From an uncultured Gammaproteobacteria bacterium (GTDB lineage Bacteria > Patescibacteriota > Microgenomatia > Levybacterales > UBA12049): a stretch of DNA of 64,000 nucleotides. The notes under the pieces were generated by a model. It saw only the letters and a list, made by a program, of their open reading frames with translations. It was not told where the DNA came from and searched no databases. Position 1 is the first letter of the stretch. Each line of letters begins with the position of its first letter. The position numbers and the translations under genes were made by a program. Shown here in pieces: positions 1 through 64,000 of this stretch. The stretch spans positions 1,121,887 through 1,185,886 of the forward strand of contig OZ246394.1 in the NCBI GenBank assembly GCA_965230895.1, given 5' to 3'.

Positions 1-3000
1 AGGGAAAGTCCGGCCATCCAGACGCCATCTCTTTGGAAGACATCGTTGGCTTTAATAATGATAGAATTGTTCAATTCTCCAGGGAGACTTAATGCGACCT
101 GCGCTTCACCTCGTTGAATTGCTTGCTGGACATCTAGCTTTGAGGGATTAAGACCCGATGCCTGACTGAATTCCATATTTTGTATTTGAAGCACTACGGC
201 ATCACCTTGGCGTAATGTGTGGAAACGTAATTCGTTTCGCTCCGAAGGACGGGTATCATAACCGTAATATTCTCTGTGATTTGTCTTTGTAGCCCATTCA
301 TTCCAGACTCCCGTCTCACCAGATACTGGGCGTTCAATTGTGCGCGTTTCAAATCGAGTTGCAATATTTTCTGTATTTACCAAGCTACTCCCTTGATCAT
401 ATTGCAATGTATCGCCCTGGAAAAATGCGTCATTTATAAGTACCTGGTCTGGCTTTGCATCAAGGACTAGATCAAATCTCCCATTATCTTCAACCCAATG
501 TGTTCCATCAGGGACATTTACTCGGTGCCCCATGATATCTGCTGCATGGGATGTCGTCGACGTAAATCCTTCGGTCGCTGGTCCAACCTCTCCTGCTCCA
601 AAAAATCGTTCAAGTGATGTCATCTGTGTTGGACGATCTGCCAACCCGATCGATTCAGCACCTCGATGTAAGCCTGCAAAAATCTCTTGCGTTACAGCAT
701 GGCCAATGACGCTTCCACCAGCCGCCATGACAAATGTCATTGAACCTTGTTTTGCTTGCGCGAGAACTCGCGCTCGTCTCATCGCACTGTCACGACTATC
801 GATAGACTCGTTTGACTCTATACTTGTGCTGAGTGCTGCTTGAAATTGGTTCTGAACTTCGGTACCGCGTTGAATATTTCGTTGCAATGCGTCAGAGAGA
901 GGATTAAGTATTTTATCTACAGAATCTCCTGGCTGGAAATCAACACCGAGCGAACGTGCATACGCTTGCATACCAGGAACATTATCTTGTGCATACTTGC
1001 GAAGCTCTGCAGTTGTTCGGGCTTTTAAAAGTTCGAGATCTGTCTTTTGAGCGTCCAATGATTGGTCTGTCGTTGTACGATATAATTCGACATTTGTGTT
1101 ATCATCCATCATTTGGCGGCGAACTTTACTATCTGCAAGTAATCCAAAAGCGTTATTTAGGATGTCATTGGTCACACGACCTGATTGAAGTTGCTTTCGT
1201 GCTTGCTCCAAAGGATCAAGGACGCCTGTTTTGATATCAAGCATTGGCAACTCGAGCTTCTTCATTTCATTGCGTCGTTTTGCTTCTTTATCAAAGGCAA
1301 CTCCTCGTGCAGCCTCACGACCATGCTGCTCATATTCCCTTGTGAATCGTGAACGTTCTTGCCCAGCCCGTACTGCACCAGCTACGGCAGAACCTCCTAA
1401 GATTGGTAAGAATATATTTCCACCTAAAGCTCCAGCTCGCTGCAGAGCATACAATCCCAAACCAGTAGCGAAGCCTGCAGTGTTATGGCCGCCGACAAAG
1501 CCAAGAGCCTTTAATCGCCCACTTGCGGAGTCAATTGCATCAAGATACGCGCCAGGCACAGGGAATTCTGGACCTCTATCTTGCTCTATCTTTTGGTAAA
1601 GATCCATAACACGCTGATTCGTAACGGAACGTGCATATTTTGCTTCGCGTTTTGTTTCTTGTACACTTCCTTGCTCACCAGCTTGCAATGTACCGACGTT
1701 AACTTTAAGCACCATTTGGTCAACATAGTTTTGGAGATTACCTTCTGATTGGAGATGGTTTTTGATAGACATTAACTGCGGCAAGAGAACATTTTCGACC
1801 ATAGGGACAATATTTGTTCCATAACTCATGGAGAGATCCAAATTACTGCGAACATCTTCTGGAAGATTATTTCTCCAATTTGTAAATTCTTTACTGAAGA
1901 ATTTCTCTTGAACAGCAGTACGAATTTCAAGAAGACGATCCTCGCTCAACGTCCCTCCATTTGCTAAGCCTTCTGTAAGCATCGGAGTAATTACTTCATT
2001 TTTGAAGAAGTCAGCGACCGGTCCTGTCATTACAATTTCTTGCGCACGCTTTTCGCCTACAGCAGTTCGTATTGCATCATCACTAAACTCAGTACCAAGC
2101 CTTCGCGCCAAACCTTCTCCTGCTTTAAAATCACCTGTGAGCACATCTTTATATGATTGGACGAGTTCTGGGTTTGCTGCGACAAAAGCTTGTACTCCTG
2201 GCTCACCTGAACTACGAGCATCATAAGCGCTGCGGAGCGTCCGAACAATTTCAACTTCTTGTGCAGCCAGCTCACGTTGATTCCGTCCAGCAAGTTCTCG
2301 CAAGTTTTTTATTTTGTTTTTGCCTCGCTCCCAACGACTCATATCATCGGTTTGATTCTCATTGATCTTATCGCGTGCTGAAGCGACTCTATCTTTCATT
2401 TTTTCCCGACGGTTCATCCCATCTCTTCGAGCATCTCTATCCGCTTTTTCTTGATCTCTGGCTGCAGTAATAGTTTCCTGAGCTGCATTGCGTATATTTC
2501 GTAAGAACTCATACGGCAAAGACTTCATTTGCACACCAGCTTCAGCCAAAAGCTGGTGCGATTGATCTTTTTCTTTTACATAGGTGTTCAGACTATGCAC
2601 GCCATATTTCCACCAACGAGGAATTGCTTGCTTAAATGATTGCTTCAGTTGATCGATTTTAGTGGAGTCTTCACCTTCAGCTTTGCCTGCCCACTTTTCC
2701 TTGCCTTCAGTCATGCGAGCTCGAGCAGTCATACGCGCTTCTTGCTCGACAACTTCTTGCTCTGTCTGACCTTCTTTTCCGATTCTATGCTTTGCCGCTG
2801 CAACTGAGAACTCAACACTCGCTAATTCTCGAAGAACTTCTTCAGGATCACGAGTGTCCGCATCTTTTGGAAGACTAGGCGTTGGTTGTTCTTCAGAATG
2901 CTTTTGTGGTTCTCTTTTTTCCGGTGCAGGACCATCGTGTGTGCCACGATCTTTAGTATCCACTGGAGCAGGACGAGGTGCAGATGTCCCCTCTGTAGTC

Positions 3001-3026
3001 GTTGGTGCTGGTTTAAATTCCGCCAT
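1..3026 (-). CDS. Giant hypothetical protein, 5' part only (>1008 aa in window; 3' end runs off window start)
   Basis: My own translation of the minus strand shows an uninterrupted frame from ATG at 3026 (preceded by AAAGGA 6 nt upstream and an in-frame TAG at 3084-3086) down to position 1. It is absent from the ORF track only because there is no stop codon in the window. The plus-strand small ORFs at 276-3152 are antisense shadows. The product has Gly-rich hydrophobic segments (e.g. FVGGHNTAGFATGLGLYALQRAGALGGNIFLPILGGSAVAGAV) and charged helical stretches. GC is visibly higher than in the rest of the window. Confidence 0.7.
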   Translation of the reverse strand, partial: MAEFKPAPTTTEGTSAPRPAPVDTKDRGTHDGPAPEKREPQKHSEEQPTPSLPKDADTRDPEEVLRELASVEFSVAAAKHRIGKEGQTEQEVVEQEARMTARARMTEGKEKWAGKAEGEDSTKIDQLKQSFKQAIPRWWKYGVHSLNTYVKEKDQSHQLLAEAGVQMKSLPYEFLRNIRNAAQETITAARDQEKADRDARRDGMNRREKMKDRVASARDKINENQTDDMSRWERGKNKIKNLRELAGRNQRELAAQEVEIVRTLRSAYDARSSGEPGVQAFVAANPELVQSYKDVLTGDFKAGEGLARRLGTEFSDDAIRTAVGEKRAQEIVMTGPVADFFKNEVITPMLTEGLANGGTLSEDRLLEIRTAVQEKFFSKEFTNWRNNLPEDVRSNLDLSMSYGTNIVPMVENVLLPQLMSIKNHLQSEGNLQNYVDQMVLKVNVGTLQAGEQGSVQETKREAKYARSVTNQRVMDLYQKIEQDRGPEFPVPGAYLDAIDSASGRLKALGFVGGHNTAGFATGLGLYALQRAGALGGNIFLPILGGSAVAGAVRAGQERSRFTREYEQHGREAARGVAFDKEAKRRNEMKKLELPMLDIKTGVLDPLEQARKQLQSGRVTNDILNNAFGLLADSKVRRQMMDDNTNVELYRTTTDQSLDAQKTDLELLKARTTAELRKYAQDNVPGMQAYARSLGVDFQPGDSVDKILNPLSDALQRNIQRGTEVQNQFQAALSTSIESNESIDSRDSAMRRARVLAQAKQGSMTFVMAAGGSVIGHAVTQEIFAGLHRGAESIGLADRPTQMTSLERFFGAGEVGPATEGFTSTTSHAADIMGHRVNVPDGTHWVEDNGRFDLVLDAKPDQVLINDAFFQGDTLQYDQGSSLVNTENIATRFETRTIERPVSGETGVWNEWATKTNHREYYGYDTRPSERNELRFHTLRQGDAVVLQIQNMEFSQASGLNPSKLDVQQAIQRGEAQVALSLPGELNNSIIIKANDVFQRDGVWMAGLS

Positions 3027-3177
3027 ACATTGTCCTTTCTTAGAGTTTGCAAAAATAGCAGCATATGTGCCGCCTCTTTGCCTCTATCCATTTATTATAC
3101 ATACTCTCATATAAGACAACAACGAATTTTTGAGAAAATAAGCACCTTGTAATGAACGTAAAAGGTAGATGTAAGGA

Positions 3178-3537
3178 TTAGTTTGAGGAATCAGCTGGAG
3201 TACTGAGATATACACCTTGAAATTCAATTAACACATCCGTCATAAACTCTGTAAAGTTAGCAATATGATCTACTGCAAACTGTTGCAGTTCTGCTTGCGA
3301 AGTATTTTGTTTCAACAAATTTTCAAACTCTGTAACATCTTCATCTGAAAATGCAGCAATAACCCGAGCCATGATAAAGTCATTGAGTCTTATTTGCAAA
3401 TCCTTTCGCAGTTCTTCACGAACCGAGTCATCCATATCGGGATAATTTTTCTTGTCGATGAGATCGTCTATGTATTGATTAATATTTTGCTGGTCCATGG
3501 ATATATTTACTATAGAGTGCAACTTCGGAGATGTCAA
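3178..3537 (-). CDS. Small acidic hypothetical protein (119 aa)
   Basis: Intact ORF lying between the PP2C-domain gene (17-nt gap) and the giant gene, on the same strand. It is Asp/Glu-rich and has no recognisable motif. Confidence 0.45.
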   Translation of the reverse strand: MTSPKLHSIVNISMDQQNINQYIDDLIDKKNYPDMDDSVREELRKDLQIRLNDFIMARVIAAFSDEDVTEFENLLKQNTSQAELQQFAVDHIANFTEFMTDVLIEFQGVYLSTPADSSN

Positions 3538-3554
3538 TCATATGAGAAGTGCTA

Positions 3555-5753
3555 TTAGGAGATAGGCTCATATACGAAAGACGGAAAAGCCTGTGTAACA
3601 TCATCTTCTCCCTTTTCATAAAAAAATTGTACAAGCGCTCGTGTATTTTCGGGCTTCTTACTCTCGTGCTCTCGAAAAGCATCTTTCCAAGCAGTTTTAC
3701 CTTCCTCGTCAAACCCGTTTATACTCAAATATGCATCCATACTATCAACGGAATCTACCTCAAAAGTTGCAGCGGCTAATTCATTTGCGTATCCTATGTA
3801 AATATTACTCTGCACGTCGCCTGCCTGCTCAAGCTGTTGCATCTCTTGCTCTATCTTTGTACGTCTTTCTATCGTTAACCTACTTTTTCGAGCACGCATC
3901 ATATTTTTATAGAGCACGTCGACATCTACTTGTTGAAGAATATCACTGTTATCCACATAGGTAATAAATTGCTGTTCAATTGGAGTTATTCGTCGACCAA
4001 TCTTTGCTTCCACTGCTGCAATAAGTTGTTTACTTGCAAGTATGTACTCCAAGTTTTGGCCAAAGAGCGTATTACTTGCTTTTGCAGCATCAAGTGCTGC
4101 AGATGGCTTCTTATCAGGAATATCTGCTGAGATATCAATCACTTCAGCTGTCATATCGTCTTTCTTTGCACGGACATCGCTACTTAACCTTGATCTAGCT
4201 TGAGCAGCTTCGATCAGTTTTGAAACAGCCTGAGACGCATTTTCTCCAGAGGCAAGAAGAGATTCTATAGCACTATCCGTGAGATTATCATGGATCCCAT
4301 CTGAAGTTATAAGATACCGATCGTCTTCTTCAACAGCATGCACTGTTAAAGAAGGCTCGATATATTGGATTCCTAGTGCCTGTCCTACTTCATTCCTTGT
4401 ATGGAAAGCATTCTTTTCCGGACGACTTAAAGCGCGAAAGTCATCTGCTGTATCAAGCGCTGCGAGCTTTCTCTGACGGGCCCATTGCTCATTTGGATCA
4501 ACAAAAGGACGCGGGTCATCAAGCGTTAGAACCTCGAGCTTTCCATCCCGGAGACGATAGAGTCGAGTATCACCGATATTAACATGAATTAGCTGCTTTT
4601 TCCCATCATTTCCCTCATAGATGTGGCTCAATGAGAGAGTCGTTAATCCCTTACCCTGTGTCGTTTCCAAAACCATCTCATTACATCCAATTGAGATGCG
4701 CATGAGGAAATCTGAAACTTCTTCAAGCGTTGCACCGTCAGGGATATACTTCACTGCTTCGGCGAGATAGTCTTTCGCATTTTGGACGGCCTTATCAGCC
4801 TCATCGCTTCCGCCTACACCATCAAGCACTCCAAACGACCGACTATCCATATCAAAGAGTAATCGATCTTGATGCGGTTTGCCTTTCTCATTCTTAACTG
4901 TCTCTCCTGCTGCAATGTCACCATACGATACCTTTTCTTCAGTCTCGCTTGGCGTTGTCGTTTCGATCGGAGCAGGTGTAGTTTCTAAAACTGTTACACC
5001 TAACTTATGGGCAAGAGCATCCAGACGTGTTCTTTCAGTTGCTGAAGGTTTGCGCTGTATCCCAGACTGTATTTTTGTAGCAATTTTTGCTTTCACATCT
5101 TCTTTTTGTGACAAAATTGCTCGTGCAACAGCAAAATCAGCTACTAATTCATCAGCATTTTTATCAGTACCGAAAATAGCCAACATTGGCTTGATCGCAT
5201 CCAATCTATTTTCTAATCGAGCTATATCGACGGAACCATCAGCTCTTGTGCATCCATCTGAGATATCTTCAATGAACCGATTAATATTACTGCCCTTTTC
5301 GGAGACATACTTCTGCCTGAATGTTTCCACTTGTGCATAGAGTCCCTGATCATTCATGTTATTATCGGAGACATCCAAGCCAATAGCTCCCAATGTCATT
5401 CGGCGCTCCCCTCGTATATGCGTATCTACCGCCGGATCTTGAAAAAACTCTTGCATTGAATCGTAAAAATCCATATTCCATTCTTTATTGCGGACATCAA
5501 AATCACGGTTATCATTTTTATCAAATTCATGCCGACTTTCTAATGAAACCTTATTTGCAGCGGTTAATGCTGTATGAAGTGCATCAGGAGTTTTTTGAGA
5601 GAGCGTATCGCGTTGCTCATCAGACATACTATGCGCCTCATGCCGCACAAAAGAAGTTTCGACCGCTGCTGCTGTAACATGTGCTATTGCTGGGGTAACT
5701 TGGACACGACTTTCTGATTCACGATTATGGGGACGCTCTGTATGTTCTCTCAT
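3555..5753 (-). CDS. PP2C-family Ser/Thr phosphatase-domain protein (732 aa) with uncharacterised N- and C-terminal regions
   Basis: The central region carries the PP2C signature blocks: FGVLDGVGGSDEADKA (the DGHGG-like metal-binding motif), IGDTRLYRL (GDSR-like), and YLITSDGIHDNLTD (the DG..D C-terminal metal motif). About 290 aa N-terminal and about 240 aa C-terminal have no identifiable motifs. Confidence 0.6.
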   Translation of the reverse strand: MREHTERPHNRESESRVQVTPAIAHVTAAAVETSFVRHEAHSMSDEQRDTLSQKTPDALHTALTAANKVSLESRHEFDKNDNRDFDVRNKEWNMDFYDSMQEFFQDPAVDTHIRGERRMTLGAIGLDVSDNNMNDQGLYAQVETFRQKYVSEKGSNINRFIEDISDGCTRADGSVDIARLENRLDAIKPMLAIFGTDKNADELVADFAVARAILSQKEDVKAKIATKIQSGIQRKPSATERTRLDALAHKLGVTVLETTPAPIETTTPSETEEKVSYGDIAAGETVKNEKGKPHQDRLLFDMDSRSFGVLDGVGGSDEADKAVQNAKDYLAEAVKYIPDGATLEEVSDFLMRISIGCNEMVLETTQGKGLTTLSLSHIYEGNDGKKQLIHVNIGDTRLYRLRDGKLEVLTLDDPRPFVDPNEQWARQRKLAALDTADDFRALSRPEKNAFHTRNEVGQALGIQYIEPSLTVHAVEEDDRYLITSDGIHDNLTDSAIESLLASGENASQAVSKLIEAAQARSRLSSDVRAKKDDMTAEVIDISADIPDKKPSAALDAAKASNTLFGQNLEYILASKQLIAAVEAKIGRRITPIEQQFITYVDNSDILQQVDVDVLYKNMMRARKSRLTIERRTKIEQEMQQLEQAGDVQSNIYIGYANELAAATFEVDSVDSMDAYLSINGFDEEGKTAWKDAFREHESKKPENTRALVQFFYEKGEDDVTQAFPSFVYEPIS

Positions 5754-5820
5754 ATATTCAGTATAGCAAAATGTGATCTAGCACACAGAAAACTGCTGGG
5801 ATTTATGCTATAAATAATCA

Positions 5821-7002
5821 ATGAAGAAATTTTATCAATTCATTACTGCATTTTTCTTTATCCCGCTTCTCCTCGCTTTTCCATTTGCTCAACAAACCCA
5901 GGCTGCAGAATTTCGTGCAGGAGATGAGGTGCGGATCAATGCAGATGAACAAAATCTTAATAATCTTTACCTCTTTGGTGGAAATATAACTTTAGACGCT
6001 CCGGTCGCAAATGAATTGACGACAGCAGGTGGGGATTTAAATCTTAATAGTGCTGTTGAAGGAAGCGCTCTAATAGGTGGAGGAAATATCACCATACGAG
6101 GACCAATTGGCAATAATGCTAGAATAGCGGGCGGAGATATTACGATTGATGCGCCAATAACAAACGACCTTGTTATTACAGGGGGCAATATAACAATCAC
6201 TAAGAACGCTTCAATTGGAGGAGATATCCTCTTTGCTGGGGGAAAGCTTACTGTAGACGGATCGGTTGCTGGCAAAATTCAGGCAAATGGTGGAGATATC
6301 GTAATTAATAGTACAGTCGATGGAGATGTTTCAGGGAATATAGAGAAGTTAATACTTGGTCCTGCAGCAAATATTTCTGGCAATCTTTCATACAAATCAC
6401 CGGAGCAGGCAAAAATTGAACAAGGGGCAACTATTTCTGGGCAAACGAATTACCAGCCTGAACATAACGACCAAGACCGCGAAAAGAGTGCAGCGGGATT
6501 CTTTGCAGGGGCCGCATTCTATAAGTTGATTGCAGATATAATTATTTGTCTCCTTTTCGTGTACTTCCTCAAAGGCTCAATCATAGCTATTATCAATAGA
6601 ATGAGATCCTCACCAGTAAAAAGTGGTGCTGTAGGGTTTGCATTCATTATCCTTGTACCGATCGCCGGTTTTCTCCTGTTCCTTTTACTTTTCCTCGGAG
6701 TCGTAACCATGTTGAGTTATGCTCTATTCTGGCTTATTAGCATATTCATTGCGCAGCTCTTTCTTGGCTGGGCACTTATGCATTGGCTTCAAAGAAGTAA
6801 TAAAGCAGAGTATATTCTCGATTGGAAAGCGGCTATTGCAGGACCAATTATTGTGTTTATTTTAATGTTTATTCCGGTCTTTGGATGGTTGGCATTTGCT
6901 GTAGTTTTCTTAATTGCACTTGGAGCAATGCTTGGAGAATTGATAACTCTTATTTCTACGCAAAAGCAAATAACCACGACCAAACCTTCACGAAAGAAGT
7001 AA
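5821..7002 (+). CDS. Membrane protein with a bactofilin-like beta-helical repeat domain (393 aa)
   Basis: The N-terminal hydrophobic signal/anchor is followed by a region of about 170 aa of imperfect repeats (GGNITI, GGDITIDAP, GGNITITK, GGDILFAGG, NGGDIVINST, SGNIEKLIL) that resemble the alternating G-D/N-I pattern of the bactofilin (DUF583) beta-helix. The C-terminal half has about 4 predicted TM helices. Confidence 0.5.
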   Translation: MKKFYQFITAFFFIPLLLAFPFAQQTQAAEFRAGDEVRINADEQNLNNLYLFGGNITLDAPVANELTTAGGDLNLNSAVEGSALIGGGNITIRGPIGNNARIAGGDITIDAPITNDLVITGGNITITKNASIGGDILFAGGKLTVDGSVAGKIQANGGDIVINSTVDGDVSGNIEKLILGPAANISGNLSYKSPEQAKIEQGATISGQTNYQPEHNDQDREKSAAGFFAGAAFYKLIADIIICLLFVYFLKGSIIAIINRMRSSPVKSGAVGFAFIILVPIAGFLLFLLLFLGVVTMLSYALFWLISIFIAQLFLGWALMHWLQRSNKAEYILDWKAAIAGPIIVFILMFIPVFGWLAFAVVFLIALGAMLGELITLISTQKQITTTKPSRKK

Positions 7003-7061
7003 AAGAGATTGGGATTGCTTGAAAGGAGTTGCAATATTTTTGTACTGTAAATGTACAAATA

Positions 7062-7544
7062 TTAACGCTTTGGTGATTGCTTCTTTCGTCGAGCTTTACC
7101 GCCGGTACCGACAGCACGTCGTTCACGGACACGAGCATCTCGTGACAAGAAGCCTTTTTTCTTAAGAAGTGCACGGTATTCTTCTGGATTCAGCTTGTTC
7201 AATGCATTTGCAATACCTGCAACTGCTGCTTGTAGTTGTCCTGAAGGTCCACCGCCTGCAACTTTGATAGTGAATGCAAAATTCTTTTGATGCGCGTTTG
7301 TAACACGAAGTGGTTCTGTATAAAGATGGCGACTGACATCACCTGAGAAGTATTGATCAATTGGCTTTTCATTAACCAACATATCACCTTTTTTCACTGA
7401 AAGTTCGCCCCAAGTAAGTTCTGCTTTTACATTTTCATAGAGTCGGACTCGAGCAACTGATTCTTTTCGTCGGCCAACTGCAAAAGTATAATCTTTTCGA
7501 GCTGTTTTATTTCTTTTAATTGGTTGTTGTACTTCTTCTGCCAT
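7062..7544 (-). CDS. rpsI: 30S ribosomal protein S9
   Basis: GRRKESVARVRL ... C-terminal GGKARRKKQSPKR is typical of S9. Confidence 0.93.
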   Translation of the reverse strand: MAEEVQQPIKRNKTARKDYTFAVGRRKESVARVRLYENVKAELTWGELSVKKGDMLVNEKPIDQYFSGDVSRHLYTEPLRVTNAHQKNFAFTIKVAGGGPSGQLQAAVAGIANALNKLNPEEYRALLKKKGFLSRDARVRERRAVGTGGKARRKKQSPKR

Positions 7545-7549
7545 AGTAT

Positions 7550-7978
7550 TTAGTTTTTAAATTTATCTGCGTAAGTATGTTCTGCATCCGCAAAGATAAA
7601 TAATCGTGTCAACATTTTATCACGTAAACGGTTTTGTGGGAGCATACCTTTTACAGCATGTAACAAAACACCTTCTGGTTTGCGTGCTCGTAATTCCTTC
7701 AATGTTTCTTCTTTAAAACCACCTGGATATCCAGAATGTCGGTAATACATTTTTTGAACTTCTTTTTTTCCAGTTACTTTAATATCTTTAGCATTTGTAA
7801 CGACTACATAATCTCCGCAGTCAAGGTTACGAACAAAATATGCTTTTCCTTTACCCATTAAAAGTTGTGCAATTTCAGAAGCAACACGTCCAAGAGTTTG
7901 GTCTTTAACATCAACATGGTGCCATGCTCTTTTGATGTCTTTCGCCTTTGTTGGTTGTGTTTGTGCTGCTTGGTTCAT
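7550..7978 (-). CDS. rplM: 50S ribosomal protein L13
   Basis: WHHVDVKDQTLGRVASEIAQLLMGKGK... is the canonical L13 N-terminus. Confidence 0.93.
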   Translation of the reverse strand: MNQAAQTQPTKAKDIKRAWHHVDVKDQTLGRVASEIAQLLMGKGKAYFVRNLDCGDYVVVTNAKDIKVTGKKEVQKMYYRHSGYPGGFKEETLKELRARKPEGVLLHAVKGMLPQNRLRDKMLTRLFIFADAEHTYADKFKN

Positions 7979-7981
7979 AGT

Positions 7982-8512
7982 TTATCCTTTTTTCTGTCGA
8001 GTCACCATTTGTTTTGGTGCTGAGCTCTTTACTGCTTTTGTTTTCTTTTCTGGTTTTGCAACTGCTGCTGTTGCTTTCACTTCTGTTGTTTTTGCTGCTT
8101 TTGCAGGCTTAGCTGTTTTTGCTTTCTTTTCTTTAACAGGCTTTGCAACTGCTTTTTCACCTTTAACAACCCATTCCATAATAACTTCAGGTGAATTATC
8201 AGCAACTCTGCGTCCAACTTTAATGATTCGAGTATAACCACCTTGTCGATCCATGAATCGTGGAGCGATTTGTTCAATAAGTTTTGCAGCTGCGATATGT
8301 CGGACATCAGGAGCCAATGCTCGTAATGCAACTTCTCCACCTTTTTTTGCTTTGGTAACTAATTTATCAGCTGCACTTCTAATTGCTTTTGCTTTTGCTT
8401 CAGAAGTTCTGATTCGCTCTTCGAGAACAAGGGACGTAAGCAGGTTTTTAAACAAAGCTTTACGCTCGTTTGCATCTCTCTTAAATTGGCGACCAAATAC
8501 ATTCTTTTTCAT
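7982..8512 (-). CDS. rplQ: 50S ribosomal protein L17 with Lys/Ala-rich C-terminal extension
   Basis: The L17 core MKKNVFGRQFKRDANERKALFKNL...GYTRIIKVGRRVADN is present. The start is placed at the internal ATG at 8512 (the track ORF extends to 8545). A C-terminal AKPVKEKKAKTAKPAKAAK tail follows. Confidence 0.85.
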   Translation of the reverse strand: MKKNVFGRQFKRDANERKALFKNLLTSLVLEERIRTSEAKAKAIRSAADKLVTKAKKGGEVALRALAPDVRHIAAAKLIEQIAPRFMDRQGGYTRIIKVGRRVADNSPEVIMEWVVKGEKAVAKPVKEKKAKTAKPAKAAKTTEVKATAAVAKPEKKTKAVKSSAPKQMVTRQKKG

Positions 8513-8652
8513 AGATAATAAAAAATCCGAAGCTCGAAATCCCAAATACGAAACAAAACCAATTTTTCAAAATACTAACTACAATCTTTAATTGTGGGCA
8601 TTTGTATTTTGAGCTTGTTTCGAATTTCGATATTCGAATTTCGGATTTACTC

Positions 8653-9585
8653 TTATACGTTTACGTTTAAACTAATTCCTTTTTCTCCAAGTTTTTCTTC
8701 GATAACTGAGATGGATTTACCACCCATGTTTCGCATGGAGACTAAGTCTTTTCGTGGAGTACTCAACAATTGTTCAATTGTTTCGATTCCACCATTTCGA
8801 AGACTATTGTAAATTCTTGTTGGAAGATCTAATTCGTCAATTGTCATCTTCAATAAATTCTGTGGAATTGAAGAAGTAACAACTGGACTTTCTGCTACTG
8901 CTGCTGATTCTTTTGGTTCATAAATCTGTTGGAAGTATGAAGTCAAAAGCTTAGCTGCTTGCATAAGTGAATCTTTTGGATCAACTGTACCGTTTGTCCA
9001 GATCTTAAGAGTTACTTTATCAAGATCAGTTCGGCGACCAACACGTGTTGCTGCAACTTGGTAAGTTACTCTTCGTACTGGAGTGTATACAGCATCAGTT
9101 GTCATAACACCAAGAGCTGTTGAGCGTCGTTCTTCAGCGAGTGAGAAACCAAAGCCTTTTTCAACTGTAAGTTCCATTTCAAGTTTTGCTTTATCTCCTG
9201 AGAGTGAACCGATGTATTGATCTTTGTCAACAACTTCAACTCCATCAGTTGCTTCAAGGTCAGCTGCTGTAACTTTCTTTGGACCTTTAACTGAAAGTTT
9301 TACAGTTGCACTGTCTCGGCCTTCAGCAAGCTTTAAGTTAAGTTCTTTAACATTAAGGAGAAGATCTACGATATTTTCCTTCAAACCAGCGAGTGTTGAG
9401 AACTTGTGTTTAACACCTGTGATTCGAACTGATGTAACAGCTGCACCTGGGATTGAAGTGTAGAGAACTCTTCTCAACGCATTTCCCATTGTGTGACCAT
9501 AACCTGGTTCGAGTGGTTCGATAACAAATTCTCCAAAATCTGGAGCGGTTGTAATTTCTTTAACTTTAAAATTGAATTCTTCCAT
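8653..9585 (-). CDS. rpoA: DNA-directed RNA polymerase subunit alpha
   Basis: N-terminal domain GYGHTMGNALRRVLYTSIPGAAVTSVRITGVKHKFSTLAG, and a C-terminal domain with the helix-hairpin-helix region (IDELDLPTRIYNSLRNGGIETIEQL). Confidence 0.95.
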   Translation of the reverse strand: MEEFNFKVKEITTAPDFGEFVIEPLEPGYGHTMGNALRRVLYTSIPGAAVTSVRITGVKHKFSTLAGLKENIVDLLLNVKELNLKLAEGRDSATVKLSVKGPKKVTAADLEATDGVEVVDKDQYIGSLSGDKAKLEMELTVEKGFGFSLAEERRSTALGVMTTDAVYTPVRRVTYQVAATRVGRRTDLDKVTLKIWTNGTVDPKDSLMQAAKLLTSYFQQIYEPKESAAVAESPVVTSSIPQNLLKMTIDELDLPTRIYNSLRNGGIETIEQLLSTPRKDLVSMRNMGGKSISVIEEKLGEKGISLNVNV

Positions 9586-9689
9586 ATATTTTTTTTAGAA
9601 TTTAATCTAGATGTGTATAATACCCTATAAAGTCGTTTTTGACAATAGGCAATAGCTCATCTTTGATGAGTCTATTGAGTATTATACCA

Positions 9690-10292
9690 CTATCGAGAAT
9701 AATATTCAATAATCTGTCTTGTACTAAAAGGAACCTGAATATCCTCTGCTACTGGCATACGAACTAACTTGCCCGCAGGACCTTTTTGCTCGAGGAACCC
9801 CATAGTTTCTTTTTTCTCTTCTAATACTTTAATAACGTCTGGATTCTTTTGAATCTTTTCGTCCAAAGCGATAACATCTCCAACCTTCACTGTGTAAGAT
9901 GGGATAGTCATTTTCTTTCCATTAACCAAAACGTGTCCGTGAGTAACAAATTGTCGTGACATCATACGTGACTTTGTAAGTCCGAGTCTATAAACAACAT
10001 TGTCGAGTCTTCTTTCCAAAAGTGAGAGCAAGAGTTCTTCTGTATCTCCTTTTTGTGTAGATGCTAAATCAACAATCTTTCGAAACTGCTTTTCGAGAAG
10101 TCCATAAGTTACCTTAGCTTTTTGTTTCTCACGAAGCTGTTGACCAAAATCAGATGGTCTTCTTTTTCCTTTTTTACCATGTACCCCTGGTGGTACATTG
10201 AGACGACGCATCAAACTTGCTGATGTTTTTTCTAAAAGGTTTACACCTTCTCGTCGTACTAATTTATGTTTTGGTCCTGTATATCTTGCCAT
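9690..10292 (-). CDS. rpsD: 30S ribosomal protein S4
   Basis: MARYTGPKHKLVRREG... S4 N-terminus and S4 domain. Confidence 0.93.
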   Translation of the reverse strand: MARYTGPKHKLVRREGVNLLEKTSASLMRRLNVPPGVHGKKGKRRPSDFGQQLREKQKAKVTYGLLEKQFRKIVDLASTQKGDTEELLLSLLERRLDNVVYRLGLTKSRMMSRQFVTHGHVLVNGKKMTIPSYTVKVGDVIALDEKIQKNPDVIKVLEEKKETMGFLEQKGPAGKLVRMPVAEDIQVPFSTRQIIEYYSR

Positions 10293-10297
10293 AATGT

Positions 10298-10705
10298 TTA
10301 AACTCTTCTCTTCTTCTTAGATCGTGGGCCGTTGTGCGGCATTGGTGTTACATCAGAAATTGATGTAATGACCGGTCCTGCACTTTTAATACCTCTGAGT
10401 GATGAATCTCGTCCAGCTCCTGGGCCTTTAACGAACACATCAACTGACTTCATACCTTGCTCAACAATTCTCTTAACAGCTTCTTCAACTGCAATACTTG
10501 CAGCATATGGAGTTGATTTACGAGTACCCTTAAATCCTCGTGATCCTGATGAACTCCATCCAAGTGCATCACCTTTGTCATTTGTGACAGTAACTAATGT
10601 GTTATTGAATGTAGCTGTGATGTAAACACGTCCGTGTTCAGTTACAGGTGCTCCACCCTTTTTCTTTGCTTTTGTTGTTACTTTTTTTACTGGTTTCTTT
10701 GCCAT
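10298..10705 (-). CDS. rpsK: 30S ribosomal protein S11
   Basis: S11 core (GRVYITATFNNTLVTVTNDKGDALGWSSSG...RDSSLRGI) with a Lys-rich N-terminal tail. Confidence 0.93.
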   Translation of the reverse strand: MAKKPVKKVTTKAKKKGGAPVTEHGRVYITATFNNTLVTVTNDKGDALGWSSSGSRGFKGTRKSTPYAASIAVEEAVKRIVEQGMKSVDVFVKGPGAGRDSSLRGIKSAGPVITSISDVTPMPHNGPRSKKKRRV

Positions 10706-10722
10706 ATATTACTTTCTAAGGC

Positions 10723-11130
10723 TTATTTACCTTTTGCCTTTGCGGCTGCTTCCATCTTTGCCATTACTTCTTTCTTAATAGCTCCGATAGTTACACGCTT
10801 TCCTCTCTTTGTACGAGCATTTGATCGTGTTCTCTGCCCTCGTGATGGTAAACCTGCTGTATGTCTCTTACCTCGGTAAGATCCGATATCTCGAAGACGT
10901 CGTACATTTGCTGCAATATCTGCTTTAAGGTCTCCTTCGATTTTAATCTTTTCCAATACCTTTGTTAGTCGCTTAATCTCATCTTCGGTAAGATCTTTTG
11001 CCCGTTTTTCTCCGTCTACTTCAGCTTGTTTAAGAATTTCTTTAACATTACTTGGACCAACACCATAAATATATGGTAATGCATAATTTACTTTTTTTTC
11101 ATCTGGTATTGTAACTCCAACTACTCGCAT
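10723..11130 (-). CDS. rpsM: 30S ribosomal protein S13
   Basis: MRVVGVTIPDEKKVNYALPYIYGVGPSN... S13. Confidence 0.93.
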   Translation of the reverse strand: MRVVGVTIPDEKKVNYALPYIYGVGPSNVKEILKQAEVDGEKRAKDLTEDEIKRLTKVLEKIKIEGDLKADIAANVRRLRDIGSYRGKRHTAGLPSRGQRTRSNARTKRGKRVTIGAIKKEVMAKMEAAAKAKGK

Positions 11131-11133
11131 ATA

Positions 11134-11247
11134 TTATCCTTGTCTTTGTTTATGTCGTGCGTTTTCGCACACAACACGAATAACGCCTCGGCGTTTAATA
11201 ATTTTACATTTTAGACATCGCTTTTTGACACTTGCTTGTACTTTCAT
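11134..11247 (-). CDS. rpmJ: 50S ribosomal protein L36 (37 aa, zinc-binding type)
   Basis: Not in the ORF track because it is under 60 aa. My own translation of the minus strand gives [37 protein letters not shown] with a C-x2-C...C-x4-H motif. It sits between infA and rpsM, as expected. Confidence 0.9.
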
Positions 11248-11259
11248 AATTCATTTCCT

Positions 11260-11478
11260 TTATCTGTACCGATACATTATCCTGCCTCGCTCAAGATCAT
11301 ATGGAGTCATTTCGATTCTGACTTTATCTCCCGGTAAAATTTTAATAAAATGCATACGCATTTTTCCGGAGAGATGACAGAGAACGAGTGAGCCATCTTC
11401 TAGTTCGACACGAAACAATGTATTGGGCAGCGCTTCTCTCACGACGCCATCTTTTTCAAAAGATCCTTGGTGAGCCAT
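11260..11478 (-). CDS. infA: Translation initiation factor IF-1
   Basis: S1-like OB fold: [57 protein letters not shown]. The start is placed at the internal ATG at 11478. Confidence 0.9.
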
Positions 11479-11617
11479 TTGTGCATTATAACAAAGCAGG
11501 CTCAAAAGAGCAACAATGAGAAGAGCATCTTAGGCACCAAATATTTCAGTTGTCCCAAAACCGCTTTTTAAGCATATTTTGATTCAGCTGAAATGCGTGG
11601 TGCTTTCGATACGCTTC

Positions 11618-12370
11618 TTAAACTGTCAGCATCAGTGGGCCGTCTTTTGTAATAGCGATTGTGCGCTCGTACAGTCCTGCTATTTTACCATCTGCTGTAC
11701 GAATCGTCCAGTGATCATTATCAAGCATAACCTCAGGTGTACCCATATTATAGATAATCTCAACAGCAATAGTCATACCTTCACGAAGCTTCGGTGTCTT
11801 TTCAATCTTACCATGAAGATATCCTGGAACCTCTGGTTCTTCATGTAATTCTTTACCCACACCATGACCGATCAAACTTCGAACGATACTGTAGCCGCTT
11901 TGTTTTTCTACGATATCTTGAATCGTTTTAGAGATATGTCCGATATTGTTGCCAATTACAGCTTGCGCTATCGCTTCATCAAGAGCGGTCTTACCAATCG
12001 ATAAAAATTTCTGAGCTTCTTTACTTCCAGCTCCAACAATTGTTGAATCACTCATGTCAGTATGAAACCCTTCGTAGAAGACTCCACAGTCCACACCAAC
12101 GACGTCACCTTCTTTAAATGCATAATCTGTCGGAATTCCATGAACAACAACGTCATTGGTCGACATACAGATTGTATAGTCGTATCCTTCGACTTTCATA
12201 AATCCAGGCTCTCCACCCAATTCACGGATCCTTCGTTCTGCTAATCGATCTAAATCTAATTCGGTTACACCTGGTTTTACCGCAGCCATAACTTCGCCAA
12301 GAACTGTGGCGAGGATGTGGCCTCCATGTTGCATAATTTTAATTTCTTCTGGTGATTTTATATGTATCAT
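11618..12370 (-). CDS. map: Methionine aminopeptidase type I
   Basis: MetAP pita-bread fold motifs are present (HGIP, FKEGDVVGVDCG, metal ligands D/D/H/E/E), 250 aa. Confidence 0.92.
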   Translation of the reverse strand: MIHIKSPEEIKIMQHGGHILATVLGEVMAAVKPGVTELDLDRLAERRIRELGGEPGFMKVEGYDYTICMSTNDVVVHGIPTDYAFKEGDVVGVDCGVFYEGFHTDMSDSTIVGAGSKEAQKFLSIGKTALDEAIAQAVIGNNIGHISKTIQDIVEKQSGYSIVRSLIGHGVGKELHEEPEVPGYLHGKIEKTPKLREGMTIAVEIIYNMGTPEVMLDNDHWTIRTADGKIAGLYERTIAITKDGPLMLTV

Positions 12371-13056
12371 AATAAGTTTTTTCTTTTTAATTCATTTTTA
12401 ATTGATGCAAGCGTATCTGCTTCATCCATTTCAGAATCATCTAGGATAAAGTATCCAAGCTTCTCTGGATCTTTTGCGAGAGGATCCATTGCTCTATTTT
12501 GGTCCCGCTCATCTCTTTCCCGGACATCTGCAAGTACTGTGGCAAAATCTATGGTATCACCCTGCTCAGTATATTGCTTTAATCTCCTCTTTGCACGAAC
12601 TTCATCTGTCGCAGTGAGAAAGACACGTAATGCAGCATTCGGAAAAACGACAGTTGCTGTATCTCGTCCTTCGATTACAACAATATGACCCTGATTAACC
12701 ATATCTTCTGCAACGCTTCTTTGCAAAAGCACTAATTGTTTTCTTACCTCTGGAAGTGATGCAACAACAGAAGATCCATTTGCTGCATCTGGTTCTTTAA
12801 TTCTATCGGTAACATCTTCTCCATTGAGGAAAATCTGCTTCTCTCTGAACTCTATTTTAACATCCTTTAAAAGACTGATCACTTCCTGAGCGTTATGCAG
12901 GTCAATGCCCTTCTTAATCCCAGCTAATGCAACTGCTCTATACGTTCCTCCTGTGTAGAGATAAAAGCCCTGCAAATCGTCCGCAAGCTTTGAAGCAACT
13001 GTCCCTTTCCCGGCAGCAACCGGCCCATCGATAGCAATTACAAATCCTTTTGACAT
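12367..13056 (-). CDS. cmk: Cytidylate kinase
   Basis: IAIDGPVAAGKGT P-loop, GRD...VVFP, and a general match to Cmk architecture (recalled E. coli Cmk aligns along its length). Confidence 0.85.
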   Translation of the reverse strand: MSKGFVIAIDGPVAAGKGTVASKLADDLQGFYLYTGGTYRAVALAGIKKGIDLHNAQEVISLLKDVKIEFREKQIFLNGEDVTDRIKEPDAANGSSVVASLPEVRKQLVLLQRSVAEDMVNQGHIVVIEGRDTATVVFPNAALRVFLTATDEVRAKRRLKQYTEQGDTIDFATVLADVRERDERDQNRAMDPLAKDPEKLGYFILDDSEMDEADTLASIKNELKRKNLL

Positions 13057-13057
13057 A

Positions 13058-13606
13058 TCATATTACCTTTAACTTTTTTAATATCTCTTTATTAATGTCC
13101 GGAATTTTCTGTTCACCATTGATGGTGACAAGCTTGCGCTTCTTTTTGTAGTATTCTAGCACAGGCCTGGTGAAATTATGGAATAATTCAATTCGCTTTC
13201 TAATTGCACGCAATGTGTCATCCTCTCGCTCATTTCCTTCTTCTCCACGATATGATAGCCTCCATAAAGCTTCTTTATCAGATACTTCCAGATATATTAC
13301 TTTATCGATACCATTTCCGAATTCTTCAGCCTGCTTCGCAGTACGAGGGAAACCATCTAAGATGTATCCCTTTTTATATTCTTTTCGGGAAAGATATTCA
13401 GAAACAATTTCCAGAACTTTATCATCGGAGATAAGATATCCAGCATTCATTGTTTCTTTGATATAACGGCCAAGCGGAGTTCGTTCTTTAGCAAGTTCCC
13501 GAAAAATATGTCCGGTTGAGAGGTATGGTATTTTTAATTTTTTTTTAAGTAAGTTTCCTTGTGTTGATTTCCCAGCACCCTGGATCCCGATTATAATTAG
13601 TTTCAT
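13058..13606 (-). CDS. adk: Adenylate kinase (short form, no zinc-lid cysteines)
   Basis: [17 protein letters not shown]-loop, and LSTGHIFRE (NMP-binding). Confidence 0.88.
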   Translation of the reverse strand: MKLIIIGIQGAGKSTQGNLLKKKLKIPYLSTGHIFRELAKERTPLGRYIKETMNAGYLISDDKVLEIVSEYLSRKEYKKGYILDGFPRTAKQAEEFGNGIDKVIYLEVSDKEALWRLSYRGEEGNEREDDTLRAIRKRIELFHNFTRPVLEYYKKKRKLVTINGEQKIPDINKEILKKLKVI

Positions 13607-14895
13607 TATTTATTCAAAAACCCTTCGTAGTTTCTCATCACCAAATTTGCTTCAATTGCCTTGAATGTTTCAAGTACAACTGAGACCACAATCAAAATAC
13701 TTGCGCCTCCAAGAAGGAGAGTTTGCAGACCGGTAAGCACTCGGCCAATCTCTGGCAAAATTGCGACAAACCCCAAGAAACAAGCTCCGACCAAGGTAAT
13801 TCTCGTAAGAATATAATTCAAATATTTTGTCGTTGGCTGGCCTGGACGAACACCAGGTATAAAGCCTCCATACTTTTGAATATCTTCTGAAATCTTTTTC
13901 GGGTTGAAGACAACTGCTGTATAAAAGAATGTAAAGGCAACAACCAATAAGAAATAGAACGCATTGTAGAGGAATCCTGTCGGAGCAAACCAGATATTAA
14001 TCCATTGCGCCATACCTCGAAGCGCTCCATTATCTGATGTCGCGAAAACACTTGCAAGTAATGATGGCAGCAAAACGATAGACACAGCAAAGATGATCGG
14101 GATAACACCAGCCTGATTAAGGCGAAGTGGAAGGTGTGTTGATTGGCCACCATACATTTTATTACCACGCATACGCTTTGCATAATGGACCGGAATTTGT
14201 CTTGTCGCTTCGTTCACAACGATGATACCGATAATGACCAATAAACTCATTACCGTGAAGCCTAATAGACTTAAGCTTGCTTGTGTATCTGCAGTCGAGA
14301 AGGTCTGTCCAATTAAGACAGGTAATTGGCCTACGATACCTGCGACAATCAAGAGTGAGATACCATTTCCAATACCCCGATCAGTTATCAATTCTCCCAA
14401 CCAAACAAGCAGCATTGAACCTGCAACTAAGGTAAAGATAAATGCTACGAAATCCAATGGAGCAAGGCTCACAACCAAACCCTGACTCTTTAACAATGCA
14501 TAGACACCAATCGCCTGGAGTACCGCTAAAGGCACCGTAAGGAATCTTGTGTACTGATTTATTTTTCGACGCCCAGAATCGCCTTCTTTGGACAACTCTT
14601 CAAGTTTTGGAAAGACCATGGTAAGAAGCTGTAAAATGATGGATGCATTAATGTATGGATTAAGGCCTAAAGCCATGACAGAGAAATTAGCAAGCGTACC
14701 CCCAGAAAAGACATTGAGGAATCCTAAAAATTGGTTGTTCGCAAAGATATTCTTAAGTTGAGCTACATCAACTCCGGCAACTGGAACATGTGCTAGGAAA
14801 CGAAACACCAAGAAAATAAAAAGGATAAAGAGAATTTTGTTGCGTAATTCCGGCGATTTAAAACTATTACGGAGAGTATCAAATATACTATTCAT
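13606..14895 (-). CDS. secY: Preprotein translocase subunit SecY
   Basis: 429 aa, about 10 TM segments, in its canonical position after rplO. Confidence 0.93.
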
Positions 14896-14968
14896 GTTCT
14901 TTTTAGTATGCTGTATGGGATTTTTCTATACAGGAGCTCTAGTATATCAAATCCTTGCAAGCGATATA

Positions 14969-15412
14969 CTAAACACTTTCGACCGATCCCCCGGCCTTTT
15001 GAATCTTTTCTGCTGCGTTCTTAGAAACTGGTAATTTAACTGTCAATGCAACATCAAGTGTACCATTTCCAAGGATTTTGATCTTTCGGTGTTTCCCAAG
15101 TTCATCTCTAACTAATCCTTGTTTTGTAAGTGATGCGACATCCACAACTGCACCTTTTGCAAAAACATTCAATGCATCAACATTAAGAATATATGCTTTT
15201 TCTTGCAATGAAGCGTTTCGACTTTTACCTCGAAGGAATGGCAAACGCTTTGTCAAAGGTAATGCTCCACCTTCAAATCGAAGTGGAACACTATTTCGAG
15301 CTTTTTGCCCTTTTTGTCCTCGTCCTGAAGTTTTACCACGACCTGATCCGTGCCCCAAACCTACACGTTTTTTACTTTTTGATTTTATCTGCTTTAATTC
15401 TGTTAAGTTCAT
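14969..15412 (-). CDS. rplO: 50S ribosomal protein L15
   Basis: GLGHGSGRGKTSGRGQKGQKAR Gly/Arg-rich L15 N-terminus. Confidence 0.93.
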   Translation of the reverse strand: MNLTELKQIKSKSKKRVGLGHGSGRGKTSGRGQKGQKARNSVPLRFEGGALPLTKRLPFLRGKSRNASLQEKAYILNVDALNVFAKGAVVDVASLTKQGLVRDELGKHRKIKILGNGTLDVALTVKLPVSKNAAEKIQKAGGSVESV

Positions 15413-15414
15413 AA

Positions 15415-15942
15415 TTAACCTTTCTTAACGACAGCTACTCGATCTTTTTCTTTTGCAACCTGCTCACTGACTTTTCTCAATGCTTCAAGTGTCGCATAGA
15501 TATTACTAATCTTATTTGTTGTTCCAAGCATCTTTGAAGAGATATTTTGGATACCTGCTGCTGATACAACACTTCGAACAGCTCCACCTGCGATAATACC
15601 ACTTCCTGGAGGTGCTGGCTTTAGCATAATCTTTGCTGCACCAATCTTCACATCGATTCTGATAGGGATGGTACCTTCGACCAATGGGATTTCGATTAAA
15701 CCTTTCTTTGCTTTACTAATACCTTTTCGGATAGCACTTGAGACATCTGGAGCTTTACCTAAACCTACTCCAACTCGACCTTTTTTATCACCAACAACTG
15801 TAAGCGCTGAGAATCCAACTTTATTTCCACCTTTTGTTTTCTTTGAAACACGGTTAATTTGTACAACATTCTCTTCAAATTCACTCGGAGTTTGATTAAA
15901 TTGTCTTCTTTGATTGTTATTTTGATTTTGATTAAATGCCAT
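15415..15942 (-). CDS. rpsE: 30S ribosomal protein S5 (Asn/Gln-rich N-terminal tail)
   Basis: S5 dsRBD and C-terminal domains (VVQINRVSKKTKGGNKVGFSALTVVGDKKGRVGVGLGKA). It is directly followed by rplO with a 2-nt gap, so there is no room for rpmD (L30). Confidence 0.93.
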   Translation of the reverse strand: MAFNQNQNNNQRRQFNQTPSEFEENVVQINRVSKKTKGGNKVGFSALTVVGDKKGRVGVGLGKAPDVSSAIRKGISKAKKGLIEIPLVEGTIPIRIDVKIGAAKIMLKPAPPGSGIIAGGAVRSVVSAAGIQNISSKMLGTTNKISNIYATLEALRKVSEQVAKEKDRVAVVKKG

Positions 15943-16277
15943 TAGAGTGAAAGACCCCCTTCTCGTGCGCCTTCAGCGACAGCTTTAACGCGACCATGAT
16001 ATGCAAATCGACCTTTGTCGAATGCTACTTCTTTGATTTTCTTCGCAAGCGCTAATTTAGCAATTTCAGCACCAACCAACTTTGCTCGTTCAATTGGTGT
16101 ACCTTTTGCTTTTAATGCCTTTTCAGAAATTCCTACAATTGTATCACCAGATGTGTTGATTACTTGAGCATACACATATGCATTTGATCGAAAGACACTA
16201 AGTCGTGGCCGATCACTAACACTTGCTGCTTTTTTTCTGATTCTTGTTTGTCGTTGTTTATTTCTTGCTGTGTTCAT
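15942..16277 (-). CDS. rplR: 50S ribosomal protein L18
   Basis: RLSVFRSNAYVYAQVINTSGDTIVGISE... L18. Confidence 0.92.
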   Translation of the reverse strand: MNTARNKQRQTRIRKKAASVSDRPRLSVFRSNAYVYAQVINTSGDTIVGISEKALKAKGTPIERAKLVGAEIAKLALAKKIKEVAFDKGRFAYHGRVKAVAEGAREGGLSL

Positions 16278-16280
16278 AGC

Positions 16281-16829
16281 TTATTTACCTGCAGCCTTTG
16301 CTGCTTTTCCAGCCTTTCTTCTGATTCTTTCTCCCTTATATTTTATACCTTTTCCTTTATAAGGCTCTGGTGGTTTTGCTGCTCTAATTTCAGCTGCAAT
16401 CTCACCAACTTGTACTTTATCACTTCCTGCAACAGAAATGACATTATCAGTAACTGAAAGTGCAATTCCTGTAACTGGCTTAAACTTTACCGGATGAGCA
16501 AAACCAAGTGACAGTACCAAATCAGTTCCCTGCATGTTCGCTCTATAACCAACTCCAACGATTTCTAATTGCTTTTCAAAACCTGTATCAACACCCTTAA
16601 TTAAGTTTGCTAAGTTTGCGCGTGTCAAACCGTACATTGCCCGAACCTTTCGATCTTCTTGATCATCAACAGTAAGGATAACTTTTCCTTCTTCTTGTGC
16701 AACTTTAACACCTGCAGGAATTGTCATAGACATTGTTCCTTTTGGACCGGTTACAGTTGCTTCAGAACCCTGAACTTGTACAGCAACATTGCTACCCAAT
16801 GTAATTGGTAATTTACCGATCTTAGACAT
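16281..16829 (-). CDS. rplF: 50S ribosomal protein L6
   Basis: MSKIGKLPITLGSNVAVQVQGSEATVTGPKG... The start is placed at the internal ATG at 16829, because the track ORF runs 41 codons further into rpsH. Confidence 0.9.
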   Translation of the reverse strand: MSKIGKLPITLGSNVAVQVQGSEATVTGPKGTMSMTIPAGVKVAQEEGKVILTVDDQEDRKVRAMYGLTRANLANLIKGVDTGFEKQLEIVGVGYRANMQGTDLVLSLGFAHPVKFKPVTGIALSVTDNVISVAGSDKVQVGEIAAEIRAAKPPEPYKGKGIKYKGERIRRKAGKAAKAAGK

Positions 16830-16833
16830 ATCT

Positions 16834-17223
16834 TTACCAAATTTGGAAAAGTAATTCTCCTCCAACTCCTTTCTTGATAGCGTCTTTTCCGGTAAGCACT
16901 CCAACGTTTGTTGAAATAACTGCTGTTGTTGCACGTCCTTGCTTTCGAGCAATTTCAGTTGGCTTTACATATGTTCTTAATGATGGCTTTGAAACCAAAT
17001 GAACATCAGTAATAGCAGGCTTTCTCTTCTGATACCGAAGAGCAATTGAAAGCATTCTATGTCCATCAACTGTTTCTTCTTTTACTTCATCCAAGAATCC
17101 TTCTTTTTTCAACACCTGTGCAACAGCCTTACTAAGGTTTGCATATGGTGTTACGATCACTTTCTTGTGGGCAAGTGATGCGTTCTTAAGTTGAATAACA
17201 AAATCTCCAATAACGTAATTCAT
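16834..17223 (-). CDS. rpsH: 30S ribosomal protein S8
   Basis: S8 family, 129 aa, in its canonical position. Confidence 0.92.
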   Translation of the reverse strand: MNYVIGDFVIQLKNASLAHKKVIVTPYANLSKAVAQVLKKEGFLDEVKEETVDGHRMLSIALRYQKRKPAITDVHLVSKPSLRTYVKPTEIARKQGRATTAVISTNVGVLTGKDAIKKGVGGELLFQIW

Positions 17224-17231
17224 AGTTTAAT

Positions 17232-17417
17232 TTACCAAGAAGCTTTATAAACTCCTGGAAGTACTCCTTTCATTGCTTGTTCTCGGAAACAAATTCTGCA
17301 CAAACCGAATCTTCGGATGTACGCTTTGTCTCTTCCACAGATTCCACATCGGTTTACCAACCGAGTTGGGAACTTCTGTTTTTTCTGCATTTTTACAACG
17401 TTTGATGTTTTAGCCAT
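17232..17417 (-). CDS. rpsN: 30S ribosomal protein S14 type Z (zinc-binding)
   Basis: 61 aa, with the [20 protein letters not shown] zinc motif. Confidence 0.93.
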
Positions 17418-17464
17418 AGTTTTACTTCTTTCGAGCCTAGTGATTATATCACAAGTTCAGACTC

Positions 17465-18016
17465 TTAGCTTTTTGCCTCCTTTGCAAAAGGCATTCCCAA
17501 TGCTTCAAGTAACTTAAAGCCGTGGTCATTTTGTGTTGCTGTCGTTACAAATACCATTTCCATACCTTGAAGTCTTTCAACACTTGCTGGATCGATTTCA
17601 GGAAATGTTGAGTATTCATGGAATCCAAGTGTGTAGTTCCCTCGTCCATCAAAACTTGTTCGTGGAACTCCACGGAAATCTTTAATACGTGGTAAAACAA
17701 TTTTTACCAATCGATCATAGAATTCAAACATTCTGTTTCCTCGAAGTGTTACAACCAAACCGATTGTGTCACCCTGTCGGATTTTAAATCCAGCAATAGC
17801 TTTCTTTGCTCGAGTTGGTTTTGCTTTTTGACCTGTAACTTGACCCAACGCAACAGCCATCTTTTCGATAACCTTTTTGTCATTAATTGCGTCTTTTACA
17901 CCCATGTTAACAACAATCTTTGAAAGCTTTGGTATACCCATTGGATTTTTAATATTAAGATCTTTTTCCAACGCTGGTACTATTTCTTCGTTATATTTCT
18001 TTTGTAAATCTGTCAT
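17465..18016 (-). CDS. rplE: 50S ribosomal protein L5
   Basis: L5 family, 183 aa. Confidence 0.92.
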   Translation of the reverse strand: MTDLQKKYNEEIVPALEKDLNIKNPMGIPKLSKIVVNMGVKDAINDKKVIEKMAVALGQVTGQKAKPTRAKKAIAGFKIRQGDTIGLVVTLRGNRMFEFYDRLVKIVLPRIKDFRGVPRTSFDGRGNYTLGFHEYSTFPEIDPASVERLQGMEMVFVTTATQNDHGFKLLEALGMPFAKEAKS

Positions 18017-18027
18017 AATTTATTCCT

Positions 18028-18333
18028 CTATATTTCCGCTTGGCATTTCTTGCATACGCGAACCTTCTCATCTTTGAGCATCTTATATCCAACTCTTGTG
18101 AGTTTTTTACATTTCGGACAAATCAATTGCACGTTTGAAATTGCAACTGGCTTTGTAAGTGTGATGATTTCTGACTTTTGTCCTGGTGTTCGAGATTTCA
18201 AATGTCTCTTCACCTGGTTAATACCATCCACAACTACTTTTGCTTCTTTTGTAAAGACCTTTTGTACGGATCCTGTTTTACCGTTATCTTTACCTCGTAC
18301 TATACTGACTTGATCTCCTGTTTTTAATTTCAT
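18028..18333 (-). CDS. rplX: 50S ribosomal protein L24 with C-terminal Cys4 zinc-ribbon-like tail
   Basis: KOW domain MKLKTGDQVSIVRGKDNGKTGSV, followed by a C-terminus CPKCKK...VCKKCQ. Confidence 0.9.
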   Translation of the reverse strand: MKLKTGDQVSIVRGKDNGKTGSVQKVFTKEAKVVVDGINQVKRHLKSRTPGQKSEIITLTKPVAISNVQLICPKCKKLTRVGYKMLKDEKVRVCKKCQAEI

Positions 18334-18334
18334 A

Positions 18335-18709
18335 TTAAACTACCTCCACTGCCATACTGGCAATCTTTGTGAACCCTCTATCTCGGACTTCTCGGGCAAT
18401 AGGTCCAAAGATACGTGTTCCACGAACGTTTTTGTCTTTTGGATTATCGATAACAACAACTGCGTTATCAGAAAATCGCACATATGATCCATCTGGTCGT
18501 CGGAATTCTTTTCGAGTCCGGACAATTACAGCTTTAACCATTTCTGAGTCTTTCACTTGACCGTGTGGGATAGCTGTCTTTACGACGGCATTAACCACAT
18601 CGCCAATGCGACCGAACTTTCTTCGTGAGCCACCGAATATATGAATTACATATAGTTCTTTTGCTCCTGAATTATCTGCTGCTTTTACAATAGATCGTAA
18701 CTGTAACAT
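18335..18709 (-). CDS. rplN: 50S ribosomal protein L14
   Basis: [27 protein letters not shown]... L14. Confidence 0.93.
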
Positions 18710-18712
18710 ATT

Positions 18713-18952
18713 TTATTTATCCTTCTTTACTTCCTTTATTGCGAAGTACTTTGTTTTTGAAACTGGTTTCGTTTCAACAATTCGCACTTCATTACCAACT
18801 GCCACTTCCTGACCATTCAACGCTACATTAAATTTCTTTGTAACTTTCATAAGTTTTTTGTACAACGGATGAGGAACACGTCGTGAAACTTCAACCACTG
18901 CTGTATCTTTCATTTTTGTCGAAACTACTTTTCCTACTAATATCTTTGCCAT
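18713..18952 (-). CDS. rpsQ: 30S ribosomal protein S17
   Basis: 79 aa OB-fold protein, in its canonical position. Confidence 0.9.
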   Translation of the reverse strand: MAKILVGKVVSTKMKDTAVVEVSRRVPHPLYKKLMKVTKKFNVALNGQEVAVGNEVRIVETKPVSKTKYFAIKEVKKDK

Positions 18953-18967
18953 AATTCTTTTTAAACG

Positions 18968-19213
18968 CTATTTTTTAGGCGCTTCTGCTACCTCCTTTTT
19001 TTCAACTTTTGCTGCCGCTGTTACTTTTTCAGCGAGAATTGTCTTCATAACAGCAATCTCTTTTCGAGTGTTTGTCATACTTCGAGTATTTTTTAATTTA
19101 CTCTGCACATTGTCCATTCGAATCTGAGAAAGTGTATTATACGATTCTTTGAGCAATTTTTCCAATTCTTCAGTTGTTTTACTATGTAATTCTTTTCTAT
19201 CGTTAATTTTCAT
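18968..19213 (-). CDS. rpmC: 50S ribosomal protein L29
   Basis: 81 aa helical protein, in its canonical position between rplP and rpsQ. Confidence 0.85.
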   Translation of the reverse strand: MKINDRKELHSKTTEELEKLLKESYNTLSQIRMDNVQSKLKNTRSMTNTRKEIAVMKTILAEKVTAAAKVEKKEVAEAPKK

Positions 19214-19214
19214 G

Positions 19215-19628
19215 TTACATTTCTCCCTTTACTAAGATCTTGCTTTTCACTGAAAGCTTATGTGATGCCAAACGTAGTGCTTCTTTTGCAATTACTGCTG
19301 ATACCCCTGTCATTTCGAACATAATTCGTCCAGGTTTTACAACAGCGACATATTCTTTAATATCACCTTTTCCTCCACCCATACGAACTTCAGCTGGCTT
19401 CTTTGTAATAGGCTTATCTGGGAAAATAGTAATCCAAGTCTTACCACCACGTTGTGTGTAATTACTAATCGCACGTCGTGCTGATTCAATCTGGCGACTA
19501 CTAATCATCCCAAGCTCCATTGCCTGAAGTCCAAAATCACCATACGAAAGCTTTGTTCCTCGTGTTGCAGCACCTTTTGCATTTCCTCGCTGCATCTTTC
19601 GATACTTTTGTCTCTTCGGCATTAACAT
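19215..19628 (-). CDS. rplP: 50S ribosomal protein L16
   Basis: [15 protein letters not shown]... L16. Confidence 0.93.
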
Positions 19629-19629
19629 A

Positions 19630-20283
19630 TTACAGTGCGTCTCCTCCCTCAGGTCTATTAATCCAAACTTTAATACCGATATACCCCTTCTTTGTTAATG
19701 CTGGGTATTGAGCATAACTGATATCTTCACGAATTGTAGACAACGGAACTGTTCCCAAATGGATCTTTTCTCGTCGTGCAATTTCTGCTCCATTAATACG
19801 TCCAGTCAAAAGAATCTTGACTCCAAGTGCTCCTGAACCCATAACTCGCTCTGCAGTTGAATTAAGAATTCTCTTGAATGGAAGTCTTCGAACCAATTGA
19901 TCTGCAATATTGTTCGCAACTAAGTATGCATTCAAGTTTGGTTCTTTCACTGGTTCAACTCGGATATCCATTTTTGGAGCTTTTCCACCACGCTGCTTTG
20001 TAAAGAATACTGTAATTGCTTTCTTTAATTCTTCAAGTCCACTTCCACCTCGACCAATAACAATACCTGGTCGTGAAACATGGATGATGATCTTCAAACT
20101 GTTAATTGATCGCTCAATTTCAACACTTGCGATACCTGCTGATCGCAATCGTTCCATAAGCATCTTTCGAAGACCAAAATCTTCGAGCAAGACATCCTTG
20201 TATTGTCGTTCGTTGAACCATCGACTACTCCAAGTATGTACTGCACCTAATCTAATAACGTGTGGATTAACTTTTTGTCCCAT
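19630..20283 (-). CDS. rpsC: 30S ribosomal protein S3
   Basis: [13 protein letters not shown]... KH domain. Confidence 0.93.
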
Positions 20284-20297
20284 AAATATATTTTAGC

Positions 20298-20825
20298 TTA
20301 TTTAGCTTTTTCCTCCTTTTTCTTTGGCTCGCTTTTAGCGGCTTCTGTTTTCTTCTTTCCAGTCAAGCGAGAAGCTAATGCTTTAACACCTGATTGCTTT
20401 TTTTCTTCTTTTCCGTACATTGCTGCTTCAACTGCTGCATCTGCTCTTTCAGAAGCTGTCGCAACTTGAGCTTTTGCTGCTGCATTTGCAACAACCTTTT
20501 CTTTCAAAATAATAGTCAAATGAGTTCCGCGCTTTTTGTACGGATGAATTCGACCTCGAGTTGAAGGACGGAATCTCTTCAACACTTGTCCTTGATTCGC
20601 CATGATTGTACTGATGTACAAGTTCTTTGCCTCAAGGTTTGCATTGGTTACAGCGTTTGCAACTGCACTCTTTAATGTCTTTGCAATTGGCCCTGCTGCC
20701 TTTTGTTCTGTTACCTGAAGCATGCGGTACGCATCTTCAACAGGTAAATTTCTTACCGCGTCAGCTACTAATCGTATCTTACGTGGACTTATTCTTACTG
20801 ATTTTGCTATTGCTCGTACTTCCAT
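20298..20825 (-). CDS. rplV: 50S ribosomal protein L22 with Lys/Ala/Glu-rich C-terminal extension
   Basis: L22 core MEVRAIAKSVRISPRKIRLVADAVR..., followed by a low-complexity tail of about 60 aa. Confidence 0.9.
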   Translation of the reverse strand: MEVRAIAKSVRISPRKIRLVADAVRNLPVEDAYRMLQVTEQKAAGPIAKTLKSAVANAVTNANLEAKNLYISTIMANQGQVLKRFRPSTRGRIHPYKKRGTHLTIILKEKVVANAAAKAQVATASERADAAVEAAMYGKEEKKQSGVKALASRLTGKKKTEAAKSEPKKKEEKAK

Positions 20826-20837
20826 AATTTCTCCTCA

Positions 20838-21122
20838 TTAAGTCTTACTGATTTCACGTGCCACGACCTTACCATGACCTCTAAAGTGTCGTGTTGGCGC
20901 AAATTCACCAAGTCTGTGACCTACCATGTTTTCTGAGATCAATACTGAGATAAAGTGCTTACCATTGTGAATCATCATTGTGTAACCCACAAATTCTGGC
21001 GGAATTTGACTTGCGCGTGCCCATGTTTTGATAGGTTCGTTTTTGCCAGCTTCCTTTTGTTTTACAACTTTAGCAAACAATTTTTGATCTATATATGGTC
21101 CTTTTTTTGTACTTCTACCCAT
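20838..21122 (-). CDS. rpsS: 30S ribosomal protein S19
   Basis: [12 protein letters not shown]...HNGKHFISV... S19. Confidence 0.93.
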
Positions 21123-21137
21123 AGTTATATTAAGAAA

Positions 21138-21887
21138 CTATTTCTTTCTTCCTCCCTTTCTTCTTGAGACAATGAATTTGTCTGAATATTTCTTTGGTTT
21201 TCGAGTCTTACCGACTGCGATTCTTCCTGCGTAAGTCTTTGGCGCAGGCATACCAACACCAGACTTCGCTTCTCCACCACCATGTGGGTGAGATCGTGGA
21301 TTCATAGCAACTCCACGAACTGATGGTCGTCGACCCATGTGGCGAGATCTTCCCGCCTTACCAATAACTTCGTTTTTCCAATCAACATTTCCAAGTTGTC
21401 CAACGGTTGCAAATCCAGCTGTCAAAATTTTTCGAACTTCACCTGATGGAAGTTTCAAGAAAACATAATCGCCTTCTTTTGCATTAACAATAGCGCCTGT
21501 ACCAGCACTTCGAGCCATCTGGCCACCTTTGCCAGGTGTTAATTCAATATTGTGAACGATTGTACCTGCAGGCATTTCACCCAAAGGTAAAGCGTTTCCA
21601 AGTGTTGCCTCAACTCCTGCGCCAGATGCGATTGTATCATTTTCTTTTAATCCTTGTGGAGCCAAAATATATCTTTTTTCTCCATCTGCGTATTGTATCA
21701 AAGCAATATCGCAAGTTCTATTTGGATCATATTCAATTGCTACAACTCGACCAACGACATTGAGCTTATTTCGCTTGAAATCAATTGCTCTAAAATACCG
21801 TTTATGCTGTCCACCTTGATGACGTACAACTACTTGTCCACTTGCATCTCTTCCTGAATGCTTTTTCTTAATTGCCTTTAATTTCAT
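21138..21887 (-). CDS. rplB: 50S ribosomal protein L2
   Basis: L2 RNA-binding and C-terminal domains (GRNxxG-like, SGGGG..KSG..). The start is placed at the ATG at 21887, which abuts the rplW stop; the track ORF extends to 21923. Confidence 0.9.
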   Translation of the reverse strand: MKLKAIKKKHSGRDASGQVVVRHQGGQHKRYFRAIDFKRNKLNVVGRVVAIEYDPNRTCDIALIQYADGEKRYILAPQGLKENDTIASGAGVEATLGNALPLGEMPAGTIVHNIELTPGKGGQMARSAGTGAIVNAKEGDYVFLKLPSGEVRKILTAGFATVGQLGNVDWKNEVIGKAGRSRHMGRRPSVRGVAMNPRSHPHGGGEAKSGVGMPAPKTYAGRIAVGKTRKPKKYSDKFIVSRRKGGRKK

Positions 21888-21888
21888 A

Positions 21889-22191
21889 TTATTTCTTTGC
21901 CTCCTCAGCACCACCTGGTTCAAAAAGACTTATTTTATCACCTTTTTTCAAAGAGACAGTTGCCTTTTTGTAAGCAGCCTGTGGAACTTCAACTCTTCGC
22001 ATTCCAACTCTTTGACTTCGGCCTTTAATGATTCTTGTTGCAACACTCACAACAGTTACATTAAACATATCTTTAATCGCTTGCTTAATAACAGGTTTTG
22101 TCGCAAATCGGTCAACAATAAAAGTATATTTACCTTTATTTACATCTTCCATTGATTTTTCTGTTATTAATGGTTTTACAATTACGTTCAT
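21889..22191 (-). CDS. rplW: 50S ribosomal protein L23
   Basis: 100 aa, in its canonical position between rplD and rplB. Confidence 0.9.
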   Translation of the reverse strand: MNVIVKPLITEKSMEDVNKGKYTFIVDRFATKPVIKQAIKDMFNVTVVSVATRIIKGRSQRVGMRRVEVPQAAYKKATVSLKKGDKISLFEPGGAEEAKK

Positions 22192-22994
22192 TATTTGTCC
22201 TTTCCTAAGAAAAACTTTTCCATTTCAGCAATTGCATCTTTAGCAACAACTAAATTCTTTGTTTGTAATACTTCGTATGTATTCATTCTACTTACAGCTG
22301 TAAAGTTAACACCTGTAATATTTCGTCCTGCCCTTCGAGCACTATCCATTCCTGTTGCTGTAACAAATAAAAGATTTTGCTTTTTGTCTGCTACACCCAA
22401 CTTTTTAAGCATTTCTGAGAAACCTTTTGTCTTTGGTTCAAGCTTTTCCAAACCTGACAGAACCATTACTTGCTTATCTTGTACCTTTGCTGACAAGGCA
22501 CTAAATAATGCTTTTCTCTTCATCTTTTTAGGCAATGAAAGACTAAAATCTCGTGGTTTTGGACCATGAGCAATTCCTCCTTTTACAAAAATAGGTGCTC
22601 GAACTCCACCGTGTCGAGCTCGGCCTGTACCTTTTTGTCGATAAATTTTTCGAGTTGAGCCATCTACTTCACCTCGTGACTTTGTAGAAGCATTACCTTG
22701 TCTTTGATTTGCTAAATAAACACGTACTGCTTGAGCAAGCAATGTTTTGTTTACTCTTTCACCAAAGATTGCACCTGGAAGAGCAACTGTACCAGCTTCT
22801 TTTCCAGTTGTATCTACAACCTTCACTGAAACTGAAGCGTTATTACTCTCTTTTACAGGTTTTACCTTGATAGGTGCTTCTGCTTTTACTTCTTCTTTTT
22901 TAACAGCTTTTACTGGAGCAACCTTCTTTGTGACTGGCTTTGCTTTAGGTGCTGCTGTTGTTTTCTTTACTTCTTTTGTTTCGACTTTTGCCAT
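22191..22994 (-). CDS. rplD: 50S ribosomal protein L4 with Lys/Ala/Val-rich N-terminal extension
   Basis: The L4 core begins at about VKVVDTTGKEAGTVALP. An N-terminal low-complexity tail of about 55 aa precedes it. Confidence 0.9.
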   Translation of the reverse strand: MAKVETKEVKKTTAAPKAKPVTKKVAPVKAVKKEEVKAEAPIKVKPVKESNNASVSVKVVDTTGKEAGTVALPGAIFGERVNKTLLAQAVRVYLANQRQGNASTKSRGEVDGSTRKIYRQKGTGRARHGGVRAPIFVKGGIAHGPKPRDFSLSLPKKMKRKALFSALSAKVQDKQVMVLSGLEKLEPKTKGFSEMLKKLGVADKKQNLLFVTATGMDSARRAGRNITGVNFTAVSRMNTYEVLQTKNLVVAKDAIAEMEKFFLGKDK

Positions 22995-23014
22995 AACTCG
23001 TTATAAACGTATTA

Positions 23015-23899
23015 TTACGCTTTTTTCTCCTCCTTTGCTTCTTCTTTCGTTTCTGAAACGTCTTCGCCAACTTCTTTTGCTGCAACTTCTTCACTTGCTG
23101 CTTCTTTTACTTCTTCAGTTTTTTCAGCTTGCGCTTCTGCTGCTTCTTGCTGTTCTACAATCTCTGCTGCTGCCTCTACTACTGTTGTTGGCTCTTCTAC
23201 TGGTGTTCCTTCCACAGCTGGAGTCTCTACCTCTTCAGCGGATTTGAGCAATGGAACAAATTTCTTTTGCTCACCTGTTTTTGTAATAACAATAATGCTC
23301 TTCTTATACCCTGGAACCAAACCAAGAACATACAGCTTTTTATTCACTGCATCAACATCAACAACTGTTAGATTTTGTACAGTTACAGTATCAACGCCCA
23401 TATGACCAGCCATTCTTTTACCTTTATAAACACGACCTGGAGTTGTACCTTGTCCAATAGATCCTGGCGCTCTGTGTCGATCTGATTGACCATGAGTTTT
23501 CGGACCGCCTCCAAAATTATGTCGTTTTACAGTTCCAGCAAATCCTTTACCTTTTGATGTACCAGTTACCTTGATAACGTCTCCTGGTTTGAAGACAGCA
23601 TCTACTGCAATAAGATCACCAACTAATGGCAGTTCACCTTCGCCGTCCCATGCTACTTCTTTGATACTTGAAGGAGCTTTTTCAAGCTTTGCTTTCTTCA
23701 CATGTCCAACAATTGCTTTCGTAGCATTCTTCTTTACACCATATCCTAATTGGATTGCTGCGTATTTATCTGTATCTTCTGTTTTTACTTGCACAACAAC
23801 ATTGTCCTGCAAAGAGACTTCAGTCACAGGAATTCTATGACCGTTCTCTAAGAACTTTTGTGTTTGTTCAATTTTTTGTCCTATTAATGCTTGTATCAT
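23015..23899 (-). CDS. rplC: 50S ribosomal protein L3 with acidic Glu/Ala-rich C-terminal extension (about 85 aa)
   Basis: L3 core (FAGTVKRHNFGGGPKTHGQSDRHRAPGSIG), followed by EEPTTVVEAAAEIVEQQEAAEAQAEKTEEVKEAASEE... Confidence 0.9.
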   Translation of the reverse strand: MIQALIGQKIEQTQKFLENGHRIPVTEVSLQDNVVVQVKTEDTDKYAAIQLGYGVKKNATKAIVGHVKKAKLEKAPSSIKEVAWDGEGELPLVGDLIAVDAVFKPGDVIKVTGTSKGKGFAGTVKRHNFGGGPKTHGQSDRHRAPGSIGQGTTPGRVYKGKRMAGHMGVDTVTVQNLTVVDVDAVNKKLYVLGLVPGYKKSIIVITKTGEQKKFVPLLKSAEEVETPAVEGTPVEEPTTVVEAAAEIVEQQEAAEAQAEKTEEVKEAASEEVAAKEVGEDVSETKEEAKEEKKA

Positions 23900-23929
23900 A
23901 ATATTTAAACCTAAACTAACTTAACGCAC

Positions 23930-23951
23930 AAAAAAAGTAGCCTTAGGCTAC
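23930..23951 (-). terminator. Candidate intrinsic terminator/attenuator between rpsJ and rplC
   Basis: On the minus strand, the hairpin GUAGCC-uaa-GGCUAC is followed by a run of 7 U, located 30-50 nt upstream of the rplC start. Confidence 0.5.
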
Positions 23952-24094
23952 CTTTATCATTCATAACGTCAAAACGTTTTATGATGTGATCCCCTCTAAA
24001 CGGGGTGGCCTAGCAAGGCATTTTTAATCAATCATACTCTTCGCATGTTTAATTAGTTTGGGCATCAATGTAATTTATACGCAAAAAAAGAAGA

Positions 24095-24403
24095 CTACAT
24101 CTTCAATTCTACGTCTACTCCGGCTGGTAATGCTAAATTCGTTAAACTATCTATTGTTTTGCCTGTTGGTGAAACTATGTCGATTAATCGCTTGTGAATT
24201 CGAATTTCGAAATGATCACGTGCATCTTTATCAATAAACGGTGATTTGTTTACTGCATAAACGCTACGATCAGTCGGAAGTGGAACAGGACCAATAACCT
24301 TAGCTCCTGTTCTAATAACAGAATCTAAGATCTGCTGACAACACGCATCTAAGACGCGAGCATCATAACTTTTTAATCGGACTCTAATTCTTCCTTTTTG
24401 CAT
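24095..24403 (-). CDS. rpsJ: 30S ribosomal protein S10
   Basis: MQKGRIRVRLKSYDARVLD... S10. Confidence 0.93.
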   Translation of the reverse strand: MQKGRIRVRLKSYDARVLDACCQQILDSVIRTGAKVIGPVPLPTDRSVYAVNKSPFIDKDARDHFEIRIHKRLIDIVSPTGKTIDSLTNLALPAGVDVELKM

Positions 24404-24440
24404 AGTTTTACTTTCAGACTGTCAAAGATCTACTCCAAAT

Positions 24441-24463
24441 AAAAAAATCCCGCTTTCGCAGGA
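24441..24463 (-). terminator. Candidate intrinsic terminator immediately after tuf stop
   Basis: On the minus strand, AUCCUGC-gaaa-GCGGGAU (one G-U pair) is followed by UUUUUUU, starting right after the tuf TAA. Confidence 0.5.
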
Positions 24464-25642
24464 TTATTTTATTATTTTGGTGATCACACCAGCTCCAACG
24501 GTTCTTCCGCCTTCGCGAATCGCGTATCGGAGACCTTCTTCAAGAGCTACTGGAACAATAAGTTTAACTTTCATGTTTGTTGTGTCACCAGGCATAACCA
24601 TTTCTACACCATCTGGGAGAGTAACATTACCTGTAACGTCTGTTGTTCGGATATAGAATTGTGGTCGATATCCCTTAAAGAATGGTGTATGACGTCCACC
24701 TTCTTCTTTAGTCAAAACATAAGCTTCAGCTTCGAATTCAGTGTGAGGAGTGATACTCTTTGGTTTAGCAATAACTTGACCTCTTTCAACATCTTTCTTT
24801 TCAAGACCTCGGAGAAGAAGACCTACGTTATCTCCTGCTTGACCTTGATCAAGAATCTTCTTAAACATTTCTACACCTGTTACAACTGAATCTTTATTCT
24901 TATCAAGTCCTACGATTTCAACTGGTTCATTAACTTTAACAACTCCTCTTTCAATTCTTCCAGTTACAACCGTTCCTCGACCTTTAATTGAGAAAACATC
25001 TTCAACTGGCATCAAGAATGGCTTATCAAGATCACGAACTGGATCTGGAACGAAGTCATCAACTGCTTGCATGAGATCAAGGATCTTTTGTTCGTATTCA
25101 GCATTTCCTTCAAGTGCTTTCAAAGAAGAACCTCGGATGATTGGAGTGTCATCGCCAGGATATTGATACTTAGAGAGCAACTCTCGGATTTCCATTTCTA
25201 CAAGATCAAGAAGTTCTGGATCATCTACCATATCACACTTGTTAAGGTAAACAACAATTGCTGGAACACCAACTTGTCGTGCAAGAAGGATGTGTTCACG
25301 CGTTTGAGGCATTGGGCCATCTGGAGCAGAAACTACTAAGATTGCTCCGTCCATTTGAGCTGCACCAGTGATCATGTTTTTGATGTAATCAGCATGTCCT
25401 GGAGCATCAATGTGTGCATAGTGACGCTTATCTGTTTCGTATTCTTGGTGAGAGATATTGATTGTAACTCCTCTTTGTCGTTCTTCAGGAGCGTTATCAA
25501 TGTCAGCGTAAGATCGAGCTTGTGCAAAACCTTTTTTTGCAAGAACAGTGGTGATAGCCGCTGTTGTTGTCGTCTTACCATGGTCTACGTGACCAATAGT
25601 TCCGATATTTACGTGTGGTTTGTTTCGTTGAAATGTTGCCAT
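24464..25642 (-). CDS. tuf: Elongation factor Tu
   Basis: [21 protein letters not shown] motifs; 392 aa. Confidence 0.97.
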
Positions 25643-25852
25643 AGTGTTTTAAAAATAAAATCTCTCAATTCATTTATTGAGAGTAAATGTATGATACTAC
25701 AAAAAACGTGCCCCGTCAATAGGTTATTGTAAGAAAAACAGACTAAAACTCATGTATTTTGTTACTTTCCGTTGTTTTAGTATATTTATATTAAGGTATA
25801 TATAAGATATATATGCTTGACATTAGATTTTTTAAAGTGCAACAATAAAGAT

Positions 25853-28144
25853 ATGAATCCTGACCAAGGCACTACGTCACAAACACAACCTCTACCAGCA
25901 CATGATACTCTAAGTGCACAGTCAAGAAAACCATTGCCAAAGAAGTTTTTTATTATTGGGGGCCTTTTATTATTGCTCATCATTGCAATTGCATTGACAT
26001 TATTATTTGGGAAAAGTGAGAAAACTACCTCGAAAGATAATACTTCAGCGGTAGCTCCAACTTCAGGATTTGAAGAGATTAAAGAAACTGCGGAAAATTC
26101 ACCAACTGCAAAAGCTAGCTCGCATGTTGTAGTTTATGGATCATGGACAGGACAATCATCTTTAATAAAAGCAATTGATACAAATACCTCCAAAACTCAG
26201 TTAATCGCTACCCTTCCTATGGCAATTAAAAAAGTCGCTGTTCTTAACAACCAATCTCTCCTTTATATTGGGGACGTTGATAAAAAGGATCATGGGAAAA
26301 ACGTCACTATATACGATATAAAAGAGAAGAAGGTAGTTTCTACTATCTCAGCTTCTGAAGGGTACGGAATTGATGAATATACATTATCTCCAGATAAGAA
26401 GTATCTTGCGCTATGGGAGGTTCAATTTGCACAAGGATCAGAAATATTACAAGGTGGAAAGTCCAGAGTTTATACAGTTGCATTATCGAACCCAACAGTT
26501 AAGAATCTTATATATGATGAGCAAGCATTACAACCAATTCACTATCCACGAGCAATTCTTAATGATGGAACAGTATTTATGGATATGTTTATGCCAAATG
26601 ATCCACTTGGTGGAGCAGGATGGGCATACGGCATGAGTATGGCTTCGTTTGATGGGACAAATAAACGCGATATTGATTCATTAAAGTCAGGAACATATGG
26701 AAATCAGCCAGCATTATCACAGGAAGGTCGATATCTGCTCTTAACAGGATATGATGGAAAGTATGGAGATGGCACAGGCGTTAAGAATGGGATTCGCCAA
26801 GCAATCCTTACATCAAATACTGTTGATCTTGTTGATACAAAAACACTTCAGAGGTATAAATTACCAAATCTTTCAAACAATGATAGCTATGCATCTGCGC
26901 ATTGGGACTTTGTGACAGGCAAGATTATACTTTCAGTAGTAGGCGCAACAGCGGATAAAACAGGTCTTTATGCCTATGATATTGCATCAAAATCTCTTCA
27001 AAAGATTTCTGTTCCCTCGATAAATAACACTGAGTATATGCAAATCTCTAATCTACCAAATAACCAATTATTGATAGGCACATTTGAAGAAAATTCATCA
27101 AATCTTGGTAATTTAGGAGCAAATTATGAATATGCTTATACAAAACTAATGACATTGGATACTAAGACCTCTAAAAGCAAACCAATCTCTCTTGAAGATA
27201 CGTATGCACAATATATAACAGTACTTCCAGCTGATTATTTCAATAATGTCCTCGGGATCAAAACAATAGCCCAAGCAAATCCTCAGCCTACATTTGTAGA
27301 CCAGTATTCTGATCAAAATGCTACAAAAGAACGGTTGCAACTTTATACATTCTTCTTGAAATATGATTTGCAGCCTGTTCGCCTAAAGCAACAAAGCACG
27401 CCTGTTTCAACAACTCCAGTTAATTTATCAAAGATTACGCTGACGCCAAACACAACCTATCCACCACATAACGACGATAATATGCCAAAATGTAATGACG
27501 TTACAGCAAAAGTTTGTGCAGAAAAAGGTCAAGGTCCAGGAACAAAGGACTACACAATGTGTAAAGGTATGTACAAAGCACAAAATATGGAAAGAACGTG
27601 TGATGACTCTCCCCTTTACCTTTATGGTACACCTGGACAAAAAGTCCAAGTAACGATAAACACACCTGTTTATAACGCAATCCCATCCTATGATAGGGGA
27701 TACGAAATTACATTGATGCAACATGGGAAAATGCTTATCAATAATAACTCGTATGACAGAATTTCTTATGACTACTCATCAAATTTGAAAATAAGAAAAG
27801 CTCCAAAAGAGGGAAGTGTAACAACAAAGGAGAATTTGCCTTCCCTACTTAAAGATTATGCAAGAAAGCTTGGGCTCAATGATAAAGAGACTAAAGATTT
27901 AATCTCTGCTGGTTTACAGAAAGTCAAAACACCATACGCATTCGTCTCTTTCTATGATCATGAGACATCACATCGTATATTGCCAATCACATTCAATCCT
28001 CAGCCAGATAATTACTTAAATGTTGTATTCTATTTCAAGCAGCTCCAACAAAAGCCGAACCTAACCCCAGTCCCTCCTACATTCCCAGATCCGGTTAAAA
28101 GAGATGGATTTACTGCAATCGAAGTAAGTGAAGTTGTTGAGTGA
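25853..28144 (+). CDS. Membrane-anchored (N-terminal TM) extracytoplasmic protein, paralog A, with an extra Cys-containing C-terminal region
   Basis: The N-terminal polar tail is followed by a TM helix (FFIIGGLLLLLIIAIALTLLF) and then a domain of about 420 aa that is colinear and clearly homologous with the downstream gene. Shared blocks include YGSWTGQ, SPDKKY..WEVQF, LLGGKSR.Y, PTVKN..YDE, WAYGMS, FDGTNKRDI, GTYG.QPALS, LGNLG and QYITVLP. An SPDxKY-type motif suggests a TolB-like beta-propeller, which is a guess. The track start at 25817 is TTG. The ATG at 25853 (MNPDQG) matches the MDPAQP start of the paralog. Confidence 0.6.
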   Translation: MNPDQGTTSQTQPLPAHDTLSAQSRKPLPKKFFIIGGLLLLLIIAIALTLLFGKSEKTTSKDNTSAVAPTSGFEEIKETAENSPTAKASSHVVVYGSWTGQSSLIKAIDTNTSKTQLIATLPMAIKKVAVLNNQSLLYIGDVDKKDHGKNVTIYDIKEKKVVSTISASEGYGIDEYTLSPDKKYLALWEVQFAQGSEILQGGKSRVYTVALSNPTVKNLIYDEQALQPIHYPRAILNDGTVFMDMFMPNDPLGGAGWAYGMSMASFDGTNKRDIDSLKSGTYGNQPALSQEGRYLLLTGYDGKYGDGTGVKNGIRQAILTSNTVDLVDTKTLQRYKLPNLSNNDSYASAHWDFVTGKIILSVVGATADKTGLYAYDIASKSLQKISVPSINNTEYMQISNLPNNQLLIGTFEENSSNLGNLGANYEYAYTKLMTLDTKTSKSKPISLEDTYAQYITVLPADYFNNVLGIKTIAQANPQPTFVDQYSDQNATKERLQLYTFFLKYDLQPVRLKQQSTPVSTTPVNLSKITLTPNTTYPPHNDDNMPKCNDVTAKVCAEKGQGPGTKDYTMCKGMYKAQNMERTCDDSPLYLYGTPGQKVQVTINTPVYNAIPSYDRGYEITLMQHGKMLINNNSYDRISYDYSSNLKIRKAPKEGSVTTKENLPSLLKDYARKLGLNDKETKDLISAGLQKVKTPYAFVSFYDHETSHRILPITFNPQPDNYLNVVFYFKQLQQKPNLTPVPPTFPDPVKRDGFTAIEVSEVVE

Positions 28145-28186
28145 TCGAGCTTGACAAACTCTCCGCAATATTGACAAAATAGCTCT

Positions 28187-29635
28187 ATGGATCCTGCCCA
28201 ACCAAATCCCAATCAACCATTACAGCAGCCACAACAACCGCCACAGTCAGAGCAAGCTGCTACGCCCGTTGCACCAACACAGCCACCAGCACCTGACGCA
28301 ACAAAGCCTTTCCCAAAAAAACTCGCGCTAATAGCAGGCGGAGGTGCGCTCATTCTTCTCATTATTATTGCAGTTATATTTGGCCTGAGTGGAAGAAAAT
28401 CTTCTAACGGAACTGTAATGCCCACTCCAACGAAAGCTCAATCTGGGGGAGAAGTTAAAGCAACGCCTGTAACAAGAGATCCTGATGATCCACAAAAGAT
28501 GATGATCTATGGAACATGGACAGGGCAAACAACTGTAGTCCGGGGAGTTGATATTGGCAGCTCCGAGAGTCTTAATATTGCTACGCTTCCACTTGAGGTA
28601 AAGAAGATTTCAGTTCTCTCCTCGCAGAACCTGATGTACATAGATCAAGTTGACACAAAAGAGTTAGGACGTAGGATAACTATTTATAATCTTAAGACCA
28701 AAACTTCAAGTCAAAGCATTCCGGCCTCTTCAGGATATGGGATAGAAGATTATGCTTTATCTCCGGATAAAAAGTATATTACTATTTGGGAAGTCCAATT
28801 TGGATCGACAACACAATCTCTTCTAGGTGGAAAATCAAGAATCTATGCAATTGATTTATCAAGACCTACAGTAAAAAACATTCTTTATGATGAAACAGTA
28901 AGTACAACTATTCCGATACACTACCCAATAGGTATTTTGAATAATGGTACTGTCTTCGCAGATACTCTTATTCCGAGTGGCACAAATGGCAGTAAAGATT
29001 GGGCATATGGTATGAGTGTTGTTGACTTTGACGGTACAAATAAGCGAGATATTGAATCGATGAAGAAAGGAACCTATGGAACCCAACCAGCACTTTCCCC
29101 TGACGGCAAATACCTCCTATTTGCAGGATATGATGGATCAAAAGGTAACGATCCTGCAGGGAGACAAGCAATAATGACACCAAACACGATTGATGTTCTC
29201 AATACTGAATCACTTAAACGATTCACACTACCAAACCTTTCAAGTACAAATACCTATCCAACGGTTTCATGGGAATCTCAAACAGGAAGAATCTTTTTTG
29301 CTCAATTTTCGCTCGATACTCAGAAAACAAATTCATTCTCATATGATCTGGGCAAGCAAAAACCAACTGAGATCGTTATTCCAATTGAAGGCGATTCGAG
29401 ATATGGATATGTAGAACAACTAAATGATGCAAAAGCACTTATCGGAGCACAAGATCTCGATCCATCTAACCTAGGCAACTTAGGAAATGCTCCTGCTTAT
29501 GCCTACACACAACTAGCACTTTTAGACGTGCAGACTTCAAAAGTTAACTTTGTCTCAGTACAGGATGCATTTGTACAGTATATAACTGTATTACCTACCA
29601 CCTACTTTAAATCCACACTTGGTGAGGCTCAATAG
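28187..29635 (+). CDS. Membrane-anchored extracytoplasmic protein, paralog B (482 aa)
   Basis: The Pro/Gln-rich N-terminal tail is followed by a TM helix (LALIAGGGALILLIIIAVIFGL), then a domain homologous to paralog A. Confidence 0.6.
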   Translation: MDPAQPNPNQPLQQPQQPPQSEQAATPVAPTQPPAPDATKPFPKKLALIAGGGALILLIIIAVIFGLSGRKSSNGTVMPTPTKAQSGGEVKATPVTRDPDDPQKMMIYGTWTGQTTVVRGVDIGSSESLNIATLPLEVKKISVLSSQNLMYIDQVDTKELGRRITIYNLKTKTSSQSIPASSGYGIEDYALSPDKKYITIWEVQFGSTTQSLLGGKSRIYAIDLSRPTVKNILYDETVSTTIPIHYPIGILNNGTVFADTLIPSGTNGSKDWAYGMSVVDFDGTNKRDIESMKKGTYGTQPALSPDGKYLLFAGYDGSKGNDPAGRQAIMTPNTIDVLNTESLKRFTLPNLSSTNTYPTVSWESQTGRIFFAQFSLDTQKTNSFSYDLGKQKPTEIVIPIEGDSRYGYVEQLNDAKALIGAQDLDPSNLGNLGNAPAYAYTQLALLDVQTSKVNFVSVQDAFVQYITVLPTTYFKSTLGEAQ

Positions 29636-29651
29636 GGGAGACTGGCCATTT

Positions 29652-30731
29652 TTAAAAATAGGAATATGCCCAAAAGGAGAAACTTGTAATACCTCTTGTA
29701 CGTAAGTATTGTTGTTTTTGCCGTACAGAAGTCATATCTTCAAACCAAACAACATGCTTTTGCCCTTCACTATCTGTATAAGTAACTCTTGTTTCTGCAG
29801 ACAAAGCATCACGTTTAATAGCACATGACGTATAGTCGCAATCGTCAAGAAACTTCTGCTCAATTTCTTTATAAGTTAACGGTGAGCCTTGTGAAATAGC
29901 TTTTCCATTATTATCAACTTCCCAATCATAGCCAAACATACCAAAAATGATAGTAACATTCTTTGGAGAAGTGTACTGAAGAATATCATCTGCTAGTTCA
30001 GTCATATCATAACCATACGTTTCTTTACCTTGCATAGGAAAGTTTGGTCCCGGATTTGAGCGTGACTTATGGAAATCATACGCCATTAGCATAAAAGTGT
30101 TGTTCGCCTCAGAAAGTGATTTCACATCAAAAGGCCTTAGTCGATAAAACGTATCACCATATAAAGCCATAGTAAACTCCAATTTTGCCTCCTTCGTTTT
30201 TGTTGCAAAGTTATTTGAGAAGGTACTGATTTGATCTACAAGAGAGTCAAAAGGGATAGCACTCATTTCTAAATCGAGAACAATTCCTGAAAAACCGTTT
30301 TGTTTAGCATATGATACAGATTGATCTATTATTCGTGCCTGGGCGTTTTTATCTTTTAATATATTTGCGTTTACTTCCGAATCAACCATGCGTAGAACCA
30401 GAAGCGTTTTTTTACCTTGAGGCACATTTTCCCTAAAAGCATCTATTCGTGCATATCCTTCTTCTTCTGAAATTCCTTTCGCATTTGGTGTTATCCCGAA
30501 ATATAAATATTGGTCGTAGCCATTAAATGTCTCATCTCCAATTGCCCAATAAGGAACAAAAACAGAATTTACTGTTTTTTGATTTGGATCAATAGCAATT
30601 GAAGGAGTAGGAGAGAGCACTGTTTCTAAAATAGGTTGGGATAGATCTTTTCCTATTTTTGCTTTTGCGGCCTGAATAATAACGAAGACTAAGGCAAAGA
30701 GTAAAACAACTACAAGGATAAAACGCTTCAT
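29652..30731 (-). CDS. Secreted/anchored glycoside-hydrolase-family-18-like protein (putative)
   Basis: N-terminal hydrophobic signal. GFSGIVLDLEMS resembles the GH18 D-x-x-D-x-D-x-E catalytic block (G-F-D-G-I-D-I-D-W-E) but does not retain all acidic positions, so it may be inactive or divergent. Confidence 0.4.
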   Translation of the reverse strand: MKRFILVVVLLFALVFVIIQAAKAKIGKDLSQPILETVLSPTPSIAIDPNQKTVNSVFVPYWAIGDETFNGYDQYLYFGITPNAKGISEEEGYARIDAFRENVPQGKKTLLVLRMVDSEVNANILKDKNAQARIIDQSVSYAKQNGFSGIVLDLEMSAIPFDSLVDQISTFSNNFATKTKEAKLEFTMALYGDTFYRLRPFDVKSLSEANNTFMLMAYDFHKSRSNPGPNFPMQGKETYGYDMTELADDILQYTSPKNVTIIFGMFGYDWEVDNNGKAISQGSPLTYKEIEQKFLDDCDYTSCAIKRDALSAETRVTYTDSEGQKHVVWFEDMTSVRQKQQYLRTRGITSFSFWAYSYF

Positions 30732-30786
30732 ATATGTATTATACCTCACTCTTCCAGAAACTCTTTTTTTACTCTATACTTAAGCT

Positions 30787-31227
30787 ATGGAAAAAGAAAA
30801 AAAGGCGATAATCTTCAATATCGTACTAGCTCTCGCAACAGTATTCCTTCTTATCACAGGGCCTTTATATGTCGTAGAAAATCTTACTTTCGTAATGGTC
30901 CAAGTATTTGGTATTTTACTTATTCTTTGGGCGCTTCTATCCAGAAACATGAATCGGACGCATACACATAAGCTTCCTCCTGGATATTTCTGGGTTTCAA
31001 AAGGTCCATATGAGATTATCCGTCATCCAATTTATGCAGGCTTCTTACTGATTCTGTCGAGCATGGTACAGTATAATTTTGAGATTATTCGTATCACATT
31101 ATTCCTTCTAATAATCGCTATCATATTTCTAAAAATTATTAGAGAAGAGGATACGATGCAAAAAGAGATAACTGAGTATGGTGAGTATATGCTGAAAACA
31201 AAACGGATTATTCCATATTTGTTTTAG
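30787..31227 (+). CDS. Isoprenylcysteine carboxyl methyltransferase / phospholipid methyltransferase family membrane protein
   Basis: Multi-TM, with the family motif VSKGPYEIIRHPIYAGFLL. Confidence 0.65.
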   Translation: MEKEKKAIIFNIVLALATVFLLITGPLYVVENLTFVMVQVFGILLILWALLSRNMNRTHTHKLPPGYFWVSKGPYEIIRHPIYAGFLLILSSMVQYNFEIIRITLFLLIIAIIFLKIIREEDTMQKEITEYGEYMLKTKRIIPYLF

Positions 31228-31894
31228 GAAGATCTTCTCGTTTTAAGATAATAAAATATTCTTCTTTTCTTCTTTTTCTAAAAGCTCCAAGAATATTATC
31301 GATATCATGTTTTTGCGACTCATGCTTTGTCATTGCAGAAACTTTTTGCTCCCAAACAGGCTCAATATCAACGACTTTGGAAATATCGCTGTCTTTATAC
31401 CCTGGAGGGAAATAGATAAAATATGGCTTCTGAAAAGAACGTGCATATTCTGACATACAGTAATACCAAAGTTCAGAAACCGTTGAAACTTTTTCAAACA
31501 CAAAACTTGTAATCATGGATACAGCAATATGATCTATATGCCCTGATACCCCTCGTGGCTCATATGTTATAAGCATCTCTGGATCAAGTGATTCAATTTG
31601 CTGTTGTACTTTATCAGCTATTTCATGATATAGATTGTTTGAGAGTGTGCCATCGTGATAATCAAGAAAAAATACTTCTTTAACACCGATTGCAGTTGCA
31701 GACGCTTTCAGTTCGCCTCTGCGAATTTCTCCAAGGTTTACCCCGCTTGAATTCTCGAGGCTATTCATACCTGCGTCCCCATTTGTTACACAAATGATAT
31801 AAACATCTCGCTCTTTTGCCATCATGGCCATAGTCCCTCCTGGACCAAATACTTCATCATCTGGATGCGCAAATACTGCTACTACTGACTTCAT
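31208..31894 (-). CDS. PIG-L/LmbE family N-acetylglucosaminyl deacetylase
   Basis: AVFAHPDDEVFGPGGT motif and HxDH (SGHIDHIAV). The start is placed at the ATG at 31894, just before the motif (the track ORF extends to 32071). Confidence 0.7.
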   Translation of the reverse strand: MKSVVAVFAHPDDEVFGPGGTMAMMAKERDVYIICVTNGDAGMNSLENSSGVNLGEIRRGELKASATAIGVKEVFFLDYHDGTLSNNLYHEIADKVQQQIESLDPEMLITYEPRGVSGHIDHIAVSMITSFVFEKVSTVSELWYYCMSEYARSFQKPYFIYFPPGYKDSDISKVVDIEPVWEQKVSAMTKHESQKHDIDNILGAFRKRRKEEYFIILKREDLPKTNME

Positions 31895-32525
31895 ATATTC
31901 TATTATAGCAAGCTTTTTAAAATATGCGGTAGGGGATGCAAATTTTACATTTTTCAGTACGCTCAAATTGAAAGCTATTTTCCTTTTTACTTTAATGCGA
32001 GTTTTTTGCATCCGGCGGGGGAGCCAAAAATCGTTTTTGGCAGGGGAGTCGCATATCATTATTTTTTCCATAATAATTTGTTTAGAAACTGTTTTATAAA
32101 TGATTTAACACTAAGAATTCTCAGGAAAGTTTTCAACATAAGATTTTAAAGTTATCCACAAAAAGACTTTCGTATCTTTTTGTTATTGGCAGTAGGCATT
32201 TCATTGTGAGAATAAACACCTATAATACGCAGAACATACTGATCGAACTATATCATCCGTGGCTAATTCTAGAGTTTAAGTCCCTATAATAAGCATTCGT
32301 ATTTTTTGCATTATATCGTGAAAAGTACCGTTGTGAAAAGATGATGATATAGTTGTATATGGTAATACTATGGGACTTAGATGATGCAGTTTGCACTACT
32401 CTCTTCCCTGTCTTTGTGGCTAAGTATATAATTCGTAGGACAAAAAATTATTTAAAATACAGAATACACTTGGAAAAATCAAAATTATGAAAGATATTAC
32501 AGATTAACTTCAGGCGTTTAAAGGA

Positions 32526-34667
32526 TTATTGCTCTATTCTACCTGTGAAAGTAGATTTAGCGAGGAGCTGGTCGATAATGTTCTTTGGAACATATTCATA
32601 ATGACTTGGTTCCATATAGAAACTTGCACGTCCCTTCGTCAATGAACGGAGTTGTGTTGCATATCCTGAAAGTTCTGAAAGTGGAACTTGCGCCAAAATA
32701 ATTGTCGCATTCCCCCGCTCTTCTGATCCACCGATTTGAGCCCGCTTTGATGAAAGATCACCCATAACTTCTCCCATGTATTCACTTGGAAGTGTTACTT
32801 CAACTTTCATGATCGGTTCAAGGAGTGTAATCCCCGCCTTCTTTGAAGCAGCTTGAATTGCTTGAGATGCAGCAATCTTAAACGCAACTTCGGAAGAGTC
32901 AACATCGTGGTATGAACCGTCATAGCAAGTTACTTTAACGTCGATAAGTGGATATCCTAAGAGCACACCATTATCCAAAGTTTCTTTAACACCCTTTTCT
33001 ACAGCCTTAATAAATTCTGCAGGAATAGCTCCTCCTTTGATCGCATTAACGAATTCATAGCCTTCACCTCGAGGTTTTGGTTCAAGTCGAAGCCAGCAAT
33101 GACCATATTGACCTCGTCCTCCGGACTGCTTAATGTATTTACCTTCAGCTTCTGCAATTTGTGAAATAGCTTCTTTATATGCAACTTGTGGAGCACCGAC
33201 GTTTGCCTCGACGTTAAATTCTCTCTTCATACGATCAACCATGATTTCAAGTTGGAGTTCTCCAATACCTGAGATAATAGTTTGGCCTGTTTCATGGTTT
33301 GTCTTAACTGTAAATGTAGGATCTTCTTCTTGAAGTCTCTTCATTGAATACCCAAGCTTTTCTTGATCTGATTTAGTCTTTGGTTCAATAGCAAGTGAGA
33401 TAACTGGTTCTGGGAATGTAATTTGCTCAAGAATAATTGGCTTATCTTCATCGCAGAGAGTATCTCCAGTAATGGTATCTTTCAATCCTACAATAGCTAC
33501 GATTTCTCCAGCATATGCCTCTTTTATTTCTTCACGGTCATTCGCATGCATCATGAGAAGACGACCAATACGTTCTTTAACACCTTTGTTTGCATTGTAA
33601 ACGTATGATCCTGCAGAAAGTTTTCCTGAGTACACACGGAAGTATGCAAGTTTTCCAACGTGAGGATCATTTTGGATTTTGAACGCCAATCCTGAGAAAG
33701 CTTCTTCAGGAATAAGTCTTCGGTTTTCTTCAGCATTTGTTTTTGGATTGATCCCTCGAACATCAGACAAATCTTGTGGTGATGGAAGGTAATCTACGAC
33801 TGCGTCAAGAAGTGGTTGAACACCTTTATTTCGAAGAGATGTGCCCGCGTACATAGGAACCAATTTGTATGCAATAACAGCTGCTCGAAGTGCTTTTCGA
33901 AGTTCTTCGACAGATGGTTCTTCTCCACCGAGATACTTTTCAAGAAGAGCATCATCAGTTTCTGCAATCTTTTCGATAAGCTTATTTCGATATTCTTCAA
34001 CTTGATCTTTCATGTCTTCAGGAACTTCATCCTTTACTTCATACTTTGCACCAAGTTCATCTGAACCCCAGATGTATGATTGTCGTGTCAAAAGATCAAC
34101 ATTACCTTGATATGTATTTTCAGCTCCAATTGGGAGAACCATAATTGCTGGATTTGCACCAAGTCGATCTTCAACACTTTTGACAGTATTAAGGAAGTCT
34201 GCACCAAGCTTATCCATCTTGTTAACGAAACAAAGTCGTGGAACTTTGTATTTGTCAGCTTGTCGCCATACAGTTTCAGATTGTGACTGTACACCTTCTT
34301 CAGCGTCAAGAACGGTAATACCACCATCAAGTACACGAAGTGAACGTTCTACTTCAGCTGTAAAGTCGACGTGCCCTGGAGTGTCAATAATGTTGAATCG
34401 AGTATCAAGTCCTACAAACATACCTGTTCTTGGAGTCCAGAATGCTGTGGTCGCTGCTGATACGATAGTAATACCGCGCTCTTTCTCTTGTTCCATCCAG
34501 TCCATCTGAGTATTACCTTCATCAATGTCACCAATCTTGTATGTACGCCCTGTGTAGAAAAGAATACGTTCTGTTGTAGTAGTTTTTCCTGCATCAATAT
34601 GCGCAATAATTCCGATATTTCGGATGCGGTCTAAAGGATAAATACGTGATTTTGGATCTGCTGCCAT
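32526..34667 (-). CDS. fusA: Elongation factor G
   Basis: [20 protein letters not shown] and the domain IV/V blocks; 713 aa. Confidence 0.97.
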
Positions 34668-34768
34668 AGTTTTAACAAAAAATCATCCCGATTCTCGGGA
34701 CTGAAAGAGTATAGCATATACTTTGAGAGAAAAAAAGAGACTTTTGCCTAAACTGATATAATTCTAGA

Positions 34769-35506
34769 ATGACTGAAGCATTGAAAAGACAACCGTACAC
34801 TCTTGATGCGTTTGAACAAATGACTGTGGACAATTTTCGACGAGCTGAAGGAGAGATCACAGATTGGAAGCTTTATTATGCAGAAAGGTTGACTGACGAA
34901 ACCAAAGAATTTGGATTCCAACACGGACCTGGTTTATTGCTGTTGTCACCCGCTTATATGGTACCTGACTACGCTGTAGAAGATGAATCACTCCAGGAAG
35001 GTATGGCTGATGAACTTGGTGATAAGCTCTACTTCGCCGCTCATTTAGCTCGGCATATAGGTATTCCTTTGAAACGTATTGCAGCAAATGCACTAGGCAA
35101 ACATACTGATACACAATATACAGGCATAGAAACATTTTCAGACCTTCAAACAACAGTTATGGCAAACGCTCATAAAATTTCTATTCCCAATGAGCTTAGT
35201 TATGGAATGTTAAGCTTTATAAATGACGATCAGCCTCATATCGATGCACCCTTTACGAAAACAACTTTACAGGACAACCCACTTTTTGTCTTGATGCGGT
35301 TTACAAATAGACTTGTGGATTCTCTTGACCCGAGCACAAGAGATAGAGCGGCTGTTGAACCGACAGTAGATACCACAACTGCATTAGGTGATTATGTAAA
35401 TGCACTCACATATGTAGCCAAAGCCCGTCTTGGGAAAAATATTGAAGATATTGCACTTGCCACAAAAGCAAAATCTGAACACCGAAAGAAATACGGCAAA
35501 GTGTAA
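34769..35506 (+). CDS. MazG-like nucleoside triphosphate pyrophosphohydrolase domain protein (putative)
   Basis: ADELGDKLYFAAHLARHIGIPL resembles the MazG EExGDLLF..V.LAR..G motif; otherwise uncharacterised. Confidence 0.4.
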   Translation: MTEALKRQPYTLDAFEQMTVDNFRRAEGEITDWKLYYAERLTDETKEFGFQHGPGLLLLSPAYMVPDYAVEDESLQEGMADELGDKLYFAAHLARHIGIPLKRIAANALGKHTDTQYTGIETFSDLQTTVMANAHKISIPNELSYGMLSFINDDQPHIDAPFTKTTLQDNPLFVLMRFTNRLVDSLDPSTRDRAAVEPTVDTTTALGDYVNALTYVAKARLGKNIEDIALATKAKSEHRKKYGKV

Positions 35507-35595
35507 TTACCTCTTTTTTATTCCCTTTCAGCTTTGACTTTTTCTCGTAAAAGCCATACACTAAAATTAAGCCGTGTTGTATCAACGACGGCTTT

Positions 35596-36210
35596 GTGGC
35601 TATGGCTGAAAATACTGTCCCATCAATCAATTTGCTACCAAAGAAAGGTGAAAGCTTTTTAAACCAGTTTCTTAATTGGACACTGACAATTGGAAGACTT
35701 CTCATCATCATAGTTGAGTTCGTGGCATTAGGCACTTTTCTCTTTAGATTTGATCTTGATATGAAAATCGTTGATCTTAAAGACAAGATTGAAGCGCAAA
35801 GCTTTATTGTCGCTAACTTTCAAAAATCTGAGGCAAATTTCCGGGACATCCAAGACCGTTTGGAACTTATAAAGCGGTATGAACAGATTGGTGGAACAAC
35901 ATCAGGTATTTTTGCAGATATTACAAAGTTAGGAGCAGGAAAAGTCACATTCAAAGATCTTACTGTCGAACCTGAAAACGCAAAAATTGAAGCACAAGCA
36001 GGTTCCCCTGCTGCACTTATGGCTTTTGTGGCAGCATTAAAGCAGCACCCATCAGTAACAGGTGTCATTGTGGATAAAGTGCAAAACAGCGCTTCAACAT
36101 CCCTTGTCAGTGTAAGTATTACAGCAACGCTTAAGCCACAAGCTTTTGAAAAAGATGAATCATTAAATCCAAATGCGGGACAAGTGGCACCAATATTAGA
36201 GACTGAGTAA
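35596..36210 (+). CDS. PilN-like type IV pilus assembly protein
   Basis: N-terminal INLLP motif, then a single TM, then a periplasmic-type domain; about 200 aa. Confidence 0.55.
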   Translation: MAMAENTVPSINLLPKKGESFLNQFLNWTLTIGRLLIIIVEFVALGTFLFRFDLDMKIVDLKDKIEAQSFIVANFQKSEANFRDIQDRLELIKRYEQIGGTTSGIFADITKLGAGKVTFKDLTVEPENAKIEAQAGSPAALMAFVAALKQHPSVTGVIVDKVQNSASTSLVSVSITATLKPQAFEKDESLNPNAGQVAPILETE

Positions 36211-36212
36211 TT

Positions 36213-36833
36213 ATGAGACTGCCTAAAAGTTATTTTGAAAGTTTATCTGCGACAAAATATCGCGAATATTTAAAGCTTCTTCCAAATATGGAGAAGGAGC
36301 ATACACGTGCATTTGTAACAATTGCTTTGACATTTGCAGCGCTTTCATTCTTTGGTATTTTTGCAATTAATCCAACCTTAACAACGATTGCAGAACTACA
36401 AAAAGAATTAGAAGATAACCAAATGGTAGATCAACAATTATCAGCAAAAATAAATAATTTGAGTCTTCTGCAGCAGCAATACAACTTATTAGAATCTGAT
36501 CTTCCTGTGGTTTATGCAGCGATTCCAAAAACAGCAGATGCTCCACTTCTCAGTGCACAAATAGAGGCACTTGCTAGAAAACATAACGTTACGATTGAAA
36601 CCTACAGAATTGCAGAAGTACAACTCGCCTCAAATAAGCAAAAACTTACGAAAACCACTTCGTTTACCTTTACGCTTGAAGCAACTGGAACATATCAGAA
36701 CATGATTAATTTCTCGACAGCGCTTGCAGGTCTTAATAGAATAGTTACTGTAGAATCCATGAGTATAAGTAGAGATAGTAAAACAAATGAACTTATGCTT
36801 ACATTACGAGGCAGACAATATTTCAAACCATAA
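36213..36833 (+). CDS. PilO-like type IV pilus assembly protein
   Basis: TM helix plus coiled coil plus a C-terminal alpha/beta region; about 200 aa, translationally coupled to the PilN-like gene. Confidence 0.45.
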   Translation: MRLPKSYFESLSATKYREYLKLLPNMEKEHTRAFVTIALTFAALSFFGIFAINPTLTTIAELQKELEDNQMVDQQLSAKINNLSLLQQQYNLLESDLPVVYAAIPKTADAPLLSAQIEALARKHNVTIETYRIAEVQLASNKQKLTKTTSFTFTLEATGTYQNMINFSTALAGLNRIVTVESMSISRDSKTNELMLTLRGRQYFKP

Positions 36834-36836
36834 ACT

Positions 36837-37199
36837 ATGCGAGGAAAGAAACAACATAACCCACAAAAAGATATTTTATTTATTCTCGGATCATCGTTCG
36901 TAGTAGTCGTGGCATGGATTGGATTTAATCTTTACCATATATATATAACATCTACTGTTAGTGATGAGATACAAGTACAACTAACACCTATCAATCCAAC
37001 ATTTGATAAAGATTTAATCCGTGAACTTAAATCTCGAGAGAAAATAAATCCTGCATTTGATAAACAGCCAAGCGCATCAAGATCAGCTACTACCCCAACA
37101 GCTGAACCGACACCAGAAGCTTCAAATTCTGGGACTCTTGAGACATCATCACGATTTGCACCTGCCGACACGGAAATAGCGACAAGATCTGGACAATGA
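36837..37199 (+). CDS. Small membrane protein with Pro/Thr-rich tail
   Basis: One TM segment (ILFILGSSFVVVVAWIGF). Overlaps the next gene by 4 nt. Confidence 0.4.
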   Translation: MRGKKQHNPQKDILFILGSSFVVVVAWIGFNLYHIYITSTVSDEIQVQLTPINPTFDKDLIRELKSREKINPAFDKQPSASRSATTPTAEPTPEASNSGTLETSSRFAPADTEIATRSGQ

Positions 37200-38590
37200 T
37201 ATATAACACAAAAAGTCTTTTAAATAGAAAAGTTCCTGCTTACGCGGGGATCTTTGTCCTGCTAGTAACACTTGGCCTTACTGTTCTTTTAAGTGGAAAT
37301 ACCGTTCAATTTGTTAGTAAAGCAACTGTCGGTAGTGAGCCTAAGAATGTGCAAGTCAGTAATATTAGCGCGACATCATTTACAATATCGTACGAGACGG
37401 ACCAGACAGCGGTTAGTACTGTTGCCTATGGGAAAGATACGGCCCTAGGAGATGTTGCATTAGATGTTAGAGATGTACTGACGGGAACACCTGCAGAACA
37501 CAGGCTTCACTATGTAACTGTACAAAATCTTGAACCCGGTACAGCATACTACTATACAATTACATCTGGAGCTCAAGTATCTGACAATAATGGTGCTCCA
37601 TATGAGATACGTACTGCTACAAATGTTGCTACATCTCCACCAACAAATGGAACTATTTCAGGTTCGGTCGCACTTGAAGATGGAACATTTCCAAATGAAA
37701 GTATTGTATACATATCTACAGAGACATCTCAGCTTTTATCAGCACTCGTACAACCAAATGGAACATTTACAACTTCTCTTGCTCAACTACGGACAAAGGA
37801 TCTGACAGCATATTCACCCGTTTTAGAGAAAACACCAATAAAGATATCTGCAACGAATGCAGCACTTCAATCAGAGGTTTCAGTGCTAGGAGAACAAATA
37901 GCTGAAGTTCCTAAAATTATTCTTTCGAAGAATTATGATTTTACTTTGAGTGGAGATGAATTAACGGCGAGTGAATCTGGTTCTTCTGCTTCGCAATCAG
38001 CGGGATTCCCAATTTTTGATGAAGCAGTTTCAGTGAGTTCACCTACGATTACAACACCTGAAGATCAACAAGTATTTAAAGACGCACAACCGTTATTTAA
38101 AGGGCAAGCACTACCAAATACTGGAATTGAAATCGTAATAACTGCTGATAGTGAAATTGCAGCATCATTACAGAGTGACTCAACAGGCATGTGGGAATTT
38201 AGACCACCGGTTGCACTAAATCCTGGACAACATACGATTACGATTTCTTCAATTGATTCCAAAGGAGCTATGCAAGATGTATCTCGAGCATTTACCGTTA
38301 ATGCTTCTGGAGGACAATTTACTGAGCCTTCGGTCTCTCCTATCCAACCCACACAAGGTCCCCCTGTTACTCCAACAGTTGCAGCTCTCCCCTCTCCTAC
38401 TCCAACATTGGAGCCATCACCGACTGCAACACCAACAGCAATTCCATCACCTACAATTGATCCAAATGCGATTAGCCCAACAAGAGGACCGCTCTCCCCT
38501 ACTGGTAGCTATTCTACTGTTGCTGGAATAATCACAAGTGTACTTTTCTTAGCAGGTGGTGTTATACTATTCTTCACAATTGCTGTGTAA
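37196..38590 (+). CDS. Cell-surface protein with fibronectin-III-like domain, Pro/Thr-rich stalk and C-terminal TM anchor
   Basis: N-terminal signal/anchor, an FN3-like block (PKNVQVSNISATSFTISYETDQ...LEPGTAYYYTI), a PT-rich linker, and a C-terminal hydrophobic segment GIITSVLFLAGGVILFFTIAV. No canonical LPXTG was found. Confidence 0.45.
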   Translation: MIYNTKSLLNRKVPAYAGIFVLLVTLGLTVLLSGNTVQFVSKATVGSEPKNVQVSNISATSFTISYETDQTAVSTVAYGKDTALGDVALDVRDVLTGTPAEHRLHYVTVQNLEPGTAYYYTITSGAQVSDNNGAPYEIRTATNVATSPPTNGTISGSVALEDGTFPNESIVYISTETSQLLSALVQPNGTFTTSLAQLRTKDLTAYSPVLEKTPIKISATNAALQSEVSVLGEQIAEVPKIILSKNYDFTLSGDELTASESGSSASQSAGFPIFDEAVSVSSPTITTPEDQQVFKDAQPLFKGQALPNTGIEIVITADSEIAASLQSDSTGMWEFRPPVALNPGQHTITISSIDSKGAMQDVSRAFTVNASGGQFTEPSVSPIQPTQGPPVTPTVAALPSPTPTLEPSPTATPTAIPSPTIDPNAISPTRGPLSPTGSYSTVAGIITSVLFLAGGVILFFTIAV

Positions 38591-38625
38591 TATCAGCATA
38601 AACGTAACTTACCTATTTACCTATT

Positions 38626-39909
38626 ATGAATATCGCAATCGTTGGTGCAGGATTTACAGGACTTTCAGCAGCCTATCAGCTTGCAAAAAAAGGACATTCC
38701 GTTACTATTTTTGAAAAAGACACACAACCAGGTGGACTGGCAATTGGATATAAAGAAAAAAATTGGGATTGGACAGTTGAGAAACACTACCACCATTGGT
38801 TTACCAATGATAATTTCGTACTCGATTTAGCCAAAGATATTAATTATAACGTTCTTATCAAAACTCCAAAATCATCTTTCTTTATTGATAATGCTCCATA
38901 TAAATTTGATACACCAGCAGCAATTCTTTCTTTTCCAAAACTTCCCATGGTAGATAAAGTACGTATGGCAGCTGTATTCGCTTTCCTCTTTAGACTAAAC
39001 CCTTTCTGGAAAAGTTTGGAAGGATACAAAGTTTCCGAATTTGTACCAAAACTTATCGGGAAAAAAGCTTACGAGCTCCTGTGGAAACCACAGCTTGTAA
39101 ATAAAATGGGCCAACATGCTGACAAGATATCACTTGTTTGGTTCTGGGCAAGAGTTAAAAAGAGAACAACTTCTCTTGCATACCCTGAAGGTGGCTTTCT
39201 GCCATTTGCACAAGCAGTTGTTACAGCAATTGAGAAAAATGGTGGAAAAGTGAAATTCAACCAAGAAGTTGTAGAAATATCTGAAAAGAAAAATCTCATA
39301 ACAGTATCCTATCGAGGTGTTAATAAAAGAAAAAAAACTGAAACATTTGATAAAGTTATTTTTACGCTCCCCTCATTCCTTTTTCTTAAGACTACTCCAC
39401 AATTACCTCAAAAATATAAAAAGTCTTTAGTACGTTTACAAGGATTGAGCGCAACAAATATGCTTCTCCGATTAAAGAAACCTTTTTTTAAAGATAGTAC
39501 ATACTGGATGAGTATATGCGAACAAGATGCGCCAATTATGGCTATCATTGAGCACACAAACTTTATGGATAAGAAGCATTTTGACAATGAACATCTTGTT
39601 TATGTCGGCAATTACGCTTTTACTGATAACAAACTGGAGATTACGAAAGAGAAGTTACTACCAATGTATGATGCCTATTTGAAAAAAATTAATCCAGAAT
39701 ATCGAAAAAATTTAATTGGATACGAACTTTTCAAAGCTCCATTTGCACAACCAATCGTACCAACTAATTATTCCAAAATGATTCCTCAAATGAAAACACC
39801 TCTTAACAATGTTATTCTCGCAAATATCGAGCAAGTCTATCCTTGGGATCGCGGAACTAACTATGCAGTAGAGCTTGGTGAAAAAGCTGCTGATATGATA
39901 ACAGAATAG
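38626..39909 (+). CDS. FAD-dependent oxidoreductase, UDP-galactopyranose-mutase-like (putative)
   Basis: N-terminal Rossmann motif IAIVGAGFTGLSAAYQL...IFEK. The block VEKHYHHWFTNDNFVLD resembles Glf H-x-YG-x-H-I-FHTND. Confidence 0.45.
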   Translation: MNIAIVGAGFTGLSAAYQLAKKGHSVTIFEKDTQPGGLAIGYKEKNWDWTVEKHYHHWFTNDNFVLDLAKDINYNVLIKTPKSSFFIDNAPYKFDTPAAILSFPKLPMVDKVRMAAVFAFLFRLNPFWKSLEGYKVSEFVPKLIGKKAYELLWKPQLVNKMGQHADKISLVWFWARVKKRTTSLAYPEGGFLPFAQAVVTAIEKNGGKVKFNQEVVEISEKKNLITVSYRGVNKRKKTETFDKVIFTLPSFLFLKTTPQLPQKYKKSLVRLQGLSATNMLLRLKKPFFKDSTYWMSICEQDAPIMAIIEHTNFMDKKHFDNEHLVYVGNYAFTDNKLEITKEKLLPMYDAYLKKINPEYRKNLIGYELFKAPFAQPIVPTNYSKMIPQMKTPLNNVILANIEQVYPWDRGTNYAVELGEKAADMITE

Positions 39910-39945
39910 CTCCATTCAGAATATTTTCAGATATAATAAAAGGAT

Positions 39946-41613
39946 ATGCATCTGATCCTTAAGAATAAATATACGTATTTCGTTTCTATACTCACTATTT
40001 TAGGCTTTTTTCTCCATTTTTATAATCTTAATTGGGGTGCTCCATATTATTTTCATCCTGATGAAAGAAATGTCGCAAGTGCAATATCGCAACTTCGATT
40101 CCCCGAACAATTAAATCCTAATTTTTTTGCATACGGTTCGTTTCCTATTTATGTTGTTTTCTTCACGGGGCTTCTTTTTAATACAATTACAAATAATCCA
40201 CTCCATGGGCAAATTCCTTTTGATCAAGCGATCATTATCGGGAGGATGTATTCTGCGATTTTCGCAACAGCGCTTATACCATTGCTTTATATTTTGGGTA
40301 CAAAACTTCATGATAAACGGACTGGCGTAATTGCGGCAACATTTACCACATTAAGTACAGGATTTATCCAATTTGCACATTTCGGAACATTTGAGCTTTG
40401 GCTTACATTCTTTACTACCGTTCTCTTCTGGTTATGTCTAAAACTTTTAGAAAGAAAAACCATCAGGTACGTACTTCTTATTGGATTAGTTTGTGGGATA
40501 CTTGTTGCAACAAAAATTTCGCATCTTACTATTCTTCCGTTGCCACTTTTAGCATTAATAGCACTCCATATTAAAGGAAAGGGCAAGCATCATCACAAAT
40601 TCACTCGGCTATTGTTCTTTGTCCAAGAACTTGCACTTTTAGGAATTACTACTTTACTCATTTATTTTGCAACCAATCCATATGTGCTACTTGATTTCAA
40701 TGCCTTTTTTGCAAGCATGAACTATGAATCAAGTGTTGGATTAAATACGCTTCCTGTATTTTATACTCAAGGATTTTACGAGACGATACCTGTCTTTTAT
40801 CAATTTCTTAATATTTATCCATTCCTCCTTAACCCGATTATGACTATTCTTTTTGTCTTTACTTTTATATTCATCCTTGTCTGGGCAATTCGTTACAAAA
40901 ATTTACAGTATCTTTTGCTGCTGGGATTTTTCATTATTCTTTTTGTTTCTCAATCTTTTCTTTTTATTAAATGGGCTCGGTATATGATACCAACACTCCC
41001 CTTTCTCTATCTCATTATTGCCTTAACACTTTCGCATGTGCTTTTCAGGAAATCGTATGTTGCAAATGTCGCGAAGCATAGTCTAATGCGCGTAATAGTT
41101 ATTTCAATTTTTATTGTTAACACAATTTTTTCTCTTTCTTATTTTGTGACAGCCTTCGTCCAACCGGATACAAGAATCTCAGCTGCCACTTTTTCACGTC
41201 AGGCAATCCCCGCTACTGCAGCTGTTTTGACTGAAACATATGATATTGGAATAACACCTTTCAATAGTATCTTTACAAAGATAGTTATTTTTAACACCTA
41301 TGATCTTGATAGTGACTCACTTGAATATAACGAGACAACTTTGAATGAAATTGCAAAAAATTCAGATTATATAATCATCCCAAGTCAACGCGTACTGCAA
41401 ACACGTATCAATAACCCACAGCGTTACCCTATTGGCAATAAATTTTATAGTTCGTTAATGCATGGCAAATTCGGATATACCAAGGTTTATGAGACACCAT
41501 GTGACACAATCTGTAAAATTGCCTACTTAGGGGATCCTATCTATCACTTTGAACAGACGATTAATGTCTTTGACCGTCCAACTGTATTTATTTTCAAGAA
41601 TAATACTAAATAA
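39946..41613 (+). CDS. GT-C fold glycosyltransferase (family 39/83-like, polyprenyl-phosphate-sugar dependent), paralog 1
   Basis: More than 10 TM segments. An N-terminal loop carries the FHPDERNV motif (a DE in the first loop is typical of PMT/ArnT-like GT-C enzymes). It is homologous to the next gene. Confidence 0.6.
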   Translation: MHLILKNKYTYFVSILTILGFFLHFYNLNWGAPYYFHPDERNVASAISQLRFPEQLNPNFFAYGSFPIYVVFFTGLLFNTITNNPLHGQIPFDQAIIIGRMYSAIFATALIPLLYILGTKLHDKRTGVIAATFTTLSTGFIQFAHFGTFELWLTFFTTVLFWLCLKLLERKTIRYVLLIGLVCGILVATKISHLTILPLPLLALIALHIKGKGKHHHKFTRLLFFVQELALLGITTLLIYFATNPYVLLDFNAFFASMNYESSVGLNTLPVFYTQGFYETIPVFYQFLNIYPFLLNPIMTILFVFTFIFILVWAIRYKNLQYLLLLGFFIILFVSQSFLFIKWARYMIPTLPFLYLIIALTLSHVLFRKSYVANVAKHSLMRVIVISIFIVNTIFSLSYFVTAFVQPDTRISAATFSRQAIPATAAVLTETYDIGITPFNSIFTKIVIFNTYDLDSDSLEYNETTLNEIAKNSDYIIIPSQRVLQTRINNPQRYPIGNKFYSSLMHGKFGYTKVYETPCDTICKIAYLGDPIYHFEQTINVFDRPTVFIFKNNTK

Positions 41614-41615
41614 AA

Positions 41616-43310
41616 ATGTACAATAAACATATGTTGAAACAAAACTTACTTGCAAAAATTATCCTTCTTGGGATCGTACTCTTAGGTGGATTTTTGAGAT
41701 TTTATGATTTTGACTGGGATCAAGGACAACATCTCCATCCAGATGAAAGATTCTTAACAATGGTCGGGACCTCTATGATTATGCCAATTTCGTTTGCAGA
41801 TTATATGAATCCCGATACCTCGACGTTCAATCCCGCAAATATTGGTCATTCATTTTATGTTTATGGGACATTGCCAGTTGTCCTCACTAAGCTTATCGCA
41901 ATAAATCTAGGCTATGACAATTATGGGGATATCACGATTCTTGGACGATTATTTTCGGGCTTCGTAGATATACTGACAATTATTGTTATATATAAAATTA
42001 CTTCTTTACTTCAAAAACGGCATAAACTCCATCCGCATATCAAATATTGGGCTTCCTTTTTCTATGCCATTACTGTTTTACCGATACAACTCTCTCATTA
42101 TTTTGCAGTGGATACATTCCTCAATTTCTTTATGATAACTGCATTTTATCTTATGTTGCGTTTTAGTTATACAAAAAACCTAGCATTTGTAGCAGTAAGC
42201 GCAATTTTCTTTGGACTGGCTATTGGTTCAAAAATAAGTGCAATTTATATAGCGCCCCTGTTAGCATTCTTCTTAGTTAAAACATATATTCCCCATTTCC
42301 CAGTCCATAAAAAAGCTATTATCCACATCCTCTTATCTGGTTTCATTTTCAGTTTTACTGCATATTTAATTGGAAGATTAGCAGATCCTTACCTTTTTCA
42401 AACCGGAAATATTTTTGATCCGACAATAAGCAAACTCTTTCTTGATAACATCGATGCTTTAAAAAATTGGGGAAGCGCTGATGCATGGTTTCCACCAAGT
42501 GTCCAATGGATAAATAAAATACCAATTGTGTATCCACTGATAAATCTTGTACTTCTTGGCATAGGTGTTGGATATACGATTTTTCTTATCTGGGGTGCTA
42601 TCCAATTATTCAGGAGATATACTCATATTGATTTTATAGCAATTTTTTCTTGGACCCTATTCTTTTTTCTTTATCAAGGATTACAGTTTTCAACTACAAT
42701 GCGTTACTTCTTGCCACTCTATCCATTCTTAGCGTTGCTTGCTGCAATCGGTTTTTATGAACTTACGAAACATCGATCCAATGTCATTAGATTTATGTGC
42801 ATCATTTCTGTTGTACTTTGGACAATGTTTTTCTTTTCAATATATACTCTGCCACATACACGAAATACCGCAAGTATATGGATTTACGATCATATTCCAA
42901 ATGGACGTACACTGCTCAGTGAACATTGGGATGATAGCCTACCACTAGGTACAAATCCTCCATCACAAAAAACATATACACTTGAACAGCTTCCTGTATT
43001 TGATCCAGATACATCAGAAAAGTGGCAAAAAATGGATGAACTATTGGACAGGGGTGACTATCTAATACTCTCTTCAAATCGTGGTTGGGGCAGTATACCA
43101 ACAGTACCTGACAGATATCCTCAAACAACAAAGTACTACAAAGATTTATTAGGAGGAAATTCAAAGTATAAAAAAGTTGCAGAGTTTACATCCTATCCGT
43201 CACTTAACTATCTGGGTATTCCAATAAGTATTCCCGATGATTGGGCGGAGGAAGCTTTTACTGTCTATGATCATCCTAAAGTTATGATCTTTGAGAATAC
43301 AGAAAAATAA
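41616..43310 (+). CDS. GT-C fold glycosyltransferase, paralog 2
   Basis: LHPDERFLTMVG motif in the first loop, and the same multi-TM architecture. Confidence 0.6.
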   Translation: MYNKHMLKQNLLAKIILLGIVLLGGFLRFYDFDWDQGQHLHPDERFLTMVGTSMIMPISFADYMNPDTSTFNPANIGHSFYVYGTLPVVLTKLIAINLGYDNYGDITILGRLFSGFVDILTIIVIYKITSLLQKRHKLHPHIKYWASFFYAITVLPIQLSHYFAVDTFLNFFMITAFYLMLRFSYTKNLAFVAVSAIFFGLAIGSKISAIYIAPLLAFFLVKTYIPHFPVHKKAIIHILLSGFIFSFTAYLIGRLADPYLFQTGNIFDPTISKLFLDNIDALKNWGSADAWFPPSVQWINKIPIVYPLINLVLLGIGVGYTIFLIWGAIQLFRRYTHIDFIAIFSWTLFFFLYQGLQFSTTMRYFLPLYPFLALLAAIGFYELTKHRSNVIRFMCIISVVLWTMFFFSIYTLPHTRNTASIWIYDHIPNGRTLLSEHWDDSLPLGTNPPSQKTYTLEQLPVFDPDTSEKWQKMDELLDRGDYLILSSNRGWGSIPTVPDRYPQTTKYYKDLLGGNSKYKKVAEFTSYPSLNYLGIPISIPDDWAEEAFTVYDHPKVMIFENTEK

Positions 43311-43311
43311 C

Positions 43312-44445
43312 TTATTGTAAGATTGATTGATATGCTTCTAAAACTTTTTGTGTTGAATATATCTTATGCAGAGCTTCTTTACTTTTAATATAACTTTTTT
43401 TGTATTTAATAACTTGCACTAACTTGTCAGCAAAATCTTTCGAATTTTTCATTTTGGCAACCTCTCCCATTCCTGTCTGCTGGACAATTGTCCGAACTCC
43501 AGGAAGATTTGAAGAAACCACAGGGGTACCACAATACATTGCTTCAACCTGAACCATACCAAAGACTTCTGTCGGATTTATACTTGGTAATACAAGCACA
43601 TCAAGCATGCTATAAAACGCACCAAGTTCTGAATCTTTTAGTTCTCCAATAGTAATTATGTGATCTTTATACTTATTTAAATACCCTTGTATTCTCTTCT
43701 GATACGCCCTCTCTCCTACAACCTGTTCAGGTCCAGCAAGAACGATTGCAAATGGTTTATTAAGTAACGCTTGAATCCTCGGTATTGCTTCAAATACATA
43801 TTCAATCCCCTTTTCGGAGGCCAGTCTGCCAACGAAGCCAATATATTTTTTCTGTAAATCCGGAAACCGTTGTTGAAGACTTTGTTTTGAAGAAGATAAG
43901 ATTTTAGGTTCCAAAATAACTGGAGGAATAATATGTATAGGCTTTGTAATACTGCGTAATGTCTTTGAAAAGTTCTTATAATCTTTTGTTAATGTTATGA
44001 CATCATTTGATAATGAAAGCGAGAGATTATTGCTCCATTGAAGCATCCGAACAACAATGTTGTTGGTTAAACTTCCACTCATAGTGACATCACAGATATA
44101 AATACTGTGAACTTTTTTTCTTAATAACTTCGCAATAAGCGCAACTATGCATCCTTCAAATTGGGGTAAGTTAATAAGCACATGATCTGACGATTTCACT
44201 TCTTTATATACTGCATACCACCAGCCTGGCATCAAGAACCCCTTACTTAATCTGAGAATGAATGGAACACGAAATACTTGAACATGATTAATTGTTTCTT
44301 CACGCGGTAAAGATTTTTTATGTTGTGCTGTAATGACATGAACAACGTACCCATTTTTGGCTAAAAGCTCGGCTACATTTTTTATAGAATTGGTAAGCCC
44401 ACTGATATGTGGTGCATAATAAGCTGCACTGATAAGAATTTTCAT
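43312..44445 (-). CDS. Glycosyltransferase family 4 (GT-B)
   Basis: The C-terminal half carries the GT4 E-x7-E region (EVFGMVQVEAMYCGTPVV). The start is placed at the internal ATG at 44445. Confidence 0.7.
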   Translation of the reverse strand: MKILISAAYYAPHISGLTNSIKNVAELLAKNGYVVHVITAQHKKSLPREETINHVQVFRVPFILRLSKGFLMPGWWYAVYKEVKSSDHVLINLPQFEGCIVALIAKLLRKKVHSIYICDVTMSGSLTNNIVVRMLQWSNNLSLSLSNDVITLTKDYKNFSKTLRSITKPIHIIPPVILEPKILSSSKQSLQQRFPDLQKKYIGFVGRLASEKGIEYVFEAIPRIQALLNKPFAIVLAGPEQVVGERAYQKRIQGYLNKYKDHIITIGELKDSELGAFYSMLDVLVLPSINPTEVFGMVQVEAMYCGTPVVSSNLPGVRTIVQQTGMGEVAKMKNSKDFADKLVQVIKYKKSYIKSKEALHKIYSTQKVLEAYQSILQ

Positions 44446-44501
44446 AAAAACCGCTTTTGCAAAGCAATACTGAGTGTTATACAATACATTATACTACTAG
44501 T

Positions 44502-45059
44502 ATGAAGATAGGATTTGACTTAGACCGAGTTTTTATTAACACTCCACCATTTGTTCCTGGCAAAATTATTACTAAACTTTATAAAAAGAAGGATAATGGT
44601 GTCTTACTTTACAGAATACCTTCCCATTCAGAACAGCTCTTCCGGAAAGCAACGCATCACCCGCTTCTGCGCCCACCTATTGAAGAGAATTTAACTGTTT
44701 TGAGAAGTATTGCAAATAAAAATAATAAACTATACCTCATATCCAGTCGTTATAAATTCCTTGAAGACATCACAGGAAAACTTGTGAAGAGACACGGTCT
44801 TGATGACATTTTTGAAAAGCTTTACTTCAACTATGATAACAAACAACCTCACATATTTAAAAATGATATTCTCAAAAAACTAAAGCTTGATATGTATATT
44901 GATGATGATCTCTCATTGCTCCAATTTGTCGCCAAAGAAAATCCGAAGACTAAATTTTATTGGCTTGAAACTGATGAGAAGGATAGCGCCTTGGCTCATC
45001 ATAAAAAGTTAGAAAAAAATGTCTTCCCTATATCCAATTTATCCACTATACTAAGCTAA
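44502..45059 (+). CDS. HAD-superfamily hydrolase (phosphatase/5-prime-nucleotidase-like)
   Basis: Motif I is IGFDLDRV, motif II is LISS, and a K...DMYIDDD motif III/IV is present. The start is placed at the ATG at 44502. Confidence 0.55.
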   Translation: MKIGFDLDRVFINTPPFVPGKIITKLYKKKDNGVLLYRIPSHSEQLFRKATHHPLLRPPIEENLTVLRSIANKNNKLYLISSRYKFLEDITGKLVKRHGLDDIFEKLYFNYDNKQPHIFKNDILKKLKLDMYIDDDLSLLQFVAKENPKTKFYWLETDEKDSALAHHKKLEKNVFPISNLSTILS

Positions 45060-45060
45060 T

Positions 45061-47337
45061 ATGTTACCGTCAGATATTTATGCAGTATTGCAATGGTGGT
45101 CTATAATTCTTCTTATTGGAGTTGGCTTTCTTCCACTCACATTCCTTCTCTTCGACAAATTTTTTGATAAGGGATATATTTTTGCAAAACTTATTGGACT
45201 TATCCTCATAGGGTATTTCATTTTCGTACTAGGTGTTTTTAGAATTTTGCCATTCACGACTATTAGTATCTTCGTCGCCTTTTTTATACTAGTTATTGCC
45301 CAGATAGTTCTTCTTCCCAAAAAGTGGCGAATACTTTTCGTCCTTAAGAAATTTTGGCCAGTCTTTATCATCGAAGAAGTCCTATTTTTAACAATACTTT
45401 TCATCTGGGCATATATTCATTCTTTCGCCCCAGATATCCATGGATTAGAAAAGTATATGGACTTTGGCTTTATTAATTCGTTCTTGAGATCAGATTATTT
45501 ACCAGCCAAAGACATGTGGTTTACTCCATTTACTATTAATTACTATTACTTTGGACATTTACTGACAGCAATGTTGACAAAGATGTCAGGACTTTCATCT
45601 TCAATTACATTTAATCTTATGCTTTCAACCATCGTCGCTTTTTGCTTTGTCCAGACATTTTCAATCGGAGCAAATCTTTATGTGCACTTAACCCAAAATC
45701 CGAAAATCGCAAAATTAAAACTCGCAGTCGCTGGTTTTTTAAGCGCAGCACTTGTCACATTCGCTGGTAATCTTCATATTTTCTATGCGTTCTTTAAACC
45801 ATATAAAGCCGATGCTCCTGTACCATTCTGGCAATTACAATTTAGTCCGGCGGACTTCCCAAACTCATACTGGTATCCAAATGCTACTCGTTTTATTTAT
45901 AACACTATTCATGAATTCCCTATTTACTCCTGGGTTGTTGCCGATCTGCACGGACATGTATTAGATATTCCATTTGTTCTCTTAACAATAGGTTTACTCT
46001 TGGCACTTGTTTTGAATAGCACGACAAAGAATCCTGATGAAGAGCCAAAACTTAATAATACATTCCAAGTGCATCCTCTGTTCCTTATATTTACAGGTCT
46101 TCTCCTAGCTTGTATGTATATGACCAATGCTTGGGATGGGGCGATCTATTTATTACTTGTAGGATTAGTTCTCCTTTATGTTCATGGTACAAAAGCAGAA
46201 CTTTATAAAAAGGCATTTGATACAGAAGAAAAACCGGTAGTGGAAGTTCTGAAAAAAGCGAGTGATTCTGGCAAGAAAATAAGACGTTTTCAAGAATGGC
46301 AGTTTGCACTCGGTCGAGATTTTGTACTCGCTTTTCTGGTAGTTTTGGCTTCATTCTTTGCTTTCACAACACCATACAATATTAATTTTGATCCATTTGT
46401 CTCAGGAATTGGAGTTCTTTGTGCTCCTGAATTCCTAACTAATTTACAAAAGGTTGGACCTTTCCTTTTTGAAGCAAATCATTGCCAAAAATCATATCCT
46501 TGGCAATTATTTACTCTTTATGGTTTCTTCTACTTCTTTGTTGTTATTTTCGCAATTGCAATATTACGAGCAAAGGAGCATAAAGCTACAGATATTTTTG
46601 TATTAATGCTAGTTATACTCTCTACATTCCTCATTATTATTCCAGAATTTTTCTATGTAAAAGATATTTATCCTGCTCACTATCGAGCAAACACTATGTT
46701 TAAACTTGTCTTCCAAGCATTTATTATGCTCGGTTTAAGTAGTGCGTATATCATCGTCCGTTCTTTTGTACTTATGCAGTTTTCAAATCTTAGCGCGCTT
46801 AAAAGGTTAGGAATGATTTTATATCTATTTACGACAATCACTCTCGTCTACTTTGTACTTACTTATCCATACCTTGCAGTAAAAGCATATTATGGAGATT
46901 TCAAAAACTATCAAGGGCTCAATGGCATCGCTTATTTGCAAAAATTATATCCGGCAGATTATGACGCAATTGCTTGGCTTAACGAAAATGTAAAAGGACA
47001 ACCGGTTATTCTTGAAGCACAAGGAGACTCATATACTGATTTTGGAAGAGTATCAACAAATACAGGATTGCCGACGGTTCTTGGATGGACGGTCCATGAA
47101 TGGTTATGGCGCGGATCATATGATATCCCTTCACCAAGAATTGAAGAGGTAAAGACGTTATATGAAACAGGTGATATAAATGTTACAAAGAACCTTATTA
47201 AAAAATATAATATTCAATATGTTTTCATCGGGAATATGGAATTCCAGAAACATCCAAATCTCGACGCAGATAAATTTAACCAATTAGGAAAAGTTGTCTT
47301 CCAAAAAGAGAATACAAGAATCTATAAATTGAATTAG
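45061..47337 (+). CDS. DUF2298 / chlor_Arch_YYY-family polytopic membrane protein (putative GT-C-like glycosyltransferase)
   Basis: 758 aa, highly hydrophobic, with the hallmark NYYYFGH motif. Confidence 0.6.
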   Translation: MLPSDIYAVLQWWSIILLIGVGFLPLTFLLFDKFFDKGYIFAKLIGLILIGYFIFVLGVFRILPFTTISIFVAFFILVIAQIVLLPKKWRILFVLKKFWPVFIIEEVLFLTILFIWAYIHSFAPDIHGLEKYMDFGFINSFLRSDYLPAKDMWFTPFTINYYYFGHLLTAMLTKMSGLSSSITFNLMLSTIVAFCFVQTFSIGANLYVHLTQNPKIAKLKLAVAGFLSAALVTFAGNLHIFYAFFKPYKADAPVPFWQLQFSPADFPNSYWYPNATRFIYNTIHEFPIYSWVVADLHGHVLDIPFVLLTIGLLLALVLNSTTKNPDEEPKLNNTFQVHPLFLIFTGLLLACMYMTNAWDGAIYLLLVGLVLLYVHGTKAELYKKAFDTEEKPVVEVLKKASDSGKKIRRFQEWQFALGRDFVLAFLVVLASFFAFTTPYNINFDPFVSGIGVLCAPEFLTNLQKVGPFLFEANHCQKSYPWQLFTLYGFFYFFVVIFAIAILRAKEHKATDIFVLMLVILSTFLIIIPEFFYVKDIYPAHYRANTMFKLVFQAFIMLGLSSAYIIVRSFVLMQFSNLSALKRLGMILYLFTTITLVYFVLTYPYLAVKAYYGDFKNYQGLNGIAYLQKLYPADYDAIAWLNENVKGQPVILEAQGDSYTDFGRVSTNTGLPTVLGWTVHEWLWRGSYDIPSPRIEEVKTLYETGDINVTKNLIKKYNIQYVFIGNMEFQKHPNLDADKFNQLGKVVFQKENTRIYKLN

Positions 47338-47348
47338 TTATTTGAAAT

Positions 47349-47840
47349 TCAAGGTTGATTATTTACTAATGAAAATCCTTTCATAATTGCTTGTATCTCA
47401 GCATCATTTCCAGCTTTCTTTGTACTCACTACTTTTGTTTGAATTTCTTCCTTGGAAAACCAACCAAACTGAGAGTGGTCTTCTGGATGCAACTGGATCA
47501 TTTCGAAAGAATCTACAAACTGCGCAAAATAAATAACCTCGATAGAATGAGAACCTTTCACTTCATTCATGTATGTAAAAACTGCAAAGGGATTTCCTAC
47601 TGTAATTTCCATATTGAACTCTTCTCTAATTTCACGTTTTAATCCCTCTACAATATCTTCTCCGAAATCTATATGTCCACCAGGTAATTCGTAAACATCT
47701 GGAAGGAATTTTTTGGTAGCAGCTCTTTTTGGCAGAAATAGTTTTGTTGTATTTTCGAAGGTTGCATGAATGAAAGCGCAGGCTGTTATAACTTGCTGCC
47801 CTTGAGCAGGAATCTCGCTATCATGTTTTACTTCTGCCAT
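47349..47840 (-). CDS. NUDIX hydrolase
   Basis: Nudix box GGHIDFGEDIVEGLKREIREEFNMEI. Confidence 0.8.
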   Translation of the reverse strand: MAEVKHDSEIPAQGQQVITACAFIHATFENTTKLFLPKRAATKKFLPDVYELPGGHIDFGEDIVEGLKREIREEFNMEITVGNPFAVFTYMNEVKGSHSIEVIYFAQFVDSFEMIQLHPEDHSQFGWFSKEEIQTKVVSTKKAGNDAEIQAIMKGFSLVNNQP

Positions 47841-47841
47841 A

Positions 47842-49047
47842 TTAATTCTTTGAAGTCTTTGTGGGTTTTGCTGTTGGAATTGGTGTTGGTGTTAAAATAC
47901 CAAATTCCCCAACTTTACAATCAATTCCTTTTATTTGGCAGGCAATATACTCTTGTATCTCACCATATTCACCATTCCCCGCTCTTGGAGAAAGAACCCA
48001 TTGGTTTTTGTACTCCGGACTTATTGGAGGGTTTAACAAAAGTCCATACCGATCCTCTGACTGGTCCCCTGTGTCTATAATCGCACTCTTTATTCTGGCA
48101 CCTTCCATCTTCTTAGCCAGCTTAATAAAATCATCATATTCATCTTCAGAAATATCTGTTTTTATACTGTCCTGCAATGTTGTCATAAGGCCAACAAGCT
48201 TAACTGGATTAAGGAATGTATCGACTGAAAGGATCCGGTCCTTAAACGCTGCGATTACTTTTTCTTGCCTCTTAGAGCGTGCAAAATCAGAGCCTTCCTT
48301 TCCAGTTCCGTGACGAGAACGGACATATTTTAGCGCAGTTTCTCCACTCATTTTTTGTTTACCTTTATCAAAATGGAGATGCTCGTATCTGCATGGAAAT
48401 GCATCGACTTCTGATGCGCTTCCTGACGCAATTTCGGCTGATAAACTTGCAATCCGATCTTCAGTGAGTCCGCACGCATCCGCCTCCATGCCAGAGATCG
48501 GATATTGATAGTCATCAAATGTATTATCCACTTCAAGCTCCAATCCTCCGACCATGTCTACCATTTTTTCAAACCCTCCAAAGTCTATCTTTACAGCATA
48601 GTCAATTGGTTGGTTCAACATATTTCCAACAAGAGCTTTTGTCGCCTTTAGACCGTTCCCTTCTTCTTTCTGTTCAGCAAACGTATATGTTGTATTAATC
48701 TTTGCTCCTAAATCAGGTACCCATGTATCTCGAGGAATTGAAACAAGTGTGACACGTTTGGTATTTGGATCTATATTTGCGTAAATGATTGTGTCAGTTA
48801 AATCAGGCCCATCATGATTACCTCCACCAACACCTAAAAGCAATAGATTTACTTTCTGATCTGGAGAACTAGCTTTTTTCAGTTGAATTTCCTGCTTAAA
48901 TATGAGTTCCCATAAGACAGGTATATATTTACCGGCCTTCACAAGCCCTATCCCAAGTAAAACCGCAAGAAAAACCAGTAGAGCAATTTTTACTCTACTT
49001 CTAACAGGTTTTCTCCGTCGTGAACGTAAAGGTGTGTGATGGTCCAT
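47842..49047 (-). CDS. LytR-CpsA-Psr (LCP) family cell-wall glycopolymer phosphotransferase
   Basis: N-terminal TM helix, and an LCP domain with LLLGVGGGNHDGPDLTDTIIYANIDP...IPRDTWV. Confidence 0.8.
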   Translation of the reverse strand: MDHHTPLRSRRRKPVRSRVKIALLVFLAVLLGIGLVKAGKYIPVLWELIFKQEIQLKKASSPDQKVNLLLLGVGGGNHDGPDLTDTIIYANIDPNTKRVTLVSIPRDTWVPDLGAKINTTYTFAEQKEEGNGLKATKALVGNMLNQPIDYAVKIDFGGFEKMVDMVGGLELEVDNTFDDYQYPISGMEADACGLTEDRIASLSAEIASGSASEVDAFPCRYEHLHFDKGKQKMSGETALKYVRSRHGTGKEGSDFARSKRQEKVIAAFKDRILSVDTFLNPVKLVGLMTTLQDSIKTDISEDEYDDFIKLAKKMEGARIKSAIIDTGDQSEDRYGLLLNPPISPEYKNQWVLSPRAGNGEYGEIQEYIACQIKGIDCKVGEFGILTPTPIPTAKPTKTSKN

Positions 49048-49072
49048 GAATTAAACAATAATTGATGATGAA

Positions 49073-49738
49073 TTAAGCATTCTCTATAAGTTTAACGAAT
49101 TTATCCGCGTCGAGACTCGCGCCTCCGACAAGGGCGCCGTCAATTGATGGAGATTGCGTAAAGTCATGAATATTTTCGGGAGTAACACTCCCACCATAGA
49201 GAACGAATTCCACTTGAGGATTTTTCTCTTTTATCGTTTTAACTACTTTTTCTGCGTTTTCTGGAGTATCTGGATGTCCAGAGCCGATTGCAAAAATAGG
49301 TTCATATGCTACAAGCGTTACTCCTTCTGGAATAGGAGTATTTTCATCTTGCACGCAAAATATTGGTGTTAGATTACTCTTCAATGCCATTGCTACCTTC
49401 TTCGCCAAAAGTTCATCATCTTCATTAAAAAGCTTTCTGCGTTCTGAATGGCCAATAATTGCATAATCAGCGAATTCTTTTATTTCTTCAGCTGTGACCT
49501 CTCCTGTATATGCGCCTTCGTCAAAAGGAGATACATCCTCGCTTCCAAATGAAACAGGAAGGATAACTTCATTCGAATATGATTTTAATAACGGTAATAA
49601 GGTATAGGGGGCACAAACAACAGCAACTTTATTTTCATGCTTTTCTAAACCTGCATTTGCTAAATGTTGCAGCCAATCATTTGTATCTTGAGTCGTTTTA
49701 TTTGACTTCCAATTAGCGATGATAAAGAGTTTCTTCAT
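49073..49738 (-). CDS. tpiA: Triosephosphate isomerase
   Basis: ANWKSN, IGHSERR and AYEPIFAIGSG motifs. Confidence 0.92.
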   Translation of the reverse strand: MKKLFIIANWKSNKTTQDTNDWLQHLANAGLEKHENKVAVVCAPYTLLPLLKSYSNEVILPVSFGSEDVSPFDEGAYTGEVTAEEIKEFADYAIIGHSERRKLFNEDDELLAKKVAMALKSNLTPIFCVQDENTPIPEGVTLVAYEPIFAIGSGHPDTPENAEKVVKTIKEKNPQVEFVLYGGSVTPENIHDFTQSPSIDGALVGGASLDADKFVKLIENA

Positions 49739-49848
49739 ATGCTACAATGGGTGTACTTTACGTCATTGCGTGGCAACCTCTTTTTCGAAATTTTGCCATT
49801 CTGTCCTTCAGAACTTCTCGCAATGACAACCAATATTCATTATACTCT

Positions 49849-51696
49849 ATGGAAGACACACTACTCAAGGATTTAAATCCTGAACAGAAAGAAGCCGTAC
49901 TTGCGACAGATGGACCAATGATTATCCTTGCTGGAGCAGGCTCAGGCAAAACAAGAGTCCTCACCTATAAAGTTATGCACCTTCTTTCCAAAAGAAATGT
50001 CGCGCCCGAGGAAATCCTCATGATTACCTTTACCAATAAAGCAGCAAAGGAGATGAAAGAGCGTATGGCAAAGATGTTGAATGCATCTGCTCTTCCATGG
50101 ATCGCAACATTTCATTCTATGTGCGCAAAAATCCTCCGAAGAGAGAGTAAGTATCTTGGGTTTTCAAACAGGTTTGTCATCTATGATTCACAAGATCAGG
50201 TGGATGCAGTGAAAGAAGCTATGGCTCGATTAGGTATATCCACGAAGGATTTCAAGCCTTATTCTGTACTTGCGACCATCTCTCAAGCAAAAAACGAGTT
50301 ACTTACTGCAACAGAGTATTTAAACTTTGCGCGTGGATATTTCCAAGAAAAAGTTTCAAAAATTTATCCTATGTATCAAACAATTCTTAAAGAAAACGAT
50401 GCATTAGATTTTGATGATTTAATCCTTCATACAATTAAGCTTTTTCGAGAGAATGAGAAAATACTCCAACGATATCAAGCTCAATTCAGATATGTACTTA
50501 TAGATGAATACCAGGATACAAATAGAGCCCAGTATACATTAACGAAGCTTCTTTCAGGCCGATGGAAGAATATATGCGTTGTTGGAGATTTTTCTCAAAG
50601 TATTTACAGCTGGCGTGGCGCAGATTATAAAAACTTAATGAGGTTTAAAGAAGATTTCGTTGGGACCAAAACGTTTTCTCTTTCTCAGAACTATAGATCA
50701 ACGCAAAAGATTCTTGATGGAGCCTCATCTGTTATTTCTAAGAACACGACACACCCAGTACTAAAGTTATGGACAAATAATCCAGATGGTGAAGAAATTG
50801 AGCTCTATGAATCAGGCAATGAACAAGAAGAAGCAGATTTTATTATTAGGACGGTTGCAAATCTTGGTTTTAAAAATCTCAATAAAGTCGCGGTTCTTTA
50901 TCGAACAAATGCCCAGTCTCGTGTTATTGAAGAAGCGCTTCTCCATCACGGTTTACCATATCTACTCATTGGAGGAACGAGATTTTATGACAGAAAAGAA
51001 ATTAAAGATGTTCTTTCTTATTTACGAGTCATTTGTAATCCAAAAGATATGGTCGCATATAAACGAATTGAAAAACTCGGTAAAGGACGACTTGCTAAGT
51101 TCCTTGCCTACCAAAGTAGTCTCCCGGAAAACATGAGTGATGAAGAAATTGAACAAAAGGATGAAGAAATTTTATCTCAGGTAAAAACTATCGATATTCT
51201 TGATAATGTTTTAAAGAGTACAAATTATCTCGATCTTTACGATGAAAAGGTTGAGGAAGATCGAGCAAGATTAGAAAATATTAAAGAACTTCGTTCGGTA
51301 GCTATTGAATTCCCAAATTTGCCTGACTTTTTAGAAAATGTGGCATTGGTTGAGCAAGAATATCATTCGGATAAACAAGAAAATAGCGAAAAGAAAAACG
51401 CAATTACACTTATGACACTCCATGCAGCAAAAGGGCTTGAGTTCCCCATCGTCTTTATGATCGGTATGGAAGAAGGACTTTTCCCTCATTCGAGAGCGTT
51501 GATGGATAAAGCAGAATTAGAAGAGGAACGAAGACTTTGTTATGTTGGTATGACTCGCGCAAAAGAAAAGCTTTATTTAACGTATGCAAGAAGACGTCTC
51601 TTTTTCGGTCAAAGAAATACAAATACTGTTTCAAGATTTGTACTTGAGCTTCCTGAGCACCTTATTTCTCAGAAAACAAGCGTAGATTATTTTTAA
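49849..51696 (+). CDS. UvrD/PcrA/Rep-family ATP-dependent DNA helicase (short form, about 615 aa)
   Basis: Walker A GAGSGKT, DEYQDTN and further helicase blocks. The start is placed at the ATG at 49849. Confidence 0.85.
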   Translation: MEDTLLKDLNPEQKEAVLATDGPMIILAGAGSGKTRVLTYKVMHLLSKRNVAPEEILMITFTNKAAKEMKERMAKMLNASALPWIATFHSMCAKILRRESKYLGFSNRFVIYDSQDQVDAVKEAMARLGISTKDFKPYSVLATISQAKNELLTATEYLNFARGYFQEKVSKIYPMYQTILKENDALDFDDLILHTIKLFRENEKILQRYQAQFRYVLIDEYQDTNRAQYTLTKLLSGRWKNICVVGDFSQSIYSWRGADYKNLMRFKEDFVGTKTFSLSQNYRSTQKILDGASSVISKNTTHPVLKLWTNNPDGEEIELYESGNEQEEADFIIRTVANLGFKNLNKVAVLYRTNAQSRVIEEALLHHGLPYLLIGGTRFYDRKEIKDVLSYLRVICNPKDMVAYKRIEKLGKGRLAKFLAYQSSLPENMSDEEIEQKDEEILSQVKTIDILDNVLKSTNYLDLYDEKVEEDRARLENIKELRSVAIEFPNLPDFLENVALVEQEYHSDKQENSEKKNAITLMTLHAAKGLEFPIVFMIGMEEGLFPHSRALMDKAELEEERRLCYVGMTRAKEKLYLTYARRRLFFGQRNTNTVSRFVLELPEHLISQKTSVDYF

Positions 51697-51731
51697 TCTT
51701 ATATACTTCTTACTCAGCAATTACATCTTTC

Positions 51732-52487
51732 TTGCCTCAACATGATATTTTTGTAATTAGGAGAATAGCCTATATGAAAGGAACTGTAATCTTTGCAGAC
51801 CAGCCAACTGAAGAACAAAAATTTAGATCTCGTCAAACAGATATTACTGTAACGAAAAATGAGTTGCAAGAAGCTGTTAAGGAGGCCTATGAAAAAGGTG
51901 TAGAAGATGCAAAGAAGGAACTTAAAAAAGAAGAAGCTCCAACTAATGATCCTGATGCTTGGCAAGCAAATTTAACAGCGGAGCAACGTGAAGGTGTAAA
52001 AAAAGGTGAAATAAAAGCCGCGGAAGAGGAAGCAAAAAAGCGAGAGCAAACTAAGCAGAAACTTGATGCTATAGCTGACAAACATGACGTAATTTTATTT
52101 ACTGCTAAGACAGTTTTCCCTTTTAGCATTTTTCCAGATACTCTTGTCATTGATACAACAAAGATAACAATTGTCAGAAAGCAAATGTTTGCGACCGAGA
52201 ATATCATAACTGTTCCTCATAAAGATATTGCGGACGCATCTGTGCAGACGGCACTTTTCCTAGCAACCTTTACATTGACATATACATTACATACTCAGAG
52301 CCCAGGAGCTGCACAGCCTATTACAGAAACTATCTCCAGTTTACGAAGAGAAGATGCAATCAAAGCAAAGAATCTCATTAAAGGTATACTTGTAGCGAGA
52401 GCAGAGAGTATTGATATTTCCAAGATAGAACCAGATGAACTCTTAAATACTATTGAAAGATTCGGACATACTGATGGAGTTGTTTGA
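51732..52487 (+). CDS. Hypothetical protein with Lys/Glu-rich N-terminal region
   Basis: ORF only; no recognisable motif, and the start is uncertain. Confidence 0.35.
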   Translation: MPQHDIFVIRRIAYMKGTVIFADQPTEEQKFRSRQTDITVTKNELQEAVKEAYEKGVEDAKKELKKEEAPTNDPDAWQANLTAEQREGVKKGEIKAAEEEAKKREQTKQKLDAIADKHDVILFTAKTVFPFSIFPDTLVIDTTKITIVRKQMFATENIITVPHKDIADASVQTALFLATFTLTYTLHTQSPGAAQPITETISSLRREDAIKAKNLIKGILVARAESIDISKIEPDELLNTIERFGHTDGVV

Positions 52488-52499
52488 TACAATAGATGT

Positions 52500-53534
52500 A
52501 TGGACATTCTTCCAATAGAAAGTATACACGCCTCTGCGTTCGATAAAGTTACTAAACATCCGCTACAAAGTTTTGAATGGGGTCTTTTTAGAGAGAAAAC
52601 GAAAGTGAAAGTAATCCGCCGCGAAGTTTTTCAGAAAGACAAATTAATTGATGGTTTCCAACTAACTATTCATAAAATTCCAAGAACTCCTTTTACCATC
52701 GGCTATTTACCAAAAGGTACACTTCCAACAAAAGAAATAGTGAAAGAATTACAAAAAATTGGGAAAGAAGAAAAATGCATATTTATCCAGTTGGAACCAA
52801 ACATCATAAAAACAATTAATGGTAACCCAACGAAAGATAGTACCTGGGATTTCAAAAAACTTGGACTTATACGAGCAGCTCATCCGCTTTTTACACAATA
52901 CTCATTTATATTAGATCTGACAAAAACTGAAGAGGAACTCCTCAAAGATATGCATGCGAAATCTCGATACAATATAAAAGTAGCCAGAAAGCATAACGTA
53001 GAGGTTACTCAAAATAATACAGATGCTGGGTTTAAAGAGTATTGGCGCTTAACCGAGGAGACAACACAAAGACAAAAGTTCTATGCTCATACTAAAGAGT
53101 ATCATAAACTTCAATGGGAAACGTTTCCTCATGAGCCGAAAAATGACGCACTTTCTTCGCACCTTTTTACTGCAAAATATGAAGGCAAAACATTAACAGC
53201 GCTATTGTTCTTTGTCTACCACGATACACTTTATTATCCTTATGGTGCATCCAGTAATGAGCATCGCAATGTCATGCATTCTAATCTTGCGATGTGGGAA
53301 GGGATACGTTTTGGACAAAAATTAGGACTCAAGAAATTTGATATGTGGGGAGCCATGGGGCCAAATCCTGATCAAAAAGATCCATGGTTTGGGTTTCATA
53401 ATTTCAAACAAAAGTTCGGTCCAGACCATGTAGAATTTCTTGGGAGTTATGATTTGGTAATTAACCCATTACTTTATCAGAGTTACAAGATAGCTGATAA
53501 ACTCAGATGGATGCTGTTGAAGTTTAAAAAATAA
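52500..53534 (+). CDS. FemAB-family peptidoglycan interpeptide-bridge aminoacyltransferase
   Basis: GNAT-like duplicated fold blocks (KSRYNIKVARKHNV, LQWETF, YGASSNEHRN) typical of FemX/FemAB. Confidence 0.6.
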   Translation: MDILPIESIHASAFDKVTKHPLQSFEWGLFREKTKVKVIRREVFQKDKLIDGFQLTIHKIPRTPFTIGYLPKGTLPTKEIVKELQKIGKEEKCIFIQLEPNIIKTINGNPTKDSTWDFKKLGLIRAAHPLFTQYSFILDLTKTEEELLKDMHAKSRYNIKVARKHNVEVTQNNTDAGFKEYWRLTEETTQRQKFYAHTKEYHKLQWETFPHEPKNDALSSHLFTAKYEGKTLTALLFFVYHDTLYYPYGASSNEHRNVMHSNLAMWEGIRFGQKLGLKKFDMWGAMGPNPDQKDPWFGFHNFKQKFGPDHVEFLGSYDLVINPLLYQSYKIADKLRWMLLKFKK

Positions 53535-54065
53535 TTATTTTTTGTTTTTAGGGATTTGATAAACGTATACTTCGTCCTCTTCATCTTTTGCAATCATTGG
53601 CAAATCAATTTTGTAAACAAACGTCACAACCTTTGTTCCCGGTTTTAATTCTTCAAGTAATTTAGGGCGTAATCGAGCCATAGTCTTCGGGATAAGGTAC
53701 ATAATAACAACCGATGCATCTGATATATCTACATCAAAAAAGTTTTTCCTATAAATTTTTACCTTGTCAGAAAGTTTGGCGAAACGGATCGACAAGCGAG
53801 AAGTGAAAACGCGAAAAGGATCAATTTCTACTCCAACTCCCATTGCACCAAATTCTTTTGCAGCAATCATAAGTGCTGTTCCTTCACCTGATCCAAGATC
53901 ATAGATAATATCTCCTTTCTGAATTTTTGCGAGTTTGCATTGAATCCGTGCAATACGTGGAGAAGTTCTCCACCAAGGTGACCACGGACTATCAGGTGGC
54001 CAAACCATCGACAGGAGAAAAAATAGAATAACTAAGATAATAAAAACAAGAATTATGAAAAGCAT
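53535..54065 (-). CDS. Membrane-anchored class I SAM-dependent methyltransferase
   Basis: N-terminal TM helix. Motif I is IYDLGSGEGT, with an acidic residue at the end of beta2 (VEID). Confidence 0.6.
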   Translation of the reverse strand: MLFIILVFIILVILFFLLSMVWPPDSPWSPWWRTSPRIARIQCKLAKIQKGDIIYDLGSGEGTALMIAAKEFGAMGVGVEIDPFRVFTSRLSIRFAKLSDKVKIYRKNFFDVDISDASVVIMYLIPKTMARLRPKLLEELKPGTKVVTFVYKIDLPMIAKDEEDEVYVYQIPKNKK

Positions 54066-54132
54066 TAGACTTTCCTATCATATCAAATTTCTACTGTATT
54101 TGATTGACAACCTGCTCTATAATTAAGATACT

Positions 54133-54855
54133 ATGAATCCTTTACTGTATATCATTACATTTGCGGTTAGTGCATATGTTCTTTTAAGTATAGTGCAACC
54201 GCGTCCATCTTTTATTTTATTGCTTCCAATCTTGTTACTAACAATTGGTATTGGCTGGTATCTCAATAAACATATACAGAAAGAGCATGAAGATAATCTA
54301 AAAAAGGACGTAGAATATACGTTAGAGGAAGAAAATGCAACCCATTGGCTCCATCAATCATTTATCCCCAAAACAAATATTCTTCTCAAAAATCATATTA
54401 AGGAAATCATTTTTTATACAGGAATTGTGTTGTTATTATTCATATTTGCATGGAGTTATCTAGTAGCTGGACTGACAAATGCAATTCTTAGCGTTTGTAC
54501 AGCGGCAATTCTTTACTCTTTATTTGTTTTTTATACTTTACACGCAGATAAGTGGTATAAATATTTCTTCAAACATATCCCTAAGCAATATAAACACTTC
54601 CAAAAGAATAACTGGATCCACGGCTATGTAATTCTTCTGCCCTTCACGTTTATTTGTTTTGTCATATATCTCTTGTTTAATTACAATGGCGCTATTTTAA
54701 CACTACTTTTAGGTATTCCTGTATTTATACTTGCCTATACATTATTCTTTTTAGCACTTTACAGTGGATCATATTTGTATAGGGAGTATCGAAAAGATGA
54801 GTTAGAAAATGCAGAAGAATCTTTACGGGAATATCTAAAAGAAGAAAAAAATTAG
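54133..54855 (+). CDS. Polytopic membrane protein, unknown function
   Basis: About 6 hydrophobic segments; no motif. Confidence 0.4.
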   Translation: MNPLLYIITFAVSAYVLLSIVQPRPSFILLLPILLLTIGIGWYLNKHIQKEHEDNLKKDVEYTLEEENATHWLHQSFIPKTNILLKNHIKEIIFYTGIVLLLFIFAWSYLVAGLTNAILSVCTAAILYSLFVFYTLHADKWYKYFFKHIPKQYKHFQKNNWIHGYVILLPFTFICFVIYLLFNYNGAILTLLLGIPVFILAYTLFFLALYSGSYLYREYRKDELENAEESLREYLKEEKN

Positions 54856-55466
54856 CTTCGTGCAAGTGAATTTGCCAGTTTATCTACACGTTCATTATTA
54901 ATATCTCCAGAATGGCCTAAAACTTTTTCATAGTGAACTGTTAATCCATTCTTACTTATAACATCTGCAATATCATAAAATATTTTTGCATTCTCTTTCA
55001 CTTTATCAGGATGCTTCAGTAGATTGTTTAAACTAATCTGACTATCAGAATATATTTTTATCTTCTTTTTGTTATTTTCTGCTGCCCATACAATTGCATG
55101 GTAAATTGCTAACCCTTCAGCAACATTATTTGTTTGCTTGCCTTCAACAAGTCCTGCTCTTTCTGCATCACCTGAGACGAATGCCCAAGCTGCTTTTGCA
55201 CGAGGAGTTCCATTATAGATGCATGCTCCGTCAGTCCAAATCTCGACATCATATTCCATTTTTATTTTTTCTGTGCCGTCAAGTTCCAATGGAATGCTCC
55301 TTGGGTTTAAGACCTTAAATTTGTCACTATGGTACAATTTCTGACAATGAGAACAATAATAGTAATGCGTGTAGTAATATGGTTTTTTTAATTGATCTGC
55401 AGTTCTTTTTGTTGGACGTAACGATAAGACTCTACCACAATTTTTACATAGTTCAGTTTTATCCAT
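54852..55466 (-). CDS. rnhA: Ribonuclease HI with N-terminal zinc-ribbon
   Basis: RNase H fold (EIWTDGAC...AEGLAIYHAI...YSDSQ...D) is preceded by CKNCG...CSHC. Confidence 0.75.
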   Translation of the reverse strand: MDKTELCKNCGRVLSLRPTKRTADQLKKPYYYTHYYYCSHCQKLYHSDKFKVLNPRSIPLELDGTEKIKMEYDVEIWTDGACIYNGTPRAKAAWAFVSGDAERAGLVEGKQTNNVAEGLAIYHAIVWAAENNKKKIKIYSDSQISLNNLLKHPDKVKENAKIFYDIADVISKNGLTVHYEKVLGHSGDINNERVDKLANSLARS

Positions 55467-55496
55467 AGATTTTTATTATACACTGTCCGGAGGTTA

Positions 55497-57632
55497 TTAG
55501 AGGATGAGTTTGTTGTCATTAACTCTTGGCTCGACAACATCTCCAGGCTTTATGGTCCCTTCTATAATTCGCATAGCAATTTCATCTACTAGCTTTTCCT
55601 CTATTGCTCTTCGTAGTGGCCTTGCACCAAAGACAGGATCATATCCAACTTCAGCAAAGTAGAGAGCAAGCTCATCAGTGATCTTCAATTCAATGCCGTT
55701 TTCAGACATGCGTTCCTTTACATGCTCAAGCTGTTGTTCAGTTATCTTCATTAGATCTTTTGGGGAGAGTGAGTTATAAATAATAACTGAATCCAAGCGA
55801 TTAAGAAATTCTGGTCTGAAATGTCCATGCAGGACATCCCAAACTTTTTTCTTTGCATCTTCTTTATCTTTTGCTTCACGGATTACATCTCCACCAAGAT
55901 TACTTGTCATAATAATAATTGTATTTCTGAAATCTACTGTCGTTCCCTTACTATCTGTTAATCGTCCATCATCTAAGAGTTGCAAAAATACATTAAAGAC
56001 CTGTGGATGTGCTTTTTCTATTTCATCAAAAAGGATAACTGAATATGGTCTACGGCGGACTGCTTCGGTCAATTGTCCTCCTTCATCATATCCGACATAT
56101 CCTGGAGGAGCGCCAATCAATCGAGCAACAGCATGTGATTCCATATATTCACTCATATCAATTCGTGTCATAGCATGCTCATCATTGAATAATATTCGAG
56201 CGAGGGCTTTTGCTGTTTCGGTTTTACCGACACCTGTTGGACCTAAGAAAAGGAACGATCCAATTGGTTTATCTTTTTCGCCAAGACCTGAACGGGATCT
56301 GCGAATTGCTCGAGATAAAACAGTTACTGCCTCCTCTTGCCCAACGACTTGATCCTTCAGATCATCTTCAAGTTGTAACAATCTCTCTGATTCTGTAGAG
56401 AGGATTCTGGTTGCTGGAATTCCGGTCCATCGACTCACAACTCTTGCGATATCATCATCATCGACTTCTTCACGAAGTACTCGTTCTTCTGAAGGAATTT
56501 GATCCCATTCGTCATGAAGCTCTTTTAATTTCTTCTCCAGCTCAGGAATTTTGCCATATTTAATTTCTGCTGCTTTTTGTAAATCAACATCGCGCTCTGC
56601 TTGCTCTAGCTCCACTCGATGAGCATCAATCTTTGCACGAATCTCCTGAATTTTTTGAATCATATCTTTTTGTTTTGTCCATCGTTCTTCGAGCTTCTGT
56701 GACTTCTCTTTCAACTTTTCTAATTCATTTTCTTGCTGTGCTTTTCTACTTTTTGCAATTTCAGTTTTTTCACGTTTAAGAGCAGCCAATTCAATTTCTA
56801 TTTGCGTAATCTTCCTCTTCAACTCGTCTAATTCTGCGGGCATACTTTCGGTCTCAATTTTTATCGCTGCCGCTGCCTCATCGATTAAATCAATTGCTTT
56901 ATCTGGTAAAAATCGTTGTGGAATGTATTGAGCAGATAGTCTTGCTGAAGCGATAATTGCATTATCTGTAATGCGAATCCCATGATGAAGCTCATATTTT
57001 TGCTTAATCCCTCGAAGGATAGAGATCGTATCTTCTATTGTCGGCTCGTCTACGGCAACTGGTTGAAATCTTCGGGCAAGCGCAGGATCTTTCTCAATAT
57101 ACTTTCTGTATTCGGCAATTGTTGTCGCGCCAATCATACGAAGACTCCCACGAGCAAGTGCAGGTTTGAGAATATTGGCAGCATCGGTTGAACCTTCTGC
57201 TGCTCCACCACCAACTAGTGTGTGGAGCTCATCGATGAACATAACATATTTACCATCTGCTTCTTCTACAGCTTTAATCACTCCTTTTAATCGTTCTTCA
57301 AATTCGCCACGAAATTTCGCACCAGCAAGAAGCTGTGCAAAATCGAGTACAACAAGTTCTTTATCTTTAAGTGGAGTTGGGACTGCATGTTCAATTATTT
57401 TTTGAGCGAGTCCCTCTACGATTGCGGTTTTACCAACGCCAGGGTCACCTATGAGGATTGGATTATTCTTTGTTCTCCTCGAGAGAATTTCCATTACTCG
57501 GCGAATTTCTACTTCTCTACCGACGACAGGATCAATCTTTCCTTGTTTCGCATTATTTGTTAAATTGATTGTGAATTTCTCAAGGGCTTCTGTTGGGGAG
57601 ACTGGCTTGAGAAGATCTTGAATGTTATCCAT
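55497..57632 (-). CDS. clpB: ClpB-type AAA+ disaggregase lacking the N-terminal domain
   Basis: Two NBDs (GDPGVGKTA and GPTGVGKTE) and a long coiled-coil M-domain of about 120 aa. The protein starts just before NBD1. Confidence 0.85.
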   Translation of the reverse strand: MDNIQDLLKPVSPTEALEKFTINLTNNAKQGKIDPVVGREVEIRRVMEILSRRTKNNPILIGDPGVGKTAIVEGLAQKIIEHAVPTPLKDKELVVLDFAQLLAGAKFRGEFEERLKGVIKAVEEADGKYVMFIDELHTLVGGGAAEGSTDAANILKPALARGSLRMIGATTIAEYRKYIEKDPALARRFQPVAVDEPTIEDTISILRGIKQKYELHHGIRITDNAIIASARLSAQYIPQRFLPDKAIDLIDEAAAAIKIETESMPAELDELKRKITQIEIELAALKREKTEIAKSRKAQQENELEKLKEKSQKLEERWTKQKDMIQKIQEIRAKIDAHRVELEQAERDVDLQKAAEIKYGKIPELEKKLKELHDEWDQIPSEERVLREEVDDDDIARVVSRWTGIPATRILSTESERLLQLEDDLKDQVVGQEEAVTVLSRAIRRSRSGLGEKDKPIGSFLFLGPTGVGKTETAKALARILFNDEHAMTRIDMSEYMESHAVARLIGAPPGYVGYDEGGQLTEAVRRRPYSVILFDEIEKAHPQVFNVFLQLLDDGRLTDSKGTTVDFRNTIIIMTSNLGGDVIREAKDKEDAKKKVWDVLHGHFRPEFLNRLDSVIIYNSLSPKDLMKITEQQLEHVKERMSENGIELKITDELALYFAEVGYDPVFGARPLRRAIEEKLVDEIAMRIIEGTIKPGDVVEPRVNDNKLIL

Positions 57633-57642
57633 ATCTTCCCCA

Positions 57643-57671
57643 ATTTTACAATTAGCAATGCGTCATGTCAA
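57643..57671 (-). promoter_or_regulatory. Candidate sigma70-like promoter for clpB (TTGACA-17-TAAAAT) ending 10 nt before the ATG
   Basis: Read on the minus strand from the sequence. It implies a leaderless or near-leaderless transcript. Confidence 0.4.
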
Positions 57672-58035
57672 GTGCTAATTTGAGTATATTTTAACGTACT
57701 GGAGCCGTAAATACTGTAAAAAATGATCCAAAAATATTTCGTAATTGTTTTTCGATAAATGCTATCATACCTGCCTATGTATCCTCCTTTCTGTAAGATT
57801 CTTGTTTCTAAAAGAGAAGGTTATCTGTCATTACTGATCGTTAGTCCTTACGGGTCGATTCAGAATGGCTTTAAAGACAACCTATCTTTTCTTTATTAAA
57901 CATCTAATTGATTAATTTAATCTTAAGGCTTCTGCCTAAGAATAAAACCAAAAATGCGTAAGGATACAGTAATAGTAAAGATCTCTGTAAAGAAGAGCTT
58001 GCTGAAGAATTAATGTGTCGATATAATGCTTCGAC

Positions 58036-58773
58036 ATGGAAAAACCAAGAATTCTCATACCTCTGCCTATTTCAAATCTTAAATCAGAAGGAATTATTAC
58101 GAGCAAAAGTTTTCATAAACTGCAACGTGAAGGATTTCAACCGCTAGTAGCAACTGTGACAATGCGACCAAGCGAAATCAAATCCTTATACAACAAAGTC
58201 GACGGTGTCGTGTTTCCTGGTGGTAGCGACATTGATCCTCAACTTTATGGCCAGCGGACACATAGTGCTGCCGGAGAGATCAATAGAGAACAAGATAGAT
58301 TTGAATTAGAACTTGCGAAAAGATTACTCGATGATGAAAAACCAACTTTAGGTATTTGTAGAGGAGCTCAGATGCTTGCGATCGCAAATGGAGGAGAGCT
58401 TTTTCAGCATATACCAGATATTACAAAAGAGCCCCATGGTGTTTCAATTGATGTTGAAGGAGAGTCAAGTTTTCACGATATTGTCGTATTTGAAAATACA
58501 CAAGCACACAATATTTTTGGTACAAATAGATTAAGAAGTATTATATCCAGGCATCATCAAGCAATAGCAAGTCCGGGGAAAATGCAAACTTCTGGAGAGT
58601 CACCGGAAAGAATTATTGAAATCATTGAGAATCCCACTCATCCTTTTTATTTTGGGATTCAACCACACCTAGAATTACTCCAACCATCAGATATGGCTTA
58701 TAGAAATACTTCAGATTTATTCAATGCATATAAAGATGCTGTACTTATCTATGTTGGTCAATCAAAAAATTAG
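58036..58773 (+). CDS. Class I glutamine amidotransferase-like, peptidase C26 (gamma-glutamyl hydrolase, PuuD-like)
   Basis: LGICRGAQML catalytic Cys block, and a His near the C-terminus (IQPHLE). Confidence 0.65.
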   Translation: MEKPRILIPLPISNLKSEGIITSKSFHKLQREGFQPLVATVTMRPSEIKSLYNKVDGVVFPGGSDIDPQLYGQRTHSAAGEINREQDRFELELAKRLLDDEKPTLGICRGAQMLAIANGGELFQHIPDITKEPHGVSIDVEGESSFHDIVVFENTQAHNIFGTNRLRSIISRHHQAIASPGKMQTSGESPERIIEIIENPTHPFYFGIQPHLELLQPSDMAYRNTSDLFNAYKDAVLIYVGQSKN

Positions 58774-58796
58774 ATTTTGCCCTTAGGATATCCCTG

Positions 58797-58853
58797 TTGC
58801 TCATCCATAAACATGTGTTATAATAAAGTTACCAAAGAGATTGTTAACACAAT
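58797..58853 (+). promoter_or_regulatory. Candidate promoter (TTGCTC-16-TGtTATAAT) plus palindrome TGTTAACA/ATTGT-TAAC-ACAAT upstream of the 1084-aa gene
   Basis: Extended -10 at 58816-58824 and an inverted repeat at 58840-58853. A leader of about 180 nt follows before the ATG at 59022. Confidence 0.4.
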
Positions 58854-59021
58854 CTTTGGACTTTAAAAACTCATAATCAAATCGACGGACACCCCATTTC
58901 ATGCGCTCTACATGACGGATTAATACTCTTTTAGGAGCAATAACGCCCGCCACTCACATTTTTTTAATTCTTTCTATGAAAGAGCTTTCTTGCTGTGGAA
59001 TGATTTGATTGGAAAGACTCT

Positions 59022-62000
59022 ATGACTGAACGCGAACCAACACATAAAGAAAGAAAGGGAAAAGGCCATAAAGATATGGGCGGAGAAATTGTATCTCCGG
59101 CGGAGCTTCTTGCACCATATGATAAACCTCCATTTGACCCGCTTAGACAAGGTGGACTACTTACAACTGCAACGACAACAGAAGCATATGTAAGACCTTC
59201 CTATTTTAGAAAAAACCCTGAAGGGCTTACGAAAAGTGATGTTAAAGGTATTTATATGGAGGATAAGCCGCCAGAAAAATTAGGTTTTACTGAAATTGAT
59301 TCTGGTCTTGAAGGAGAATATTTTATTTTTGATGACCAAGGCGAAACAGTCTCGGCAATGAATCCAGGAGACCCTTTCAGGACTGCGCTAGAAAGATTTA
59401 ATGCAACTGCACAAGAAAATGGTCAAGAAGAGATTGGATACACAGTGGAAATGGCTGCAAATTGTGTTGAGTTAACCTTCGATCATGGAACGGATATTAA
59501 ACGAAGAAACAGAAGTTACCTAGGCACGCTAAAATCACTTGTAAAAATTGCAGACGAAACTGGAGTAAATATTGCACCAATAGCAAATATCCCACATAGA
59601 CGACTACAACCAGAGGAAATAACTGATGATCCATATACACAAAAAATAACATTCGATGTTCAAGGATGGGATGCAGCACAACATTTTGACATTGCATCAA
59701 TTCAACCACACGTAGAAGTGCTCGATCATTTAGCTGCCCGCAAAGTAATCAATCATTTACAGCATGTATCACCTATTCTTTTGGGTGCAACTCTTTCTGG
59801 ACCATTTATGGATGGACGTTTAGAGCCTAATCCTGAAGAACGATATGGTACTGCTCCTGGAGTTGATGGCGATCCATGGAAGGAAGCAACGATAGAAAAC
59901 TTAGAACAAGGCGAACATCATTCATACAGACCAAAAGGAAGATTTTTTGGATCCCCTTCTGGAGGAGTTCTGAGACAACCAATTCCAGAAGATGAGGAAG
60001 AATTCTTGGCATCTATTGGTGCAAAGTTGGAAAAAGGTGAAGTTCCAACTGCAGGACGAGAAGGTGGGCATCACACAGATAGATATCGAGTTGACATACC
60101 ACCGCATGGCACTCTTGAATTATGCACACTTGATCCCGCTGGAGGCAAAATAGAACGAGTTGTTTCCATGCGCGAATTTGTACGTGGACTTGGATGGAAG
60201 ATGCAAATGCATATTATTAATGGAGACTTTGAGCAAGTTCAAGAACGTTATCCAGCATTATTTGGCCAAGAACCATCAACCGAATCATTTGAGATAGCTC
60301 ATCATAATAGTATGCGCGTTGCAAAACATGGAGCAGATGCAATCTTACAAGGTATGGACGGAGAAGAACATACGACAAGAGAGCTTTGGACACAGCTAAG
60401 AGAATTTGTACAAGAACCATTTATAGACGAGGCACATGGTATTGCCTATGAAGGTCTCCCTCCAAGAATAATTGCAGAAGTAAGTAGAGCATTTCTTGAC
60501 CCTGATAAAACTATGGAGAAATTTAAAGATGCTGAAGGAATTACATCTGTTAAAGGTTTCTATGAAACTGGTATCGGGAATATCAGCCATTGGATGATGC
60601 AGGGTGCTAAGGACAGAATTGAATCAGGGATGGAAGAAAAAGAAGCTGTAATGGCTGTAACTGTTGATGTTGCGAAATCGTTTCATGAACATATTAAGAG
60701 CGCTTCAGAAAAAGACCTCGATACCCTTTATAAAAATCCAAACGGAACCTTTACTATCAACGCATTACCCACCGATGAAGCAAAAACATATTGGGATAAG
60801 CTCTTACAAAAAAATCTTGTACCTGATGCAGGTGAACATTTATTACAAATGGGACATCCTGTTGAGTTGCCGTCTACCCTTTCAGAGCAAATCGTCGCTG
60901 GAGCAAAGGCAACCCATGACATCATTTTGGCAAAGATAAAAGAACAAGGTGGCGTCACAGAATGGCTAAAGGATGCTCCCGTTATGTTTGGGCCCCATGT
61001 CATTAATGATCCCGAGGTAAATAAGCAACTTGATAGCAGAATAGATAAGGGATTTGGATTGCCGCTAGAATTCGACACTCTTTTAAGCCGTAAAGATGGA
61101 GAATTACATACTCCTATACTTGAGATTCATACCGCCATTAGCTATGAAACTGTCTTAGCGGATAGACTGGAAGCAGCTGGGTATGATACAACTGCTTCAA
61201 ACACAAGATTCGGTGAAACTTCTCCAGCAGATATTTATGCAAGCTTCCCAGAATTGTTTGCGGGAGGAGAACCTATTGTAGTAATGGATACTTTCCCATT
61301 TGATTCCACGAGACCAGATAAAGTTGGTATGCAGCGGCTTATGGGAAATCCAGACAGCCTCCCAATTTCGCCATTGGATATCATTGGCAAAGATGAGAAT
61401 GGATACTATTATCATCCGTACATTGAAGACCCTGAAAAACCACTTGATGCAAAAAGAGATGAACAAGGTAAACCGATAAAAGATACGTCAAAAACCGAAT
61501 ATGTAAAGCATGCGTTTGCGCGAATGGCACAATATGATCTTGATGTTTTGTGGGACACGATTAATGCAAATCCTGATAAAGAAGCTGCTCAGGAACAAGG
61601 AGATTTAATAGCACAATTTCTACGAGATAGTTCCGTTAATTGGGTTTGGCATCCTTCATGGCAACATCTCGGTGACAAAAAAATGATGCCAGATGTTAGA
61701 AAAAAAATGATCGAAGACGCCAACCCGCTTGCTGATCAGTATGTTCCAGTTTATGGGGCAGGAGAAACAGTAGTTGAGTCAGGCAAATATATAAAAAAGC
61801 CTACAAGCGCACAACATGGGGTTGATCAGTCAAGAGAAACTGTACAACAGAATGATGTTGTTACAGTAGAAGAAGGATATGTATATCAAGGACTTATAAC
61901 ACCTTTACCTGTGGTATCGTACGTTGAGGGTTACCTCGCTGAAGAGATGAGAAGAGCTGATCAAACTACATTGCGAAGCATCGATAGAGTCGCAGGAAAC

Positions 62001-62276
62001 AATTTAAGACCAATTACTGGACAACTTGAAATTAGAGCTTTAATACCTCCCTACTGGAGAACAGATACAGAGGATACTGCAGGTGAAATCGCTGGTAGAT
62101 ATATGACAAGATTTGCTCCTCGCTGGGATAGACCAGAGAAAGAGCTAAAGCTTACCCAAACCAACGCTTTAGGAATAACAACAGCACTTCATAGACATCT
62201 TGATTCGACCCAAGACAATGAAAACCACGTGTTCTATCCGTATGGTATGGCTCCGGTAGTCGTCTACGAAGCATAA
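59022..62276 (+). CDS. Large (1084 aa) protein with N-terminal GCS2/YbdK-like carboxylate-amine ligase region and about 650 aa uncharacterised C-terminal region
   Basis: The blocks GVNIAPIANIPHRR, IQPHVEV and LLGATLSGPFMDGR line up with the GTHPF, GQHVHVG and LSAASPYMQG motifs of the glutamate-cysteine-ligase family 2. There is no signal peptide or TM segment. Confidence 0.4.
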   Translation: MTEREPTHKERKGKGHKDMGGEIVSPAELLAPYDKPPFDPLRQGGLLTTATTTEAYVRPSYFRKNPEGLTKSDVKGIYMEDKPPEKLGFTEIDSGLEGEYFIFDDQGETVSAMNPGDPFRTALERFNATAQENGQEEIGYTVEMAANCVELTFDHGTDIKRRNRSYLGTLKSLVKIADETGVNIAPIANIPHRRLQPEEITDDPYTQKITFDVQGWDAAQHFDIASIQPHVEVLDHLAARKVINHLQHVSPILLGATLSGPFMDGRLEPNPEERYGTAPGVDGDPWKEATIENLEQGEHHSYRPKGRFFGSPSGGVLRQPIPEDEEEFLASIGAKLEKGEVPTAGREGGHHTDRYRVDIPPHGTLELCTLDPAGGKIERVVSMREFVRGLGWKMQMHIINGDFEQVQERYPALFGQEPSTESFEIAHHNSMRVAKHGADAILQGMDGEEHTTRELWTQLREFVQEPFIDEAHGIAYEGLPPRIIAEVSRAFLDPDKTMEKFKDAEGITSVKGFYETGIGNISHWMMQGAKDRIESGMEEKEAVMAVTVDVAKSFHEHIKSASEKDLDTLYKNPNGTFTINALPTDEAKTYWDKLLQKNLVPDAGEHLLQMGHPVELPSTLSEQIVAGAKATHDIILAKIKEQGGVTEWLKDAPVMFGPHVINDPEVNKQLDSRIDKGFGLPLEFDTLLSRKDGELHTPILEIHTAISYETVLADRLEAAGYDTTASNTRFGETSPADIYASFPELFAGGEPIVVMDTFPFDSTRPDKVGMQRLMGNPDSLPISPLDIIGKDENGYYYHPYIEDPEKPLDAKRDEQGKPIKDTSKTEYVKHAFARMAQYDLDVLWDTINANPDKEAAQEQGDLIAQFLRDSSVNWVWHPSWQHLGDKKMMPDVRKKMIEDANPLADQYVPVYGAGETVVESGKYIKKPTSAQHGVDQSRETVQQNDVVTVEEGYVYQGLITPLPVVSYVEGYLAEEMRRADQTTLRSIDRVAGNNLRPITGQLEIRALIPPYWRTDTEDTAGEIAGRYMTRFAPRWDRPEKELKLTQTNALGITTALHRHLDSTQDNENHVFYPYGMAPVVVYEA

Positions 62277-62317
62277 CTTGCCATTACATTCCTATTTTTT
62301 TATACTGGAACTATCCT

Positions 62318-63103
62318 ATGAATCTTAATGACTTCCCTCTTTTCTCCTCTGAGATGATTAAAAACTACATTTATGTGGGTATAACATTGCTGGTCGCTGT
62401 TTTGGTTGATAATATTCTCCGATCGCTTATCAAAGTTCCAAAGCATTTTGACAACAGACGTGCACGACGCTTTACGGTTATTACTCGAAATATGATAACT
62501 GCAGTTGTCTATTCTATCACGGCATATATTATTTTGACACTCTTGGGGATTGACCTGACTCCACTTCTGGCCTCAGCCTCGATTATTGGTATCATTCTTG
62601 GTATTGGAGCACGATCAATTATTGAAGACTTTGTTACTGGTCTTTTTCTTCTTTCCCATGATTCTGTAGCTATGGGTGACTATGTAAAAATAGCAGACAA
62701 TGTTGAAGGATATGTAGAAAGGATGGATTCAAGAACAATGACTATTCGGGGCCAAGATGGCTCACTTTATTTAATTCCCAATGGACAAATAAAGGGAATC
62801 TCAAACTATTCACGGAATAAAGCAAATGTCCTTATTGATCTCCCCCTTAAAGCAAATCAAGATATTAATAAAACTATCAAATGTGCAGAAAAAGCTCTTG
62901 ATGATCTAAAAAAAGATGACAAGCTAGGCGATGCAGTTTTAAATGGCTCTGCAGTTAATGGGATTGAAGATTTTAGAAATCCTGAAATTATGATCTTAAG
63001 AGTTACGTTGATTACGCAACCTATTCGCAGATGGGAATTAGGAAGAAAATACCGATACTTAGTCAAGCGAGAGTTCGAAAAGAGCAAGATTACTTTTGCC
63101 TAA
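62318..63103 (+). CDS. Small-conductance mechanosensitive channel (MscS family)
   Basis: 3 TM segments plus a beta domain, with a conserved pore helix and GDYVKI..VEGYVERMDSRTMTIRGQDGSLYLIPNGQ. Confidence 0.8.
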   Translation: MNLNDFPLFSSEMIKNYIYVGITLLVAVLVDNILRSLIKVPKHFDNRRARRFTVITRNMITAVVYSITAYIILTLLGIDLTPLLASASIIGIILGIGARSIIEDFVTGLFLLSHDSVAMGDYVKIADNVEGYVERMDSRTMTIRGQDGSLYLIPNGQIKGISNYSRNKANVLIDLPLKANQDINKTIKCAEKALDDLKKDDKLGDAVLNGSAVNGIEDFRNPEIMILRVTLITQPIRRWELGRKYRYLVKREFEKSKITFA

Positions 63104-63143
63104 CTCTTGACAGAGCTTCTTTGATCTGCTCTACTAAATATAG

Positions 63144-63602
63144 ATGAAAAAGAAACTGTCCACTAAAACAAGTTCATCGAAGAGTACTCGCCGTACAACA
63201 AGAAAAGTAACAAGCGGCGGTCAAACTATCGTTTTCCATAGAATTGTCATTGTCAGTGCAGTTCTCGCCCTCTTTGTCGTTGGAGCGATTACATTAAATC
63301 GACATGATGTTATGAAGTCTGTAGCAGGGACAAGCATTATGCGTGGTGCTTTTGCAGAAGCAACCGTTAAAGTTCCTAACGATCTCCAAAATGCTGTTTC
63401 ATATACTATCTATTACAAACAGGCAGATGAGAAAGAATTCACTAACTCAGTTCAAAATGTGTCTCCTACTGTTGGATCATACACTATCTCCCATCTTAAA
63501 AAAGGTGCTTCATATGAGTACAGATTTGCTGCTGTAGATGCATCCGGAAAAGAATATATGTACTCAGAGATTATTCCTCTTACTGATCTTCGATCAATGT
63601 AA
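63144..63602 (+). CDS. Membrane-anchored hypothetical protein (152 aa)
   Basis: Basic N-terminal tail, one TM, and a small beta-rich domain. Confidence 0.4.
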   Translation: MKKKLSTKTSSSKSTRRTTRKVTSGGQTIVFHRIVIVSAVLALFVVGAITLNRHDVMKSVAGTSIMRGAFAEATVKVPNDLQNAVSYTIYYKQADEKEFTNSVQNVSPTVGSYTISHLKKGASYEYRFAAVDASGKEYMYSEIIPLTDLRSM

Positions 63603-63612
63603 TCATCTCTTT

Positions 63613-64000
63613 TTAAATCTGCACTTTAGAGAATAAATATGCTCCAACAGTTAAGACAATTGCTGTCAAAACTGAAAGTATCAGAAGATCCAGCCCTAAC
63701 CCAAAATGACTAGCACCAGTTAATGTCCCTCTAATACCATCGACTCCATAGGTTAAAGGGTCAATCATGGTCACTGCACCTAAAGCAGGCGGTAAATTAT
63801 TTAAAGGGAATAATGCCCCAGAAAGAAAAAACGTCGGCTGTACTAAAAAATTCATAATAAGTTGAAATCCACTGATATCTTCGAGAATTGATGCAAGCGC
63901 AATTCCTACCCCAGTATAAAAAACTGCTACCAAAATCATGAACAGGAAGGTTAAAGGAAGAAGCGAGAAGTCAGGACGAAAACCAAAAATAGTAGCTAAA
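63613..64000 (-). CDS. ABC-2 type transporter permease, C-terminal part (gene continues beyond window end)
   Basis: The frame stays open upstream of the first in-window ATG (63939) to the window edge. The hydrophobic C-terminus is typical of ABC-2 permeases. Confidence 0.5.
   Translation of the reverse strand, partial: LATIFGFRPDFSLLPLTFLFMILVAVFYTGVGIALASILEDISGFQLIMNFLVQPTFFLSGALFPLNNLPPALGAVTMIDPLTYGVDGIRGTLTGASHFGLGLDLLILSVLTAIVLTVGAYLFSKVQI

What the first reader, a model, noticed from the sequence alone, without database searches (positions are those of the whole stretch)
1..5753. Compositionally distinct three-gene module: giant protein, small acidic protein and PP2C-domain protein
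Three co-directional minus-strand genes are tightly packed, with 17-nt and about 150-nt gaps. The window start to about 5.75 kb is visibly GC-richer than the surrounding low-GC genome: sampled 60-mers run about 50% GC, against about 35% elsewhere. The set of a PP2C phosphatase-domain protein, a small acidic protein and a non-secreted giant protein of more than 1000 aa with Gly-rich hydrophobic helices is not a recognisable housekeeping operon. It could be a horizontally acquired effector/toxin-like or signalling module. The small acidic protein may be a chaperone or immunity-like partner. None of the three has a signal peptide.
Basis: partly seen in the sequence, partly recalled or inferred. 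Interest (0 to 1): 0.75.

Follow-up and report, generated by a model that had tools for sequence, protein, structure and literature searches.

The report
Conserved giant-protein module of ultrasmall bacteria
The three genes are a real, vertically inherited module of candidate-phyla-radiation (Patescibacteria-type) bacteria: a 2,299-residue membrane-anchored glycosyltransferase protein, always paired with a small acidic DUF5663 protein and often joined by a PP2C phosphatase; it is not a recently imported toxin island, and its function is undescribed.

Summary

The GC excess is real but smaller than stated: 43.4% against 37.9%. It sits at codon positions 1 and 2. Synonymous codon usage is native, and orthologues in relatives show the same excess. 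There are no tRNA genes and no flanking repeats. Recent horizontal transfer is therefore not supported.

The module itself is real. A DUF5663-family small gene lies beside a giant-family gene in 11 of 11 distinct loci, six of them directly after rpsI. PP2C is an adjacent gene in 3 loci and is fused into the giant in 3 others, and in 11 of 147 family representatives. At least 6 representatives carry a fused Ser/Thr kinase.

The giant has a Gly-rich hydrophobic hairpin, two modules with no known fold relative, and a confidently modelled GT-A (GT2-like) glycosyltransferase with an invariant DxD motif. Its C-terminal enzyme modules vary between relatives.

Best reading (0.4): a cytoplasm-facing, membrane-anchored glycosyltransferase scaffold controlled by Ser/Thr phosphorylation, with DUF5663 as its partner or chaperone. 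Main rival (0.25): a chaperone plus a translocated effector, since one distant locus lies inside a type IV secretion cluster. No paper in the searchable library mentions DUF5663.

The parts
1..3026 (-). N-terminal 1,008 codons of the giant gene (full protein P0013, 2,299 aa). The rest lies beyond the window start: end of the beta-rich domain, the GT-A glycosyltransferase at aa ~1180-1570, a Pro-rich linker, and C-terminal modules C1 and C2.
   Evidence: Translation. Logan contig L001 extends it to 1,728 aa. The full-length identical protein is P0013. Module map.
1527..2279 (-). Conserved helical 'core' module of the giant (aa ~250-500; motifs GDFxAxEGLARRL, LSxSYGTD, GTLxAG)
1359..1514 (-). 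Gly-rich hydrophobic segment (aa 505-556), read as a membrane hairpin. It is followed by a strongly basic stretch (RFTREYEQHGRE...DAKRRNEMKK).
   Evidence: Hydropathy scan. Invariant GG..G..R..QE..RFTRE motif. Low pLDDT in the model. The hairpin topology is inferred from the positive-inside rule and the absence of a signal peptide.
672..1358 (-). Confidently modelled helical bundle (aa ~557-765), ending in a second, weaker hydrophobic patch (aa 762-785)
   Evidence: pLDDT above 90 over most of it. Hydropathy.
3..554 (-). First part of the beta-rich 'B' domain (aa ~825-1150; motifs IPDGTxW, WYxYxxPxSxxNEL, GDIATE, ending in PxPxxxRRPLE beyond the window)
   Evidence: Found in about 77 of 147 representatives, often without the core module. 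pLDDT about 90-96. No fold relative.
3027..3177 (-). Intergenic region with a conserved promoter for the giant gene. It holds TTGTTG (3122-3117), a 17-nt spacer, TG-extended TATAAT (3099-3094), a hairpin plus U-run (3074-3057) in the roughly 60-nt leader, and AAGGA before ATG 3026.
   Evidence: The promoter block is invariant in the window and in L007, L008 and L009, while the flanks diverge. Hairpin. Sequence.
3178..3498 (-). Small acidic helical protein (106 aa, pI 4.05), DUF5663 family by transitive profile evidence; obligate neighbour of the giant
   Evidence: Orthologues are 65-71% identical in L007-9 and 48% in L011. A profile of these hits the L014 and L015 small proteins (3e-36, 2e-15), which pass Pfam's DUF5663 cut-off. 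The L020 DUF5663 protein hits it at 4.8e-16. pI.
3509..3537 (-). Sigma-70-like promoter site TTGACA-17-TATAGT (11 of 12 matches), 10 nt before the small gene's ATG, implying a very short leader
   Evidence: This is a consensus match only; function was not shown.
3555..5753 (-). PP2C-domain protein (732 aa). It has an N-terminal region of about 290 aa and a C-terminal region of about 190 aa, both of unknown fold, around a PPM/PP2C catalytic domain (aa ~290-545, nt 4119-4886).
   Evidence: NCBIfam NF033484 at 7e-18. PDB PstP and other bacterial PP2Cs at 1e-8 to 1e-3. Motifs HQD294-296, LDGVGG310-315, GDTR394-397, SDG484-486, DDMT532-535. Full-length homologues P0002-P0004.
5754..5820 (.). 67-nt divergent intergenic region between the PP2C gene and the DUF8173/bactofilin-like envelope gene (5821-7002, +)

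Best explanation
This is a lineage-specific, vertically inherited module of Patescibacteria-type bacteria.

Its invariable core is a DUF5663-family small acidic helical protein plus a giant modular protein. The PP2C phosphatase is a facultative third part, which in other lineages is fused into the giant.

Proposed mechanism (inferred):
- The giant has no signal peptide. It is held at the cytoplasmic face of the membrane by Gly-rich hydrophobic hairpins.
- It presents a GT-A (GT2-like, DxD) glycosyltransferase and further enzyme modules that use cytoplasmic cofactors.
- It thereby builds or modifies an envelope or surface glycoconjugate.
- Its activity or assembly is switched by Ser/Thr phosphorylation. 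The PP2C protein removes phosphates placed by a Hanks-type kinase. That kinase is fused to the giant in some relatives and is not found in this window.
- DUF5663 binds the conserved part of the giant as a chaperone or adaptor subunit.

Shown: the gene linkage, the domain content, the GT-A fold with intact motifs, the intact PP2C motifs, the synteny and the native codon usage.

Inferred: the topology, the substrate, the phospho-switch and the role of DUF5663.
For: 1. Pairing. A DUF5663-like gene is adjacent to a giant-family gene in 11 of 11 distinct loci with enough flank: the window, L007, L008, L009, L011, L012, L013 (= L017), L014, L015, L016 and L020. L016 and L020 were reached from the small protein rather than from the giant.

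2. PP2C link. PP2C is an adjacent gene in the window, L011 and L012. It is fused into the giant in L013, L014 and L016 and in 11 of 147 family representatives. Hanks kinase domains are fused in at least 6 representatives, two of which also carry PP2C.

3. Glycosyltransferase. The model of aa 1180-1570 has pLDDT 88. All top PDB matches are GT2 GT-A enzymes: PcManGT, WrtF, and hyaluronan, chitin and cellulose synthases, at E down to 1e-8. D1354-x-D1356 is invariant, and the ED and RR motifs are 92-100% conserved. A profile of the region hits PDB GT2 entries.

4. Cytoplasmic cofactors. The other fused modules in the family are kinase, PP2C, ATP-grasp, FkbM methyltransferase and FBPase. All of them need cytoplasmic cofactors.

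5. Vertical inheritance. The position directly after rpsI is conserved in six loci, across giant identities of 24-71%. The giant has its own invariant promoter block. Synonymous codon usage is native.

6. The PP2C catalytic motifs are intact.
Against: - No experiment or annotation bears on function.
- No kinase gene is in the window.
- The three closest relatives (L007-9) lack an adjacent PP2C, so the phosphatase is not obligatory.
- The hydrophobic segments are only moderately hydrophobic, and the model is poor there. The topology is therefore uncertain.
- C-terminal modules are swapped between close relatives: FkbM methyltransferase in P0015 replaces C1. One family member carries a HopA1-like domain. 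Both fit an effector-like, diversifying protein better than a housekeeping enzyme.
- One distant pair lies inside a T4SS cluster.
- The giant evolves faster (60-71% identity) than the neighbouring ribosomal proteins (80-95%).
Confidence: 0.4

Rival explanations
1. Chaperone plus translocated effector. The giant is a multi-enzyme effector, carrying glycosyltransferase, phosphatase, kinase and other payloads, that is delivered into or onto the host cell. Delivery could use the Patescibacteria type IV secretion system. DUF5663 would be its small acidic secretion chaperone or adaptor. The Gly-rich hairpins would insert into the target membrane.
For: - In L020 (also L021 and L022) the DUF5663+giant pair lies between four VirB2-like T4SS pilin genes and PrgI/VirB3-like, TraC-like and VirB4-like ATPase genes. 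That giant is a bona fide family member: the GT profile gives 1e-109.
- DUF5663 is about 100-180 aa, acidic (pI 4.05), helical and always stand-alone. This resembles secretion chaperones and adaptors (resemblance from general knowledge).
- The family shows variable C-terminal enzyme modules, a HopA1-like domain and faster evolution.
- The enzyme modules would also work in a target cell's cytoplasm.
- The literature says the CPR T4SS lacks relaxases and that its role and substrates are unknown (PMC12102498, PMC11665869).
Against: - T4SS genes flank only 1 of 11 loci. Homologues of the L020 T4SS proteins are absent from every other fetched locus and from the window. The closest relative of the L020 giant (L015) has none within 12 kb. 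With small genomes, one such coincidence in 11 loci is not improbable.
- The pair keeps a fixed core-genome position after rpsI.
- Kinase and PP2C occur together in one protein, which looks regulatory.
- No secretion signal can be tested here.
Confidence: 0.25
2. The pair is real, but the PP2C gene is only a neighbour. The DUF5663+giant pair is the functional unit. The PP2C protein in this genome is a general Ser/Thr phosphatase that landed next to the pair through a local rearrangement.
For: - The three closest relatives have S9-DUF5663-giant with no PP2C. Its best homologue (P0002, 42% identity) lies elsewhere, next to mgsA-type AAA and HD genes, in the same metagenome sample as L007.
- In the window, the DUF8173 gene and the PP2C gene are inserted together between S9 and DUF5663.
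- Each gene has its own promoter-like site.
Against: - PP2C is adjacent in two further, distant loci in different arrangements (L011 divergent, L012 between DUF5663 and the giant).
- It is fused into the giant in three loci and in 11 of 147 representatives.
- Repeated independent linkage plus fusion is the classic sign of a functional link.
Confidence: 0.2
3. One reading: a recently acquired foreign island encoding a toxin, with the small acidic protein as its immunity factor.
For: - Raw GC of 1-5753 is the highest in the window (z = 4.1).
- None of the three proteins has a housekeeping annotation.
Against: - The GC excess lies at codon positions 1 and 2 only, and synonymous usage is native.
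- Orthologues sit in the same syntenic slot in relatives and show the same GC excess.
- No tRNA genes and no flanking repeats were found.
- No defence-system hits in PADLOC.
- The small protein is conserved at 45-71% identity across loci whose giants carry different C-terminal modules, and it lies upstream. This is unlike cognate immunity genes.
Confidence: 0.03

Closest known systems
Bacterial PPM/PP2C Ser/Thr phosphatases (PstP of M. tuberculosis, Stp1/IreP, PrpC)
   Same: The catalytic domain (aa ~290-545) aligns to PstP and Stp1 structures, and all metal-binding Asp motifs are intact. In Gram-positive bacteria these enzymes, together with Hanks kinases, control envelope synthesis (general knowledge).
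   Different: The protein is 732 aa, with about 290 N-terminal and about 190 C-terminal residues of unknown fold and no transmembrane segment. It scores far below the Stp1 equivalog cut-off (64.9 against 230 bits) and gives no Pfam hit. It is not paired with a kinase gene here. It is linked to, or in relatives fused with, a giant glycosyltransferase protein.
GT2 (GT-A fold) membrane-associated glycosyltransferases (PcManGT/DPMS-like polyprenyl-phosphate glycosyltransferases; hyaluronan, chitin and cellulose synthases)
   Same: The predicted fold matches, and the DxD, ED and basic RR motifs are conserved.
   Different: The domain is embedded at aa ~1180-1570 of a 2,299-aa protein. Sequence identity to any solved GT2 is 10-17%. 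Pfam PF00535 is just below its cut-off (22.1 against 23.3 bits). There are no polytopic transmembrane domains of the synthase type. Donor and acceptor are unknown.
Small acidic chaperone/adaptor plus large secreted substrate pairs (for example VirE1-VirE2, IcmS/IcmW with Dot/Icm effectors, Lap1/Lap2 with LXG toxins)
   Same: A small acidic helical protein is encoded next to, and mostly upstream of, a very large modular protein with a conserved N-terminal part and variable C-terminal enzyme modules. One locus lies inside a T4SS cluster. The comparison itself is from general knowledge.
   Different: There is no sequence or profile similarity to any of those families. T4SS linkage was seen once in 11 loci. 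Secretion has not been shown.
Giant membrane proteins of CPR bacteria (for example the ten longest proteins of Vampirococcus lugosii)
   Same: These are very large membrane-associated proteins in ultrasmall episymbiotic or predatory bacteria, thought to act at the cell surface or host interface (PMC8080830).
   Different: Those proteins carry adhesion and interaction domains (WD40, PKD, fibronectin, integrin). This family carries cytoplasm-type enzymes (GT-A, PP2C, kinase, ATP-grasp, methyltransferase), lacks a signal peptide, and has an obligate DUF5663 partner.
Large glycosylating toxins (clostridial TcdA/TcdB, lymphostatin LifA/Efa1, chlamydial cytotoxins)
   Same: They share the size class (2,000-3,200 aa), a GT-A DxD glycosyltransferase, an internal hydrophobic region and the absence of a signal peptide (general knowledge).
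   Different: The domain order differs: the GT is central here, not N-terminal. The fold is GT2-like, not GT44. No cysteine-protease domain was found. No hit to these toxins appeared in the PDB sequence or fold searches.

Membership tests
PPM/PP2C phosphatase superfamily | PPM catalytic domain with conserved metal-binding aspartates (motifs RxxxxD, DGxGG, GDS/TR, SDG, DN/DD near the C-terminus) | tested here: met
   HQD294-296, LDGVGG310-315, GDTR394-397, SDG484-486 and DDMT532-535 are present. The domain aligns to PstP 1txo/2cm1 at 1e-8 and to NCBIfam NF033484 at 7e-18.
Stp1/IreP-type PP2C (NCBIfam NF033484 equivalog) | Whole-protein score at or above the curated cut-off (230 bits); protein of about 240-250 aa | tested here: not met
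   64.9 bits against a cut-off of 230. The protein is 732 aa with extra N- and C-terminal regions.
Pfam PP2C_2 / PP2C (PF13672 / PF00481) | Pfam HMM match above the gathering score | tested here: not met
   No Pfam family even at E <= 1 for the window protein. Its homologues P0002 and P0004 carry precomputed PF13672 hits.
Glycosyltransferase family 2 (GT-A fold) | GT-A Rossmann-like fold with a DxD metal/nucleotide-sugar motif and a downstream acidic catalytic residue | tested here: met
   The model has pLDDT 88. The Foldseek top 50 are all GT2 or GT-A enzymes. D1354xD1356 is invariant and D1456 is 92% conserved. Pfam PF00535 scores 22.1 bits against a cut-off of 23.3, so it is marginal by sequence. 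This domain lies outside the window.
DUF5663 (Pfam PF18908) | Pfam HMM match above the gathering score (23.7 bits) | tested here: inconclusive
   The window protein gives no direct hit, and its orthologue in L007 scores 17.4 bits. However, a profile of the orthologues hits the L014 (3e-36) and L015 (2e-15) proteins, which score 25.7 and 36 bits in Pfam. Most of the 133 profile hits carry PF18908. Membership is therefore transitive.
Type IV secretion effector/chaperone pair | Genetic linkage to T4SS genes | tested here: inconclusive
   One of 11 loci (L020) is embedded in a T4SS cluster. No T4SS homologues were found in the other loci or in the window.
Type IV secretion effector/chaperone pair | T4SS-dependent export of the large protein; direct binding of the small protein to it | not testable with these tools
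Polymorphic toxin / immunity cassette | Variable C-terminal toxin domain with a co-varying immunity gene immediately downstream | tested here: not met
   The small gene is upstream in most loci and conserved (45-71% identity), while the C-terminal modules differ. No known toxin domain was found in P0013.
Recently acquired genomic island | Atypical synonymous codon usage, mobility genes, tRNA or repeat boundaries, absence from relatives | tested here: not met
   Codon usage is native. No tRNA genes and no flanking repeats were found. Orthologues are syntenic in relatives.
Known anti-phage defence systems (PADLOC) | Match to any PADLOC model | tested here: not met
   There were no hits for the giant, the small protein, the PP2C protein or the DUF8173 protein.

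The most novel reading that the evidence does not exclude
The DUF5663 protein and the giant modular protein could be the missing cargo system of the relaxase-less Patescibacteria type IV secretion apparatus. A small acidic adaptor would present a roughly 250-kDa multi-enzyme effector (glycosyltransferase plus phosphatase, kinase or other payloads) for delivery into the host bacterium. The PP2C protein of this window would be a detached payload or regulator.
Probability: 0.2. Interest if true: 0.85.

Novelty: new variant of a known kind. Interest (0 to 1): 0.6.

Why it matters
Patescibacteria make up a large share of bacterial diversity, and most of their conserved genes have no known function.

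- This work links a Pfam domain of unknown function (DUF5663) to a family of giant proteins. An exhaustive profile search found 245 representatives at the 50%-identity level.
- The family contains a probably active glycosyltransferase and recurrent Ser/Thr phospho-signalling modules, and two of its large modules have no known fold relative.
- If the module builds or regulates the cell surface, it bears on how these epibionts make their host interface.
- If it is T4SS cargo, it would give the first candidate substrates for a secretion system that is essential in cultivated Saccharibacteria and whose role is called completely unknown (PMC11665869).
- Either reading gives concrete, testable gene targets.

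Tried and rejected
- Genome-contig scan with the small protein: it returned only an irrelevant weak hit in an alphaproteobacterial single-cell genome (L002). The window's own genome is not in that collection.
- Taxonomy: cluster look-ups gave no names or accessions for the window's proteins. Taxonomy therefore rests on the source names of DUF5663 homologues (Ca. Roizmanbacteria, 'Patescibacteria group bacterium') and on gene content.
- Rfam and tRNA scans of the whole window: nothing.
- PDB sequence search with the full giant: only chance-level hits.
- PDB profile search with the small protein: marginal COP9 subunit 2 matches (5e-4 over 54 residues), taken as helical-composition noise.
- PADLOC: no hits.
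- A 488-aa neighbour recurring in L013, L014 and L015: a coincidence of length with no similarity.
- L017 is the same locus as L013, so it was counted once.
- The N- and C-terminal regions of the PP2C protein have no counterpart in the giants.
- No kinase-like ORF is in the window.
- Literature: no paper in the searchable library mentions DUF5663. Papers on CPR giant proteins and on the CPR T4SS do not describe this family.
The narrower alignment (A2) gave 4 loci, 2 of them informative.

Full report
**1. What is in the sequence**

Three minus-strand genes occupy 1-5753.
- A 732-aa protein lies at 3555-5753.
- A small ORF ends at 3178.
- A long ORF starts at ATG 3026 and runs off the window start.

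An identical Logan contig (L001) and an identical database protein (P0013, from an NCBI genome with a 1.61-Mb contig) show that the giant is 2,299 aa.

The small gene most likely starts at ATG 3498, giving 106 aa with pI 4.05. Gene callers use this start, and the orthologues begin 'MD.Q'. The gap to the PP2C gene is therefore 56 nt, not 17. The TTG at 3537 is the first base of a TTGACA-17-TATAGT promoter-like site.

**2. Composition**

- The region is 43.4% GC against 37.9% for the rest of the window. It is the GC-richest 5.75-kb stretch: z = 4.1, and the maximum elsewhere is 39.8%.
- The excess is at codon positions 1 and 2. The giant has GC1 0.61 and GC2 0.42. Its GC3 of 0.32-0.33 lies within the 0.26-0.38 range of other non-ribosomal genes.
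- A synonymous-codon divergence measure places the giant (0.038) and the PP2C gene (0.059) in the middle of the range of the window's genes, 0.014-0.13.
- Orthologous giants in three relatives are also about 45% GC against flanks of 41-42%.
- There are no tRNA genes and no flanking repeats.

The GC excess is a property of the proteins' amino-acid content. It is not evidence of recent transfer.

**3. Synteny**

The word-indexed search found only three close giant homologues, at 48-57% identity. In all three contigs the order is rpoA-L17-L13-S9-DUF5663-giant.

Between the window and these contigs, identities are as follows.
- Ribosomal proteins: 80-95%.
- Small protein: 66-71%.
- N-terminal 1,008 aa of the giant: 60-71%.

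The pair is therefore a vertically inherited, somewhat fast-evolving orthologue in a fixed slot after rpsI.

In the window, a DUF8173/bactofilin-like envelope gene (5821-7002, +) and the PP2C gene lie between S9 and the small gene. In L008 and L009 the DUF8173 gene lies downstream of the giant.

**4. The family is much larger than the first search suggested**

An exhaustive HMM search with the first 1,008 residues found 245 representatives at the 50%-identity level. All of those listed as full proteins are 1,000-3,500 aa.

Mapping them on P0013 defines these modules.

| Module | Residues in P0013 |
|---|---|
| N-terminal charged region | 60-220 |
| Helical core | 250-500 |
| Gly-rich hydrophobic segment plus basic stretch | 505-700 |
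| Helical 'mid' part | 700-800 |
| Beta-rich B domain | 830-1150 |
| GT region | 1200-1550 |
| C1 | 1720-2100 |
| C2 | 2100-2299 |

The modules combine in many ways. C-terminal modules differ even between close relatives: P0015 has an FkbM methyltransferase where P0013 has C1.

**5. The glycosyltransferase**

- The GT region, with a 15-sequence alignment, gave a confident model (pLDDT 88, pTM 0.88).
- Its best PDB matches are all GT2/GT-A enzymes.
- D1354-x-D1356 is invariant. D1456 (the 'ED' motif) and R1487-R1488 are 92-100% conserved over 50 sequences.
- A profile of the region hits the PDB GT2 entries 6yv7 and 6p61.
- Pfam Glycos_transf_2 is just below its cut-off.
- This domain lies outside the window.

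**6. The rest of the giant**

The model of aa 226-1165 (30-sequence alignment) has two confident parts and one weak part.
- A helical bundle (aa ~555-765) is confident.
- A beta-rich domain (aa ~825-1115) is confident.
- The Gly-rich hydrophobic part has low confidence.

The hydrophobic segment is only moderately hydrophobic and is followed by a dense Arg/Lys stretch. The protein also lacks a signal peptide and has a 500-aa hydrophilic N-terminus. Together these features suggest a hairpin that leaves both ends in the cytoplasm. This is an inference, not a result.

**7. The small protein**

- It gives no direct Pfam hit.
- A profile of it and its orthologues hits the small proteins of L014 and L015, which pass Pfam's DUF5663 threshold.
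- The L020 DUF5663 protein hits it at 4.8e-16.
- A profile search found 133 relatives. All are stand-alone proteins of about 100-180 aa, and most carry PF18908. Where a source names them, they come from Ca. Roizmanbacteria and 'Patescibacteria group bacterium'.

**8. Which organism**

The homologue names above point to Patescibacteria. The window's gene content agrees.
- L30 is absent between S5 and L15.
- Two PMT_2 paralogues, DUF2298, LCP and FemAB genes are present.

Relatives also carry bAvd-type genes. Assigning the window to a Patescibacteria-type organism is an inference. No record name for the window's own genome could be obtained.

**9. Linkage tests**

A DUF5663-like gene is adjacent to a giant-family gene in every distinct locus with enough flank.

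| Locus | Arrangement |
|---|---|
| Window, L007, L008, L009 | small gene upstream of the giant |
| L011 | small-giant pair divergent from PP2C, beside S9 |
| L012 | S9, TPR genes, DUF5663, TPR-PP2C, giant |
| L013 (= L017) | small gene downstream of the giant |
| L014 | small gene divergent from the giant |
| L015 | small gene upstream of a giant that lacks the core module |
| L016 | small gene upstream of the giant |
| L020 | small gene upstream of the giant |

L016 and L020 were found by starting from the small protein. That makes 11 of 11.

PP2C is an adjacent gene in 3 loci and is fused into the giant in 3 others and in 11 of 147 representatives. Hanks kinase domains are fused in at least 6 representatives, two of which carry both kinase and PP2C.

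Repeated adjacency in different arrangements, plus fusion, is strong evidence that PP2C works with the giant, although it is dispensable in some lineages. The window's PP2C domain has all its catalytic motifs.

**10. Regulation signals**

The 150-160-nt spacer before the giant gene contains a block that is invariant in the four close relatives. It reads as TTGTTG-17-TG-TATAAT and is followed by a leader hairpin. The small gene has its own near-consensus promoter-like site. The genes are thus tightly linked but probably transcribed separately. This reading is inferred from sequence only.

**11. The T4SS lead**

In L020 (and L021 and L022), a distant DUF5663 gene and its 1,675-aa giant lie between two groups of type IV secretion genes.
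- On one side are four VirB2-like pilin genes.
- On the other side are PrgI/VirB3-like, TraC-like and VirB4-like genes.

The giant is a family member: the GT profile gives 1e-109, and it has the same Gly-rich segment and DAxRR motif.

A 2025 survey describes this relaxase-less T4SS as widespread in Patescibacteria and probably co-opted for a function other than conjugation (PMC12102498). A 2024 perspective calls its role completely unknown and mentions speculated effectors (PMC11665869). Neither paper mentions this family.

However, no homologue of the L020 T4SS proteins occurs in any other fetched locus or in the window. The nearest relative of the L020 giant (L015) has none within 12 kb. One case in 11 could be chance.

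**12. Interpretation**

Firm conclusions:
- The module is real and conserved, and it was found only in contigs and homologues attributable to Patescibacteria-type bacteria.
- Its core is DUF5663 plus the giant.
- PP2C, and kinases elsewhere, are recurrent partners.
- It was not recently acquired.
- The giant carries a probably active GT-A glycosyltransferase.

The mechanism is not settled. I favour (0.4) a cytoplasm-facing, membrane-anchored glycosyltransferase scaffold under Ser/Thr phospho-control, for four reasons.
- Every recognisable catalytic module needs cytoplasmic cofactors.
- Kinase and phosphatase occur together in single proteins.
- The locus is fixed in the core genome.
- There is no signal peptide.

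The main rival (0.25) is a chaperone-effector pair, possibly T4SS cargo. Five observations support it.
- The small acidic partner resembles secretion chaperones.
- The C-terminal modules are swappable.
- One family member has a HopA1-like domain.
- The giant evolves faster than its neighbours.
- The L020 pair lies inside a T4SS cluster.

The reading that PP2C is a mere neighbour (0.2) is weakened by the fusions.

**13. Novelty**

No paper in the searchable library mentions DUF5663. I found no description of this giant family or of its linkage to DUF5663, PP2C or kinases. The components include known kinds (PP2C, GT2) and two large modules without known fold relatives. I rate it a new variant of a known kind, namely giant membrane proteins of CPR bacteria and phospho-regulated envelope enzymes. 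There is a 0.2 chance that it is the cargo system of the Patescibacteria T4SS, which would be of high interest.

Noticed in passing
L020:6880-19560 (also L021, L022): A distant DUF5663 + 1,675-aa giant pair is embedded in a type IV secretion cluster. Four T4SS_pilin genes lie upstream. PrgI-like, TraC-like and VirB4-like ATPase genes lie downstream.
   Followed up: partly
window 3094-3122 (-) and L007, L008, L009 spacers: An invariant block of about 45 nt (AAAATTC.TTGTTG...GTATGTATAAT.AAT) lies upstream of the giant gene in four relatives. It reads as an extended -10 promoter. A leader hairpin plus U-run follows at 3074-3057.
   Followed up: partly
window 8515-8656: An inverted repeat with 42-nt arms (76% complementary, 58 nt apart) fills the rpoA-rplQ intergenic region.
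   Followed up: no
window 1-64000: There is not a single tRNA gene or Rfam family match in 64 kb, although a complete ribosomal-protein cluster and tuf/fus genes are present.
   Followed up: no
window 14969-15942 and 12367-13056: The S5 gene (15415-15942) abuts the L15 gene (14969-15412), so no L30 gene lies between them. A cytidylate kinase gene sits between adk and map inside the ribosomal-protein cluster. The same order occurs in L008 and L009.
   Followed up: partly
window 39000-48000: A low-GC stretch (34-35%) holds two tandem PMT_2-type membrane glycosyltransferase paralogues (39946-43310), a GT4 gene (43312-44484) and a DUF2298 membrane protein (45061-47337). LCP (47842-49047) and FemAB (52500-53534) genes follow. 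This looks like an envelope glycosylation and cell-wall neighbourhood of Gram-positive type.
   Followed up: partly
window 25817-29635 and 59022-62276: Three large ORFs have no convincing family. The 775-aa and 482-aa ORFs give no Pfam hit. The 1,084-aa ORF gives only a marginal GCS2 match at 2e-4.
   Followed up: no
window 5821-7002 (+); L008:17264-18439; L009:16691-17884: The DUF8173/bactofilin-like protein has a signal peptide, a beta-helical repeat region and a C-terminal multi-pass membrane domain. It stays near the giant gene in three related genomes, but on different sides.
   Followed up: partly
L015:7712-11508: Directly after the giant come a 1,110-aa GT2+TPR protein and then a second DUF5663-like gene (133 aa, profile E 3e-8). 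This looks like a second small-plus-large pair in tandem.
   Followed up: no
L008:19039-19341; L009:18483-18857 and 19991-20320: bAvd / 23S_rRNA_IVP-type genes (accessory proteins of diversity-generating retroelements) and a Gmad2 gene lie a few kb downstream of the giant in two relatives.
   Followed up: no
L014:12726-13966: A protein combining a Ser/Thr kinase domain with ClpB-like AAA+ domains lies 3.8 kb downstream of a giant that itself carries a fused PP2C.
   Followed up: no

Follow-up and report, generated by a model that had tools for sequence, protein, structure and literature searches.

A giant gene cut by the edge of a 64,000-nucleotide window encodes a predicted GT2 glycosyltransferase of a DUF5663-linked family of Patescibacteria

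The CPR bacteria, or Patescibacteria, account for a large share of bacterial diversity and have tiny genomes. In monoderm bacteria envelope synthesis is regulated by PP2C phosphatases of the Stp1/PstP type together with Hanks kinases. Glycogenin, a GT8 enzyme, primes its own product by self-glycosylation, and WbdD terminates a glycan chain. The closest known kind to the protein described here are proteins of ~1250 aa designated 'glycosyltransferase family 2 protein' of Patescibacteria (MSU76053.1, our P0005; P0011 from Moranbacteria). For CPR, an enrichment of the membrane proteome in giant proteins with a suggested role in host recognition has been reported (PMC8080830). The 'Archaeovorins' of Omnitrophota, with at least 7000 aa, carry GT5/GT1 domains, hydrolases and peptidases (bioRxiv 10.1101/2023.11.21.568195). 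The latter resemble the present family as very large bacterial proteins joining glycosyltransferase and methyltransferase-type domains (bioRxiv 10.1101/2023.11.21.568195), but belong to another phylum, and no homology to the giant protein was detected. In the literature on DUF5663/DUF8173 and giant CPR glycosyltransferases we found no description of the family to which the present protein belongs.

The DNA analysed here (the window) is 64,000 nucleotides long and carries at 1..3026 on the minus strand the 5′ 1008 codons of a giant gene. Retranslation of 3152 to 1 yielded one stop-free frame from an ATG at 3026-3024 down to position 1, preceded by an in-frame TAG at 3086-3084, 19 codons upstream, as the initial annotation had reported. 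The remaining five frames of 1-3026 contain 26-87 stops each, with a longest open run of 148 codons, and the probability of 1008 codons without a stop, calculated from the local base composition, is 1.4e-27. The GC content by codon position (0.605/0.433/0.298) is similar to that of bona fide genes of the window. As previously noticed, the frame is hidden from the ORF track, in which no listed minus-strand ORF covers 1-3026, because the ORF tool leaves out ORFs running off the end of the source; this giant gene is thus a case in which the edge rule of the track conceals a long gene. The plus-strand ORFs at 532-843 and 1231-1599 are rich in Ala, Ser and Pro, a composition that fits their interpretation as antisense shadows.

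The start of the frame is accompanied by recognisable signals. A Shine-Dalgarno-like AAAGGA lies at 3033..3038 (minus strand, reading 3038-3033), 6 nt ahead of the ATG, and the choice of this ATG is backed by the conserved N-termini of the orthologues, in which M1 and E3 are invariant. The candidate extended -10 TGTATAAT proposed earlier is present at 3101-3094 (minus strand); it follows a -35 TTGTTG (3122-3117) after a 17-nt spacer, the whole promoter-like element spanning 3094..3122. At two related loci (L015 and L016), the orthologous spacers show the -35, -10 and spacer elements unchanged, while the flanking spacer sequence varies. The giant gene has, as predicted from this conservation, its own conserved promoter. 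The 5′ leader that separates the promoter from the Shine-Dalgarno-like sequence contains a 7-bp hairpin with a T-run behind it (3057..3074, minus strand), matched in a terminator-like scan. Hairpins occur at the equivalent place in both related leaders, without covariation support from the three sequences.

That one real giant gene is cut by the window edge was borne out by Logan contigs, which complete it. The gene comprises 2299 uninterrupted codons (6.9 kb), of which the window holds 44%, and extends 3873 nt past window position 1. It is complete at 307..7206 of contig L006, a contig sharing 17,002 bp with the window at 100% identity, and base-by-base comparison of seven other Logan contigs, against either the window or contig L001, showed 0 mismatches. 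The full 2299-aa protein (P0165) is on record both from NCBI, on a 1.61 Mb contig, and from Logan. Exact-DNA scans of genome-contig and metagenome-contig collections returned 0 matches. A pseudogene or an assembly artefact, such as a frameshift hidden at a homopolymer, has a negligible probability. Nothing speaks for it except the existence of a run of six T at window 605-600 (cga ttt ttt gga, reading ERFFGAG), which had been counted as seven and associated with a string, FFWSRRGW, that is absent from the frame. Against it, all 2299 codons are open without a break, and the window is identical base for base at the T-run to L001 and L006, two Logan assemblies from different runs. Moreover, residues conserved among orthologues remain in frame on either side of the run (E806 and F809; G833 and P839). 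Judged by its sequence, the giant gene is intact and expressed-looking. The organism devotes 6.9 kb of a 1.6 Mb genome to one gene.

An exhaustive HMMER search retrieved 162 relatives at E≤1e-3, with sizes of 1000–3200 aa. All organism-named homologues belong to Patescibacteria or Moranbacteria (CPR). No L30 gene was found between S5 and L15, and the window is probably of CPR origin. Orthologues share 63-73% identity with the window part and about 50-57% with the full-length protein, and are collinear with it to ~aa 1600; in an alignment of 13 sequences (A1), E557, H568, R1139, P1141, L1142, E1143, N1282 and D1332 are invariant. The giant protein has the collinear core of the family, consisting of a hydrophobic hairpin with RE..QH.RE, a beta domain, RPLE and GT2. 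With the ~1250-aa proteins it shares MT..KE...W at the N-terminus, RE...E..QH.RE after hydrophobic segments, QE in a second Gly-rich helix, WYDNDT..NEL in a beta domain, then RRPLE, YYGYG and GT2, as well as a DUF5663 gene upstream. Identity to these proteins is 32-38% over the GT half, and BLASTP with the window part matched them at E 4e-7 to 7e-6, the alignments spanning the hairpin region aa 508-552. The giant protein is, however, nearly twice as long: the helical region ahead of the hairpin is expanded, and about 700 C-terminal residues (a Pro-rich linker and two domains, C1 and C2) are missing from the ~1250-aa core family. The modules after GT2 swap among relatives, being an FkbM methyltransferase (as in P0016), a protein-kinase-like module, or C1/C2; P0068 runs from the beta domain through GT2 and a protein kinase to PP2C without any hydrophobic segment in between. 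The giant protein is real but largely uncharacterised; the DUF5663-linked family of giant, predicted GT2 proteins of Patescibacteria defined here is likewise uncharacterised. Queried with the 1008 aa, the word-indexed homologue search gave no match; queried with a 33-sequence alignment, it gave only the protein itself and three orthologues. Word-indexed protein searches can overlook even 73%-identical relatives when the query composition is biased.

The giant protein begins with a Pro/acidic tail and ~450 aa conserved among relatives, which lead to a Gly-rich hydrophobic hairpin and a helical bundle. Next come a third helix, of weak hydrophobicity, and an all-beta domain, then (P)RRPLE, which is invariant, and a Tyr/Gly-rich linker; a GT2 catalytic domain of GT-A fold, a Pro-rich linker and the domains C1 and C2 complete the protein. 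Both Gly-rich hydrophobic strings quoted in the initial annotation occur in the translation, and the long helical regions it described were likewise recovered. The putative membrane hairpin (aa 508-552; 1371..1505, minus strand) is formed by two adjoining Gly/Ala-rich segments with Kyte-Doolittle 19-residue peaks of 1.1 and 1.5, and is followed by a family-conserved basic motif, R..QE....R.EQH.RE, which includes the invariant E557 and H568. In an AF2 model of the core, the region between the hydrophobic segments (aa 553-762; 741..1370, minus strand) contains helices only, with pLDDT of about 81-88 over most of aa ~600-720, while the hydrophobic segments themselves have low pLDDT. The third Gly-rich helix (aa 763-786; 669..740, minus strand; Kyte-Doolittle 1.1), with E781 invariant in the alignment, may either cross the membrane or lie at its interface. 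The all-beta domain (aa ~826-1120) is cut by the window edge, its first two thirds (aa 826-1008) being encoded at 3..551 on the minus strand. It was modelled as strands only (pLDDT 50-82), contains the motif YYGYDT..(S)ERNEL and is the module shared most widely among relatives, with no sequence match in Pfam or PDB. The 1008 aa encoded in the window gave nothing usable in sequence searches of Pfam, NCBIfam, PHROG or PDB, the C-terminal 569 aa matched neither Pfam nor PDB, PDB profile searches with whole-family alignments returned weak GT2 matches at most, and no paralogue of any module was found within the 64-kb window. Some 80% of the protein, made up of its N-terminal modules, its beta domain, C1 and C2 and including all of the window-encoded part, resembled nothing known in these searches and is, as judged from them, without a described family or structure.

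The remaining part of the protein, which lies beyond the reach of the window, consists of a GT-A/GT2 glycosyltransferase domain of predicted activity. Pfam PF00535 scored 24.8 bits on the isolated segment aa 1203-1730, a small margin over the cutoff of 23.3, and 22.1-22.6 bits, slightly below the cutoff, on 1728-aa and full-length proteins. NCBIfam gave an EpsD-like match to the giant protein (E 1.7e-5), and relatives have precomputed PF00535/PF13641 matches and bear the name 'glycosyltransferase family 2 protein [Patescibacteria group bacterium]'. The homologous GT module was modelled by AF2 with a pLDDT of 81 and a pTM of 0.82, and in a model of the protein's own aa 480-1600 the GT part reached pLDDT of about 80-95 in most blocks. 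Foldseek matched this homologous module to PcManGT (E 9e-10) as well as to hyaluronan, chitin and cellulose synthases and K4CP; the model of aa 480-1600 gave identical matches, the top ones all being GT-A GT2 enzymes. The likeness to these solved enzymes (PcManGT 6yv7, the three types of synthase and K4CP; E 9e-10 to 1e-6) lies in the GT-A fold and in the acidic motifs DxD (D1354-A-D1356) and ED (A-E1455-D1456), which are intact in the giant protein and kept in most relatives, D1356 being nearly invariant. Sequence identity to the solved enzymes is, by contrast, just 10-17%, and the giant protein has ~1800 extra residues in unknown modules. It also differs from the processive synthases (BcsA, HAS, chitin synthase, NodC) by the absence of QxxRW, whose place is occupied by SNPRR, and of a multi-helix channel after the GT domain. 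A processive polysaccharide synthase was accordingly rejected as a candidate, there being no QxxRW and no hydrophobic segment beyond aa 786.

The initial annotation had read the gene correctly as a single giant coding frame, and had likened its product to tape-measure, translocon or polymorphic-toxin proteins; these functional analogies found no support. Only its large size, the helical stretches and the hydrophobic Gly-rich segments speak for a giant protein of this type from a mobile element. PHROG matches were at chance level for the window part and absent for the full protein, tblastn yielded 0 matches in 50,697 phage records, and none was found in IMG/VR contigs. The neighbours are ribosomal and housekeeping genes in a conserved chromosomal position, the place beside rpsI and the ribosomal-protein operon being kept in the three closest relatives. 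Pfam detected no repeat, RHS, trafficking or toxin domain on the full protein, on which Pfam and NCBIfam together recognised GT2 only, and a translocon is at odds with the merely 2-3 weak hydrophobic segments in 2299 aa. The gene downstream of the giant gene is a convergent 271-aa ORF. No integrase was present among the window ORFs scanned, and tRNA and Rfam scans of the window gave 0 matches. Since the protein contains a glycosyltransferase domain and the named members of its family are all ultra-small CPR bacteria, it is not a phage tape measure or toxin, and we consider a mobile-element origin very improbable. Phage tape measure, polymorphic toxin and translocon were rejected on the searches, the gene position and the few hydrophobic segments.

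Taken with the models, the sequence is best read as that of a membrane-tethered, cytoplasm-facing glycosyltransferase scaffold for the assembly of envelope glycoconjugates, a reading that we regard as moderately probable. The hairpin would anchor the giant protein in the membrane on its cytoplasmic side, where the GT2 domain would use a nucleotide sugar to glycosylate an acceptor, either a protein or a lipid-linked envelope glycan. Modules without catalytic function may serve as scaffold or spacer and bind DUF5663, and the adjacent PP2C-like protein may control activity via Ser/Thr phosphorylation. A placement in the cytoplasm is suggested by the cofactors: GT2, kinase, PP2C and methyltransferase of the family need NDP-sugar, ATP or SAM, and no hydrophobic segment separates them; family-wide, hydrophobic segments sit only upstream of the beta domain. 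If the third helix spanned the membrane, the resulting three spans together with the charge distribution would leave the beta domain, and all that follows, outside the cell. Such a cell-surface giant protein, with three spans displaying the beta domain and downstream modules for host-cell attachment, appears unlikely. It would accord with the host-recognition role proposed for giant CPR membrane proteins (PMC8080830), with the basic charge ahead of the third helix and the acidic charge beyond it (beta domain net -19), and with the possibility, suggested by the model, that the all-beta domain is an adhesin-like module. On the other hand, the protein has a charged N-terminus of 500 aa and no recognisable signal peptide. 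Its beta domain continues, uninterrupted by any hydrophobic segment, into GT2 and, in relatives, into kinase, PP2C and SAM-methyltransferase domains, which use cytoplasmic cofactors, and Pfam found no adhesin, Ig, FN3 or repeat domain.

The Tyr/Gly-rich segment GYYGYYG (YYGYG in relatives), conserved between RPLE and the GT module and flexible in the model, bears on a further alternative, in which the protein primes itself or measures the length of its glycan. GT2 would glycosylate this adjacent segment, or the helical modules would act as a ruler with the swappable C-terminal modules terminating the chain, as the interchangeability of modules after GT2 might suggest. We regard this alternative as doubtful: it is an analogy only, glycogenin being GT8 and not GT2, WbdD showed no homology to the giant protein in the searches run, and no glycan export genes were present in the returned flanks of the loci examined. 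Equally doubtful is a new type of glycan-assembly machine, specific to CPR and phospho-regulated, made up of DUF5663 and the giant protein, in which one membrane-tethered polypeptide would bring its own primer (the Tyr/Gly segment) or its own ruler (the helical modules) and the C-terminal modules would finish the product. If so, a major envelope glycoconjugate would be built in this way in organisms without most classical envelope pathways. The architecture and the motifs RE..QH.RE, RPLE, YYGYG, DAD, ED and SNPRR provide handles for the study of the CPR cell surface, as do the conserved DUF5663 partner and the putative link to Ser/Thr phospho-signalling, and bear on how episymbionts build their surface.

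The genes upstream supply the candidate partners of the giant protein. A 106-aa gene of the DUF5663 family (3178..3498, minus strand), assigned by end-to-end alignment, is 69/65% identical to the copies of orthologues and 26/30% to distant ones. Each of the relatives' loci examined (7 of 7) has a DUF5663 gene (~100 aa) directly ahead of the family gene and in its orientation, as is the case here. Pfam at E≤0.1 did not report DUF5663 for the window copy, and a DUF5663 profile matched PDB at chance level only. Next to it, a 732-aa protein (3555..5753, minus strand) carries in its middle part (aa ~285-545) a PP2C-type Ser/Thr phosphatase-like domain (NCBIfam Stp1/IreP, E 7.4e-18, 64.9 bits and thus far below the equivalog cutoff of 230). 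Homologous domains are fused to 4 of 163 giant-family relatives (E 9e-16 to 3e-23), two of which are confirmed as PP2C by Pfam. From sequence comparison, the 732-aa PP2C-like neighbour is likely a functional partner of the giant protein; the link to phospho-regulation rests on the four fusions and one adjacency, because none of the three closest orthologous loci has this neighbour. The similarity to the Stp1/PstP-Hanks system consists in this PP2C-like domain and in the fusion of PP2C and protein kinase to the GT core of some relatives, but the neighbour has ~470 aa of unknown flanking sequence, and no kinase gene was identified adjoining the giant gene.

A recurrent neighbour on the opposite strand is a 393-aa membrane protein with bactofilin-like repeats (DUF8173, precomputed match; 5821..7002, plus strand), which scored 27.4 bits against the Pfam Bactofilin cutoff of 27.9 and has an N-terminal hydrophobic segment and 3 strong TM segments. 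In L015 and L016, a DUF8173 gene is found just downstream of the giant gene.

Re-translation of the minus strand from window position 3152 to 1 yielded the uninterrupted frame that the initial annotation had proposed, running from an ATG at 3026-3024 to base 1 over 1008 codons without a stop. Given the local stop-codon frequency of 0.0595, an open run of this length has a probability of 1.4e-27, and the remaining five frames contain 26-87 stops each. Only short ORFs had been listed at this end of the window because the ORF tool omits ORFs that run off the end, which accounts for the absence of the giant gene from the ORF track, as had been suspected. Two of these short plus-strand ORFs (532-843 and 1231-1599) indeed have an Ala/Ser/Pro-rich composition. 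The run of seven T flagged as a possible sequencing error is a run of six (605-600, cga ttt ttt gga within ERFFGAG), and the string FFWSRRGW reported beside it does not occur in the giant-gene frame. Codon-position GC (0.605/0.433/0.298) is in line with that of EF-G, RpoA and the Clp ATPase encoded in the same window. The G+C content of the gene (0.445 for window 1-2000) is the maximum of the window, the rest of which averages 0.38. Since the excess sits in codon positions 1 and 2 and GC3 is ordinary, it reflects a composition rich in Ala, Gly, Arg and Glu and does not point to acquisition from elsewhere.

The proposed start signals were likewise recovered: an in-frame TAG lies upstream of the ATG at 3086-3084, and the SD-like AAAGGA is located 6 nt 5' of the ATG. 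The spacer of approximately 150 nt that separates the giant gene from the preceding DUF5663 gene contains TTGTTG, a 17-nt interval and TGTATAAT (3101-3094, minus strand). These elements are unchanged across three loci whose spacers have otherwise diverged, which supports the earlier promoter call. Between promoter and SD, the leader holds a hairpin of 7 bp with a T-run after it (3057-3074, minus strand). Two close orthologous loci (contigs L015 and L016) carry hairpins of other sequence at the same position; the three sequences give no covariation support, and the structure might serve as an attenuator or as a stabilising stem, or have no role at all.

The window DNA had no exact match in two contig collections, and Logan assemblies of the same organism were reached via exact-protein look-ups of neighbouring genes. 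Contig L001 (identical to the window at 7374/7374 bases) carries the gene out to 1728 aa, and four more contigs from other runs showed no mismatch to it. The whole gene is present on L006, a 23-kb contig from SRR14271365 identical to the window over all 17,002 of 17,002 overlapping bases, where it occupies 307..7206 and encodes 2299 aa plus stop. The window thus contains 44% of the gene, the remaining 3873 nt lying beyond position 1. The 2299-aa protein was already in the protein collection (P0165; NCBI and Logan), and the longest contig bearing it measures 1,610,123 bp.

The 1008 aa encoded in the window had no match in Pfam, NCBIfam or PDB, and a word-indexed protein search with them returned nothing. 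This search missed even P0014, which is 73% identical and yet a cluster representative in that very collection; charged, low-complexity-rich queries seem to fill its list of 8000 candidates. Relied upon alone, it would have mislabelled the giant protein as an orphan. When 1.84 billion representatives were searched exhaustively with HMMER, 162 relatives emerged at E<=1e-3, 33 of them at E<=1e-30. The top three, the orthologues P0014, P0015 and P0016 (2140-2309 aa), share 63-73% identity with the giant protein across the window part and are collinear with it up to approximately residue 1600. Searching with the off-window half found proteins of approximately 1250 aa, named at NCBI 'glycosyltransferase family 2 protein [Patescibacteria group bacterium]' or assigned to Candidatus Moranbacteria, which also match the window part (aa 515-950; BLASTP E 4e-7 and 7e-6) and have every landmark in common with the giant protein. 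The latter is thus a GT2-containing multi-domain protein, already predicted in public databases and belonging to a family with GT2-annotated entries.

Four modules make up the family: an N-terminal helical region with hairpin (aa 60-800), a beta domain (aa 826-1120), an RPLE motif with the GT, and a variable C-terminal part. In the giant protein, a Pro/acidic tail (aa 1-60) is followed by a charged region kept among relatives (aa 60-507; MT..KE..W motif, T106 and W139 invariant) and by two adjacent hydrophobic Gly/Ala-rich segments (aa 508-552). Then come the conserved basic motif QERSRFTREYEQHGRE (E557 and H568 invariant), a helical region (aa 553-762; model pLDDT about 81-88 across most of aa ~600-720) and a weakly hydrophobic Gly-rich helix (aa 763-786) with an invariant QE at its end. 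The all-beta domain (aa 826-1120; model pLDDT 50-82; YYGYDT..ERNEL) leads to WPRRPLEAG (aa 1137-1145), of which R1139, P1141, L1142 and E1143 are invariant in 13 sequences, to GYYGYYG (aa ~1163-1170) and to the GT module (aa ~1180-1600). Beyond a Pro-rich linker (aa 1600-1650), domains C1 (aa ~1730-2090) and C2 (aa ~2120-2299) are without known match, and each of the two occurs in a subset of relatives. Uncharacterised sequence accounts for about 80% of the protein, which makes it moderately interesting for CPR cell-surface biology, if not surprising in kind.

The likeness to tape-measure, translocon or polymorphic-toxin proteins put forward initially found no support. PHROG matches stayed at chance level for the window part and the full protein, 50,697 phage records and IMG/VR contigs gave no match, and Pfam revealed no toxin, RHS or trafficking domain in the full protein. 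The whole window contains no tRNA, no Rfam element and, elsewhere in it, no paralogue of any giant-protein module.

The isolated GT segment scored 24.8 bits against PF00535 (cutoff 23.3), the full-length protein falling slightly under threshold. An AF2 model of P0001, a fragment 50% identical to the giant protein, was confident (pLDDT 81, pTM 0.82) and matched GT-A GT2 enzymes in Foldseek, led by PcManGT (E 9e-10) and followed by WrtF, hyaluronan, chitin and cellulose synthases, and K4CP; a model of the protein's own aa 480-1600 gave the identical match list. With DAD (1354-1356), AED (1454-1456) and SNPRR (1485-1489) conserved, sequence and model predict a GT-A/GT2 catalytic module whose acidic motif set is intact. 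The module lacks a QxxRW motif, and the protein is free of hydrophobic segments beyond aa 786; a processive channel-forming synthase is therefore ruled out.

On the same strand as the giant gene lies a SecY-Adk-Cmk-Map-IF1-L36-S13-S11-S4-RpoA-L17-L13-S9 cluster, and the window is chromosomal. L15 comes directly after S5, without an intervening L30 gene (L006 19149-20122, window ~14969-15942). L30 loss is typical of CPR, and this arrangement is consistent with, albeit no proof of, a CPR origin. Three genes separate rpsI from the giant gene. The nearest partner encodes a 106-aa protein that aligns end-to-end with DUF5663 proteins (69/65% identity to the orthologues' copies, 26/30% to distant ones). 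DUF5663 is constant, being located immediately 5' of the large GT2 gene in 7/7 relatives' loci (L015, L016, L017, L019, L020, L021, L022), and this pair comes directly after rpsI in each of the three close orthologues. The 732-aa protein (3555-5753, minus strand) contains a PP2C-like domain at aa ~285-545 (NCBIfam Stp1 E 7e-18; PHROG 5650 and 17277 E~1e-10); it had no Pfam family at E<=0.001, and its flanks (~280 aa N-terminal, ~190 aa C-terminal) had no match. Homologues of this domain are fused C-terminally to four giant-family members (E 9e-16 to 3e-23), and P0068, one of the four, combines beta domain, RPLE, GT2, protein kinase and PP2C in a single chain. PP2C or kinase is recurrently fused or adjacent to the family; in P0016, an FkbM methyltransferase lies C-terminal of GT2. 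The third gene (5821-7002, plus strand) codes for a bactofilin-like/DUF8173 membrane protein of 393 aa. Its start resembles a signal peptide, its bactofilin-like repeats are rich in Gly, Asn and Ile, and it has three strong TM helices. In L015 and L016 this gene recurs a short way 3' of the giant gene, with a Gmad2-domain gene after it, and its product may share a functional context with the giant protein.

bAvd/23S_rRNA_IVP-domain proteins are accessory proteins of diversity-generating retroelements. In three related loci, their genes are found a few kb or less from the giant/GT2 gene (L015 19039-19341; L016 17063-17437 and 18571-18900; L022 656-994); none was seen beside the window's giant gene.

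The giant gene is real and conserved, and its hydrophobic segments are confined to the N-terminal third of the protein. We propose that the hairpin tethers the protein at the cytoplasmic face of the membrane, because the beta domain, GT2 and C-terminal modules run on without hydrophobic segments and because NDP-sugar, ATP or SAM is required by GT2 and by the fusion domains of relatives. Topology is the weak point of this model: the three hydrophobic segments and the charge pattern around the third would alone place everything past aa 786 outside the cell, and such a surface protein would agree with how giant proteins of CPR are viewed in the literature (PMC8080830). We weighted this reading lower since the cofactor needs speak for the cytoplasm. 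Tethered there, the GT2 domain would glycosylate a membrane-proximal acceptor as part of the assembly of envelope glycoconjugates; the large non-catalytic modules may act as scaffold, and Ser/Thr phosphorylation might control the protein. More speculatively, a self-priming or ruler-type assembly protein would fit two features, a conserved Tyr/Gly segment next to the active site and exchangeable C-terminal modules. A literature search found no paper on how the giant protein is built, on its pairing with DUF5663 or on a link to PP2C.

Three large plus-strand ORFs elsewhere in the window (1084 aa, 59022-62276; 775 aa, 25817-28144; 482 aa, 28187-29635) had no Pfam match at E<=1e-5 and no kinship to the giant protein by phmmer. 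An envelope-glycan gene neighbourhood is present at 39946-49047, comprising two tandem PMT_2 (GT-C) paralogues (39946-41613 and 41616-43310), a GT4 gene (43312-44484), a gene for a 758-aa DUF2298 protein (45061-47337), a NUDIX gene and a LytR_cpsA_psr gene (47842-49047).

Follow-up and report, generated by a model that had tools for sequence, protein, structure and literature searches.

A divergent PP2C-type protein phosphatase joined to a portable helical N-terminal domain in a CPR-like bacterial lineage

The window (the whole stretch of DNA that was analysed, 64,000 nt in length) contains, on the minus strand at 3555..5753, an ORF with an ATG start that encodes 732 aa plus the stop codon, in which an N-terminal helical domain (hereafter N-dom), a PP2C domain and a C-terminal module (hereafter C-flank) are parts of a single protein. 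This ORF, already claimed in a preliminary description of the locus, is real: an identical entry is on record at NCBI (P0001), encoded on a contig of 1.61 Mb, and the same gene call is present in the Logan contig L001. Neither a signal peptide nor a transmembrane segment was found in the 732-aa protein.

Two further minus-strand genes lie downstream of the PP2C gene. A small, helical-looking ORF (3178..3498), which is 106 aa long from ATG 3498 or 119 aa long from TTG 3537 and for which no known family was matched, separates it from a giant gene whose 5′ part occupies 1..3026 (ATG 3026) and runs off the start of the window, with at least 1008 aa encoded in the window and at least 1728 aa in the identical L001. 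The giant gene described beforehand as adjoining the PP2C gene is therefore present on the same strand. Its product has a Thr/Pro-rich N-terminus and hydrophobic Gly/Ala-rich segments, with a weak GT2-like stretch beyond the window. A strong sigma-70-like promoter sequence (TTGACA-17-TATAGT, 11/12 matches; 3509..3537, minus strand) lies directly after the PP2C stop codon and upstream of the small ORF, and a TATAAT box and a hairpin are found upstream of the giant gene. On the other side, a divergent gene (5821..7002, plus strand) encodes 393 aa, with an N-terminus that resembles a signal peptide, a region of bactofilin-like repeats and a C-terminal part that is hydrophobic; it is not conserved beside the homologue in contig L003.

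The trio formed by the PP2C gene, the small ORF and the giant gene recurs in one related contig only, L003, whose ribosomal protein S9 is 68% identical. In this contig the PP2C protein is 35% identical, the small protein 48% (E=3e-30) and the giant protein 24% (E=7e-41), and the block of small and giant genes is inverted and has changed sides relative to the PP2C gene. Both clusters, that of the window and that of L003, adjoin rpsI. The closest relative of the window protein, P0002 (42-44% identity), as well as P0028, P0034, P0050 and P0051, are found in other neighbourhoods in which the giant gene is absent. A 119-aa ORF beside P0087 was considered as a possible homologue of the small ORF of the window and was rejected as unrelated.

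The PPM/PP2C catalytic domain corresponds to aa 274-541 (4131..4934, minus strand). NCBIfam model Stp1_PP2C (NF033484) matched the window protein with E=7.4e-18 and 64.9 bits, below the equivalog cut-off of 230 bits; we did not assign the protein to the Stp1/IreP/PstP equivalog, also because it is 732 aa long and has two extra modules, that is, it is not a single-domain phosphatase. In phmmer searches against PDB sequences, PstP (1.3e-8) and tPphA (1e-6) were retrieved, together with Stp1, MspP and PppA, and the sequence alignments span aa 291-520. The AF2 model of aa 274-541 shows a PPM fold with a central beta-sandwich and flanking helices, and Foldseek, run with the full model against PDB, retrieved tPphA, MspP, PstP, Stp1 and PppA with E values from 2e-11 to 1e-8 and target TM values of 0.76-0.84. 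The AlphaFold check that had been proposed beforehand thus supports the PP2C assignment, and the localisation of the catalytic motifs in the middle third of the protein was likewise borne out: the fold is confined to this region. The metal ligands are intact.

The check with Pfam gave a mixed outcome. No match up to E=10 was obtained for the full window protein with the PP2C models PF13672, PF00481 and PF07228, and the excised core reached only sub-threshold values with SpoIIE (E=0.0025, 18.2 bits, cut-off 25) and PP2C (E=0.017, 15.3 bits, cut-off 20.3). However, the full-length homologues P0002 (31.4 bits) and P0004 (48.3 bits) exceed the Pfam PP2C_2 cut-off of 24 bits, and we therefore attribute the failure of the window protein to divergence and not to a missing domain. 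As NCBIfam, PDB sequences, fold and homologues are all concordant, we set aside the Pfam failure as a refutation and considered the middle domain a genuine, if divergent, PP2C-type protein phosphatase.

All the metal-binding Asp residues, whose absence from an alignment had been named as evidence against the assignment, are present. Precisely, Asp296 in the motif HQD (4866..4868) aligns with tPphA Asp18; Asp311-Gly312 in LDGVGG (4818..4823) is the metal-binding pair that aligns with the DGMGG of PstP and tPphA; Asp395 in IGDTR (4569..4571) aligns with the third-metal Asp of the same two proteins (GDSR); Asp485 (4299..4301) is a metal ligand within TSDGIHDNLT, a motif that is the signature of a subclade; and Asp532 in KKDDMTA (4158..4160) belongs to the last PPM motif (D-N-x-T) and, judged by motif position, would be the equivalent of PstP Asp229 (all on the minus strand). 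The residues D296, D311, G312, D395, D485, G486 and D532 are invariant in our alignment A4 (16 sequences) and also in A2, and this set aligns with the metal ligands of PstP and tPphA. The motif-I Arg that binds phosphate (tPphA R13, PstP R20) aligns with Gly291 of the window protein, which lies between Lys290, invariant among the close relatives, and Lys292, so that the binding of substrate or phosphate may differ. From the conserved ligands we infer that the window protein is probably a catalytically active phosphatase.

The preliminary description considered elaborate Ser/Thr signalling to be rare in CPR-like genomes (we use this label for the lineage on the basis of the missing L30 gene, the monoderm-type envelope genes and the sources of the relatives). 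PP2C itself is not rare there: the subclade with the motif T[ST]DGIHDN is represented in numerous MAGs of Patescibacteria and Saccharibacteria and also in Ktedonobacteria, and some of its members are fused to FHA or kinase domains. A scan of genome contigs returned relatives of the PP2C core only, lacking N-dom, and the genome from which the window derives was not among the returns. Among the papers searched, none tied Saccharibacteria or Patescibacteria to PP2C or threonine phosphatases, or to an effector domain conserved at the N-terminus. The search for a cognate Ser/Thr kinase or anti-sigma partner, suggested beforehand, was negative within the 64 kb, the stretch that it covered: no Hanks kinase motif occurs in any frame, and Pfam analysis of the large ORFs revealed no kinase, FHA, STAS or anti-sigma genes.

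The regions that flank the core had been described as featureless, with 290 aa on the N-terminal and 240 aa on the C-terminal side. The sizes were roughly right (273 and 191 aa, respectively), and the two flanks lack matches to Pfam and NCBIfam models; nevertheless, both are conserved folded modules, found in 65 clusters in the case of N-dom and in 8 of these 65 in the case of C-flank. The latter (aa 543-732; 3558..4127, minus strand) is modelled as helices with a terminal beta-hairpin and has a recurrent motif, GRxLTxxE, at aa 586. A local jackhmmer search found it in P0002, P0003, P0004, P0028, P0050, P0084 and P0086, and in P0084 and P0086 it directly follows N-dom with no PP2C domain in between, so that it probably works together with N-dom. 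C-flank is thus a second lineage-specific module. The Pro/Thr/Glu-rich linker between N-dom and the PP2C domain (aa 262-273; 4935..4970, minus strand) overlaps the low-confidence stretch of the predicted model (aa 256-269), and the relatives P0002 and P0003 have 130-170 additional residues at this position.

N-dom (aa 6-261; 4971..5738, minus strand), delimited by exhaustive phmmer searches and local HMM coordinates, is all-helical, with 13 helices in an AF2 model (pLDDT 93.8, pTM 0.89) that is compact and globular over about 255 aa. No relatives were found in Pfam, NCBIfam or PDB sequences, nor by Foldseek against PDB and BFVD, and it is with reference to these two Foldseek libraries that we describe the fold as having no relatives. 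The exhaustive phmmer search retrieved 65 cluster representatives with E<=1e-3, 52 of them with E<=1e-10, and nearly all matched query residues 1-260 only. The near-invariant residues are S70, R74, W92, F145, Y149, F160, L184, F194 and G195, and no conserved His or Cys cluster is present. Searches with the A6 N-dom profile and the whole protein against metagenome contigs, and with A6 against viral contigs, gave nothing. A role in a defence system was discarded, since PADLOC gave no match for the PP2C, small and giant genes or for three N-dom relatives.

The partner regions differ wholly from one N-dom member to the next. PP2C is the partner in 11 of the 65 clusters; the others include regions with HExxH or JAB-like motifs, a sortase, a CDF-like membrane region, a STAND NTPase and alpha/beta-hydrolase-like regions. 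In P0075, N-dom is followed by a TM helix and then by a Pfam Sortase domain (E=4e-22). In P0035, P0037 and P0043, it lies C-terminal to a His-rich, apparently membrane-spanning region, which in P0035 weakly matches Pfam Cation_efflux (CDF) and is encoded next to Fur and ZIP genes. In P0087, two partial copies form the C-terminus of a STAND protein with HTH, NB-ARC and TPR regions. The genes are often found in tandem arrays in related contigs, with two or three genes having differing partners in L085, L086/L087 and L088, and one split copy. An HD protein of roughly 200 aa is encoded at the flank of N-dom arrays. In the fusions with membrane proteins N-dom is on the cytoplasmic side, which argues that it works inside the cell. 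N-dom is a portable helical domain, undescribed in the libraries searched, that this CPR-like lineage has attached to many unrelated enzymes; the phosphatase core itself is ordinary, and what is new is the shared N-dom.

We compared this architecture with three kinds of known systems. The PPM phosphatases Stp1, PstP, tPphA and MspP are like the window protein in fold (target TM about 0.8) and in the Asp and Gly residues that bind metal, the third-metal Asp of GDxR among them; they are single domains of about 240 aa, with or without a C-terminal membrane anchor, whereas in the window protein the core is preceded by 273 further residues and followed by 191, a Gly aligns with the motif-I Arg, and the flap region is about 20 residues longer. 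Phosphatases of the RsbU, RsbP and SpoIIE type consist of an N-terminal regulatory domain followed by a PPM domain. The window protein shares their logic, that is, a helical non-catalytic N-terminal domain before the PPM domain that would be expected, with the help of a protein partner, to recruit this domain or switch it on; however, N-dom is unrelated in sequence to the RsbU-type N-domain, is longer (about 255 aa against about 110) and, unlike its counterparts in RsbU, RsbP and SpoIIE, is also fused to enzymes that are not phosphatases. The window core is nearer to the Stp1/PstP type than to SpoIIE, the sub-threshold match to which involved the excised core only, and neither the neighbouring genes nor the large ORFs of the window include STAS or HATPase_c, so that we did not place the protein in a partner-switching system. 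Polymorphic toxin and effector families, for example LXG/T7SS substrates, have a constant N-terminal trafficking domain. The N-dom family shares with them a helical N-terminal domain that is constant and about 250 aa long, highly variable enzyme-like C-termini, tandem arrays and small helical proteins nearby, but N-dom resembles LXG neither in structure nor in sequence, its occurrences include a STAND NTPase and the cytoplasmic face of membrane proteins, and neither a secretion apparatus nor immunity genes were identified. The combination of constant N-terminal and variable C-terminal domains in tandem arrays that characterises polymorphic effectors is thus found here; a known trafficking domain and adjacent secretion genes are not, as N-dom has no fold match and no such genes lie beside the window gene.

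Taken as a whole, we lean towards considering the window protein a soluble, cytoplasmic, metal-dependent PPM/PP2C Ser/Thr phosphatase whose core lies between two lineage-specific modules. The most likely role of N-dom is that of a docking or regulatory module. It would bind a common cytoplasmic partner or site and in this way would either bring the attached enzyme, here a phosphatase, to its substrates or switch it on, in the manner of the helical N-domain of RsbU with its PPM phosphatase; C-flank would probably act jointly with it. The adjacent giant protein and the 106-aa protein are candidate partners.

A different reading, which we consider possible but doubtful, is that N-dom marks a hitherto unrecognised set of modular enzymes specific to this CPR-like, probably Saccharibacteria-related lineage. 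As a new fold, it would be the tag that directs an arsenal of effectors, with phosphatase, hydrolase, metallopeptidase-like and JAB-like domains, to the interface with the host cell. The bacterium would be an epibiotic member of the CPR with an export route of its own, in which N-dom would serve for recognition or translocation, and the variable C-terminal enzymes would be payloads acting on the host or partner, the PP2C member erasing host Ser/Thr phosphorylation. The constant N-terminal domain with highly variable enzyme-like C-termini, the tandem arrays, a PilB/T2SSE ATPase gene a few kb upstream in L086 and L088, and the CPR-like lineage itself are consistent with export. However, N-dom is cytoplasmic with respect to the sortase anchor, comes after the membrane region in the protein with the weak CDF match and is also part of a STAND NTPase of the cytoplasm; a signal peptide is absent from the window protein, and no secretion genes adjoin its gene; the structural comparison with LXG gave E=8.1 and TM 0.15-0.18 (8gmh); and neither PADLOC matches nor relatives on viral contigs were obtained. 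We regard as unlikely that the phosphatase is a dedicated regulator of the adjacent giant membrane protein, acting by dephosphorylation of its Thr/Pro-rich cytoplasmic N-terminus with the 106-aa protein as an adaptor. The regulation of the giant protein was suggested in the preliminary description, and the linkage of the trio in L003, which survives a local inversion, and the common strand of the three genes in the window agree with it. On the other hand, the linkage is limited to two related genomes and, as rpsI lies beside the cluster in both, can be explained by shared ancestry; moreover, the small and giant genes have promoter-like sequences of their own and the other family members listed above occur without these genes, so that this part of the suggestion is weakly supported.

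Two other possibilities concern the biochemistry of the domains. That N-dom is a metal-sensing, metal-delivering or oligomerisation domain for metal-dependent partners, in place of a docking module, seems to us very unlikely. Many partners do use or handle metals (PP2C, Mn/Mg; HExxH and JAB-like regions, Zn; the CDF-like region of P0035), the proteins P0035, P0037, P0038 and P0043 have His-rich tails or leaders, and in the CDF-like fusion N-dom sits where the cytoplasmic regulatory or dimerisation domain of a CDF protein would be; but other partners, namely the sortase, the alpha/beta-hydrolase-like regions and the STAND protein, do not belong to the metalloenzymes, and N-dom has no conserved cluster of His or Cys. 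We give almost no credit to the idea that the PP2C domain has lost catalysis and, as a pseudophosphatase, acts as a binding scaffold only. The failed Pfam thresholds and the motif-I Arg not kept at its aligned position would fit this idea, but the metal-binding Asp and Gly residues are invariant through the family and its wider relatives, a pattern that is not expected of a dead enzyme.

On the reading that we favour, that of a docking or regulatory module, N-dom is a single handle shared by a dozen or more kinds of enzyme, whose genes are often neighbours, in a poorly understood lineage. With one domain and many payloads, the family is a testable entry point. The shared partner of N-dom could be a regulator, a structure of the cell or a route of export; if so, its discovery would account at one stroke for a large group of dark proteins of CPR-like genomes and would show how reduced cells organise Ser/Thr signalling and proteolysis.

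The PP2C ORF (3555..5753, - strand) starts with ATG and encodes a protein of 732 aa, of which identical copies are present in the NCBI record (a contig of 1.61 Mb) and in the Logan assembly. The PP2C-like motifs LDGVGG (aa 310) and TSDGIHD (aa 483) occur only once each within the 64 kb. Downstream, on the same strand, there are a small ORF and a giant gene, the latter starting with the ATG at 3026 and running beyond the window (1..3026), with a product of at least 1728 aa in L001 (4349..9532), a Logan contig identical to the window locus. Therefore, the preliminary description of a 732-aa ORF with PP2C motifs in mid-protein and a neighbouring giant gene was correct, the flanks of the domain measuring 273 aa on the N-terminal side and 191 aa on the C-terminal one.

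None of the Pfam PP2C models matched the full 732-aa protein up to E = 10 and the excised core gave sub-threshold values (SpoIIE, E = 0.0025; PP2C, E = 0.017); hence, the Pfam models named for checking the domain failed, whereas the metal-binding Asp residues named for the same purpose are all present. Precisely, D296, D311-G312, D395, D485-G486 and D532 do not vary across an alignment of 16 sequences and align with the metal ligands of PstP and tPphA, while the position of the motif-I Arg (R13 in tPphA) is occupied by Gly291, with Lys290 and Lys292 on either side. The location of a PP2C domain in the middle of the protein is backed by NCBIfam (Stp1_PP2C_phos, E = 7.4e-18, far under the equivalog cut-off), by the PDB sequences retrieved by phmmer with aa 291-520 (PstP, 1.3e-8; tPphA, Stp1, MspP and PppA), by the full-length relatives P0002 and P0004, which pass the Pfam PP2C_2 threshold, and by the fold, since the AF2 model of the 732-aa protein (mean pLDDT 83.6, pTM 0.70) was matched by Foldseek to tPphA, MspP, PstP, Stp1 and PppA (E from 2e-11 to 1e-8, target-normalised TM 0.76-0.84). 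The domain is a divergent PPM domain, i.e. a member of the superfamily and not an Stp1/PstP equivalog: the Stp1/PstP/tPphA enzymes are the nearest match to its catalytic core, but the protein lacks at least one defining feature of the Stp1 equivalog, and likewise of RsbU/SpoIIE, whose architectural logic it resembles. The domain is probably catalytically active, and that it represents a pseudophosphatase is very improbable.

The flanks, previously regarded as featureless, are both lineage-specific modules, the N-dom (a helical N-terminal domain, aa ~6-261) being found in 65 proteins and the C-flank (aa 543-732) in several. Only P0002, P0003 and P0004 (34-44% identity in the alignment) were returned as full-length relatives by word-indexed searches, and all three share both flanks. 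With an exhaustive phmmer search, in which the N- and C-flank were joined as a query against 1.84 billion representatives, we obtained 65 proteins at E <= 1e-3 (52 at E <= 1e-10), from 99 to 1656 aa long, and nearly all of them match only query residues 1-260, in most cases with their N-terminal part. A model of the N-dom by itself, built from 38 sequences, shows with very high confidence a compact 13-helix bundle (pLDDT 93.8, pTM 0.89). Neither Pfam nor NCBIfam matched it in the ~30 family members scanned, its profile has no sequence relative in the PDB, and Foldseek gave nothing significant against the PDB (best E = 1.8, TM <= 0.27) or BFVD (best E = 0.35). A literature search found no paper describing it, and the N-dom is apparently an undescribed modular domain, whose modelled fold has no relatives in the libraries searched.

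The C-flank, the second of these modules, consists of helices and a terminal hairpin with a recurrent GRxLTxxE motif, and it was found in the PP2C members P0002, P0003, P0004, P0028 and P0050. Two further proteins, P0084 and P0086, have it directly after the N-dom, with no PP2C in between, which makes the phosphatase of the window protein appear inserted between two modules able to adjoin each other.

A PP2C of the same type is present in 11 of the 65 N-dom representatives, with two copies in P0028. Other N-dom proteins carry HExxH motifs (P0039, P0040, P0053, P0065, P0068, P0072, P0077 and P0080), a JAB-like HxH...PSxxD motif (P0048 and P0074) or an alpha/beta-hydrolase-like region (P0081, weak Pfam match). 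P0075 has a Pfam Sortase domain (E = 4e-22) C-terminal to a TM helix; in P0035, P0037 and P0043 the N-dom comes after a His-rich region that apparently spans the membrane and, in P0035, weakly matches CDF (Cation_efflux); P0087 is a STAND NTPase (HTH, NB-ARC and TPR) in which the N-dom is present as two partial copies. Pfam matched few of the other partner regions.

The window has a single N-dom gene. Tandem arrays were found in the related loci L086/L087 (MgsA, HD, P0028, a split N-dom/JAB-like gene and a third N-dom gene), L088 (HD, a 900-aa N-dom PP2C and P0039) and L085 (HD, P0034 and another N-dom gene). The split gene (L086 11800..14148 and L087 7904..10252), the same in two independent NCBI assemblies, comprises an N-terminal piece of 99 aa and another of 655 aa that contains two JAB-like motifs, and could be a frameshift/pseudogene or a programmed feature. 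The HD-domain protein of ~200 aa, a candidate functional partner, adjoins the N-dom PP2C gene or array in L002, L085, L086/L087 and L088, and in three of these loci (L002, L086/L087 and L088) a MgsA/RarA-like ATPase gene also lies upstream.

As regards the lineage, L15 begins 2 bp after the end of the S5 gene and L30 is missing from its place between the two (14969..15942, - strand), a trait reported in CPR bacteria; this and the monoderm-type envelope genes (LCP and FemAB) mark the window as CPR-like. The statement that Ser/Thr signalling is rare in CPR genomes did not hold, since the PP2C subclade of the window protein (motif T[ST]DGIHDN) occurs commonly among MAGs of Patescibacteria and Saccharibacteria; it is also present in Ktedonobacteria, and some members have FHA or kinase fusions. 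All the PP2C-core loci labelled Gammaproteobacteria 'binchicken' (e.g. L005, L015 and L036) have this subclade, L015 and L036 share genes with CPR-like N-dom loci, and the Gammaproteobacteria labels of these contigs look like placeholders. A search for a cognate kinase had been proposed; within the window, no kinase, FHA or STAS genes were found. PADLOC gave no matches for the PP2C, small and giant genes or for three N-dom relatives, and the 64 kb contain no tRNA genes or Rfam families as far as searched. Pfam matches are absent or marginal for three large ORFs (775, 482 and 1084 aa; 25817..29635 and 59022..62276, + strand).

Right behind the PP2C stop codon there is a near-consensus sigma-70-like site, TTGACA-17-TATAGT (3509..3537, - strand), overlapping the TTG start of the small ORF, which encodes 119 aa from the TTG at 3537 or 106 aa from the ATG at 3498 (3178..3498, - strand). 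The true product is probably that of 106 aa, as called in L001, with its own short-leader transcript. The 150-bp gap ahead of the giant gene holds a TATAAT box and, with its T-tract, a GC-rich hairpin (3057..3110, - strand), which could be a separate promoter and a 5'-UTR structure or attenuator. The giant protein has a Thr/Pro-rich N-terminus, Gly/Ala-rich hydrophobic segments and a weak GT2/EpsD-like stretch (aa 1241-1463), and otherwise belongs to no known family; its homologue in the related contig L003 is 2464 aa long. The divergently transcribed neighbour (5821..7002, + strand), whose product has a signal-peptide-like N-terminus, a region of bactofilin-like repeats that scores just under the Pfam threshold and, towards the C-terminus, a long hydrophobic part, is not kept beside the L003 homologue. 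Antisense to the region coding for the N-dom there is an ORF of 153 aa (4879..5340, + strand) with tblastn matches in related loci; it mirrors the conserved strand that does the coding, and is unlikely to be a gene.

We somewhat favour a reading in which an active cytoplasmic PPM phosphatase would be recruited or regulated via the N-dom, a portable docking/regulatory module that this lineage may use for many enzymes, with the C-flank as a cooperating module. The preliminary description had suggested regulation of the giant protein, and a PP2C dedicated to it, although compatible with recruitment through the N-dom, is distinctly unlikely. The trio of PP2C, small and giant genes does recur in L003, again adjoining rpsI, despite inversion of the small and giant block to the opposite side of the PP2C gene (identity: PP2C 35%; small protein 48%, E = 3e-30; giant 24%, E = 7e-41), in a genome related to that of the window (S9 68% identical). 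However, the other N-dom PP2C genes compared lie in MgsA-HD arrays or in the order ClpB-like, SdrD_B, N-dom PP2C, NusA, with no small or giant gene beside them, and promoter-like elements stand both behind the PP2C stop codon and ahead of the giant gene; these observations leave a functional link with the giant protein possible but weakly supported.

The N-dom could also be the address tag of an exported, host-directed effector repertoire, which we regard as unlikely; the N-dom proteins resemble polymorphic effectors such as LXG in family logic, but lack at least one of their defining features. The main argument against simple secretion is that neither a signal peptide nor a TM segment is present in the window protein and that the N-dom is predicted to be cytoplasmic: it stands ahead of the membrane anchor in the sortase fusion P0075 and after the membrane region, in place of the CDF cytoplasmic C-terminal domain, in the CDF-like one, and these fusions and the STAND one, read with the established topology of their families, point to the cytoplasm. 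A metal-related or oligomerisation role for the N-dom is quite improbable, and the Fur and ZIP transporter genes located after the P0035 gene (L091 640..3527), along with the His-rich tails of several N-dom proteins, give hints of a link to metals. An effector repertoire, if true, would raise the significance of the finding. What stands out is the N-dom, the phosphatase being a variant of an established type.
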